DNA of 64,000 nt from Trichoplax sp. H2 (GCA_003344405.1 NOWV01000014.1:682001-746000), one strand, 5' to 3'. Shown: positions 1 through 64,000, counted from the stretch's first letter. The notes: generated by a model from the sequence alone, not told the origin. Translations and numbers: made by a program.

Positions 1-2047
<2,047 letters not shown>

Positions 2048-4604
2048 AAAATTAGTTTAGATATCTAGAATCTATAGGCAATTTATTGAAGCAATTTTAG
2101 TGACTATTTTCTCTTCAATACAAGAACCTCATCTTTCCATGAGGACTTCACAAAATGAATAGTGTTTATATATGTATGCATATTTGTGGATTTTGTGGTT
2201 GGCCAGAAAAAGGAGAGATATTTTCAAGGGCATCATGGTTAAATAGAAAGAATTCTCGACGGTAAAGATGTGCCGAAATTTTTTGCAATTCGCTTCTGTT
2301 TGTACACTCTCGAGCTAATTATTATAATTATAAATGAATTACTACTATTGAATCTTTGGTAAAGACACGAATGTTCTAGTAAATGGAAGGGATATCACAA
2401 CTATTATTGGACAGTGAATATATTATACGCAAAAAATATACGAATATCTATCATTTCGACCAATGGCAGTTATAAATTCACATTTAAGAACTTTATTCTA
2501 ATACGTGTAATTGTCGCAACTTCAAGATTGCTGCTAGTTTGGTTGTTAAGAAATTAATATACGATAGGACAAAATGGCTTCCTTTATGGGTTGTGTAATC
2601 GTAATCTAAATCACATTTGATTATCCGCTGCATATAATTCTAAAACTAATTGGCAATCCATGAAATAGAGCAATACTACTGACATTATGATTCACCATTA
2701 TGTGTATTCTGGTTATTCTGGTTATAAAAGCATCAAACCTGACGAATGAAAACAAAATTAGGGTGCAAATTTTGCCTACATCTCAATATTTTAGTAACTC
2801 TCTAACATAGCACTGAATACACAACACTTATTAATGCGATATTTCCGATTTAAATGACTCTAAGTAAACTACTGTACTGTTGTGTAATCATCATTAGATA
2901 TTGTTTAAAATAATCAATACTGTTAAATGCTCCAGACCATCTATAAATAGAGCGTGGTATTAATTATATATGTCTATATGTAATTGACTAAAATAGGAAT
3001 ATCTATCGTTACAGTGACTAGAATTTATAAACGTCCTCTCGAGTATCTTTAGCCATCTCATAATTCTTATTGGATGGAAAAATTGTTGGCATAGATAAAC
3101 GCATAAAATGTTCATGAATTACATGTTATAGTTTTATTTGATACTATTTCTATCAAAAAAATTTTTAATTTGTATGGTGTCAGTTTATTCTCAGTTACTA
3201 TTTGCATTGCCAATTTCTTAAACTTTAATTATTTAGAAAGATAATAGATTTAATGTACAGCTGATTTTTAGTAAACTTTGGTTCGCTTGCATGATAAAAC
3301 TAAACCAAATATAAGCAGTTATTAAGCTCAGACGATAGTATTTCTTAGATGCTATGGCTGATTGAGTTTCACTGTAACTAAGTAATTTCTTTTATAGTTG
3401 CAGATATGGCTGTATTGAATTATGAAAAATTTGTACGTGGATTTATATATGTTATATATGTGTAAAGCGATTAGTACTGCTCTATACCAGCTAGACAAAC
3501 AGAAAATACCTCTTCCGCTAAAAATTCACATCTTGATTTAAAAATTAAAATTGATCAAATGAGCTTTGCCTTCCCTAAATCCACTTTATGATCTTTTCTC
3601 AGAGAAATTGTCGTCTTCAGCTTTTAGGTCAAAAACTGTTTACCACACTGTCATAAAAAAATTGGTATAACCATCTGTGTATATTAAATGCTGATTAAAA
3701 TGCTGTTGCTATCTAAGTTCTTGCGTTAGTGGATGGACTTTATTAATACCTACTTCGATAGTCGTGTCAAATGATCGATACAGCGTACAGTGTTTCAAAT
3801 ATACACTGTTCATTTGAACATTAATTCTTGCATGACAAACTAATGGATAGCTAAAGATTAAACGAAAATATTTTATTATCAAATTACATAGTGATTAAGA
3901 GCTCATAATATTTATATTGTGTTATTTCATGTTAAAATTCTAGTCTGATGACTATGTTACCGATTTTAAGTGATATATCATCAGAATGCAATACTACCAA
4001 TTCAATCGTATCTCTTTTGCATACATTCGCTTATATCAGCATATTAAATAAATTCTACGTTGCTAGCATGGTCACTATGAGAATAGCATTAAGTTATAGC
4101 CCTTTAGACATTTGTTTAGGCAATAAAGAATAGTTACTTGACGATGTAAATGTATAAAGAAGGTAAGTACTATACAATAGTTAGCATAAGAATTACTATC
4201 CAACAATCATACAAGTAACTTGTTACATTTTTATTCACACAGAGGAACAAGCGGATAACATTGATGGAAATCTTATAAAATTTTTAAATAACAGTTTTTG
4301 GGGTTACTTTATGGTATCTGTTAACAGTAAACAGATTTCAAACTGTTTATGATATCTTAAAGCAATAACTCAGGACTTTTAAAAACTTTCCTCATCTTTC
4401 ACTTCTGATAAATCATAATCAATTATCTATGCATGAAAATGGAAATCAATAATCATAATGAACTCATTGTTAGTGAGAGCTTTAAACAATTCATGGATGG
4501 AAATTATGTGTATAAATCAGATACAAGCATTAAATGGTAGCGGATTTACAAATAAAATCTATATCAAATGTACTACTCTCTGTTGATTAGTAAAATTCGC
4601 CACT

Positions 4605-6880
4605 TCAAGAATTTACACCATTAGCAGCTATATGATCGTCATTAATATGTACGTAAAACGAACCAGAACGTTGTCGACGACGATCAACGTGTATTATTGA
4701 TGTTAATGCTAATGGTATGATTGTAAGGGAAGCCATAGTTATGAAAACAGTTGTGATTGCAGTGCGAACTGTTGCTGAATATATACCGTTAGCAATAGCA
4801 GAAGCAAGGAGCGATGTTAAAACTTCTGTAGCTGATATAAAGCCAAACATTTTACCTGGGATAAGATAATACGAAATCAGTACATTAGAAGAAAATCTTC
4901 AATATCGCCGTTTGGCAAAAGCGTTTGATCACTCAAGCATAGCTAAGTCACTCTTAAACAGAAAAATTTCAATCAATCAGATCTTTGCCGACAAAACTAA
5001 TTTCAGATTCTGTCACTAAAGTAGAGAAATCATTCACATGAGAACAAAACCATTCAAGATACAAGCTCAAGAGTTAGTAGCAACTACCGCTTCTGTTAAA
5101 CTATAGCTGTCTATTAGGAATTCAAATAGCTATATTTCCTTTCTACCAGTTACAGCGGTTTGACAATGTACTATAGTAAAATGTTATAATGTCACTGTGC
5201 TATTCTTATTTTTGTGCAGCTAGTACATTTTGTGATTACTATATCAAACTTAGAAGATTCGTGCGCATCATCACGATAGCAAGCCAATTATATCTAAACA
5301 AGAGTATCTCAGCGCTTACCTAATTCGTCCTGGTTAACAATCTTTGATAACATAGCACGGCAACTAGGTATCGCCATTCCAGTTAATCCATCAATGATGG
5401 AGCCTAGTAAAGTTATACAGGATAAATCAATATCAAAATAGTATGCACCAAAAAAGTAGCAAATATTTTTAATTTAAGATTGGCAATATGAGTACAGTAT
5501 ATATATACTGGTATATGCTGTATATATTATAATTGAATAAGAATGCCTATAAGCGACATCCATTTACGTTAACTCTGCTAATAGACTGATGCATTTGGTG
5601 TCCAGCATGCATTGATTATTAAGCTATGTATCTATTTCACTCTAGATATATTTGAATTCTTTAATTTAACATCAATTATGCTAGATACTGTATACTAATA
5701 ATAATGGAAACGATTCCAGTCTATGATTATAAACTACACATCATTATTGGTGAATGCAGTTACCGATGAAAACAATTGACGGTGATCGTATAAATCCAAT
5801 GTACAACCATGAAGCAGTTGATGATAGTACACCAATCATAATTAAGCTTGTATCATTAAAATGTAAAATTTTGGATAGAATTGGCATAACTATAATTGCT
5901 GCTATTCCGTTCAAACATAGTTTTAGTGCTACAATGTCACCAATACTCGTTGGTGTCAACGAGAGCGGTGGGTGTTTTAGGTAAACGTAAATGATGTTAT
6001 TAAAAGCATTGAAAATGATGACATTGAGGAAAAATATGGCGACCAACAAGATTAAATGAATCCGTAAGTGGCCAACACGAGGTTTGATAATCACTTTATA
6101 GCTGGCTTGAAAATTACGCATTGAAAAAAATGTGGAACAGCGATTCTGATCTGGAGTATCAACTTGCTGATTGTCGTTAGGATCTGTTGGATGATAGGAT
6201 TCGGTTATGACAAATATGATGTATAAAATTAAGCAAAAATAAATGATTACATTGGCCCAAAATGGAGGTAAAAACCCAGCCGTATCTAGCCATCGACCAG
6301 AAATAAAATTAGCCATTGATCCACCTATAAATGTCATGGATTCTAAAATACCAATTCGTGAACTACGCGTGTCACCATGACTAATATCAGAGATGTAAGA
6401 AAAAACAGCCATTAATAACGTTGGATAATTGCCAAAGAATCCAGAAATAGCTGATCCAATGTACATGTACGGCACTGGCTTGTCAATTAGATAAGCATTA
6501 ATGAGAAAGATGACATTTTTAATACCAGCACCAATACATGGCAATATCATGACCACTTTACGGCCAAGTTTATCAGATAAATTGCCTAGAATGATAGACG
6601 CACAAACTGATGGAATAATAAATGATAAATTCAAGTAGAAAATATACGTTGAAGTCTGACTTTCAATACTATTTTCAGTGGTATTATCCAATCGAATAGA
6701 GGAATTGGAGCAAATACTTAAGGGTAAATAATTTAAGCAAACTTTACGTCGTATTAAAAACATGACTAGAGCATATTCTGAAAATTGGCAGAACATGAAC
6801 AAGAATAATACTGGCTCAACCGTGATACTGCGTGGAATTTTGGCCAGCGTTGACAACCAATTCGATCTTTCAACTGCCAT
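4605..6880 (-). CDS. SLC46A: SLC46-family (PCFT/HCP1-like) MFS transporter
   Basis: Exons 6880-5764, 5403-5320, 4855-4605 splice in frame. Motifs ITVEPVLFL, LGNLSDKLGRKVVMILP, FSYISDIS..RSSRIGILE and RAMLSKIVNQDELGKMFG are typical of SLC46. About 12 hydrophobic segments. Confidence 0.9.
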
Positions 6881-6937
6881 CTTGGAGGATAACCTTTCTT
6901 CTCCAGTATAAAATCAATGCAATGGAACAAGATTGTC

Positions 6938-7847
6938 TCTAATTTGTCTTTAAATAAAGTGAAAATGGGATGTTGAAATGGTTTAGAGTTGAATTTTTCC
7001 CTTTTTCCTCTATCCTGTACTAGGTCAATCCAGCAGACTTTAGCACGATGTTTCGCTCGTCTTTGAAATCAATAAAAAATGCAATATTCCAGTGACACAA
7101 GATGAAATCAATCCGTATAGTCTGTACCACCATACGATACTTTACTAGCTCTATCTACAGCCTAGTTTGTTTTTAAATAAAGTGAAAATGGGATGTTGAA
7201 ATGATTCAGATATGAATTTTTCCCTTTTTCCTCTATCCTGTACTAGGTTAATCCAGCAGACTTTAGCACGATGTCCGCTCGTCTTTGAAACCAATAAAAA
7301 ATGCAATTTTTCAGTGACACAAGATGAAATCAATCCTTTTGATGCGTCTAGTCTGTACGACCATACAAGACTTTACTAGCTCTATCTACAGTCTAATTTG
7401 TCTTTAAATAAAGCGAAAATGGGATGTTGAAATGATTCAGAGTTGAATTTTTCCTCTATCCTGTACTAGGTTAATCCAGCAGACTTTAGCACGATGTCCG
7501 CTCGTCTTTGAAATCAATGAAAAATGCAATTTTCCAGTGACACAAGATGAAATCAATCCTTTTGATGCGTCTAGTCTGTATCACCATACAAGACTTTACC
7601 AGCTCTATCTACAGTCTAATTTGTCTTTAAATAAAGTGAAAATGGGATGTTGAAATGATTCAGAGTTGAATTTTTCCCTTTTTCCCCTATCCTGTACTAG
7701 GTCAATCCAGCAGACTTTAGCACGATGTCCGCTCGTCTTTGAAATCAATGAAAAATGCAATTTTCCAGCGACACAAGATGAAATCAATCCTTTTAATGCG
7801 TCTAGTCTGTACCACCATACAAGACTTTACTAGCTCTATCTACAGTC
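6938..7847. repeat. Tandem minisatellite, 4 copies of a 223-231 bp unit
   Basis: Units start near 6939, 7162, 7393 and 7616 (ctaatttgtctttaaataaagtgaaaatgggatgttgaaatg...ctctatctacag). They are highly similar with small indels. Confidence 0.95.
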
Positions 7848-8021
7848 GAATAGTCAAGTTTGAATATCGTATAAGCTGAACTAGCCAGAAAAGAGTTATA
7901 GCGCTATTTTAGTTGCCAAATTCTTGCAGCTTTCTCGGACATAAATTTATTCCTTGTCGTCCATTTTCTTTGGCAGAGAGACAAAGTGCTGGTGACTGGT
8001 ACGAGTCAGTCTACACCTGGC

Positions 8022-8090
8022 TGACCTGACACGGTCACTGCACATTAGCCAATCGTACACACAGCTCCATCCGTCCATGTCGTCCATGCT
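8022..8090. promoter_or_regulatory. Putative promoter element: TGACCT/GGTCA half-sites plus a CCAAT box
   Basis: tgacctgacacggtcactgcacattagccaatc lies in a locally GC-richer patch upstream of the SLC46 gene. The same CACATTAGCCAATC recurs at 25842-25855. Confidence 0.45.
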
Positions 8091-9481
8091 AGGAGAAGGG
8101 TGCCATCCAATGCAGGCCTGCTCGCATCGAATATTGAATACATAAAAGCAATGGCAGGCTCTCGATTAGCATCCAGCTAGGGATAAATCTTGCAATCTTA
8201 TTCAAAAACGAATTTTATGCAAGTAAACGTATCGGAAGTAGTTTTGACTGCCATTAGACAGGAATTAGTTTATAAAGGATGAGGGAATTTATCTAAATCT
8301 AATTTGGCTTTTAACTTCTTGCCTCCTTGTATGGCTGAACACTTTCAACAAAGTGAACGAAAAAAAATCGAGATTCAAGTACTTGGGTAGATTGTACAGT
8401 TTTACATGTCTATCTAGAAAGCTATTGAGGAAAAGCAAAAGAAGAACGAGATAGGGAATCTGGCCTAGAGTGGAACTAACAGTTTCTGAAGAATGCGGTA
8501 GTTTATAAGATTATTATACCATATTTACCTACACTGAACGTTGTAGTACTATACCCGGTAGTCGGCCCTTAAAATCAATCTGTGTTTCATAAATATTAGA
8601 TGGAAAAAAATAGTTTAGAAAGGACATGGCATGGTACCGGTGCGCCTAACAAGATCGCTCCACGACATCGGATTGCATTAAAGATAGACGGATAATTCGC
8701 TTAATCTTATATTAATTCAGGATAGCTTACAGTTACGTCGAGGCGATAGCAAGGTCATAGAAATTGAGTTTTAGCAAATAAAAGGGGAAATTGAGTTTAA
8801 TTAGCCCATAATCATGCAGATTTAATTTCACTAAATTTACCTAACCTTTCACATGAACTGATTTATTGGAGTATTCGCACGAAATGGGGTAGAAATGCCA
8901 GGTGCTGCACGTTGTAGATCAACGGCGGTGCAAAGCTAAATCGCTACTTAGCTCACTTATGAGCGATGAAGCAATAAAGTTATAAAAATAATGATACTAC
9001 TAACAATTTAACCAATATCCTCTTATAAATATTATAATCGCTTTTATTTCAGATAGGAGATTAGACTTAATATCAGTAGTCAAGATCGACTGCTATACAA
9101 TAAAAACAAGTAAAAACTATCATTTCGTGTTCTTAAAAAAACGACATACACCTTTCAAATCACAGAAAAGAGCTGTAAATTTAATTATCAAGATATTTAT
9201 GACTGACCATGAAGGCATTAATTAAAATAGTTATCACGATCATACAAAGAAGTTACAAAATAATTTTTAGAAGAGTTCTTGAAGAACTATCCGATTTCTT
9301 ATTATGATCATCTAAATCCTACGATGGCTTATTATGAGCGTAATAGAACCGTATACGAGCATATACTCAATTCATCTTTTAAAATAAGCTTGCAAAACTC
9401 ACTAAAAAAGATTGCAAGCCAACATTTCAGGTTATTTACGTCATTAACTTTGAACGTATTACAGTGATAATATAAAATAAA

Positions 9482-12400
9482 TTAATTATCAGGGCTATCA
9501 AAGCTCGTCTTTGTTGAGTTTCTACTTAATGTCGCTGACTGGGATCTTGTCTCTTTAAATTCGTATTCATTGGCAATTCTTGGCCGAAGATGTAAAGGCA
9601 CCAATCGACTATGAGATAGCGATCGAGTTTTACAAGCAGCTATTTTACGTGCGCTGGATAAAAGTGGCTTAACGAAATTCTGCGGAGATTCTCCTCCTGT
9701 ATTATCACGAAAGTAATATTGAATTTGAGCTCATATTCGGAATATAGTAATTAGAATAATTTCATTCTCATGCGCTATTAAAAAAGTTATCACATGTAGT
9801 ATTAAAATGACGTTACTAATAGATTATGTCCATTACTCCTCTTGCTGTAAGATACACAACTATTTAATTTAAATAACCTAAAGCTCTTTGTATAAGTCAT
9901 GTATCCGTATGCATCATGATTTATAAAATTACCTGCAGCTTTGTTGCTGATAGCTACAGCGGTATGTATGATATCGACATCGGATGCAATAGCGCTTTCC
10001 TCCCGATTGAAATTGAAATCATCTATCCCCGACGTTACAGAATCATTATCTTTGATACCTAGATTTTTGACTGTAACAGAGAATTAGGATAGACCACGTT
10101 AATATTCAATTATGAATCTGAATCAATCTTCTATTATTACGACACCAGCAAACTGATCAATATGCAAAAGTCTTCTGTTGTGAAACGATCATTTCTAAAG
10201 ATACTTATTCGATAGATAAAAGGTTTTTTTTTGGGGGGGGGCGCTAACAGTGTAAAGTAACTCGCGATTCTTATTATTGAACAACAAGTTTAAAATGCAC
10301 TAGATATCTGAAATTGTAGAGAATATCCGTCTTATACACTATTTCGTTACGTAGAAATAACTTCATTTCAAAACTGGGTAAAATATAGGACTTGTACACC
10401 GATCACACTTACTCTTACTACTTCGGCCATTTATTGGTGGCAATGGCCATCGCAGTTGTGGACTACCGACTCTTGAATTCGATGTTTGAATAGAATTGGA
10501 TATAGAATTGGTATCAAAGTCGCAAATATCGGATATATGGAAATTTTTAGACGTTTTCGGCTCTTGATGATTATTTTCTACATTAATAATTGCAAATATT
10601 AACTAAAAGATGATAGATAGCACAGATTTAATGAAGGTAATATACTAATAACATTTCATGAAAGCTGTCGAAATGCCTGCAAATTTGACAGGATCAATTA
10701 CTTTGAGCAATTAAGTGCATGCACGACCGCATTAATACCCGTCAAAACTTTTATTGGTCGACCTGGTAGATGTACAGTAGATATTTACACATTACCTCTC
10801 GACCAGAAGAAATCATGATCGAAATGTATTCTAGCAGTTGCTACAGCTGCTGTAGGAGGTCTTTCTATTTGAGCTAGGAATGCCACAGAGCAAACTTGCC
10901 CCACTAAAATTACGACAATAAGAAATTTAATAGAATATAAACCTCAACTGAATTACGAAATTCATAAAGTACTTCAAGATAATAATTTCTATTCGTTAAC
11001 TACGTAATCTGCTGACCTGGATATATCAAGGCAGATTTTAACAAGCTATTTTGGTAACTTGTATGATCTACAGCTGTTTTTAATTTGCCAACTTCTGTTT
11101 TATAATCTCTCCATTCATTAGCTAAAGTAAAAAGATAAATCAAAAATTGATGAAAAAGTCTAAACATATTATTCAGAATTTAATGTCTGTGGTTGTTGAA
11201 ATTTTCCAAATTGAAATTATTCAAGTCAATCGATGCTAGTAATATTGATACAATATATTTGGATATTTTTTATACATATTTCTATTCATTCATTTTTATT
11301 TTTTATGTATTCATTTATTAATTAAGATGGAAAAAGGTACATTTATAGATGATCATAATCATATTCATTCTTTAAGATAATCTTCATGTTAATGATTATA
11401 CTACAAATAAGCTGATTTGAACATATAATAGTATACGATCTAGTTTATATTCAATATCTCATTCAAATTCTACATTACTCAAAGAATCAATATTTTCTCA
11501 TTAGTGATGTGTAATACAATTGGACTGCGTCATCTACGAAAAATTAAGCTATCACACTTGACGTTCAATATAAATTAATAATTTTTGTCATTTATTCCTG
11601 AGTTAGTATCGTACTTAAAAACTTTCAAATCATAATATTAGCGATGATAATGTCTATGCATTTCCAATATTGACTTACCAACTGATGTCGTGTGAAACAG
11701 CATTCTGGGACGATAATCAAAAAATGTAAAGAATCGACTAAGAACGCAACGATACTTTTTTCTATAGTGGCGTCGCATGAAAGCGTACATAAAAGGATTA
11801 AAGATCATATTAAGGCCAGCTAGATAAATTCGAATAATATCGACGGAGATGATACTAATTGTTAAACTGCCGAATCGACTCCACAAAATAAGGATCTAGT
11901 AGATAGAATAAAGGAAAAGGACATACATTATTTCAAGTCGTCTACCAAAAATTAATCATGTAAATCTCTAATAAAAGTGCGATAGTATATACAAATTATA
12001 ATTTAAATTATACTTTATAAATGTTAAGGACCATATAAAGTTATTCAGTAACATTAATTTGAAGTAATACTGTTTAAAATGATACTATTTTGGTCCAAAT
12101 ATTCTACTGTGAAATAATAAGTTGATAAGTAATAATGATTCTCCTGATAGCAGTTTATGAGCTTACTTTATTTAAGATGACCAACTGTCTAATTAACACT
12201 AAATAAATGATATTCTGCAGGTAAATCATTCTACGATGAAAGAAATTAACTGAAAAGCTATTCGTCCTTGAGTGACAGTTGATAAATCTATCATTTAATG
12301 ACGTATGTTGTAGGGTACGAGATAGATTATAAAGAATTGCTGACTTGGTTGTTATACCGCGATATTCACATTTAGTGATTGATGCTGTAAATTTTGCGTT

Positions 12401-15400
12401 CAAAGATTCTATTTAATTTAAATGACTTTGATCATAATTATGAGAGGTTTACTAGATGTAATGATTTAATAATTAATAGATTAGTATACCAGGTATATTA
12501 TGTTATATCTAGACGTGATACCGAAGTTTAAAGACTGTAAGCTAATCATCTAATCACGATAGTATAAGCGAGCTGTAATAGAACAAGGCTGAACATTGAG
12601 GATTGAAGATTATATATCATTAGTTCATTCTTTAATTTCAGTAATATATTCGCTAATTTAATTCGAACAGAGTACGATACTAAGCTCATTATTTACAAGC
12701 TCCTTATTAGTTATTTATCACAAATAATGTAAGTTTAGTCAACAAAGAGAAAAGCCAAACTAAGTGTTAAGAGTAGTTGCGATATTTAGTTTCGATTAAG
12801 GTTAGCATGATACAAACTAAACTAAATATCTAGACTCAAAAGTTATCAGTTTCTTAGATGATCGCATTAATATAATTTCAGTACAATATCAGAATGGTAG
12901 CCTATATTTGGAGATCAACTGTTTTGATAATTACTTTTATTTGATATAAGATAGCGCGATACTGGACCGATGGTCTAGAGCTAGGTATTACTAATTTCTT
13001 ATGATAGATATAGCGATTGCTAATTGTTTTTATCAGGTAAGTTCAGCATGTACTAAATAACGAATTAGAAGCATTAATTATATTATTTATGGGATTATTA
13101 GATTACTTTAACTATCAAGAAATAGAAATCTAGATGTTTAGTAAAATCACGTTATTAGTAATTTGTCTACTAGTTCATCTAATTTTTCATTTTTAGGCAA
13201 TATTGCCGTTAAATTTGATCAAGCTCACATTTTGATAATACAGTAATCAACGTCGATACTTAGTGCATGCACATATAAATATGTAAGAATGGTAGTACGA
13301 CGGAGAAATTTTCCATTATGAAACAAAATAAGTAGTTATACCGACACTCCTTATATTCAAATACCTTTAGTAATTATGACGTCTTGATTAAAGTGCTATT
13401 ACGTAAACGGAAACAGCACCTGCCCGCCTGATTGTACTGATTCAATATAAATCATTTTTACGTCTACATATTACATCTGATCTAATTCGAATAGCCCCCT
13501 CCCCTCATTTATATTATCTCGCACTTAGACATCTTTAATAGTTATCATTAAAAATTAAACAATATAAGTGAATTTTGATAAATACTAAATTGCTTCTTAC
13601 AGATCAATTATAGGATTTGGGTTTAATTTTTCAGGATATTATCAATCTACATAGGAATTTAAAATCTTCTACACCATTCCTCTTGTTTTTAATTAGTGAA
13701 ATTTCAGTCTTGTCAATCAGTATTACCAAATTGCTAATTCTAGTAGGCCATCGGAAATTAAATAAATACTGACCCTAGCTTATTTCTAGATAAGATCGAT
13801 ACTGAAGTAATAAACCAAATCGACTTACATTAAATCTGTCATTGCTTTTGCATTATACGGCAATATTGTATCTGCATTGATAGTTGAGCTATTTTGACTG
13901 ATGGTAAGAAGATCTAGTTTCCAGCTAGTTGATATGATTAAAATACTTAATTTAAAACAGAAATTTAATCAGGATCTTGTGGTATGATATCTAGAATAGA
14001 AAGCTGGAACCTCACGCTGAGTGGTAATGATATAACGTTCTTGTTAAAGTTGATTAAGAATCCATTTTAATAGTAGATTAGAATTACTTTTTATCTTCTC
14101 TATTACATCAAGAAAGCAGAATATCGGGCATAAGGTCTCTTTATACCAACATAAATTTTGGTAAGAGATCAGTAAAACAATTTGAAAGGTATCTGAGCTG
14201 TAAGATTAGATGTAGCACTGCTTCATATGTTAAATGATGCTGTGATCATATTCTATACTGTATTTCTACATTTGGTTTTAAAAGTTTTATATATTTGCTT
14301 TTACGAGCTGGTTATACCTTAAGCTAAGGCTAATGCTATGATAAACTTAATATTACTTATATTTTGATATTATAACTAGTTTCCAATAAATATTACTAGA
14401 TCGACATAGGGAGGCGCAAGATCAGCGTTCTCTTTATTAATACTAGACGTATCGGGGAATTTAGCTTTACAGTAATGCATATTGGGAATCGAAGGAATTA
14501 AATCTGTCCTTCTGTAACTGTTACTGCAATGCATTATAACGCTTATCCTGTACTAGCATACTCTTAATTTATTTATAATAAATTATGAGAAATTATTCAT
14601 GAAAGCGCAAATATCAATTTACTTTCGTCTTTTAATAGATTTGATACTACGTGTCTATTAGAAATTTTGTTAGATTCTTCTTATTTTGACACATATTAGA
14701 CAAATAGAAGAAATCGATTAAAAATTTAAATTGAAACAATGAGCCCTTTTAAAAATCTCACGATACCTAGAATTAGATAATTTCAGTCAAATAATAATCT
14801 ACTGCAGCGGAACTTGTAACTTTAAGTTACTTCAGTATGAGTATTGCAGTAATTAATAGTTACAATATCAAATGACAATTTTCGATTGAAATCATGGACT
14901 ATTAGGGGAATTTCCTACCAAACTAAGGATTAGATGTTGATACGTATATCAAATAGCAATCCAATTTATTGGAATTTTAAACTTCAAATTAGTCTAGTTG
15001 GAGTAGCTACAGTATTGATTGTCTTCTATGTAAATCATAAAACTTCCGGTTACATTGAAGCTAAGTCATGAAAGGCCCTTTTCCTCTTTAGAATTGAATG
15101 TTTATTGATCAACTGAAATCTGAATATCGGAATTGTATTACTTACTGTATATAATGTACGTGTAGCACCGCGTAAATTTCAAGATTCCTTCAGTATTAAG
15201 TTAATTAGCTGAGTAATACCTTAGTTATAAGTCCTAAGTAGTATAGGAAGTAGTAATAATTTGTATGATGATTCTACAGTCCTAAGTATTAGGATAATTA
15301 TCCGCTTTATCTTAGCCGGACGTCGTTTCTGGGTTCGACAAATTTTCAAGTAAGAAATTACTATATAAAGAGTAGAGACTGTTAGATATATGATTTGTAT

Positions 15401-18400
15401 AGAACTGTGATTGATTGAAAATTGGCTAAGTCCGATTATCCGGTTTATCTTAGTCACTTTCGACTGTTCTTACGAGGAAGGAGAAGTGATTTATGACGAA
15501 TCTGCCAGAACGTGATTTGCATAGCGGTTTAATAAACCTTTTAAATTTGAATCCTATATCTGTGTCGGCTATTCTTATTGTGAGATAAGATTGTGCTTTG
15601 CTAACTCTAGCAAATTGATCAAATATAAGTGAAGTGAAGTAAGAGAGATCTTACAGTAAGCTAGAAGAAGAATTATTGCAAGCGCAGTTGCTCCTATATT
15701 ACGTATGGCAGTCTTCGGTTAAAGTCCAAAGGCTAGTCATTAAATCTTTTATAATATTTATAATTAAATCTTAGTTAGTCTAGTAATAGTCCAAAGGCTG
15801 GTCTTTAAATCTTTTATATTAGCGTAATAGATTTAAACTCGCACCGATAGCTATCCATAAGATGTAGTATGCAATAAAAACTAAAAAAATATTGACATTA
15901 CTGCTAATACTTTTTTATCTTTCTGATCCTGCCAAATAATCATGTTCAATAGCATCGCAATGCTAATCAGCTCTTCTTATTGATAGATTAGTCTAGATTG
16001 CTATTTGTTAATGATAGCCACGATTGCGATTTAAATCTAGCTGTATTCTACTACTGCATAAGGTAATGTAGACTGCGAATAAAAATTCCAAGATTAATGG
16101 AATTGCTTTAAAATCATTCTACCCTCGTAGTGAATGCAAAGCCAGAAAAATTGAATGACATTCCTCAAAATTAAATGTTTATCTGTGGACATCAATTAGA
16201 TTGATATTACCTTGCAATTATACGCCTCTAGAATGAGGAAACTGAGGGTTTACAGAAAAGGATGTCATTAATTACCGTACTGTATAATAAAAGATCTGAC
16301 CTCAAAACAGCAATATTTTATCATTATCGAAACTATCACCATTTTCAGCATTGAACTGTAGGATAGAGAGCTAGAAAATGGAGGGAAAATGATAGCTTAA
16401 GTATAAATTTTAGTTATTTTATCTCGTTTACAGCTATGAATTCATTTCTCACTTATTACTGACCATAAATTATTCAGTTATATCAATATAAAACATTTTA
16501 AACGTTGCACTAATGTTTGTGAAATTATCCTGCCAAAGGCAAAGCATTTCCACTAACAGATTTTATGACAACCATGGATATCAAAGAAAATTGCATATAT
16601 AGCATTATATTTTGTCCTAACGTTTTAACTCAATCTCAGATAAGCTCATTCTCTATCCGTTCAAAATTGTCATTTTATTATTGATACCGGCTGCAAGAAG
16701 GCATAATTCCCTTAATAATTCCAATTTCAGTCAAAGAAGTAGATTGAAGCCCAGAAATACAAGCACACCATCGGTTGTTTTAACCGTATTTTTACACCTT
16801 CATTAGGTGGAATGATTCAAGTAGGATCAAAGTGTAATGGTGCCGATTTCAATAGAATTCTTTCCTAAGTTCTTCTATTGTACTTTATATCAGTTTTATT
16901 CTGAACTGTCTTCTATTTGAGAAAAGATAAGCCATTTTGAAATGATTGAAAATCCTTGCTCTTAAAGTCTATTCATCGCCAACGAGACAGATGTTTGTTG
17001 TTTTGAAGTTGATTGAATCAATAAATGAGATATTGTCCGAGGAAAAGTATACCTTACGGATCTATTTATAGTGGTTTTCCTTTCTAATAATTGTCCTTTT
17101 AGAAGTTTTTTTTAAAATAACTGATAATATCATTTACCAAAGTATAGTATTATACGCATAATTAGTCTACATTACGTGTAAATTATAACGCTATCTATAA
17201 CACAAAGAAAAATATTGCTTATATCCCATCATAATGCTAGAAGAAGAATCAAACATTTGAGTATTCAACCAGTACGAGAACGAACTCGACAGAAATTAAA
17301 CTTTCCCTCTCCTGTAATATCTTAAATTTAAGTCAATTTAAATTGAGATTAAAAAAAGGATATTGAGCAACATAAGCGAGCTATTCTGCAATAGCTGATT
17401 CTAACGGCTTTTTGTAGTGAAGATGGGTTCTATGTTCGATAGTGGTGTATTCATTATCCACTTGATTGATAATGATTTGAAAATATTAAGAAAATCTCTA
17501 GCCCAATAGAGGTGTCTATGTTAGGAGCGGTAAATCGCACCTTCTTGAAATTGGCAAGCATAGTCTAATAAACCTTAACATAAGCTCTACTGCAACTTAC
17601 ACACAAGCATCTTTTCTCGACTTATTACCATGGTGTCAAAAATTAAATTACAAAGGACATCAATATAAGTGATAGAGTTTAAATTAAATGTGATATGGTA
17701 CACATAGGTACTTTATCTTTGTCTTGTGTTGCACTAATTACTCAGAGTTTTTCTCATATTTTAGATTAGCAAGGAAAATAAAACTGTTGAAGAGGAAAGC
17801 ATCGCTATATAAATTTCCTCTCTTATTATATTAATCAATTGAAGCCATCCGAGAAATCAATAAATAAAAAGTATAGTAGAACGATAACCATTGAATATCA
17901 AGGCAAGAAAAAACAAAAATAAAAATTATTAATGCAAGACTTACCTGTACGGGGACGAAGGATAAGATAAAGAATAAGGATACTAATCGTAGATGTTTTG
18001 CGTATTTATATTCATTATAAGATAGATTAAAATAACGTGATGCTGAACGTGTTAGACCAGTAGTTGTTGTTGCTGCAGTTAAAGTACTAACAGCAGCTGT
18101 CCTTAAACCCATTTCAATCGATGGAGAGATTTTATTATTAGACTTCTTATGAAAGTAACGCATGACAACAGTATTACTAGTGACTGTGACTGCAACGGCA
18201 AACAATGTTTCAACTAAATAAAATATTACTAAAATAGTTATAGGCCATGATGGGTTAGACCAATTAATTTGGCAGCTTGCATATTTAGGGCAGGTAATAA
18301 CCACATCGCCAGTAATTATCGGAAGAACTGCAATAGCTACACAATAAGTGGATAAAATAGCTAAACTTCGTATAATTTTACCTATAGTGAAATGATTACG

Positions 18401-18796
18401 ATAATAGACAGGAAATGCGACTGCTAAACAACGTTCTAACGCAGCCATCGTGGTGATAAACATCGACAAGCGAAAGAATAGCAATGATGTAAAGGTAACC
18501 CAGTAACAGATACCAATTCGAATCCATTCACTATGCCATAAAAAATCAAAAATGACAAAAAGAAAGACTGAAATAGGGGTTAATAAATCAGTAATAGCTA
18601 ATAATGCCAAAACGATATCGGGTGCTTTACGATTTTTCATCATAGATATTACAATTAATGTGATACAATTGGATATAATAATAAAAATAGAAACGATAGC
18701 GATAGCGATAGCTTGAGCGATAATGTACCAAGGATAATTATCGCTCCGATGATCTCCATCGGTTGATGTCGTGTTATTGCAGTTGATTAGAATCAT
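9482..18796 (-). CDS. Class A (rhodopsin-family) GPCR, prostanoid-receptor-like, about 528 aa with a long Ser/Thr-rich C-tail
   Basis: Exons 18796-17945 (TM1-TM6: LAITDLL, MAALERCLAVAFP, FFILSFVPVQ|gtaagt), 11895-11679 (TM7 NPFMYAF and helix 8), 10577-10413, 10070-9933, 9696-9482. All junctions are GT-AG and phase-compatible (0,1,1,1), giving 1587 nt including the stop. The last three exons rest on frame continuity only. Confidence 0.8.
15723..15819. repeat. Short direct duplication (about 30 bp core, about 66 bp apart) in the GPCR intron
   Basis: agtccaaaggctagtcattaaatcttttt versus agtccaaaggctggtctttaaatcttttat. Confidence 0.6.
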
Positions 18797-21700
18797 GTCC
18801 AGAAAGGAAAGGTTAACCTTGAGTTGATCAATAATAAACTGAAGGTTGAAAACAAAGTATAATACAGTCAATTGGCATGGATTAGTAGATTATTATAAGA
18901 TATTTTATTGATGATGTTATAGGCTAAGTAAGAGCTTACGTTGTTGGTTTTGATCAAAAGTGATTAATTATCGACAAGAATAATGAATGGACTTGGCAGT
19001 AAATATTCAACAACAGATAATTTTCACTACAATATATTGATATTCAACAATTTTAGTACGATTGTGATGGCCGCGATGATATAATAGAAATTCCAGAAGA
19101 GAAAAAGGTCTATACGACGTATTGGATGGATATAATTAATGCTGTTAAACTTGTCGATTTACCAGCACTACTTGTCACGGTTAGAATAGTTAGGTTGAAA
19201 AAGGTTGTTCGTAAGATGAGCGACTATCAAGCTCTTATTAGTCGACCTTTCTGCTAAAGGATCCTTATTGATGATACAACATTGTAATAGTTGCAAAGGT
19301 GGACGAATGAGTTTAATATTATTCCTGATTTTATCTATTTGATCTAAGTCTTTAATAATTGAAAAGAAAGTTCTTTAGCAAGAATAAATCGGCCACGTAA
19401 GGTATAATGAACTTTTCGATTTGTTAGGATTACTTGTAATTTTGGTACAGGCATAAGTAACGATAAAATCTATCCAGGGGTTTCCAAAACTTGTCCTTTA
19501 TCTTTCGTCAATAAGTTCTTAAGTTGGTACGTTTTACTAATACTTTACTATAAACTTTGTAACATAAAATTGTCTTTAAAATTGATTGTTGATCCCAAAG
19601 ATGAAACATTGATTAGAGATTACAATTAATTTGGAGTAGCTAATATTGTAATTCCCAGCGTTGACAAGGAATGAATCGCCAACTAATTTTTCATCATGAC
19701 TATTTTCTTGGATTAAATTTAAAGTCGAGCTAAATTCAATAATGGCAATAATGACTATCCGATATTGAAAAGCAATAAAATAACTTTGTTAATGGACTTG
19801 CTAGGAGACTTGTTTAAAGTCAAATTAATATTGTACAGTAATTAATTCTCAATGTAGTCATGGATAATAGTATAGCTGATGATAAATAAAATATGCTTGT
19901 TGATGAAATATTAAATAGATAAGTAAGGATGATTAAATCGACACAAAAGAGACAATTAGTGCTTAGACTGCCAAGAGTATAATGATGGATTTTTTTTTGA
20001 CTTGTTGGTAGAAATTAATTGGGTGAAGAGATTGATGAATTACTTTTCTTGTCTATTTTAATTGATTATTAATATTGCCGTATTGAATGTTTAATCTAAA
20101 TCCAATGTTAATCAAATCAACTGTGTGATGATTGCTTTCTTGACTACCAACACCAATAGGATAAAATATACATAGAAATCATTATAAAAATTAAAAAAAA
20201 ACAACAGTAAAGACGAACTGAATTTGGCTCTTGCCGTTTGTTTCCTTTTCGCTTTTTCTGTCAGTGATCTATATGAGGCTTGGTATTGATGTTATTTTCG
20301 TCAAAGAGATATTTACTAAAAGTAGTGAGATAGCTTCAATTCTTTTACTGTAAATCAATGCACAACTTTGTACTAAAATGCAACCGGTAATGGCTCTAGT
20401 AACTGAGCAATAAATTTCTATTATGTTGAAAATAGATCACCGTTCTCAATGAGTTGATAATTAAAATTTTGATTTTCAACAAGACTAGTATCCAAATAAT
20501 ATCTAAAACAATCCAATTCCAGTTGAGAATAACTTACATGATATTTTGGACTACTAATTAAGATTTAAAGTTGACTTGTCGATAAAATTAACGTCCAAAA
20601 ATAACTTTCTCAGGCCGTATTAATAATTCGGCCGCGAAATACAGAGATTAACCCAAATAAGATACCGGCTCTAGATCCTAATAGAAGCAATCTATCGCGT
20701 AATTGCTTCTTTCGGAGTGAAAGTATCTTTACCTAAACTAGAATAATCGTCTGCAATCGGCATTTTACTTGGATTAGTGTATGAAGATATCTATACTAAC
20801 TCTGGTATTACTTGAAAGTCAAAATGAAATGAAATCCTTTCAAGTAGAGAAGAGTAAATTCAAACTAGCTTAATATAATTGACTTCCTTCTATATGTTAC
20901 TAATCTACTCATATTATTATAGAGGACTTCGTTTGCTTTATAATTGAGTAGATATCAATTCCTGATCCGAAACCTACCGATTGGGTTTCAACCAATTTTC
21001 AACACCAAAGCTGTCCGACAATGAAGAATTGACCGGAAGTTAAAATTATCTATTCTAGTACATCAGTAAGGCAGAATTGTAGATGGTACCTAGATAAATT
21101 GTTATATCTACACACTACTGCAATTATTATCGTGATATTATATCATAAATTTCAAGTAATTAAAATGAAAAGAAAAAATATAAACATACGAGTAAGCGTA
21201 CAAATGAATTAAAACGCCTAACAGGGAGGGGGAGAAATAAGCTAACATCTACACCTTTCCATTCAATTACTGATATGAAGGGTTTAGTATCAGTTGATCG
21301 TCAAATTTGAATATTATGCTTTTCTTTTTTTATCTTTTATTGTATGATACCTATCTACACTGTATAGCATGATCGCAATGGAAACTTTTTAGACCCGGAT
21401 TTCACCTTTGATCATTGTCATTTATTCATTCTGCTCAATGTCAATAATAGACCCTGCATAGCCCATATCCTGGTTTGATTGATTCAAAATACTCCATAGC
21501 TAGACCCGATTATTTTTTCTTTCAATAATAATTACGACAATCCATAAATCAACAATTTTTGTCTGAAAGGCAGAATTGAAATGCTTTTATATCCGAGTTG
21601 GATGCTATTGGATTTAAAATTAAATAAAAGTCGGTCTGATGTTATGTCCGCTTATTGTTATTGCTGATTTTCTATGTTTAATTCCAGTTGCTAATATCAA

Positions 21701-24700
21701 TCTTTATATCTATTTATAATTTATTCTATATTTACGTTAAGAGTAGAAAATCCTTTAATCGATCCAAAACAATAAATATCTCCATTCTCATTTTGCTACT
21801 GTAATTTGGTTGAAGACAATCAATCTTGATGGAGGAAATACTCGCTTCTCTAGTATCATCTATTAGCATCAGAATGAAAGTACAGCAAGTCTATATAAAA
21901 TGATAATAACACTTTCGAGTTATTTATCAGCTAATTTTAATTCAATATTATCACTACAAATATCATAATCATCCTCCTTTTCCTCTTAAGTTGAATAGAA
22001 ATGACTAAATATTGATCAAATGTCGGTATTACCAATGATTTCTTGACCGCCGGTTGTCTAGTATTGCAATCCATTGTCGCATTTTCATCGGTAAATTGCT
22101 AACTGTTCATAATAAGTCTGATGGACTGTTATTCTAACCGATAGAATTATTGATCGGAAATGATTATCGCTAGTAAGCATCGAAAATGGCATAAAGAAAG
22201 AGTATAGCTTAGATATACAGCATCCATATACGAAATTTTATTTATCTGATTGTATCTCATTAGGTTAAATTCTAATTTATAGCTAGAATCATGACATTGG
22301 GAATACGTATATCTGAGTGAAAGAAGAAAAGTCACCTATTGACAAATAGTTTTTCGCAAATAAAATAGCATTAAAATAGTAATAACATATTGCGTAGTAT
22401 AATTCTAAATACGGTAACTTGCGGACGAAAAGGGTTTGCAGTCTAGGTATATTTGTAATTTAGATATTTCTCCAGAGTGATATACGAAATTGAAAAACAA
22501 GACGGTGGCAAGGACGAAAATTTCACCGCAATGAATCTAATATTATTTATATACTCTCATCCAAGCTCTGTAATGATCTCTAACTATCCCAAATGTAAAT
22601 ATCAATCCGAATGGATAGGTAAGCAATCGTATTCATAACTACTTCTCTCTCATTTTGTAAATCGAAGTGAAGTTTTCTCACTTAGCCGTAAGTTCTTCTA
22701 CGAAATTAAGGTGGAAATTTATGAAACTGACCTTGCATGAAAAATATTAGACAGAATCGAAATATTGGCTTGATTTTGAAGTAGAAGAGCAAGTAAATAA
22801 GTCAACAAACATTATAGACAACAATAATACAGCAACTAAAAATAGAAAAGTTTTTGAAGAAAGATAATATCATTTTAAGATTTAAGTACAGTATCGCAGA
22901 TACTATGCTACTTCTGTTAATGATAACCTAGTCTAAAAGGTCGCTCTTTACTGTTGCGTAACAAAGCAAGATCCGAAAAGAAAATACTCTATATTTAATT
23001 CCCTATTGATAAGGTAGAATTGCGTTATTATTTTATCATTTAACAGCTTTCAATGTCAAATATGAAGGAAAAAATTAGTTCAAGATAATGGAAAATTTAT
23101 GCTCAATTTGATGTAGGAAATAATATCAGGTATACTTTCATCACCTGTTTTAAATTTATCTTTTTAAATTAATTAATTATTGACATGCCGTAAGGAAAAT
23201 GTTGCAGCTGTACTCCTTCTAATCATAATAATTTGGCCCATTTGATGCAGTCAGCTGTTGGATAACAATATATCCCTTGATATGACTAGCCTATAAGGCC
23301 AATGATTAATTTGAATTAAACGGATGTTGATCACCATTAGTGTCCATATACCGATTGAAATGGATTTAAAAAGGCATAGTGAGAAATTCTAACGCATTAA
23401 TAATTATAATTAGGCCAAGTTAGATCAGAGTAAGTTTGTCGACAGTCAAGATGGTAATAAGCATATTTCAAATCACTTGGGCACTATATGACTGTATAAA
23501 ATTGATTAACTCAACAGTGATCTTGTAGGAACCGATACATAGACTTAATTACTTCGATAATTACAATAAGCATTCTATGATTGATTGATAATATGTTTCT
23601 ATGTTACGATAACGTTTTGTTATAGGAAAAAAGTTTGAATAACAGATAGAACGAGAGTAAAATTTATATTCAAAATGGAAATTCTAGGTCGAAATAGTTA
23701 CTTGAATTAAGAGTCTAATATTTAATGAGTTAGTACATTTATCAGGGAATTTTGTATCTTCATTGTAGATAGATCTAATAATTAGTTTAATTGGAGATGA
23801 AACCAAAGTCATTAATTATTTGATCGCAAGATTTTAAGCACAGTACTAATATTGTGGGTTGAAGTTTATAATTTCAAATGAGATTATGATTGTAGTAAAC
23901 TTATCCGTTAATTCTTCGATTTCAACAGAATTTTTTTAGAATTGAGCGTACAACGATAGATGAAGATGGTATATATATATACGCATATATAATCTGTATC
24001 AGAAGTTGAAATATTGACAAGCCAATCGTAAAATTTAAGCATGGCACTGTAAACTTAAGTAGAAGAATACTGATTAAAGCAGTGGTTAAAGTAAAAATTG
24101 AATGAGTAATTGATTGATTAATCGGTTGCTATGTAATATGCAAAGTTCATTAATTATGAAAGAGGGGTATTTTCTGTCTAGTACTCTTGATATAATTGTC
24201 TTATGTATGCTATTCCTGTTTCGATTGAATTAATTATTCAGAATTAGTTTAATTGAAATAGAAGATGTAAATTGGAGATAATAATATGGCTTCAGCATTG
24301 TATCAGATGTAATGAGGGCATTAATTACCGGGATATTTTAAAGATAAAAATAAAGTGTGGTTGCAGACTAATATACGAGTTACAGTATAGGAGTAGATAC
24401 TATAATTGTTTTATAATTCGATGGAGTTAACTATAAAGTTTAATAACTTTTGAAAAAAAAATGGCCTAACTCAATGCCATACTTGTATGTTATGAATGGC
24501 TAAGATTTTGATACCACTTGTGCTAATGCAAGCCAATAATCAATATACCGGATGGATAATTACTATAGTCTAAATAGAGGTTCTTATTTCAATAGGTATC
24601 GCCAACGTTTTCAGTTGAATGGAATACAAGCCATGGAATGATTTCATCCTAGTCCCCAATGAAATAAAATGATCAAATTAATATTTTAATTGATTCAATG

Positions 24701-25694
24701 GACAGCTATTGTATTTAGCTGACATTATTGGTTGTAGTGAGCAAGTAACTGATTGAATTAGTATCATACAAATCATTGTAACTTTTTATACGGATAAAAT
24801 GTGTACTAAAGCCGGTTTGTAGTGTCACTAATATAGTATCTGAGTTCTTGACAGAATTGAGTATTGTAAGTTGATATGGGAAGATCGCGATGGAATGATG
24901 ACTAATTCAAAATGAATGAACCTGTAACTATGTTTTAATACAGGAATGAACAATATTCACTTGATCGTGATTTGATATTGACCATGGCTGATGGAAATAC
25001 TGTAGCGATAGTCAATTGTTGGAATTTTGTCCAGAAGCGATCTTTTTGGTGTCGCTACAAGTTTCAATGTGTCGACATTGTAGTTGAATATTGAACTTTG
25101 TCGGCCGATCATTTTGCTGGTCATTTTAACTGGAGTATACTGCTCCAAAGTATCCTCTTAAGTAGCTATTGAGCTACCGAGTACTCTATATATTGAATAG
25201 TCCATTTATTGCGAGTTATTCACTACTGTACGTGCTATGATTGATTGCGTTATGCTATCGGAATGAATTGAAAAAGAGGCTAAAAAGTAAGCTAAAAGAG
25301 AACTGCTGCAGTGTTGGAATTGGTAGGCGTCTTGTCTGTACGTACGTAGCTTGGCCTTGGTCAATAAATTGTGTCCAATACTTGCTAATGACACTATTTT
25401 AGTTATGCAGGCAGTCGATTCTAAATTGACTGATTCTTTCTAAATGAAGTGATACTACATTGTATTCCATTGCCTGTTGCTAAGCTTTGCTTGGAAGCAG
25501 TCACTTTCGAATATCCATGTTATTCCAATGAATACGAGTGATTGAGAAAACAGATCGGAAAGATTGATGCTGAGTAAAATATTGAGCGACATTTTCAGCC
25601 TTCTCTGGTGTGGAAAGTCCGTCCATCCGAGGGAATATCCATCCTTCCTAGGTGTCCATGTTTTTGGCAAGGCTTCTCCCGTCTGTACCCTACA

Positions 25695-26260
25695 GGCTAC
25701 AGTACTGTACCAGGATAGTTTTCATCCGGGCCGAATACTGTAAGGCAAGCGGGCTGGCCTTCCCCGTGATGACGGATCGGGCCAGACTGTCCATGATCGA
25801 CACACGTGATCGAATGAATGTGATTTGAGATCAGGTCAGCACACATTAGCCAATCAAAGTGCAGTATTGACAGTTGGAACGTAATTGATTGTGCTATACT
25901 GTTACTGTCTAGGGGACACAGAGAATCTTGCGATAGTAGGGTATGCTATCAACGGTGAGTTTGAGTACGTGACGTAGTGTACACATACAGTACTGTACGT
26001 GACCGAGCCAAGGCAGCGTGAACTTGTCATACTGACGCAGACTCATACTGTACTGCAGCAGTGTCGCCTGAACTAGACCTGAGTATACTCAGTGAGTCAG
26101 TGTACAGTCGAAGTCGCCGCAGGTCGAATCAAAGGTCACGTCATACCGGCGTACAGTGATTGAGTACAATCCATTGTCGTTGTACTGTACACTGTACACT
26201 GTACAGGACAGGGTGACACTATGATGACAGTCTACGGTCTGGACCGGTACCGTCCCAACT
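25695..26260 (+). promoter_or_regulatory. MSMO1 promoter region with E-box/SRE-like sites, a CCAAT box and TA-CNG pentamer clusters
   Basis: ccccgtgat at 25762, cacacgtgatc at 25801, agccaatc at 25848, gtacgtgac at 25965 and 25995, gtcacgtcat at 26135. GC-richer than the flanks and directly upstream of the ATG at 26355. Confidence 0.55.
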
Positions 26261-26354
26261 TCAAGTTCAAATACGCATGACCCAACCCGTAGTACACCAG
26301 ACAAGAAGCTTGTGAAAGGAAGCGTCTTCAACTCGTCGCTAAGGTGGTGCCAAG

Positions 26355-28901
26355 ATGAATTTTTATTCTGCTAATGAATCCTTCCCGCTAACGGATTACT
26401 TGCCGCAAAATCCCGTCGAACCCTATTTTCGGGATTATTGGATGGCTATGACCGATCGTTATACTAAATTTCAAATTGCAACTTGGGGATCGTTGATCGT
26501 TCATGAGGTATCAGCATGATATTGGATAAGTCTCATCCATTCAGGTGTACAACACCAAGTCGGTCGGTCGGTCGGCAATGGCAGTTGTCATTTGGATAGC
26601 AAATAATCTAGCTGTTTATGCCTACATTTTCAACTGTATTACCAAGTCGAAATTGTACATTCATCAACAATCATGGCAAAGGATAACTTGTGTCATTTCA
26701 ATGTATTTTTTTAGCTGGTTTATTTTGGCGCATGTGCGCCTGGATTTATGGCTCAATTTATCCCGTTCATGCATTACTTCAAGATTCAAAAGGTAATATA
26801 AAGGATATCCGCTATATATTCAATACAGCGAGTGAATAACATTTGAAATGGTATCTTGCTACTTTCAATCAACCTACTTTTCTTCTTTGTACTGCTGTAG
26901 ACTACGGTAATGTCATCATGCTTTATAACAAATATTTCCCTCACCCACCTCATGAATGAATATCAGACAGTGTCATAAATAAGTTGACTATTGCTATACT
27001 ACAGTACACCGAACCCCAACACAGGCACACAACGGAATCCAATCCAGGAGAACCAATGGATTATGATCAACCTCTTAACGTTCTAGGTGTCCCTTTATAT
27101 ATATTAAATCATTAAGAATGGAACTACTGTATTCCTCTACCAGTTATTGCTTCACAATCATCACGTCTGCCGTTACTGTATTACGCACTCATATAACGAT
27201 TGCTTTTGAAGCCATGAAATCAGATATGCGAGTGTATCAAATCGTTGTTGAGGTGAAAACTGTGACATAAGTGAAGAATAAAATAAACAACGATACGTAG
27301 TCACAGAGTAATGGACATTTTTAGTAACAGTCATCCAAAACACGAGCTCCTAAGCATTACTTCTGGTGCTGTAGAATGTACGTATGGCATTATTGATACT
27401 GTACTGTTCATATATTTTTTGTATCATTGACGAGTATTCGTTGTTAATGTAAGAACGGTACTGTGATCACGTTTCGACGCCAGATAAAGCAAGTTGTAAA
27501 GGAATGATCTAAAATAGATCAAACTTCCTATCATAGTGAATGCTTCATCTAACTTTGACTTTATCGGATGATAAACCCGACATCCATTCATATGTGCGTA
27601 CGCTTATTACTGTACAAACGTCCCGTTCTACTTAATATAAAGGCGTATAGCATTACTCTTCCGAAATATTCGCCTAACAAACGCCATCTCTTGGATGAAT
27701 AGCTTGCAAATAGCTTGCAAATAGCTTGCTATTCTCATCTTACCATTTTGCTTTTATATTGTGCATTACCAATTTGAAAGAAATGAATAGTAAACAAGAT
27801 GTAGTATCTTCTTAAGCTAGCAGTTAATTCTATGTGTATCTGTTTAACATGAAACGAATACTTCGTTGATAGGATAAGCCTGAAACTTTCGACAAGCAAT
27901 GGAAGTGTTTCAAGCTGCTCATGTTTAATCACTTCCTTATTCAGGTAAGAAAGTTCTTTTGATGCGTCAATTTATTCGAAATTCAAGTGCACGGTTAAGT
28001 TCATACAGTGCATACTGTGCATACAAGCTAGTACGGGTTCAACCGGTTACTCTGTTGCCAGTTGCTTATAAAATGAGTAATTATTTACGTATCAATTTAG
28101 CTGCCTCTGATTTGTGGTACATATGCGTTTACTCAAATGTTTGGAATCCCATATGACTACGCATCGATGCCTGCTTGGTTAGTAATACGGAATACTAGAA
28201 GATGAGAAATATTGAAAATAAGTTTTACTACAAGCGAAAAGTATCATGAAATATGAAAATAATTGACATTGTTGTCATGGTCATTCTTACTTCAGGTACA
28301 TCATCGCGATGCAAGTACTTGGATGTGCTGTAATAGAAGATACCTGGCATTACTTTTTACATCGAATCATGCACGATAAGCGATTTTATAAGTATGTTCA
28401 TAAAGTACACCACAATTTTCAGGCACCCTTTGGTATGACAGCGGAATATGCCCACCCGGTGGAAACTGTTGTTCTTGGTATGGGTTTCTTTATTGGAATT
28501 CTTACCTTCTGTACTCATGTTGTCCTTCTCTGGGCTTGGGTTACAGTAAGGCTATTGGAGACGATCGATGTTCATAGTGGCTATAACCTACCTTACTTAA
28601 ACCCATTTCATTTGATTCCGTTTTACGCTGGTAAGCGATTGCAATATTATTTTTCGCCTATATGTGTACAACTATACTATCTTTGTCTAAGTTGATTTGT
28701 GTACGAGTATATATTTTTTAAATGTTCCAAACTTTGATTTGCAATGGTTTAGGTGCGAAATTTCATGATTTTCATCATATGAATTTCACTGGCAATTATT
28801 CATCTACCTTTTCATACTGGGATCGAATATTTGGAACAGATCAACAATATCATAAGTATGTAGGGGAAAAGCAAAAAGCAGCACTGAAAAAATCTGAATA
28901 A
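26355..28901 (+). CDS. MSMO1: Methylsterol monooxygenase 1 (sterol-C4-methyl oxidase, ERG25/SC4MOL)
   Basis: Exons 26355-26507, 26715-26792, 27873-27944, 28101-28177, 28296-28630, 28753-28901. Motifs [30 protein letters not shown], His boxes [14 protein letters not shown] and [21 protein letters not shown], and a C-terminal KKSE ER-retrieval signal. Confidence 0.96.
27699..27729. repeat. Triple 11-bp tandem repeat (ATAGCTTGCAA) in MSMO1 intron 2
   Basis: atagcttgcaa atagcttgcaa atagcttgc. Confidence 0.85.
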
Positions 28902-29785
28902 TCAAATGGACCCACCGTTCGAGGAGTTATATTCATGTTGGAATTGCATTACGAGAAAATAATCTTTGTTGCTTATAATGTGTCTAGGCTACGATCGCTA
29001 GTACAGTTAACCGCAAGTCACGTTTGTGATATCTGATACGTTCAGTGTGTTAGCATTATGTTCTAGTTGTATATTTTAATATTAATATTTACTATTAGAA
29101 AACTTTGAAAACTATAAGTTTTGCAATAGAGATGTCTGCATGATACGCAGTTAAATGCACACAATTTTGTATCGATAAGTATTTTGCAATGACTGCAAAA
29201 ATGTGCTCAAACGTTGTGCTTCAATTATATTGACTATTAGAATTTACTGTAGACTATAGTATGGAAACCTATAGTCTACTGTTATCATGGTATATTTATA
29301 AATGTTTCAAGCTAGTTACAAGGTATGTAGCTTAGTCGATTGCACAGCTAAAACCGTTTATCTTTTATCACACTTAATCTCTTAGCAACTTTTTAATCGG
29401 AGTGTTTAGATGATAAATATATTAATGACATCTTGCCATAAGACTATCCGACTTACACTTGATATGGAAACTTCATTTATGTTAGCATTGCATAAGGATA
29501 AATCTTAATAAAAGCGTCAAGTTACAATGGACTTGCTATTTGTGATTTATCAACACTATTTACGTTATAGTTGACGTAAGAGATCTTGCAATCACAAACA
29601 ATTCTATTGCAACATAGGTTATCAATTTATTAAATGTTATGAAACTGATCTTTCAACACAGTAATAGCAATACAATAAATGTGTAATAAAAGCGTTTATG
29701 TTACAATAAAAGCATTACTGTCAGATATGCATTACGGTTATATTATTACGGAATGGGGACTTTATTGAAAATATATATATGTACT

Positions 29786-31277
29786 TTAACGGAAATCTTC
29801 AGCGCTGAACATGCCCTGTAAGATAGCAGAAAAAAAGCAGTGATTAAAACTTTACAGCTTCTATGTAATTGCAATGACTATCGACAATGTACTTTCAGAA
29901 AATACCTAATCAGTTAGTAATTGAACTATGATGTACAGTAAGTACTGTGTTGATTGGGCACAGGTAAGTGCTGTACGTACTGTAAATATTCATTGAAATT
30001 GTAATGTACACTACTTGGGATATCTTTATTTAAAATTGAAGATAACTGGCGTATAGAAGTAATGGCCAGTGTAACATTGGTCATGATAAATCATTTATAA
30101 TTAGAATTACTGCGTCTTGGATAAATGATTTAAATTACCTTGGCCCTTTTCAAGATAGAGTCTTTCGAAGGATCGTACGGCTGATTTTTAGACGGGATCT
30201 CTAAAACAGCAGGTATCGATTCTCGGTGTTTATCTATTAGGTGACGAATCTCGTCGGCAATCTAAGAAAATGGATAGATATCATCAAACATCGACTCTTA
30301 TTCGACAACATAATTTTCTTGCAGAGTAAAGCGAGAGTAGCAATACCATATTTAGCGATAGAATACGTTTGATGATAACGGTAATAGCATAGACAAAATT
30401 ATTATGCCACCATATGTCAAGTCATGGTATAAGGACATTAAGGGAATAGTTGAATTTAGGACAGGTTGCGCACTTAACAGAGTAGTCATACGATTACAGG
30501 TAGTACGATAACTTTGTAACTATCCAGATAGGTAAATTAATCAAAGTATTTTAGCCATACTGAATAGGAATATATCACCAATTGAAGACACCGAAGCCAA
30601 TGTCATACCAATTTACCGGTACCATATGTAGGAATAAAATTATCAAATTATCTGCTATTACAAGTGAGCGCCTATCGTACTGTATGATATGACGATGCGG
30701 CTACTCTTAGCGCCATTCATGCATGATAACATGAATATAAAGAAATGCTAGCCTTCTTTAGACTACATAGACATCATCCGGTAAAATAATACGGAATGAG
30801 CCATCTTAGGCTCGAGTACTTTCGCCATGTTGAACTAGTTCCATGTCATCAATACTGTGATGATACGAATCATTGTAGCGAGACAGTACTTACATGTTGG
30901 TTGATCATAATGATGGCAATATCATTTCTCCCCAAGAAATGCTTGAAAGCTTCTTCTATTTCACCCAGTGTACTATCTGAAAATGGTAAAGAATAATAAC
31001 ATCCATTCAACTCCCCCCATTCCATCTATATTCGTATCATTTGATCAACTACCTTTTCGAACAACAAAGAAGTTCTTCTGACGTTTGGCATTTACTTCGC
31101 CAACACCGCCCAGTAAAAATCCTGTACATGTGTCCTAAAAGGGTCAAAATAAAGAGTGATCAGATTGCCATGATGCATTCTTCTGCCTTAAACCGTTTTA
31201 ATCCCTACCTCATCACCAACAACTGCTAAAAGTCTTCCTGGTTTTACTGCACGACCGTGAGGAATAGGAGCAGCCAT
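29786..31277 (-). CDS. ATP6V1F: V-type proton ATPase subunit F
   Basis: Exons 31277-31209, 31134-31053, 30976-30894, 30261-30139, 29815-29786 give ..[107 protein letters not shown]. This gene is absent from the ORF track because the exons are short. Confidence 0.97.
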
Positions 31278-31413
31278 GATAGCAAACAGCGATCTATCGT
31301 CAACCAAAGTGGGCTGTCGAATGAGTCTCCAATGGCATCAATCCACCACCAACTTGACTGACTAGCACAATACAGTACTCAGTATAGAGAAAAAGGGGCT
31401 GCCATCCGATGTC

Positions 31414-31425
31414 CATCACGTGATG
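31414..31425. promoter_or_regulatory. Palindromic E-box CATCACGTGATG (CLEAR/MiT-TFE-like)
   Basis: Perfect 12-bp palindrome with a TCACGTGA core, about 140 bp upstream of the ATP6V1F ATG. Confidence 0.55.
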
Positions 31426-31433
31426 CTCTACCT

Positions 31434-31630
31434 ATCCGGTCCAGTCCGGTCCGGTACAGTACGTTTACAGTATTGCCATCTCTTTTTTTGGTAGACGCCG
31501 ATTGTACACGGTACAGTACTGTACCGTACTATACCGTACCGTACTATACCGTACCGTACCATTCCGTACCGTACCGTACTAGAAGTCGCTGAATTCAAGG
31601 GCCTGGGAGAACATACGGTACTACGGTCGC
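31434..31630. repeat. Pentamer array (TA-CNG)n, mainly (CCGTA)n, upstream of ATP6V1F
   Basis: 31509-31578 parses as cgg ta cag ta ctg ta ccg ta cta ta ccg ta ccg ta cta ta ccg ta ccg ta cca tt ccg ta ccg ta ccg ta. Confidence 0.9.
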
Positions 31631-31787
31631 AAAGAGCTTGCAAACCAACCTTCTATTGCAAGTCCAAGACTTCAATACCGTGAATACTCTATAGTTTTGC
31701 AATAAACTCAAGGTATTGTATGCGTAGTCTACTGACACTGTAACCTCAAGGTATCAGTCCTATTACTTACAGTACTACTGTCGTCAT

Positions 31788-32376
31788 GGACTCATGGACC
31801 ACCAGAAGAAGGCCAAGGATGGACTTCTTGTAGTTGGACTTCTTGTAGTCCATCCTTACTCTACTGTCGATGTAGTATAAATAATTATAAATAAATTAAT
31901 TAATCAATCGTTGGAAAGGTTTCAAACCTAACCCCCAAACCCTAGTTGCAATTTCTTTTCACAGCTGAAAATATGGCAAGCCGATAATACACACGGACTG
32001 TTGGATCACAAGAAGAAGCCCGAGGCTGGACTTCTTCTTGTAGTCCATCCTTACTCTACTGTCGATGTAGTATAAATAATTGTAAATTAATGAATCAATC
32101 GTTAGAAAGGTCTCAAACCTAATCCCCAAACCCTAGTTGCAATTTCTTTTCACAGCTGAAAATATGGCAAGCCAATAATACACACGGACTCATGGATCAC
32201 AAGAAGAAGCCCGAGGCTGGACTTCTTCTTGCAGTCCATCCTTACTCTACTGTCGATGTAGTATAAATAATTGTAAATTAATGAATCAATCGTTAGAAAG
32301 GTCTCAAACCTAACTCCCAAACCCTAGTTGCAATTTCTTTTCACAGCTGAAAATATGGTAAGCCAATAATACACAC
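31788..32376. repeat. Tandem minisatellite, 3 copies of a 191-207 bp unit
   Basis: Units start at 31788, 31995 and 32186 (ggact..gga..cac.agaagaag...gtccatccttactctactgtcgatgtag...cacagctgaaaatatgg...aatacacac). Confidence 0.95.
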
Positions 32377-32872
32377 TCTTTATTATATACTGCACAACAG
32401 CAGTGTGCTGTATTGAAATCATGCAAGGTTTCCAACCTAAATTAAATCGTGATCAAGTGGAACGAGGTGGAACTGTAACTACTACCACCATGGATTGTAG
32501 CGCAGTCTTTCGGATAATATTTTCCTTTAATGAACAGCTGCAAATTACAAGTAAATGGACTAATGGCAATAGTAAATAATGCCTTTACCCTGTATCCGAC
32601 TTATAAAAACGGAATAGTAAGGATATACGGTAAATTTCTCAATGAAATCCATTTTGCTTATAGGTCTGCAAAATACCAAGAGTTAATGCAATCTTGTGCC
32701 TACGTGATACCTGCGGCAGCCGTCTCAATGCTATATACAGTAATGGAACTATCCAAAGTAATAAATAATACTCTAACTAATAACCTCCCACCTAAAAAAA
32801 TAGATCAGCTTAAAATAAGCGGCAAAACCCAAGGCAAAAACCTTCAATATTTCAGGTCTCAGCTGTATAGGA

Positions 32873-33057
32873 ATGTTACGGTAAACACCTAAACTCAATA
32901 ATATGGGAATAATCCGTATAGTAAACAGCATTAATCACCAATTTCGATAGCTCCGATATTATTGCAAATAATATCGAAACTATATGAATCGGTGGGAATA
33001 CCCGTTGCTATCCGGATAATTCCCATATTATTGAATTTCTGGTATTAGCCGTAACAT
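32873..33057. repeat. 185-bp imperfect palindrome (long hairpin; MITE/foldback-like)
   Basis: Ends atgttacgg...ccgtaacat. tcaataatatgggaat (32895-32910) pairs perfectly with attcccatattattga (33019-33034). Centre cgatattatt-gca-aataatatcg. Confidence 0.88.
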
Positions 33058-33881
33058 GGATACGGACAAATGGCAAGGTCGACCAATGTGAATTACTTAT
33101 AAACTAGGCAGTGCTGTGAATATATCAGTTATATGAATAGATAGGCTGTCTTCAAATACCGCAATAAGAAAGATTATATCCTACGTACCTTACCTTATAT
33201 TAAATACCGTATACAGTATATTACAGTATTTAAAATGAATATGGCTAATTATTCTGAACTATTCGATTACAAAGTAATTATTATTGGTAAAAGGTTGGTT
33301 TGGTAGCGCTTTGTTGATTGAATTGTAATAATAGTATTGACCATAAGGCAACAACTGGACTACTTTTTAACATCAGTTCCCTACCATGACTAAAATAACT
33401 AAGTAAATACGCTTCTCTCTATTGAAAAGTACAGTATGACATCATTTACAAGGACATTGACCCACCATGAACTTAATGGATGGTTTAGTATACAAGCATG
33501 ACATAGTTGTAATAATTCAGTTGACGACATATGGATCTTCAGTTTAAATTAAACCTATATTTCGCCTGATATTAATCGTGCTATAACAGTAGATATACAT
33601 TATAGCAATCGGGTAGTAAAGGCAGACTTTAATCATTACTTCATCGCTAAGATTTATCTAATCAGATTCTAACTGTACTTAATAGTTAGCAATTTATTGG
33701 CATGATTTACATGATTACTGCAAATCGTTATTCTCCTTCTATTTAATTGATCGGTGAATTAGAAAAATCGTGTATTGAAAGCAAGCGCTCTACGGCAAGT
33801 TGTATATCTGGCATTCAATCTTGCGAATATAGCAGTTCAACGTTTTATCAATTTCATATATCTTCGGCCAACTGATAAGCC

Positions 33882-36800
33882 ATGCTACGATATCAAACTT
33901 TCACTACTCTCATTTTACTATCATACCTGATTTGGGCACAACTATTTTTGGTAGCTGTATGTCAAAGTCCATGCCAAGGTATTACTCGTCTAGAACTTGA
34001 TGATGATAATCCTGCTATCTCTATCAATTCACCAAGTTATCCAGTCAACTACAAGCATCTTGTAAACTGTCAGTGGATAATTCATCAGTCTAATCGTACC
34101 AATCGAATTAAACTAGAATTTGATATGATTCACATTGCTCATAGCAATATATCCTCCAAGAATCATTCCATCGGCTTTATGAACAACAGATGCAAAAGAC
34201 AGTATATACAGGTTGTGGATATTTTTGCTGTACCTCATTTAATAGGTAAATTTTGCGGCAATCAAGTTCCATCACCAATCATTTCGGCAGGCAGTGTATT
34301 ACGAGTTCAGTTTGTGAGCAGAAATAGTCAATCTAAGTTTAAAGCCACTGCGTCAAGCACGGAGTAAGTTTATCTCTTGTTATGCTTCATTTAAATTAAA
34401 CTAGATTGTTTATTGATTATGAGGGTTTCATATATTGTTATACTAAAAGCAGGTGAGAGAGTTGTGATCATTACGATTAAGTTCTGTAGTTTATCTATCA
34501 ACATAGGCTATTAAACAACCAAGGATGTTAATTGTTCCAAATGCTGAAGCAAAGCGTCGGCGATAGAGTAAATCTCACAATAAGAAGCGTAGTCTTCATT
34601 TAACTCTTGTATCAAAAGATACTCAGACTTCCACTGCTTTCGCTATAATACATGTTTTTCACTTAGCAGAAGAATATATATATATTAGATTAGTTATTTT
34701 AATACTAATACTCTGTTATTAGCATATCAAGAATATTACATCTAATATAGAATGTAATAGTGTATTAGTGACGCATCTAATTCCGTAACTTCTATCAGTC
34801 AAGCTATAGACGTTAAAATACTGTATACATTGTACGCTAAAATCTCATTCTATTTTATAGTTTGTGGTAACTTGTGCTCTAGTTGCTATATTGCTATCAT
34901 CACCCTTTGATGTCATTTTATGATTAGCCAGATTTTCGTTTGCTACTTAGAGATATAGCTTAAATAAAATCTTACAAAGTTATTGACACAATTCTGAAAA
35001 TTGACAGGTATTACTAGAATAATTACGATATTAAAATTTTTGCGATTGATATCATCACCAGCATGATGTCACGCATATACAGTATACAATCAGTATAATA
35101 TAACTCAAATTATATCCAGACTCTGATATATTGTAACAGTAATATTAATCTGAATTGCAGCTAAGGGTCAAAGTTAGTCTACATACGCTTATAAAACGGT
35201 CATCTATAGATGTGATTTACCGATACTTTCGTTATACTATTTGTTCGTCAGATAGAAGTGCAACGATTTCAATGGGGCTGTTAGTTTACGTATAAAGTAC
35301 CTGGTAGTTCCTCAATCATATTCGCAAATAGAAAAATGGAACTAAAAATTGTTTTACTTTGCACTGGAATTTAGGGAATACTGTGGAACACATAAAAAAA
35401 TGGCTACAACTTCTGTCGAATTATTGTCCTCCCCTAAATATTCCAATCCTTATCCCTCTAATGCGAGATGTTATTGGAAACTGCAGGTAACGAGCACTTT
35501 ACATCATGTAGGATTACAATTCGCATAGGCATTGTCAACTGAGTGCACTACTGAAGTTAATCTATTAGATATTGTATAAGTAATTACTGCTTACAGTCGG
35601 AACTAATGATTACCTAGTACGTTTCATGAATTTTAGATTTTTCATAAAGTCGAAATTATGGGTGAATATTGATAAAGCTAATCCAATGTTTTTACTAATA
35701 TTACTGCACTAGGCTGCGCCAAATCATGTTATTCTCTTGGATTTCATGGATATTCATTTGCAAGACAGTACTAATTGTGAGAAAGATGGCATAACAATCT
35801 ATAATGGAGGAGGATTGTCTGCACCACTACTAGGCGTAATTTGTGGTGTTAATACCGATAATGTTAAACCATCCATGGTTTCTACATCTAATCAAATGTT
35901 TATTGCCTTTAAGTCAGGTAAGGCGATTAGATAAAGTATGCCACTAAAATTATAAATCAAAGTAGAGTTATAGCAATACCATAGCATCTATAGCTATTGA
36001 TCTCTTTGAATAGGTATCAAGTCATTGAAATGATAACATCATAATCGGATTAAAATTTTATAAAATAATTTTATTTTTGAAAAGTACGTTCAATAGTTAT
36101 CGGCTAGTTTAATGATATTAATTATAATTAGCGATCATCAAAGGAATCATATATTATTATGGCCCAGTATTAAAGTTATGCTATTACTTTCAGTTTAGTC
36201 GTCTCAGTAGAGCTTTAAATCAATAAACTACTTGGATATCAAGTTATAAACAAAGATAACATTTCATACTAAATCAGAGTTTGCACGAGTTAAAGCTTTA
36301 ATTGCTAATAAAACTTGTTGTAGTGGCTAAATTTATAAATAGTCTTTTACTAACAGCCATAGTCTAAGCAGATTTTATGATATATTGTATCAACATAAAT
36401 TTCTTAATTGTCATATAGTTTTTATGATGAGTACAATGTATATACGATAATCCTCGCCATAATAAAATTAAAATAATATTCATTCAATTGAAACAAAGAT
36501 CATCAACTTACGCAACATTTAAGCTTAATAAAATTAAATTATTAAAAGTAATACCACTATAAAGAATTACTATACGTGAACTTTGTCAAATTATTAATTT
36601 AAGAATCGTACCAGTGCTAGCGAGCTACAGTTTTGAGATTATAGCATTTAAAGGGCAATGTTTGATGAAAATTAAAGGCTAATCTTTACATTATCTTAAT
36701 ACTAGACTTGAAGTATTAAATATGATTTAATGATGTTTTAATGCTAAATTATTTAAATTATTTTTTAAGTTTACAATCAATATTCGCCTAATCCGAATTT

Positions 36801-37632
36801 AAAACTTAACTTTTAGATGATACTGAGCCAACTTATAACGGGTTTAGTGCTTACTATGTTGCAAGAAAAGTTGAATATTGTGATAACGTTACCACAATTA
36901 TTAGCGAAGATACGGTACTATCTACGCCAGGATATCCAGATGGCTATTCTGGTAAAAGCAATTGTTATAATCAATGGCTAGTTCAGGTTTGCTCTACAAG
37001 TACAGCAATATATGACGCCTAGAAATGTCATAGGATTACAATTACCTGCTGTTATTACTTAGGCTCCAAAAATAGACGATACTATCAAGATTTCTATGGC
37101 TGACATTGTATTGCCACCTAACATTCCATGTGTAAATTGTTATATGAGAATTTTTGATGGTCCAGACAGTAATTCCAAAATCTTAGCAACAATTTGCTCT
37201 GCAACTTTAGCAGACGAATATACTTCTTCAACCAATGAATTGTATATTGAATTTTACACAGGTTTTCTATAATTTTTATTTAATAAAAGTATGATTGCTA
37301 TGATCTTTATTGCACTACGCGAATTGAAGCTTATTTTGCCATTATTTTTAGCTTTTCCTTGGACAGGCAATAGTGGAATTGCTGCTAATATTTCTATTAT
37401 CGAAATCCCCGAAGTTCAGCATCCTAATGGTAATCATAGCAATCATCATCCAGACGATCATATTCCAAATGGATCTGGCTATAATCCAGCTGGAGCAATT
37501 GCAGTTTTCGTTAGTATCGTTTTAATGACAGTCATCGTATACGTAACAAATAAATATAAAATAAGATGCTCTAGAAATAGGAGACGAAGAGGATCTGATC
37601 ATTTTGCATTAGTGAACGAAATGGATACATAA
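33882..37632 (+). CDS. Type-I membrane protein with a signal peptide, three CUB domains, one TM helix and a short basic tail
   Basis: Exons 33882-34363, 35375-35486, 35713-35917, 36817-36986, 37063-37261, 37352-37632 splice in frame. CUB motifs INSPSYPVNY..NCQWII..GKFCG, LSSPKYSNPYPSNARCYW..GVICG, LSTPGYPDGY..IFDGPD..ATICS. TM AGAIAVFVSIVLMTVIVYV followed by RRRR. Confidence 0.88.
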
Positions 37633-39980
37633 TGGAATAGTCCTATCTACAATCATTTCATCCTCAACGCTCATAATGCGTATAACTGTCAGAGTAACGT
37701 TTACAAATATTTATCGATACATTTAGTTGTACCTCAATTTTTTACTGCATTTCTACTAAATGCCTGATACATTACATTACGTAGTACATGTATTAATCTC
37801 ATTTAAGAAGCTACTATCTACTTAAACCTTCTATTGCAAAAGACACAACAAATATTAGCATGGCAAATTAGTATACGATTGACATTATTTATAGTTAATA
37901 TGTTGCAACATGAAAGATGTCTTAAAATTTACCGGATATTAATTCATTAATAATAAAATTGTAATTCAGTATTTAATGACGATACTGTTACTTTCCTATT
38001 GCACCTAGTTCATGAGTTCTCAAGGAATTAATTTTCTGATAACTTTATAAAAATTAAAATTTGTTGCAATCGATATATGCATATGATATATTACAAAGAA
38101 CTACATTTTCATTAAATTTCAACATAAAAAATGAATAAATATCAATAAAATATGCGATCATCAAATAGCTAATACATTATACTGCATAGTAATGTGATTC
38201 AATTAAAATATAGGAACGATATTTTAATGAAATTTAGTTATTAATTCATATTGGTTCAAGTTTACAACTCCGAAAGGTCGAAGGTTATGAGCAACAACTT
38301 AGCTCACTCTAATCCAAACCAACAGAAGCTAGATTTTAAATTCTTCGGTATTGACGAAATACCCAGCGCAATTATTTTCTTTTTACACTTACAGTATATA
38401 CGACGTTATGCTAGTTCACTGATAATTTTCTAACCCAAGGTTACTGTTGGTTGCCTTCGATTTTATCTGGTTATTCAAACTGCTGCAGTACTGAGTCTGA
38501 TAATAACAATCTAAAAATTAGTTGCTTAATTACTGTACAATTATTTAATAGCTTGGCCTTTTAATTTGTAATAACTACCAGTATAATGTTTACATTAATA
38601 AATTGTTCTCTCCGTAGAGGTTTTTCTAGTTTTCTATTTTGTTCATAGCGATATAGGTGTGCAGAAAATTTTCTCAACCTGCTAATTAATTTTTCAATAC
38701 GGTACTTAAGTTGATTATCAGATGAGAGTGTAGAGCCAGACTAATTTTATAACAGTTTATATAATTTAGCATACTGGAAAAAAAGTCCTAAATGAGTTTT
38801 GGTTTGGACTAGAAATACTTTACATAAACGCTGCAGGTGTAAAGATTCCGACGGTTAATATGATATTCAAATTTCTGTTTTTATCAACAGCGAGTAAATT
38901 AGCTAATATGAGCATTTATCTCACTATCTACGCTTTAATTTATTTAGCTTTAAATTCCAGTTTAATTGAAATATGTTGCAAGAGATACGAATAACCTCTA
39001 CCAATGGACAAGCACAACATAGTATACCATATTGGATCACGAATTTTATATATTAACATGTAATGAAAACATCCGCTCAATGTATTAATCTTGCGGTCTA
39101 GAAATTTTTACAACAAATTAGTATGTTTAGTTATAGCATAATTTCTATATATGTAAAACAATTTGGTAGTGGTGTAAGCGAAAGTCAAATTGTTCTAAAT
39201 ATTTGCAGATAAAGAATATTAAATATACTAATATTAAGTCAATCTGCGTAGCCAGATAACTCTTCAGTTGTATAGTTAAATATATCATGTAGATATTTAG
39301 CGCAAAGTCTTTACCAAGCATCAAAATTAAAGTTATAACATCTCCACGATCAGTTAGCATTCTTCAACAAATCAATAAAATACGTTGATTTGAGCGCATA
39401 TTTTAAGCGTGATTATATATTATGTTTAGCAGAATAAGGAATAGTATTATACAATATGCCTCAAAATTCGTACGATGTTTCATACCCTACCGTGCATGCT
39501 ATATAATAAAAGCACACTTGGACGCCTATGCTATGGCTCTTACATTTGATATAAAATACAACTGTATCGATTCACTCAGCCTCTTAAAAACTGATTAATG
39601 CGCTCGAATTAACTGTCAGCCTTATGGCGCAATGCACATTGAGATCAAAACGTAAGAATAGTAGTATAAAAATACGTACGGTAACGCCTCAAATGTTTGT
39701 TTATAAAATATTCGGAGGTATTTAGAAACGTTAAATTTTACACTATCTTATACCTCATAATAAAGAAAAGACTTTGATGTGATAAGGATCAGTAACATAC
39801 GAGTATGACAATCTTGATGCTTTCTATGTCAGTAGATTCAAAGCATAATGCTGACGTTTAAATCCAATGATTCTTGTACTATTAATAGTTCAAATTATTT
39901 ACAGAACATGGTTTGCGAATTATCAACTAACAAATATTTCATGCTCATTTGAAAAATGTTGGAGTTTCTCCAGGAAAGAT

Positions 39981-41482
39981 TCATTTCTTCGGTGGCAATT
40001 CAAATCCAATATGCCTAGAAACTTTCTCAACAGATTCATTACCTAAGTGGTACCTTTCCACTAATGCCTACAAGTGCCGAATGAATATCAATTAGGTTAA
40101 TTATTGTGCATTATAACAATCTTACGCTAAACTTTACCCTGCTCTGATGAGCTGCATTTGTTGTCAGTTGCTACAGTATGCTATCAACAATAATCTTTGC
40201 TACTTTTACATTTGTGATAGCACTAGATAGTGATATATTGTAACAATAAAAATGTGAAAAGTGTAAAATGTAGTAGATTGAACGTATAGCTGCTGTATTA
40301 ACATAGAATTATTAAAAGCTTAAATTATAAATCTATAGTCATGATTGACTATATTTCGATACATTACAGTTTAGACTCATTTAAGGTCACTAGGATATAT
40401 TAAGTGAACGAGTTTATTGTTCATTCGTTCCTGCACAATTATTTTTAGCGCTGCAGCACTTATCCACATTAAGCTACAAAAATGAATTGCGTCAAGTGCA
40501 GATTGTAATACCATTGCACGTCGTTATTGTAACACATTAATGTACCTGATACTTTTTCGCATGGTGCAATTGGATAATATAAGATTCAGCCAGGTACTGA
40601 AGTAAATCAGATTGTTTGTTAGGAGAAGCATGTAAATTTTTTCGGTAGCAATTAATAATATATCGATAGCTTGCTAAGTCACGGTATGTTGATCCCTAAA
40701 ATTATAGATAGAAAGCAAACCTACTTTATAAATTACTGCACACTCAATATTATAACACCACAAGTTCAAGATGTAATTGTAAAAGGATAGAATAGATTAG
40801 ATAAGATTAAATGAATACGTTGCAAAAGTTTGAGCTGTGTCATGAATATGACGACTGATCGTATTCGTTGATGCGATCTTATATACAGCAACATGTCCCT
40901 AAATCGATACAGACTGTAGCAGCGAGTACATGCACACTAATGCATACTCGATTACATGGTAGGTGTGATAATCATGATTGGCTGCACTGGTTGATGCAGT
41001 CCTTCATAACAAGTCTTTCAATCGGTACAGAAGCAGATTGCTTACAGCTATACCGGTATGCATAGTACTTTACAGGACCAGTACTAGTTAAAGTAAATCA
41101 GTTTGAAATAAGTACTGAATTGCGTCTATTATTCCACGTTAGTTCTAATGGTAATTATTTGCATTGGATGATCTGTGGTCATTGCTCTTTGTGCTGTGCA
41201 ATTACATTTAGTTATAACCGACATTTTATGATTTTTACTATGCTATCTCGTCATTATTTCTTCCATGTTCAACTGTCGCCGGTTAGATATTAGCGAACCT
41301 CACGGTTACGTGATAGTGTAAGGACTGGATACGAATCCTCAACGTCTAGTTCCAAATCTATGGCAAAAGTAGTTTATACTTCTGCTATTCAAGAAGAAAA
41401 TTCTATCGCATTTTACCTTAGCATCGGCTGTCTTCATCGCATGCTGCAACTCTCTAATCAAGCATCTTAGTATGGAAGCCAT
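39981..41482 (-). CDS. FMC1: Protein FMC1 homolog (mitochondrial ATP synthase assembly factor, C7orf55-like), 100 aa
   Basis: Exons 41482-41417, 40695-40546, 40067-39981 give MASILRCLIRELQHAMKTADAK-GSTYRDLASYRYIINCYRKN..YLAESYIIQLHHAKKYQ-ALVERYHLGNESVEKVSRHIGFELPPKK*. This matches the FMC1 pattern (R.LLREL, YRD.A.YRY, SVE..A..VG..LP). Absent from the ORF track. Confidence 0.85.
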
Positions 41483-41841
41483 TTTGGAGATTTCCAACGC
41501 TTTTTAGATGTCAGATGCTCGGGCTCATGGGCTTCTATCGGTGCAGTAAGGACTGTCCGTCCGTACGTTTGGAGTAATGCGCATGCACACGATGCATTGA
41601 TCTATAGTAAAACATGGCTTTAGGTAACAATTATAGCAGACACTCACATTCCACCGCTGTTTTGAGCAGTAATCGTAGGAACAGCTTAAGGTGTTGGTGG
41701 CCTACACCACGCTTGTACAGGTATTACTAACATATTGGTTACAATGGAATGTTTGATACAGTAGTCATCCGTTTTCGAATCCAATACGATAGGAGAAGTG
41801 ATGCTAAAACATCGGGAAGATCACGGTAATCTGCCTTGTAG

Positions 41842-42384
41842 GAACTGCTCCAAAATGTTTCCTATAGTAAACATGCAATTCATGGTCCGATTGATCATTA
41901 ATTAATGAATTAATTATATTATGTAATTATGGTTAATTTAAGATGGTTGCTTGAAACTGTCCCAATGTATTTCCTACAGTAAACATGGAATTCATGGTCC
42001 GAATAATCATTAATTAATTCATTAATGAATTATGGTTAATTTAAGATGGTTGCTAGAAATGGTCCCAATATATTTCCTATAGTAAACATGCAATTCATGG
42101 TCCGATTAATCATTAATTAATTATATTATGTAATTATGGTTAATTTAAGATGGTTGCTAGAAACTGTCCCAATATGTTTCCTATAATAAACATGCAATTC
42201 ATGGTCCGATTAATCATTAATTAATGAATTAATTATATTATGCAAATATGGTTAATTTAAGATGGTTGCCAGAAACTGCCTCAATGTGTTTCCTATACTA
42301 AACATGGAATTCATGGTCCGATTATTGGTTAATCAATTCATTAATTATATTATGTAATTATGATTAATTTAAGATGGTTGCTAG
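41842..42384. repeat. Tandem minisatellite, 5 copies of a 103-112 bp AT-rich unit
   Basis: The anchor aaacatg occurs at 41869, 41981, 42084, 42188 and 42300. Unit: tttcctatagtaaacatgcaattcatggtccgat...ggttaatttaagatggttgc. Confidence 0.95.
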
Positions 42385-43312
42385 CCTCTGGACGGTTGGT
42401 CTAAATAAATTCACTTCCGTAGTGGCATTTCCACAGACAAAGCTTACAGTCTGAATATAAGATAATTAAAAAATGATGATTTCACAACTATTTGCTAGTA
42501 GTAAATTAACAGGTTGCAAGCTTATTACAGTACAGCTACATTGGGCTATGGCGGAGAGGTAGATACATATGTATATACTGAGGGATAGAGTAGATATTTT
42601 GTAAGTAATTCTCAGATTGACGACGGGAGCTTAAATGCGACGATTCTTGTAGACTACAAATTGGAGTAGAGAACACTCATTTAGTCGGGATGTCTTCCAC
42701 GAGACGCGTAAATAAATTGAGATGTATCTATAAAAATCGATCCCTGCAATATTCTAAGTTGAATCGCGAATTTACGTACATCTTTCGAATGATGGCATTT
42801 CGCATTTACTACTAATCTTAATAATCTTAATAAACCAAATGTGGCATTCTGTGGTAATGTTGAGCGATTATTAATAATAATAGGCAACTAAAGCGCTAAA
42901 ATTTTTTTTACTAATATTATTCCAGAGTTAAAGTAGGTGTAAATTAATTTTAATGGTGATCTTACTGATCTACACATAGGTGCTCACATAACGCAAATCC
43001 TCAATCCTCTAGTCGGTAATATATGTGAAGATGGCTCGCTTTTCACGAGCCACTTTTGACGACAATTTTTTCTCTCAGGTATGATCCGAAGTATTATATG
43101 AATAACAAACGACCGTAGTAGATATGTTGTATGGCAGTAATGTAGTGATCTACCTCATATTTGTACTCTATTGCATTTATAGCACTATTTGATATAGTTA
43201 GGTTTCTGGGAATAGATATTATCGTCATACTAATATTGGATGATTGCTAATTACTATACTAGAAAATTATCGATTACGAATATTTGCCAGTTAACTACTT
43301 ACGGTACAAGAT

Positions 43313-44590
43313 TTATGTGATTAAAGATACTGAAATTGTAAAGATACCCGTACCTTTCGTCGGACAATAGTAGAATAATGATATTTTAAGCAGATTGCCT
43401 TGCCCTGTGAAATACAAAGGTGATCTACATTCGTTTCTTAGTGGAAAATCTTCTGCTTGGTGACTCAATTCTGATTGTATGCAACTTTGTCGTGCTAAAT
43501 AGTTTAAGCGAATTGCTTTTAAGAACCACGGAGATGAGCTCGAAATAGATTTCACTCGAAAAACTTTGGAACAGATTCTTATTAGTATTTAATTACTGCT
43601 CCGCTATTCTGAAATTTTGTAATAAAAACATTTTTCTTAAATTTACTGTTGATAAAGATTATTAATATTGCAGTATTTTGCGAAATGCCCTTATTACAAG
43701 TAAACATAGCAAAGCCCGGTCAAATATTTCCCTGCAACGGATACATTGAAGTAAAGATAAGATTCTCAATGAAATTTATCCGAGTATAACAAGTACGACT
43801 ATATCAGTTCAAAACTGAAGCAAGTAAATTTTTAATATATAGAAGATCTAGTGTGCTTTCACTTTTTGACAATATTTCCGTTTCAGCCTGTCAATGAAAC
43901 TGCTACATGAATTTGAAAATTTCATCCATTGAGATTTTAAAATCAAGTTTTAATGAGGCATGGCAGCAATTTAGGTGGGTTTAGACGTTAAATATCACTT
44001 CTAGAGGTAAATGGGCATCTGAAAATTGTAAAAATATACGAAGATATCTTCGAAGACGATACATTTGTGATTCTCTACGAATTTAAGCGAACATAAATCC
44101 AAATGGTTATTCCATAGCATTGTAAAGCATAGAATAGTTCTACTTCTTCATGTGCATTCAGTTTCTCATCCGTCTACAAAAATTTAGGGGAGAAATAACT
44201 TATTTTATTCATAAGATTAATGAATATACTCTATAATCATGAAGATATAGGTGTCAATTTATCACAATATTGTCCTTTTAGAATACTGTCATGCAGCTGT
44301 CACTTTAAACAATTCTATAAATTTTTAGGCAATCAAATAAAAGCTAGATAATATCGGCAAATACGGCATATTCATCAAAGACCAATAATTGACATATAAA
44401 TCACGTTATTCGCCTACGTTCGATCTGTCGTATGGTAAGGTCATGAAAAATAAATTGCATTCAGCTATTAATGAGTATTCGTTTAATATCATTATTGCGC
44501 CTAACTATACGTTTTACTAATATTGTAGGGCCTGAGTATTCTTCCATAGCCATAATTTCTTAGAAATGACCGGCATTCGTACGGAACTGA
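43313..44590 (-). pseudogene. Probable decayed BACK-domain (BTB-BACK) gene remnant
   Basis: Ordered minus-strand fragments YECRSFLRNY (about 44580), ECNLFFMTLPYDR (about 44460), DEKLNAHEEVELFYAL (about 44170), KFTCFSFELI*SYLLYSDKFH*E (about 43830-43765) and PWFLKAIRLNYL (about 43530) resemble the BACK consensus but contain stops or frame changes. Confidence 0.35.
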
Positions 44591-47500
44591 CCAGATAAAT
44601 TCTTACTCTACGGAGTTTAATGATTAATTTTTATTAGTAAATTCAATGAATTGTTTGATTACGATAGCACACTAGCCTAATAATTTCGATTTGGACTTGC
44701 GAAGTTGATAATCTACATGCATAAAGTAGAAGCGGATTTTTTTTTGTAGTACTATCACGGCCAAACGGAGAGTGGGAGGGAAAAACTATGCCCACCTCTA
44801 GTAATGGATATTAAACGTTTGGTGCTGAAAAGCCCGACTACGCCGAGTTTCGCGGCTAGTACTATAATAAGAAAGAATACAGAACCAGAATGAAAGGCTA
44901 CAGTTTCTTCAAATTCCTCTCTGTCCTATTGTAGCTATCTACATTTACCACTAAGTACTTAGTGTGTTACAAATACCATCAACGCTCATGGTAAGACGAT
45001 TTTGTTTTAGAATCGAATAACTGGACTTGTTAAGAGGGTTTATTATAGAATGTAAGACGAATAGCTATTTAGTTGTAAGAAAATATGCCATAGTTGTAGT
45101 TACCATTAAGTAACCATTATTACAGTTATCATTTAAATTTTAGCCCTGCTATCGTAAGGTTTGATAATAGATAGGCGAATAACTGGGCTCATGCACTCGT
45201 GGAATATACAGCTGGTACTTTTTGTTTATAACTTATTATAACTTATCGCTAAATTAAAGTTGAGCAAATCATGCTAATGTAAATGGCAATGCCCTTATAT
45301 TTGAAATATAAAGAACACATTATAATTGTGATATATTCTAGAATTTTAGAATCTATCAGCGTAGTATCTACTTAAATAGTACTTTGCTAATCCAATATGC
45401 TTATGCACTCATCGAAATTTCCATTGCATATGTAAATACAAAGTGCTAATATAAGTGCCCTCTCAATGATTACGAATTAGATACTGACGACAGTGCCGTA
45501 CTTTACTACGTACTTACTATAGCAGATCTCGAAATTAAAATCATCAGTGTCAGTAAGTATCAAGGTACTTCATAAAAAGTGAATCAAATCAATTTTCCTG
45601 TCGATTGTGCCAATTTTCGAATGAATTGAATCAAGTCTGTATAATACTAGATGTGACTAGTCTCGATCTTGTACCACGTATACTATGTAAGTCATAGACT
45701 AGTAGATAGATAATAAGCACACACTTAGTGGTGTATATGTTACTACAGATTTCAACTAAGAAATCAGCTTAATACTGACTTGTGAAAATGCTTCTTCGTA
45801 ATGATCTATTTTAAAATTGATCCCATTATACAGTTTATCTCTATAATCTGAAGGACATTTATAATTGAAAAATCAGCTGATAATCAATCATTCAAAACGT
45901 ATATTTTAAACATATTTATTCAATTTTGCTGAAAAATTTTTCAACTCCATATAATGGCAATCATTCATAATGCTTCAATTTTAATAAAATGTTTTACATT
46001 TAGATTGTCGCTACTATAAATTCAATAAATGAAATAAATTTATTCTACCATAGTTTGAGGTTGGACCATGATTACAGAAATACCTATCGACTATGATGTA
46101 GACTGTTAAGTTGTAAAAGTAAAAGGATGTAATCTGTCTTCCAGATTATACTATATAGTATTTGTTTAATACATATTTTTTGCAAAAGCGTTTATCGAAA
46201 TTTCTTGTTGTACATCATACTGTACTGTAACAGTTAGAATAAATGCTCAGTATTTGCAACTAATGTTGGAACTATTGCAAAATTGCGATAGAAATCGTGA
46301 TATCTTACTTAAACTAACGGCATGGAACTATTAAATGGCGAGTATACATGTTATGGTAATTAAAGAGCGATAATTCATTTCCGTATAAAACTCTTATTAA
46401 TTTACTAAAAATTATACTGCATCCGTGTAATGTATATGTTATACTTAACCAATTTTAACTTTTAATCAATGTTATGCTTCATGTTCAGACATGATAGAAT
46501 TTTAAATTTATTAATTTAACAGTAAAACAAACGTAACACCTGTTACTGTTATTTTTTTCAAAGCGTTATTCATATTTTAGGCATAGTAGAAATTTTATGT
46601 ACATTTAATCTTATTTATAAAGTAATTATAGTATACTTTTCCAAAATGTCGCAATATCTACAACGTTTACCGTGCAATACTTCATCCTATCTGTGAATCT
46701 AAATTAACTAGAATATTGCTTTCTGGTCATATAACATTTAAAACACATTATGGAATCATGACATCGTTAGCAGTACTTTCAAGCACATACTAGAAACATT
46801 TCATTAGATAGTTGTAATACTTCAATATTGCGTCAAGGTATGCGGCGATTTTATTATACGTACACATGTTTATGGCATGTGCTACATGCTATATATTGAA
46901 TGACGAAAAAATCTCACATCATGATATTGTGTAAGCTATCAGAGCAGACCAAAAAGAATCAATTTTGGCTATAACCAATGATTACAATTAGCAAATCAAG
47001 ATTTGTATCGCCAGAGTATGCTTAATACATTAAATCTGAGTTGGATTAAAATTTGCTTTGTAATACTGAACTTGTCAGTGTGAGCTACAGCTGCTACAAA
47101 AGATGAAAGCAAATACCATGCAAATATTACATTCAAATACCTATTCGATAGGACACATTAGTATTACTGTATAGTATTTTAATTCTCGTTTTCAAATAAA
47201 TCATCTCCTCATTAAAATAGTTCGCTCGTGTACCGACTATTTATTACAATAAAGTATCATAAAATTATGAGCATGCAGCGGCATGTAAATAAATTGGAAA
47301 TTAATTGTCGGTAATCATGCATCATTAGATAAACATGATATGACTTTTACGTAGGCTGCTCTAAATATCATTATCGCCGCTATTTCACTATTATACTAAC
47401 TTGAATATTCACGTACAGTAGTTATAAAATTTTAGTGATAATCTTTCAACATTCTACACGCTTCGAACCATTAAAGAGTAACAATTTAATATTAAAATGT

Positions 47501-50500
47501 GGGGCCTATTTAACAGCTGATTTTCTATACACGAAATTTATTATTTACATAGATAATATTTGATACTATTACGGGATGAGCATCACTATTAAAATAATAG
47601 CGCGTGCTTTTTTATTGAATTTAACCAATCCAATCTGTAAACAGTACTTGCATGTAACGGTTTATTCCGATTATTTAACATATCACGACCGGTAACAGTC
47701 AGCGTGATATTTATAGCTTCCAATCGATCGTCAAGTATTTCATGAATTTAAAGGGAAAAGAAAAGTTAATTGCATAATCCACTACTACTGATAAGGTCAT
47801 AGATGCATTTGTGAACATAATGTATGGTACCGATAGTTCGTACGAGTATTGAGATGAATATGATATCGTTTTATTTATATCATGATAGTATATTGCATAT
47901 ATAATATATTACGAAAAGTCATTTTAATATATTAGAAGACTTTTCAAATAAAAATTATATTTACCGTACTGAGTAAGGAACGACAGATTTGGTTTGTTAT
48001 CATTGTATGAACGAACGCAATATGTCCATAAAACAGTCAAGCAGGTGCCGGTACCAGTCAGCGATTTCACGCTATAAAATGTTTATACTTGCTACTATTT
48101 CAATAAGATTCTTTCAGAAGTAACTTAAGAAGTGTATACCAGCATGGAAGTGAAATTCTAATAGCAAATTATACGTCTGATTATAATTTAATCAATAAAG
48201 CTCTAGCAGTCAATGCTATCGAGATCTGTCCCTTCTCGACTTTGCTTCTGCTAAGGCTAAAGTATAATACGTGACACTGTCCATAAATCAGCAAGTAGAT
48301 ACAAATTTTAAGGTGGAGTTAACTGTTCTATAATAAAAATCAGCGGAAAGTCCTTTTAATTTAAAAATAGACACGTAATGCATAATTAAATAGCAGCTGT
48401 GAGGAGCGTAAATAAATGCATATGTTACTTATGGTGTCTAAATTTATAGTATATTACTTGTATGATGATAAAAACGGCAAAGATTTGCGAAAAGTATTCT
48501 GTGTTCATGGCGGAATAAATTGCTTAGTTCTCGAGTGCATACTGTACTTGTGTTCAAGCCTAACATAATTTAGCATCAATTAAGTTGTTAAGATCTTAAA
48601 GTCATAAATGTATTGCAATACTTGATAGGCTTAATAAACGCTGCATTACTGTATGCCCAAATTTGCCCCTATAGCTTTATAACTGATATAATAAAGCAGA
48701 TAAGATAGTTAATAGGGCCATCTGTTGACTGTGATTGCACTCTGTATTTGAAATATCAGTGCATTTACTTTAATTCTCATAGTATCAATTTCTGTGCTAC
48801 ATATTTATAATATCTATACGAGGAATCTTCTCATTTTGCAAACGTTATAAATCTATTCGATCTATAGATTTGTTTAAATTTGTGTAATTTTTTTTATTGT
48901 ACGTTAATAATTTGCAAATTTTATAAAATTCAAAAGTACGTACGAGTAATTGAGAATAGGCAATAATTTTGCACTGTAGACTATGGGATAAATCGAATAA
49001 TTCCATCGTTATGTGAGCCTTTCAGGTGTACCAAATATGAAACGTAAATTAAATAGGATTATTTATATGACTGGCCAGATAACATTTAATTGCACAATTA
49101 CGCCTATTTCCTTTTATTACTTAAATTGCGAAAAGTACTGCATGATTAAATACAACGATAACTTTAACCTATTGATATACGCGTCTAGTCTAGAAAGGTC
49201 ATTCGAAAGCATTATTTCGATACACTGTGTTAATGTGCTGGAAATGTAAATACTTTCTATTTAAGGTGCAATCTGATATACTGTAGTTCCTATAGTCAGT
49301 ATTAACACTTAACTAGTAAAATACGCTAGTGTTGATTAATTTTATTTTATAGTCTATCGCATATATTAGTAAATAAGCATACAATGTAAGACCAACGGCG
49401 ATAGAATTTTCTTTCGCTTATTGACTAGTAATTTTTACCTGTTAGATGACACCTAAATCGGAGATAATAATATAATTGTTCTTATTGGTTGAATACCAGT
49501 TCGAACAGCAGCTTTATATTTACAGCTTGCGCGATCAACTATCTGGAGCTCTTGTCAATAAAATCTAGTCCATCAATTAACGTAGTTCAAGCTAGTCTAG
49601 TTCAATCATAATTAGACGATAATATTAACAGACGACTAAATGATCATGCCATAAATCTAAAAGTCTGCTGTCAATATAAATAAACACATACGAAATCTTT
49701 AAATATTTTACAATGAACTCCGCCTTTTACAAAATTTAAGACTGCTATTGAAAAATTTTAACTATTAAAGTCCACTACAGTTAATACTAACTCAATATAC
49801 ATCTTTATCTTAAATAATCATGTATTGGATATTTGGGTAACTTTAACAGTTTATTTTAAATATTACTGGAGGGGCGATATGCAACCTATACGATACGACT
49901 GCTAGTATCGAAATTTAAGAGGTACCATATCTAGACTATTTAATTCGCACAAATCCTGAAAGTGGAGGTGGAGTACATGTAATATTTGCGTATGTAACTT
50001 TTAATAGCTTTAAAGTTCAATATCAGATACGAGTATATCTAATATCATGAACTTGTAACCTATTGCATGCACGTACAACTACGTAGGTAGTTGTAGCTAG
50101 AGTGCTTCCTTGAATCAGCCCATTTTTTTTTTATCTTCCACTTTAGTTAAATACGAGCATATATTTACTGAGAAGCCCATTGCTTTCATGAGCAGTTTGG
50201 CCATATGGTACTATCTTTTTTTATTCTCTTGATGATTAGGTAATATACTTATTTGAGAAAAGAAAGGAAGTGGATTATCATTATAATAAGATAGATTATC
50301 ATTCTTGATATGGTAGCATCCAAATTGCAATTCGATATTGCAGTAATTATTGACACACTAGATACTCGTACGGATAATTACTTGGTAGGTATTTACCAAT
50401 TTTAATCTGTATGTATCCACATAATGTCATTAAAGGTACAAATTTGGTACACATTTATAATTTGTACCTATTTAAATCTGCTTAAAGTAGATAAATTGGG

Positions 50501-52163
50501 GTCAAATAGATCAAATCGAATTCTAATTTAAAAGACTGTTAATCCTTCCAGTGAATAGACTGGCATATGTGATCGGTGTCGATTTTGGTTCTTTATTATG
50601 ATACACAATCACTAGCTTGCTGATTTCTAAACTGAGAGCATTTTATAAGAGGTAAAAAAAGGAAAGCGTTGATTGCATCTCGTGGACGCGTACTCAAATC
50701 ATTTTCTTCTAACAAGCACATTGTAGCTTGGCTTACTTTCTATCTGTGGGAAAGTTGAAAGAAGCATTAAGATTGAATCATTACCGGTAACAAGGGGGCT
50801 GTAACTATTTTGTTACAATGTAGAACTTCATTGTCGAAGACTGGTATATAATTCATGATAGCTATTTGCATTTTGCACCATCGTATGACAATGTCTATTG
50901 AGCCATTCAGCGAACTTGCGATAACTGCAATGCCATCTGAGCCTCAATTGCCTGCTCTGCATTCTACAATATAAATATGGACTCTTGCAAATGGTATCCA
51001 TTCGTATTTGTTGTATTTATACAGTATACAGTAAGTTAAACGTGTACCAATCTCGATGTCCTGTCGATTGTACTGCAGAGGTAGGCGAATTCTTTTACTG
51101 TAGGTTAAAGTCCCTGTCCTTATTTCAGGACTTTACCATAAATAAGAGGACACACCTCAATTGGATGTCTATAGTCCAAGAAAGACATGAGATGTTAATT
51201 GTATGCCCGTATGCGGTTAAGAAAGGTCTAAATTGACCAAGTTAATCTTCAATCGTGATGTAATTAAGAAACTACGGGTAAAATGAATCATTCTTAGTCT
51301 ATATGATAGCCATATCCAAATTAGTCATTTAATTTTTCCTTGCATAAGGTAAATGCCAATTTTGGTTGATATTCATTATTATTGATTTATTTGATTTGTT
51401 TATTTATTTTCATTTATGGACCGACTTTAAATATGACACTTTCCGTAGCGGGGTAAATTACTACCTAAATAATTGTGATTTATTAGGCCAGTGCCTTTCA
51501 CCGTTGAATCGGCGATTGAGGTTGACCGGGACAGTACGGGCGTGCAAAAGTGTTCTCAGTATCAAGGTTGACATGAATGTTGACATTGCTATGCTAATGT
51601 ATGAATGGCATGCCATCAGTCAGTCGAATCATTGTTTCTTTTTGAATTTAGTTCATTTTCTGACATTGAAATATATTGGTAAGTAAACTGTTGGCCGTTT
51701 GGGGCTTGATAGGAGGTATGATTTAGACAGATGGCCTAACCTTATGGACAGTTTCAGTACTACTCTATCCAGTCGGCGTCCAAAATGCAAATCAATCCAT
51801 CAACAATCTATTACGCCGCCATCCTGTACTGTACTTTACACTCTATAGTACTGTATAGCAGAGTACAGGATGTTGACTAATGCTGCTGGTATTTTGGATC
51901 GATTGCATTGCCTATTTGCACTAGGGGAGCTGGGTTGTTCAACTTGTGCTTTGACGGATAGAAAGGTTAGACACTTGCTTGCAATGTCTTTCCAGAGGAT
52001 AGCACTCGTAGGATTGTGTTTTGATCGAGTACTGGGCCGGTCCATTGTAGAGTAAAGTCAAACTTGCACCTTTTCTTGCCCCAAAAAAAGATCGACAACT
52101 GTGCCCCCCTCCCCCATAAACCGGATTGGGGACTTGTCAGGTTCACTTCCCACTGGAGTTAAG

Positions 52164-52334
52164 GGTACAGTACGTACTGTACCGTACAGTACAGTGTATT
52201 CTGTGCAATTTCCACGGGTTTGGCTAGTGAACAGTACAGTACAGTACTGTACCATGTACAGTACAGTACTGTACCATGTACAGTACATTGTGCACGGTAC
52301 TGTAGATCCTGTACCGTACCGTGCCGTACCGTGC
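52164..52334. repeat. TA-CNG pentamer island upstream of the SLC34 gene, with a 22-bp direct repeat
   Basis: tacagtacgtactgta palindrome; (acagtacagtactgtaccatgt)x2; gtaccgtaccgtgccgtaccgtg. Confidence 0.85.
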
Positions 52335-52745
52335 GTGGATGAAGTTGACGGCAGATGCAGTCACTAGGAAAACTTTCCTACCCGACCGTACGCCAAGTGT
52401 CAATCACTTACGATCGCCTTGAATACTGTACATACATTAAGGTACGTTTTAATGGATTGAACAAAAGCATCGATTACTAAACCGATTGCTGAATGGCTAA
52501 TGAGCACGTGTATGTACACAAGCATAGTATACACAGTAACTTGGTGATGATTGGATAACAGGCTCTTGCCGGCAGACATCATCATGTATAAAAAGAATGC
52601 AAAACCAGGTTGAGTCCATTCGACACTTTTTTGATGCGCGGTATTTTTCTACCTGCTGCTGTAAGCTGAAGATTGCTGACTCCTTTTTTTGAGGGCTTGC
52701 TCAACTTTTCTCATCTCCGAACGTTGAAATTGATAATCGATACAA

Positions 52746-55706
52746 ATGTTGCTAGAAGGCGCGGAAGTCGATGGTAAGAAGGCAAAAAATGGAACTGAAG
52801 TCAAATTAGACGTAGCCGAGACGGATATCGTCCTCAAAGTAAGTTTTCTAACAATCAATCAATCAATCTGTGTTGAATCCGACGAGCACAAGGTCGACTT
52901 GTACCGACCCATTGATGCCTCGACCAATGACGATACAAACGTCTCCAATCAATCATCTGTACTGTAGTTTAGTACTGTACACTGTACAGTATGGACTGTT
53001 GAGGTCAAGCGTACAGTAGTTTCCAACGTTTACACAGTGCCGCTACTGAACAAGACGCATGTTCTCCATGGAAACTTGTCTTGTACAAGGCATTTGCAAT
53101 GGAAGTAGCAAACTCTCACTCTCTCTCTCTCTTTAGGGACCATGTCGTGATGATAGATAGATAGATTGACCATCGCAGCGTGCAATATTATTTTTACACT
53201 ATCTAGTCTATTTTGTAGTGTGCTACCATTGGTTTGTCAGTTGGCAAGTGTGCTCTACTCAATCAATAAATAATTCATGATTGACAGTAATTCATGAATA
53301 TGGAAGACTGGTATTTAGTACAGATGAAAGTGGATACTTTCTGAAATTATGAAACTACTGCTACTGCTGCTAGTTAGGAATGGCATGATTTAAATATCCA
53401 ATAGCATTGCTTGACCTTGTTGATCTGGATGTGTGTTAAATAACCTCCCTGTATGCACGTTACCATCAACCCTAATATAGTTGGATCATGGGGAGGTGAA
53501 ACGCTATTCATGCTTGTAGAGTGGCGTTTCGTTGGCCATCAAGGAGCATAAGACTATGCCACCATGATGACACCGCGTCTTTCAGTAGTGTTTGAATTTG
53601 AAAATGATACATATGATATGGCCAGAACATGACCTGGCTTCGATTTTCTGACCTATATAAATTGTTTGTATTCTGAATAGACCAATGATAACAATAGAAA
53701 CTTGATCAAAAATGACGAAAAGGAAGAAAAAGAATACGATCCATGGCAAGCACCTGAATTAGTTGACAACTCTCCAGCATGGGCAGGTATGCTAACGTTA
53801 GCAATCGACAGTATTGTAAAGTATTACTGAAATATTTTCAATTGAAAAATTGTTTTTGACAACCGTACGCCTATTAATGAATTATTGATTGGCGGCACAT
53901 AAAGTAAGACGCTTGCTCAAAACCCTTGCTAACCAGTCAATACTGATATCGGTGCATGTTTTTAATCCTTTTAAATAGAACTCAACGGCAAGGAGAAACT
54001 GCAAAGAGTTGGATACCTCTTGTTACGATTTGTTGTGATCCTTGGCAGTCTCTACCTGTTCATTTGCTCGCTTAGCTTGTTGTCTGATGCTTTCAGACTG
54101 CTAGGTGGTAAAGCAGCTGGGGAAGCGTTAGATGAAGAAGGAATTGTTGCCAATCCCATTGCTGGTCTCATGCTTGGTGTACTCGTAACCGTCTTGGTGC
54201 AAAGTTCTTCAACATCTACCTCTATTATTGTTACCATGGTCGGCGCTGACAGTAAGTTTTGATAGTTTATATTTTTACCAAATATTATTAGTGATGAAGA
54301 TGATAGGCGATGTCGCAATAGCAATAGTAATCTAATAATGTGTATCTTCACAATTAGTTTTGACTGTGCAACATGCTGTCCCTATTATCATGGGTGCCAA
54401 CATCGGTACATCTGTTACCAATACAATAGTATCGTTTGCTCAATCACCAAACCGTGATGAATTTCGCCGTGCTTTTGGCGGTGCCACCGTCCATGACATG
54501 TTTAATTGGTTAAGTGTCATTGTGCTATTGCCTATTGAAATAATTACCCATTACCTATATTGGTTATCACATGCTTTGACAGGAAATATTAAAGGAGACA
54601 GTTCCGCTAACCAGGACTTACTAAAAGCTCTTACTAGCCCCTTTACTAATCTCATCATTCAACTCGATAAAAAAGTAATTACAAACATTGCACTAGGAAA
54701 GGAAGAATATCTTAATAAAAGCTTAATAAAGGCGAGCTGTGGTTCTACTATAAACATTGTTCCAACAAATATGTCTGTGATACAAAACGTAACCGACCCT
54801 AGTACCGGAGCAATCACCTTGGATACGACTTATGAAATAGTCAATATTAGCAACATTGACAAAAAACCATGTCATTTTCTTTTTGCCAATACTGGAATGA
54901 GTGATCCTGTTGTTGGAATTATTTTGTTGTTTATGTCGATTGTTGTATTATGTGGTTGCCTCATTATGCTTGTAAAATGTTTACAAGCCTTATTGAAAGG
55001 ACATGTAGCCAAAATTATCAAGAGGACCATTAATTCTGATTTCCCCGGTAGATGGAGTGTTTTGACTGGCTATGTGTTCATGTTAGTAGGTGCAGGTGTC
55101 ACTATCATTGTTCAATCGTCGTCAGTATTCACGTCGACGTTAACTCCTCTGGTAGGTATTGGAGTTATAGAATTGGAAAGAATGTATCCATTGACATTGG
55201 GATCAAATATCGGTACAACGACAACTGGTATCCTTGCAGCTTTGGCTAGTAAAGTCGGCCTTCATAATGCCATGCAAATTGCTATTTGCCATCTCTTTTT
55301 TAACATCTCTGGAATTCTGGTATGGTATCCGATACCTTTCATGAGAAAGATTCCGGTAAAGATGGCAAGGTTTATGGGCAATACTACCGCCAAATATCGT
55401 TGGTTTGCCGTAGCTTACCTAATTTTCGCCTTCTTTATCATCCCTGGTACTATTCTTGGATTATCTTTAGCTGGCTGGTATGTGCTGTTGGCTGTCGGTG
55501 GCCCAGTGGTGCTCCTATTAATAGCAATATTAATCATAAATGTTCTACAACAGCGAAGGCCAAAAGTCCTTCCAAAAAAACTACGCACATGGGAATGGGC
55601 ACCGATTTGGCTAAAATCGCTGGAGCCTTACGATAAATTGCTTGGTCGTCTTTGCTTCTGCTGTAAATATCGATCTGGCAAGCCTGAGCCTGAAACAAAC
55701 TGTTAA
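52746..55706 (+). CDS. SLC34A: Sodium-dependent phosphate cotransporter, SLC34/NaPi-II family (IIb-like)
   Basis: Exons 52746-52838, 53681-53786, 53979-54251, 54358-55706. Motifs DPW..W, LYLFICSLSLLSDAF, two QSSS motifs (LVQSSSTSTSIIV, IVQSSSVFTS), IIMGANIGTS, LGSNIGTT, and a C-terminal Cys cluster LCFCC. Confidence 0.96.
53113..53167. repeat. Short (CT)n and (GATA)n microsatellites in SLC34 intron 1
   Basis: ctctcactctctctctct and gatagatagatagat. Confidence 0.7.
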
Positions 55707-57672
55707 TACTTTTTATTCATTTTGCATAATATATTTTAGTCGCACATTACAGTGTTGGAAAAATTCCAGACGCATTGATATATAGAATTTATCATCATAT
55801 AGACGAAAACACTAATCTAGATTGACAATAAACTCTATTGATTGTGAGTTATTTGCAAGATGCCAGAGCAATAGAAAAGATTGCTTTGGTAAATTTGTTG
55901 ATGGTTTACAAATACAATTTTGCAAGGACGCGAAATGACATTTAAGCATTGTCCGACTTTGTTAAGATTAATTAAAAATAAGACAGATATTGATTATTGA
56001 GTATATAGGCATTTATTATTGCTTGGCGATGGTATGTAACGTATGTTGTTGATTCTCTTTACGACAATATTGCTTCTATATTTTTAAATATGTATTTTGT
56101 TGCAACAAAAAAAAATGCAACCTGGTACGTATGACTTGCTCTAATGACAATTTATTGCCAAAATGATAAAAAAAAGTAAATTGAAAACTTAAAACTGAGA
56201 AGTCTTTTGATTTCGATGCGACTACAGCGTGAACTCGGAAAGAGTTCTGACGCCTCAGTTTTCTACATCAACTATGTCATAGTGTATACTGTAAATACAT
56301 TAAGGGTGCACTATCGGCCTTGAGCCACGAAAATCCTAGAGGGTGTATCCATAATCTAATTTATTTAAGACAGACAACAGGCCTACAATGCTACAGGTTG
56401 GTTTGTAGGCCTCCATTGATTGTACAGTTACATGACTTTTTACTGGATAAGTTGTTTCCAGTTTTGCTACGAATTTTTATCTTACTACTCTTCTAATCTA
56501 CGAACTACGACGCTTGATGCGAATGCTATAGGCTGGTAACTATAGTTCGACATCACAGCGCTCAACTTTATTTATACCATTTCTTTTTATAAAATATTTC
56601 TTTTCATAATTTATCCTAAAATATTCTTCATAATGTACAATGTCTCCATTCCTCTATAGAAGGATTGATATCGTATGATGAAATAAATTGTTTGTAAAAA
56701 TTGTAATATGCGTCTAATCTTTGTTTGTTTTTAATTAATACGCTATCGTAGACCGCGAAATCTTTGCGCGCCAACAACTAGAAATGGCGTTAGCAACCAG
56801 TAACCATTGTATATGTATGGGTAATTCTCTATGGCGTTTAGTTCAAAGTTAGAGTAGAAGTAGACCAAGAACTAAAGTACTGTAAGTACTAGTCTACTAC
56901 TAGATCCTCGTTAAGTTGGGCGGAGTCCCTCAAGCCAACTTTTCAGTGTCATGGGTTGCAAAGTTCACGATTCTCTCTCTATTGGACGAAAAATTTTGCC
57001 CAATTGCAAATTCTAGCAGAATTATTTGCCCGTCACTATGGACAACTAAAAGCTAGCTGTAAGAATTAGTCCATGACTAAACGCACAAAACCAAACAACC
57101 AGTTCTAGTCCTAAATAGTCCTAAACACAGTACACAGGACGACCATAGTGGCTAGCACCTCTAGACCACCATTAAGGGGCGTGGCGAGCCCTCTTCAACT
57201 GGCTGAAAGATGTTCAGTTATAGTGTTGCCTTAAATTATGTCTTTCAATTGTGAAGAAATGGCCTCTAAATTTGGCTCCAATTCCATGCAGACAGATCAG
57301 TACAACCTAGAGCAATTGGCCCTTGATATTTTGATTCCTTTTTATCGCAGTATTGAAGAATTCTATTGCTTTCAAGTTTCCAATACAAACTATTAGTCGG
57401 TGTTCCATGTACGATCGCTCCAATTAGCTCCAAGCCTTTTACAAGTCAAGCCTTAACACCGCTCTATAGTAGTGTCTCGTTTCAGATATCCGTTTCACTT
57501 GAAAAGATTAGCAAATTAGTTTGCCCCCCCCCGTATTTATACTACCGTGAACTCTCGGTCTATAAAGTGATATAAATTTGAGGTGGTTTTCCTGAATACT
57601 TTCAAAATTGAAATTGAAATCGTTCTAAGCCCATTCAAATCTTTGCGATCCCGCCATATGGGTCCACCTAGG

Positions 57673-57754
57673 ACAGTGTACAGTACAGTACACCCAGCGC
57701 CCATACTGTACACTGTACCGTACAGTACTGTACACTGTACCGTACAGTACCGTG
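57673..57754. repeat. TA-CNG pentamer island upstream of PPCS with inverted and direct repeats
   Basis: acagtgtacagta (57673) pairs with tactgtacactgt (57704); (tactgtacactgtaccgtacag)x2. Confidence 0.85.
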
Positions 57755-58016
57755 CTTCTCTCGCATTGAAGCACAGACAAGCGGAATCCTGGACATGTGA
57801 ATGTAATATCAATGTTCAAATCGATCACTCCAGCCATCTTGACGATTTTTGCTACGGACAAGAATAACATCGAACACAACTTTGAATGTTAATTCAATCA
57901 GTAGGTTATATTCATGATTAGAAACTGGTATTATTAGTGCTATAGCTAATTTTGGCAATAATTCAAGTCCATCACTTTAGTTTTGCATTGTCATCGAGAG
58001 AAGTATTGAACGTGCA

Positions 58017-60683
58017 ATGAATAGCTATCAAGAGCAAATTGAATTTATGGCAGCAAATCCTCCACCGGATAATATCCATGAAATCCAACTGACCGTTCAT
58101 CAATTCCTGTCTCAACATATCGATCATCGTGATCATCGCATTGCTTTTATAACGGTAAGTCTAGAACAATGATAATAGAATGCTTGTAATGCAAAAGAAA
58201 AAAAATGAATTGGAGGCAGCACAGCTGATGAACCAAGTGGCTGCTTCATTTGAAATGCCTCCACAAATCAATGAATGACTAATACAGTACATGTCCTAGA
58301 GCATTTCGTGATCAAGTTAGAAAAATTGTAATAATAACAATCATCGCTAGGTATAAAAACCGAGATTCCGTTTTACCGTATAGAATGAACGATGACAATA
58401 CTTTAGCCTTGAAGTAGACTGCAATAAAGTCTAAATGAAATTTTGATAATTTACGTATGGCAACATCAGTGATGAATGATATTGAGATGATACGCATAAT
58501 TTAGTGTATGCCGATATAGCATCTTCGAGATCTAATATGTCTATATGCGTGAGTTACACTTAAACGTACAAAATCAGTAGATTAAATAATACGGTCTTAA
58601 CACATCAAGATGCACTATATTAACATATAGCATAATATTGATCAAATATCAGCGTACAAACACTCCTGCTGCTGCTAGAGTTATCTTTTGGTACGCAAAC
58701 GTCATGACATTAGCAATATAACGTTCAATAAATTTAGATTAACTCGATGCAAATGCAAAATATATATTTTGATCGAGTAGCTTTACATGATTATTATGCA
58801 TAGATTATCCTGTATGGTAGTTTAGCCATCTCTTACATCGTGTCAAGAAGTATAAATTCAAAGCTTTATCAAAGAAAAAACTCTGTCACTATAGATTGTA
58901 ACGAGAGTTTGACAAATAAATTACTAAAAAAGTCAAATTCGAGCGTGCTTATTTTTTTCTGCAATAGTCTGGTGGCACTTCTGTTCCATTGGAAAGAAAC
59001 ACTGTACGATTTATTGAAAATTTCAGTTCCGGAAAGCGAGGTTCGGCATCAGCAGAGTATCCTAATCCAAAGAAATAGCGTCGACTATCTTATTTGCAGT
59101 ATTACTGTTAGTACTAACTTACATAAACAGTATGACAACCATTTATACAATAGATGTAGCTGTTTGTGCCTTAACGAAATATATGCACTTGCCAATGTAG
59201 GTATTTTATACGTTGTGGATATATAGTCATATTCTTGTATCGCAAGAGTTCTTTGCAGCCATTTCAACGACACTGGAGGTCTTTAAATTTTCTAGACTCT
59301 TTGGAATGCCACTGTAATAGCGATAACGAAGCTGTAATTACTGGTATGTTGTTACTTAAAAGTTTAGCTTGGACATTGATTCGATAAAGTTATTTAGCCA
59401 TACTAGCTTCCTGATGTCTGAAAAATGTCGATATATTTTGATACAGTAAATAACCCTAAGCTCTTGACAAGTCTGCAATGCTATCAACAGGTAAGATACG
59501 AGTACATCCGTTTGCTATGATATCATCGTCATTGGCAATAACTATTTGAATGAAAATTGAATGGATTTCACTGAGTATTAGTCATTTCGTCTTAAAAACC
59601 TGATATTAGAACGATATGGTAAGATGATTTAATAATGCGCATTCTTAAATTATAGGCTCGAAGTCAAGGAAAACTCTTAGTGATCGATTACACTACTCTA
59701 TTCGATTATTTGCATCTGTTACATGCTATTACCAAAGAATTGAAGGTTTTCCATTCCAGAGCCTTGGTATACCTAGCAGCGGCTGTTTCCGATTTCTATC
59801 TTCCATTGGAGCGAATGGTACAGAAAATTAAAAATCATTTATCTATTCTTTAGCATATCTATATTATCAACTTTTTGCACTTGTCTAAATGACCATGTCC
59901 ATCACTTTTATATGATCTGTTAAATGTTTATTGAAATTTTGCGTCAGAACAGATGAACAATATTTTCGTTCTCTATCGTTGCAAATTGTCATTATTTTTA
60001 CAAATTTCTTAGACTGAGCACAAGATTCAATCTGCTAATGAAAAGCTAACGATACAGCTAGAAGCTGTGCCTAAAATGCTAAAAGTCTTGATTGACGAAT
60101 GGATTTCAAATGCCTATATTGTATCATTTAAGGTATTACTTCTACAATTGCTTTTAGCTTCAGATTAATATAAAACTACAATTGAGATCGTCACAAAGAT
60201 ACACTGACGAAATCTTTATGACTAAATTCCATAATTATTTATTGTAGCTAGAAACAGATCAAAAGATACTTATTGAGAAAGCGCAGCGATCATTACAAAA
60301 GTATTCTCACCAAGTAAGTCCGTGCTTGAGGGTGATCTTAATCCTGAATATTTATTCTGTGCGTATAGACCCACTATAAAATTTTGTGTTTGATACTCGT
60401 GAATGTAATGGAATTCTAATGTTTGTGCTCGCATTCAGCATAGAAATTTTATGTGTGCTTACTTATACATTTATCTTATCCATCCTTAACATATAGTCAA
60501 TTTTTCTATTAGCTAGTCATAGCCAATTTGTTGCAAAGTCGCGAAACTCGAGTAGTGATGGTAACTCTTGCCGGACAAGAAGTTATTGAAATGTCGAATG
60601 ATGAGATTGAATCTGATAAAGAAATTGAAGAAAAAATTATATCCTATATAGTAATGAAACATCAGCATTACGTTAGTTTATAG
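58017..60683 (+). CDS. PPCS: Phosphopantothenate--cysteine ligase
   Basis: Exons 58017-58154, 58968-59056, 59201-59343, 59447-59490, 59656-59817, 60013-60132, 60248-60313, 60513-60683. Motifs [76 protein letters not shown]. Absent from the ORF track. Confidence 0.95.
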
Positions 60684-63600
60684 CTGCGAAGCTGATATAC
60701 TTGTGTATGTGTAAAGACATATATATTTAAATGTTTTACCAGTTGCAACTGGGCTATATTTCTTATTAAAAAAATTTAATTTATGATCGTGGTAAAGTTT
60801 GAAATACTGAATATAAATTTTTTCAGGCGCATTTAATTCTGCGCTACTATTCGCGGTCGACCACTTACAGTTTGTATAGGAATAAAACTAATGATGACTT
60901 AACAATTACTTGGCTTTAAAGGAAGGAACTTACTCTTCTAATATGTCACATTTACTCTTAGTTATTCAGATTGATTACTTTAATCAGTGGTAAGTCTATT
61001 TAGAGAAAAATTAATCTATATTATAAGACATCAGAATAAAGGATCTGATGTTTCTATGATTAGACTACATTGGATTGATACGCGATAAAACTATATCTTC
61101 CTTATTGATGCTAAATGTATGGTCTTGAAAGCTTTCAAGTATCATCGTAAGATAGCAATTTCGTTTAGACGTATAAATGGTATGCTCTAACTCCGAGGCT
61201 ACTTGAACTAAGGATTCTAAAACTTTTTTTAAATGAGTAGAAATCTGTTAATTCATGATATCAAATTAGAGGGGCTGGCTAAACCATGTGGAAGAGGTTG
61301 GCTTAAAAGTGTAAATATTGTAATGAAGACTAAAAAGAAAATATTTACCTACGTACCTTCATGGTTGCATCCTCCTTCCATCTATATATAGTTTACAGAT
61401 ATATATATATTATACATCTATATGGCGATTTTATTTCAAAAATGTTATTTACTATATATAGCACAGTATTGTCTTAAAGGATATCGAAAGAATATATGCA
61501 ATTAAATCATTCACAGCATAATGATGGTTCATAAGTGGATTGGATAGAGCTGTAACATATCATTACTTTAACAAATTGCTAATAAGGATCGTGTTTATTA
61601 AAACTATGACTCATCATAAGTAATATACGACGATGTTTTTTCCGTATTAGTGTGCTATAGGTCTTCAGATCATCGATGATTTAATATATATAATTACTGT
61701 ATAAATGAGTCATCTTATTAAATATACTATACCTAAGGATTTCTTCATCACCTTGTTTCTGGTAAGGGAAACTATGGTATACCGTTTACTTCAGCTGCTT
61801 GCATGGTCATCGTGTACGCGTACAGTATCCCAAGATCGATGATATTGAACAATTCGTTATAGTAATAACTGTAAACGAATTTTATTAAAAGCTATGCTGG
61901 AGTATAACTTTGTAGTTCAGTAGTATTTCTATAAAATACTACAGTGATTAACTTAGATCTTATCAATTGGCTCCTTAATTCTATTTACGCGGTCATACTA
62001 GTAGATCATCTAAAGGGCATGCTCTACGTCGCATATTAACATTTCAGAATTCTCTTCATTAATTAAAAGGGCCCTAACTAAATTTTATATTGATGATCTC
62101 ATCTTTTTATTTTTTGCATAAGTTCTGCAATTATTTGACCTCCGTTCATGCGCCAACTTCTAGGAAATAGTTACAATAAACCATTTTTATGGATATTATG
62201 AAACCATTAATTACGGTATCTTGCACTTTCGCAGTAATAGCAGTACTTTACTATGCAGCGTTAACGAGTCCAAGTTAGCAATGATCTCATTTTTACGTAG
62301 TTAGAACTATAAGAACCATGTCTTGATATAATTCTACCGTTAAAAATGGATAATAATATCTTTGTTGATAATATACTAGGTACCTTCAGGACTTGTACAT
62401 ATGATAATATTCATATATATCTTTTAGGTAGTACAATAACAGATTGTTTGTAGCAATATATTTAACAAAACAATCTTAGCAGAAATATCTTGGTATTGAG
62501 ATTGTTATGCGTCGTTGTTTTGTTCTGAAGAATATACTTTTAAAATATATTGCTTTTTAAACAATAATGCTGTTGATGTAAACAGATGATAATACTGTAA
62601 TCGATCCATATTATACTAATATATTATGCTTATTTATAGTTGCGGTCTACTCGGTATGCAAATAATACGAGAAAAACATATTATCATCATTCACCTCAAT
62701 ACATATGTTACCACATATGGTACTATGAAACGATAATAAAGAAGAGGTATAAAATTTAGAGTACTCTAATGAACAATAAATTTTTGATAGTAAGAGATTA
62801 GTGAAGCAGTAAACAGCTGGCTTTTACCAATTTAGCAATAGTAATACAATGTATATTCTCAATCAACTCGAAGACGATGAAAAACGTAAAGAAGTGCTGA
62901 AGATGACTTTGCATAAATGATGTATTAGGAGTAATTAATTTTGTAAGATGTAACGTGCATCTTGCTTTATATAAGCTATAACTTCATTGATTTTTAAATC
63001 TTTATCGATCTATTTTGACGGTTAGCGATTTAGACAATATGTAGATTAGCTATTCAACCTATCTAAAGGGACCCTTGTTTTTATGCATGTTAGAAATTAA
63101 TTTAAGAATAGTAAGTGCGTGTTATACATTGTCATAGATATCATTTTCTTAATAATTATATAAAGAATACTAAACTGATTAAAGATGCTTATGTTTCTTG
63201 AATAATTAAGAAATTCTGATTTGATCCTAAATTGAACTGGCATTAGTTAAAGCAATCCTTCAAGTTATATTATAGTATCATGCGTGATATTAATCATATT
63301 AAATTGCGATTAATATCATGTATAGCACACATGCATATTGATTATACTGCAACTTTCAATGATGGCTATTTTATAACAAGTGGTAACGATGTCTTATATC
63401 GAGAATTAACGCTATAGTATTTTAAAAGAATCGCCATTGGTTCTACTTTTTGTATAATTTCAATAGTATAAAACTTCATGGCAGTTAAAGGTACAACTCG
63501 TATTAGATATTCCAGTAGTCAGCTCGAACGGAAGCGATTGTAACAATAAATGAATTTTTAATACTACAATTGTTTTTGACCACGTTGAATTGAAAATACG

Positions 63601-64000
63601 TTACAAAATATTAACATGTTTCTAATGTATACGCCACAACTGGTAAATTTTCTGCAAATGATTAGGTTCCTATCAATCGTGCTCTTCTCTGGTACTGAGT
63701 AACATATTAGTCACCGTTCTTTTAATTGCAGTAGTTTTGGAATCGGAATTTTAACTATCGATAGTAATACAATTGGCAGTTTTAGAATTTGAACTCCTGA
63801 TTTAGCTTTATCCGTCTTCTAGCCTTATTCTCGTAAGTTATATCGATCAAAGTAATAACAAATCAAGAGCTAATGTTATTTATTTATTAATTAGAATCCG
63901 TATTGCATAAATACTGTCCAGCATTACTGATTTTTCCACGTCTGTTAATAAATAATATGAATGAGAATATTAAAATTTAATTCCATCAATACGGAAGCAA

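What the first reader, a model, noticed from the sequence alone, without database searches (positions are those of the whole stretch)
31434..31630. Promoter islands built from TA-CNG pentamers: possible stacked Tc1/mariner excision footprints
Seen: here, and at 25695-26260, 51825-52334, 52958-52992 and 57673-57754, the DNA parses into 5-bp units TA+CAG/CTG/CCG/CGG. The dense arrays sit near gene starts (ATP6V1F, MSMO1, SLC34, PPCS); elsewhere only isolated units were seen. Established: Tc1/mariner-type elements insert at TA, and Sleeping Beauty-type excision leaves TA-CAG-TA or TA-CTG-TA (+5 bp). Elements ending in CCG would analogously leave TA-CCG-TA or TA-CGG-TA. Inference: repeated insertion and excision at TA sites in open promoter chromatin, perhaps extended by slippage, built these islands. 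They may now act as a lineage-specific promoter signature. The mixed orientation of units (CAG with CTG, CCG with CGG) fits footprints better than simple slippage.
Basis: partly seen in the sequence, partly recalled or inferred. Interest (0 to 1): 0.78.

Follow-up and report, generated by a model that had tools for sequence, protein, structure and literature searches.

The report
Placozoan promoter GTAC pentamer arrays
Four gene promoters in this Trichoplax window carry dense arrays of a 5-base repeat (TAC-N-G, core GTAC) that match a recently published placozoan promoter and chromatin-contact motif, and the window gives no good evidence that stacked transposon excision scars built them.

Summary
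The window is Trichoplax (placozoan) DNA. GTACNGTAC occurs 32 times against 0.43 expected. All 9 clusters of three or more GTAC lie in four regions, 150-920 bp upstream of the ATGs of ATP6V1F, MSMO1, SLC34 and PPCS, plus one cluster in SLC34 intron 1.

The feature is already in print. Kim et al. 2025 describe a motif at housekeeping promoters and loop anchors in four placozoans. A 2026 paper names "repeating motifs ACGG and ACAGT" for T. adhaerens.

The footprint origin is not supported here:
- Arrays grew by duplication of 15-bp and 22-bp blocks that carry mutated units.
- Unit order and orientation are not random.
- I found no transposase, no TA-flanked CAG-ended element and no 5-bp indel.

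One result keeps the idea alive. Outside the arrays, TACAGTA/TACTGTA is the most over-represented heptamer (62 against 12.5 expected).

Cross-species and genome-wide tests could not be run.

The parts
31504..31579 (.). Main array of the finding. It holds 12 GTAC cores. From 31512 to 31577 there are 14 phase-locked pentamers, 9 canonical TACNG and 5 one-mismatch variants (TACTA x3, TACCA, TTCCG). A 15-bp superunit TACCG-TACCG-TACTA is repeated 3.9 times. The array lies 227-302 bp upstream of the ATP6V1F ATG.
31435..31464 (.). Left arm of the ATP6V1F island. It has period 5 but reads TCCGG/TCCAG/TCCGG/TCCGG/TACAG/TACG, so most units lack the TA. It is 77% complementary to 31516-31541 across a 53-nt spacer.
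31613..31626 (.). These are the only CGG-type units, in inverted orientation to the CCG run.
31209..31277 (-). ATP6V1F exon 1 ([23 protein letters not shown], then a GT donor). Later exons at 30873-31025 and 30133-30261 match Pfam ATP-synt_F.
25698..25710 (.). MSMO1 upstream region: the palindromic core TACAGTACTGTAC, 645-657 bp upstream of the ATG.
25979..25998 (.). MSMO1 upstream region: a 3-GTAC cluster with the same core TACAGTACTGTAC.
26182..26204 (.). MSMO1 upstream region: a period-7 array (GTACACT x2, TRF ACTGTAC x3.1), 151-173 bp upstream of the ATG.
26355..26510 (+). MSMO1 exon 1. It is 98% identical to 'Methylsterol monooxygenase 1 [Trichoplax sp. H2]'. Further exons lie at 26715-26792, about 27873-28187, 28297-28641 and 28734-28898.
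51824..51855 (.). Distal SLC34 upstream arm (GTACTGTAC... TAGTACTGTA). It is 83% complementary to 52240-52269 across 384 nt.
52165..52334 (.). SLC34 upstream arrays, 412-581 bp upstream of the ATG. There are 6 GTAC at 52165-52192, 10 GTAC at 52234-52286 (a 22-bp superunit repeated 2.5 times at 100% identity) and GTACC/GTGCC units at 52311-52334.
52972..52987 (.). Small cluster GTACTGTACACTGTAC in SLC34 intron 1, 226-241 bp after the ATG.
52746..52838 (+). SLC34 exon 1 (MLLEGAEVDGKK...). The following exons at 53681-53785, 53978-54250 and 54357-55703 are 99.8-100% identical to the Trichoplax sp. H2 protein.
57673..57750 (.). PPCS upstream arrays, 267-344 bp upstream of the putative ATG. There are 3 GTAC at 57678-57691 and 8 GTAC at 57708-57750 (a 22-bp superunit repeated 2.1 times at 100% identity).
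58017..58154 (+). Putative PPCS exon 1. This is my reading: ATG, 46 codons, a GTAAGT donor, in phase with exon 2 at 58968. Exon 2 gives a weak Pfam DFP match (E 0.0046, below the cut-off). Exon 1 found no database protein.
31417..31422 (.). CACGTG E-box 12 bp from the island. The other two CACGTG in the window are at 25803-25808 and 52505-52510, also in array-bearing promoter regions.

Best explanation
These are promoter-proximal arrays of overlapping TAC-N-GTA sites (core GTAC, 5-bp offset). They match the placozoan-specific motif reported at housekeeping-gene promoters, chromatin-loop anchors and insulation points.

Proposed mechanism: a sequence-specific architectural or promoter factor, not yet identified, binds the palindromic 7-bp sites. 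A 5-bp offset puts neighbouring sites on opposite faces of the helix, so an array can load many copies. That would mark an open promoter and allow promoter-promoter contacts.

The arrays change length by replication slippage or unequal exchange of 5-, 15- and 22-bp blocks, and they decay by point substitution. Where the first units came from is unresolved.

Shown here: the sequence anatomy, the position 5' of four genes, the block duplications and the shared longer words.
Taken from papers, for T. adhaerens genome-wide and not for these loci: the link to loops, insulation and housekeeping promoters.
Inferred: the factor, its way of binding, and function at these four promoters.
For: Organism: the SLC34 ORF is 100% identical to a Trichoplax sp. 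H2 protein.

Non-random arrays: 32 against 0.43 expected, and all 9 clusters of three or more GTAC lie at four 5' regions.

Distance to the ATGs: 227-302 bp for ATP6V1F, 151-657 bp for MSMO1, 412-922 bp for SLC34 and 267-344 bp for PPCS. The four other Pfam-recognised genes (ArfGAP, MFS transporter, GPCR, CUB protein) have no cluster.

Published motif:
- Kim et al. 2025 (PMC12221973, passages read) report an enriched motif at loop anchors and GP1 housekeeping promoters. It is present in orthologous promoters of Trichoplax sp. H2 and two other placozoan genera.
[quoted passage not shown] (ACAGT)n equals (GTACA)n, and an ACGG(T) repeat is the reverse complement of (GTACC)n.

Defined words shared between promoters: TACAGTACTGTA occurs 6 times in all four regions and belongs to the commonest 10-mer of the window. 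ACTGTACACT occurs 7 times in three regions. 17-43-nt matches link the SLC34 arrays to the PPCS, MSMO1 and ATP6V1F arrays.

Block growth: a 15-bp unit x3.9 at 93% identity, a 22-bp unit x2.5 at 100% and a 22-bp unit x2.1 at 100%.

Ordinary promoter content nearby: all 3 CACGTG boxes of the window lie in three of the four regions.
Against: I never saw the letters of the Kim et al. motif. They appear only in figures, and supplement files 2 and 6 are pictures. The identification therefore rests on one sentence of another paper.

No chromatin, TSS or contact data could be consulted for these loci. No other placozoan genome could be fetched, so conservation of these four arrays is untested.

SLC34 is not an obvious housekeeping gene.

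No binding protein is known.

The excess of isolated TACWGTA across non-coding DNA (62 against 12.5 expected) is not explained by a promoter role.
Confidence: 0.7

Rival explanations
1. Repeated insertion of TA-targeting Tc1/mariner-type elements and their excision in open promoter chromatin left canonical TA-CWG-TA footprints, and TA-CSG-TA from elements with CCG ends. These stacked into arrays, possibly extended by slippage.
For: TACAGTA and TACTGTA are the canonical 7-bp Sleeping Beauty footprints (10.1101/659086, passages read).

Outside the arrays TACAGTA/TACTGTA is rank 1 of 7,395 heptamers (62 against 12.5 by a first-order model, 28.5 by a third-order model).

Among the 64 TA-NNN-TA words the four footprint-type words rank 1-4: CWG x4.95 and CSG x2.66.

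The 62 isolated units have no conserved flanks. Only 1 lies in about 7 kb of confident coding sequence (positions, exons; my count).

TACGTA (x1.71, rank 1 of 16) and TACTA/TAGTA (x1.26) are also top of their classes. One TACGTA joint sits inside an array at 52170.
Against: Array length is due to duplicated 15-bp and 22-bp blocks that carry non-canonical units such as TACTA and the CAT and ACT spacers.

Units are ordered, not randomly mixed. CAG-then-CTG junctions number 6 and CTG-then-CAG 0. The middle base is C 9 times and G 0 times.

The left arm 31435-31454 has period 5 without TA.

No transposase domain was found in 355 distinct ORF translations.

3 of 5,647 TA|CWG...CWG|TA pairs reach 15/20 terminal-repeat matches, against 1 of 2,115, 0 of 2,373 and 0 of 1,940 in controls. 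0 of 650 pairs do so for CSG ends.

The window has no dispersed repeat at all.

0 of 6 indels between tandem-repeat copies is a 5-bp CNGTA. At 41975 TACAGTA differs from sister copies (TATAGTA, TATAATA, TATACTA) by substitution.

TACATA/TATGTA, common Sleeping Beauty by-products, are the most depleted of 16 words (x0.60).
Confidence: 0.06
2. The option raised by Kim et al. The arrays are terminal inverted repeats of a Mutator-type DNA transposon family. Either the family inserted preferentially into active promoters, or its ends were later domesticated as binding sites.
For: Kim et al. report that GP1 promoters often contain Mutator insertions whose terminal repeat contains the motif. They also report a Mutator family shared by four placozoans (passages read).

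In the window the arrays do come as inverted pairs around spacers of 28, 53, 384 and 476 nt.

Mu-type elements are known to prefer gene 5' ends (abstracts in the listing).
Against: The four 'elements' share nothing but the GTAC words. There is no homology in spacers or flanks.

No convincing target-site duplication was found. The best candidates are 6-9 nt with a mismatch and lie inside the arrays, and 44 of 300 random control pairs reach 8 nt or more.

No MULE or any other transposase domain was found in the window.

The published annotation was made with EDTA 2.1.0. As far as I recall, EDTA classes such elements by structure. Any two self-complementary (GTACW)n arrays would then look like terminal repeats, so the label may describe the arrays themselves.
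Confidence: 0.12
3. Neutral pentanucleotide microsatellites. These would be slippage-prone, self-complementary repeats that simply persist in nucleosome-free promoter DNA without any sequence-specific function.
For: The repeats are head-to-tail with recent block duplications. Unit variants arise by point change within a fixed phase. Some arrays fold as hairpins better than shuffles (z = -3.46, -2.76, -2.15).
Against: All four array regions lie 5' of genes, and none lies in the other roughly 60 kb of mostly non-coding DNA.

The same repeat family and the same longer words recur at unlinked promoters.

Two of the five folds are no better than shuffles (z = -0.31, -1.10).

Published work ties the motif to loop anchors and to orthologous promoters in four species.
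Confidence: 0.07

Closest known systems
Placozoan GP1-promoter / loop-anchor motif (Kim et al. 2025, Nature, PMC12221973), and the 'repeating motifs ACGG and ACAGT' found for T. adhaerens by Chimaera (NAR 2026, PMC12817080)
   Same: The organism group is the same. Both sit at promoters of mostly housekeeping genes. The repeated pentamers are the same when written out: (ACAGT)n equals (GTACA)n, and ACGG(T) repeats are the complement of (GTACC)n. Both are linked to inverted-repeat structures.
   Different: I could not see the published logo. Chromatin state and contacts of these four loci are unknown. In this window I find no target duplications, shared element bodies or transposase to back the 'Mutator' label.
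Canonical Sleeping Beauty / Tc1-mariner excision footprints (TACAGTA, TACTGTA)
   Different: Footprints are single scars at former insertion sites. I know of no report of stacked arrays (recalled; not searched specifically). Here the units are ordered, duplicated in blocks, and include C-type and TA-less units. No source element is present in the window.
Heat-shock elements: contiguous inverted nGAAn pentamers bound by HSF trimers (recalled, no call)
   Same: The architecture is alike. Contiguous 5-bp units, in arrays of variable length, would be read by a multimeric factor on alternating helix faces.
   Different: The sequence is different, and HSEs have 3-8 units and an inducible role. This is an analogy of design only.
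BEAF-32 / DREF CGATA-TATCGATA clusters and M1BP Motif 1 at Drosophila housekeeping promoters and domain boundaries (recalled; M1BP is mentioned for T. adhaerens)
   Same: Clusters of a short palindromic word at housekeeping promoters double as architectural or insulator sites. A link to transposon-derived sequence or protein has been proposed in both cases.
   Different: The motif, the lineage and (for placozoans) the unknown protein all differ.
SBP-box (SPL/CRR1) GTAC-core sites of plants and green algae
   Same: The core is GTAC, with a CCGTAC / GTACGG preference (abstract of PMC13458263 in the listing).
   Different: The family is described as plant-specific (abstracts in the listing). No placozoan SBP protein is known to me, and none could be searched for here.

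Membership tests
Tc1/mariner canonical excision footprint | The sequence is TA-C(A/T)G-TA, that is TA plus 3 nt of the element end plus TA. | tested here: met
   TACAGTA and TACTGTA units are abundant, 95 of the 120 TACNGTA in the window. The word equals the published footprint.
Tc1/mariner canonical excision footprint | A source exists: TA-duplicating elements with CAG (or, for the C/G units, CCG) termini, or their transposase. | tested here: not met
   This was tested in the window only. No transposase domain was found in 355 distinct ORF translations. 3 of 5,647 candidate end pairs reach 15/20, which is like the controls, and 0 of 650 do so for CSG ends. There are no dispersed repeats. The rest of the genome could not be searched.
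Tc1/mariner canonical excision footprint | The site is a +5-bp insertion relative to an empty TA site in a related copy. | tested here: inconclusive
   Only three tandem-repeat families could serve as related copies. Their 6 indels are 8, 1, 9, 4, 9 and 8 bp, and none is CNGTA. One TACAGTA arose by substitution. Power is very low, and no orthologous genome was available.
Tc1/mariner canonical excision footprint | The middle base is resolved at random, so CAG/CTG (and CCG/CGG) units should be mixed without order. | tested here: not met
   CAG-then-CTG junctions number 6 and CTG-then-CAG 0. For GTACNGTAC the middle base is C 9 times and G 0 times. Tandem duplicates make these counts partly dependent.
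Placozoan GP1-promoter / loop-anchor motif (Kim et al. 2025) | The sequence is the published motif, described in words elsewhere as repeating ACGG and ACAGT. | tested here: met
   The arrays are (GTACA/T/C)n. The logo itself was not seen.
Placozoan GP1-promoter / loop-anchor motif (Kim et al. 2025) | The motif lies in promoters of broadly expressed, housekeeping-type genes. | tested here: met
   The arrays are upstream of ATP6V1F, MSMO1 and PPCS, and also SLC34. They are absent from the GPCR, CUB, MFS and ArfGAP genes. Expression breadth is inferred from gene identity, not measured.
Placozoan GP1-promoter / loop-anchor motif (Kim et al. 2025) | The site carries ATAC and H3K4me3 peaks and is a Micro-C loop anchor. 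| not testable with these tools
Placozoan GP1-promoter / loop-anchor motif (Kim et al. 2025) | The motif is present at orthologous promoters in other placozoan species. | not testable with these tools
Mutator-like element (terminal inverted repeats) | Long terminal inverted repeats flanked by a 9-11-bp target-site duplication, with copies sharing internal sequence, and a MULE transposase somewhere. | tested here: not met
   Inverted array pairs exist. There is no credible duplication, no shared spacer or flank and no transposase domain in the window.
Pentanucleotide microsatellite | Head-to-tail repeats of one unit that grow by slippage, with locations not tied to function. | tested here: inconclusive
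   Tandem structure and block duplication are met. Random location is not met, since all 9 dense clusters lie at four gene 5' regions.

The most novel reading that the evidence does not exclude
The heptamer TA-CWG-TA is scattered at about one per kb through non-coding placozoan DNA because it is a real excision scar of long-lived, low-copy cut-and-paste elements. At active promoters such scars were captured by a DNA-binding protein and amplified by slippage into the arrays that now anchor promoter hubs. Transposon footprints, rather than transposon bodies or terminal repeats, would then have seeded a lineage-specific regulatory and 3D-genome code. On this reading the published 'Mutator TIR' label would be a by-product of structure-based annotation of self-complementary arrays.
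Probability: 0.06. Interest if true: 0.75.

Novelty: already known. Interest (0 to 1): 0.35.

Why it matters
Placozoans were recently shown to fold about a third of their genes into promoter hubs that depend on a sequence motif. The binding protein and the evolutionary origin of that motif are both open.

This window shows the motif's fine anatomy at four ordinary promoters:
- overlapping TAC-N-GTA sites at a 5-bp offset;
- a recurring 12-bp palindrome;
- recent 15-bp and 22-bp block duplications;
- inverted array pairs with no hallmark of a transposon.

That anatomy gives concrete probes for finding the protein. It also gives a reason to re-examine the 'Mutator' origin.

The footprint idea is a testable third origin. 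It gains only one piece of support here, the excess of isolated TACWGTA.

Tried and rejected
Literature:
- I tried to read the published motif letters. The Kim et al. main text has none. Of its 6 supplement files, 4 were searchable with no hit and 2 are pictures.
- The Chimaera supplement is too large to read, and its preprint has the same sentence as the paper.
- Sebe-Pedros et al. 2018 is not held.
- Najle et al. 2023 (passages) gives no such motif.
- No listed paper combines Trichoplax or placozoa with GTAC[A/T/C/N]GTAC strings.
- Searches for Trichoplax with mariner and footprint, with SBP, for promoter hubs and for Mutator terminal repeats gave nothing beyond Kim et al.

RNA genes: there are no Rfam matches and no tRNAs in the window, so the arrays do not flank RNA genes.

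Isolated TACWGTA as transposon termini: rejected, because the flanks are not conserved.

Isolated TACWGTA as an RNA-level signal: unlikely. The two strand forms are equal (31 and 31). By my reading of the positions against the gene models, they show no bias to the sense strand in the mapped genes and are not near 3' splice sites.

Hairpin or cruciform potential as the whole explanation: mixed results, with z from -0.31 to -3.46.

Target-site duplications around inverted array pairs: none better than controls.

PPCS exon 1 found no protein in the collection, so that start codon stays my reading.

No cross-species or genome-wide test was possible.

Full report
ORGANISM AND SETTING

The window is AT-rich (about 33% G+C). 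It encodes animal genes. A 455-aa ORF at 54339-55706 is 100% identical to 'Sodium-dependent phosphate transport protein 2B [Trichoplax sp. H2]', so this is placozoan DNA.

Pfam on stop-to-stop ORFs recognises eight genes:
- ArfGAP (+, 1000-1346)
- an MFS transporter (-, 5744-6913)
- a rhodopsin-type GPCR (-, 17831-18889)
- MSMO1 / fatty-acid hydroxylase (+)
- V-ATPase subunit F (-)
- a multi-CUB protein (+, 33879-37269)
- SLC34 (+)
- PPCS (+; a weak DFP match)

CHECKING THE OBSERVATION

Successive GTACs are spaced by 5 nt 32 times and by 7 nt 8 times.

- GTACNGTAC occurs 32 times against 0.43 +/- 0.64 in 100 dinucleotide shuffles, and none of the shuffles reached 32.
- GTACNNNGTAC occurs 8 times against 0.44.
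- TACNGTA occurs 120 times against 18.9 +/- 4.3 (maximum 28 in 100 shuffles). Of these, 45 fall in the five stated intervals, which make up 2.2% of the window.
- Tandem Repeats Finder finds the period-5 arrays at the stated places.

All 9 clusters of three or more GTAC lie in four regions. Outside the intervals only two two-unit runs exist.

The intervals are generous. TACNGTA covers 38%, 8%, 18%, 60% and 59% of them. In the primary interval the true array is 31504-31579. From 31512 to 31577 it is 14 phase-locked pentamers, of which 9 are canonical and 5 differ by one base.

POSITION RELATIVE TO GENES

- ATP6V1F. Exon 1 reads [23 protein letters not shown] on the minus strand with its ATG at 31277. 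Later exons match ATP-synt_F. The array is 227-302 bp upstream.
- MSMO1. Exon 1 (ATG at 26355) is 98% identical to the Trichoplax sp. H2 protein of that name. Arrays lie 151-173, 357-376 and 645-657 bp upstream.
- SLC34. The ATG is at 52746 (tblastn of the H2 protein). Arrays lie 412-581 and about 890-920 bp upstream, and a small cluster sits in intron 1.
- PPCS. I read an exon 1 from ATG 58017 to a GTAAGT donor, in phase with the exon that carries the DFP-like stretch. The protein search did not find this exon, so the start is putative. Arrays lie 267-344 bp upstream.

The other four genes have no cluster nearby. I did not map their starts.

All three CACGTG boxes of the window lie in three of the four array regions. 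This fits ordinary promoter DNA.

ANATOMY

Four features go beyond 'a pile of pentamers'.

1. Higher-order blocks. A 15-bp unit TACCG-TACCG-TACTA is repeated 3.9 times at 93% identity. A 22-bp unit is repeated 2.5 times at 100% in the SLC34 array, and another 22-bp unit 2.1 times at 100% in the PPCS array. These blocks contain non-canonical pieces: a G-to-A unit, and the CAT and ACT three-base spacers. Present array length therefore comes from duplication of multi-unit blocks.

2. Order.
   - The palindrome TACAGTACTGTA occurs 6 times, in all four regions. It belongs to the commonest 10-mer of the whole window.
   - The opposite order, CTG then CAG, occurs 0 times.
   - The middle base of GTACNGTAC is A 13, T 10, C 9 and G 0 on the + strand.
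   - The few CGG units sit apart, in inverted orientation (31613-31626).

3. Shared words. Different promoters share 15-43-nt strings such as ACTGTACCGTACAGTAC and GTACTGTACACTGTAC. They share no similarity in spacers or flanks.

4. Inverted pairs. Arrays come as inverted pairs around spacers of 28, 53, 384 and 476 nt. Some fold as DNA hairpins better than shuffles (z = -3.46, -2.76, -2.15) and others do not (z = -0.31, -1.10).

WHAT IS KNOWN

Kim et al. 2025 (passages read) report thousands of promoter-promoter loops in T. adhaerens and Cladtertia. They report:
- an enriched motif at loop anchors and at 'GP1' promoters (highly expressed, housekeeping functions);
- the same motif in orthologous promoters of Trichoplax sp. 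H2, Hoilungia and Cladtertia;
- overlap with terminal repeats of 'Mutator' elements, annotated with EDTA.

The logo is only in figures that I could not read.

I therefore file the arrays as this published motif. The reservation is that the link rests on that one sentence. No other paper in the library adds to it.

TESTING THE FOOTPRINT ORIGIN

Against stacking:
- the block duplications, the ordered units, the TA-less left arm and the recurrent longer words described above;
- no transposase domain in 355 distinct ORF translations (364 scans; 13 of 111 and 11 of 161 ORFs were left out because they were already covered or overlapping);
- 3 of 5,647 TA|CWG...CWG|TA pairs reaching 15/20 terminal matches, against 1 of 2,115, 0 of 2,373 and 0 of 1,940 in controls, and 0 of 650 for CSG ends;
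- no dispersed repeats in the window at all;
- among the copies of the three tandem-repeat families, six indels of 8, 1, 9, 4, 9 and 8 bp, none of which is a CNGTA insertion;
- one TACAGTA (41975) that differs from its sister copies by base substitution.

These tests cover 64 kb only and have little power.

With the five intervals masked, TACAGTA/TACTGTA is the most over-represented of 7,395 heptamers. It occurs 62 times against 12.5 under a first-order model and 28.5 under a third-order model.

Among the 64 TA-NNN-TA words the four footprint-type words take ranks 1-4.

The 62 sites have no conserved flanks, so they are not transposon ends. They are spread over the whole window. By my count of the positions against the mapped exons, only one lies in about 7 kb of confident coding sequence.

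Of the non-canonical Sleeping Beauty footprints, TACGTA and TACTA/TAGTA are the top words of their classes. TACATA/TATGTA are the most depleted (x0.60, ranks 15-16 of 16).

This pattern fits a general preference for TAC followed by GTA at spacing 0-1 at least as well as it fits a footprint spectrum. It is not explained by a promoter role, and I record it as unexplained.

THE 'MUTATOR' ALTERNATIVE

In this window the inverted array pairs lack credible target duplications. The best candidates are 6-9 nt with a mismatch and lie inside the arrays, and 44 of 300 random pairs do as well at 8 nt or more. The pairs share no internal sequence and have no transposase nearby.

(GTACW)n is self-complementary, so any two arrays look like terminal repeats to a structure-based finder. 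The label may therefore describe the arrays themselves. This rests on my recollection of how EDTA classifies elements and is an inference.

VERDICT

The most likely mechanism is an array of overlapping palindromic sites for an unidentified architectural or promoter factor. The arrays would be maintained at housekeeping promoters and remodelled by slippage.

The footprint origin is unsupported but not excluded. The transposon-end origin is also unproven at these loci.

Still unchecked: chromatin data at these loci, any other placozoan genome, genome-wide statistics, and the published logo.

Noticed in passing
whole window outside 25695-26260, 31434-31630, 51825-52334, 52958-52992 and 57673-57754: Isolated TACAGTA/TACTGTA is the most over-represented heptamer (62 against 12.5 expected, rank 1 of 7,395). 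It has no flank conservation, occurs at about 1 per kb, and is nearly absent from confident coding sequence. TACGTA is also top of its class, while TACATA/TATGTA are depleted. The cause is unexplained.
   Followed up: yes
25803-25808, 31417-31422, 52505-52510: The only three CACGTG E-boxes of the window all lie in array-bearing promoter regions (MSMO1, ATP6V1F, SLC34). The total count is not enriched (3 against 5.1 expected). The one beside the V-ATPase gene reads TCACGTGA, which I recall as the core of the MITF/TFE-type lysosomal-gene box.
   Followed up: partly
31785-32376: A 191-bp tandem repeat (about 2.8 copies, 91-95% identity) starts about 150 bp beyond the ATP6V1F island. Each unit begins with a 20-nt inverted repeat (31815-31834 / 31838-57). 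No Pfam match was found in its ORFs.
   Followed up: partly
6938-7851: A 223-bp tandem repeat (4 copies, about 91% identity) lies directly beyond the upstream end of the MFS transporter ORF (5744-6913, minus strand). The copies differ by 8-, 1- and 9-bp indels.
   Followed up: partly
41843-42384: A repeat of about 104-112 bp (4-5 copies, about 85% identity) has an AT-rich ATTAAT-type half. One position reads TATAGTA, TACAGTA, TATAATA or TATACTA in different copies.
   Followed up: partly
10233-10241, 31013-31018, 52104-52109, 57524-57532: Runs of six or more C (or G) occur at four loci, giving 10 overlapping matches against 1.8 expected. Two of them lie 55-150 bp upstream of the SLC34 and PPCS arrays.
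   Followed up: no
26355-28898 compared with 52746-55703: The MSMO1 exons are 92.7-100% identical to the Trichoplax sp. H2 protein, except one segment whose boundaries I did not resolve (48.6%). The three SLC34 exons after exon 1 are 99.8-100% identical. The lower values may reflect exon-boundary differences in the annotation, or a slightly different strain.
   Followed up: no
58017-58154: The PPCS first exon as I read it (46 codons, in phase with exon 2) found no protein in the collection. The deposited gene model may start elsewhere or be missing.
   Followed up: partly
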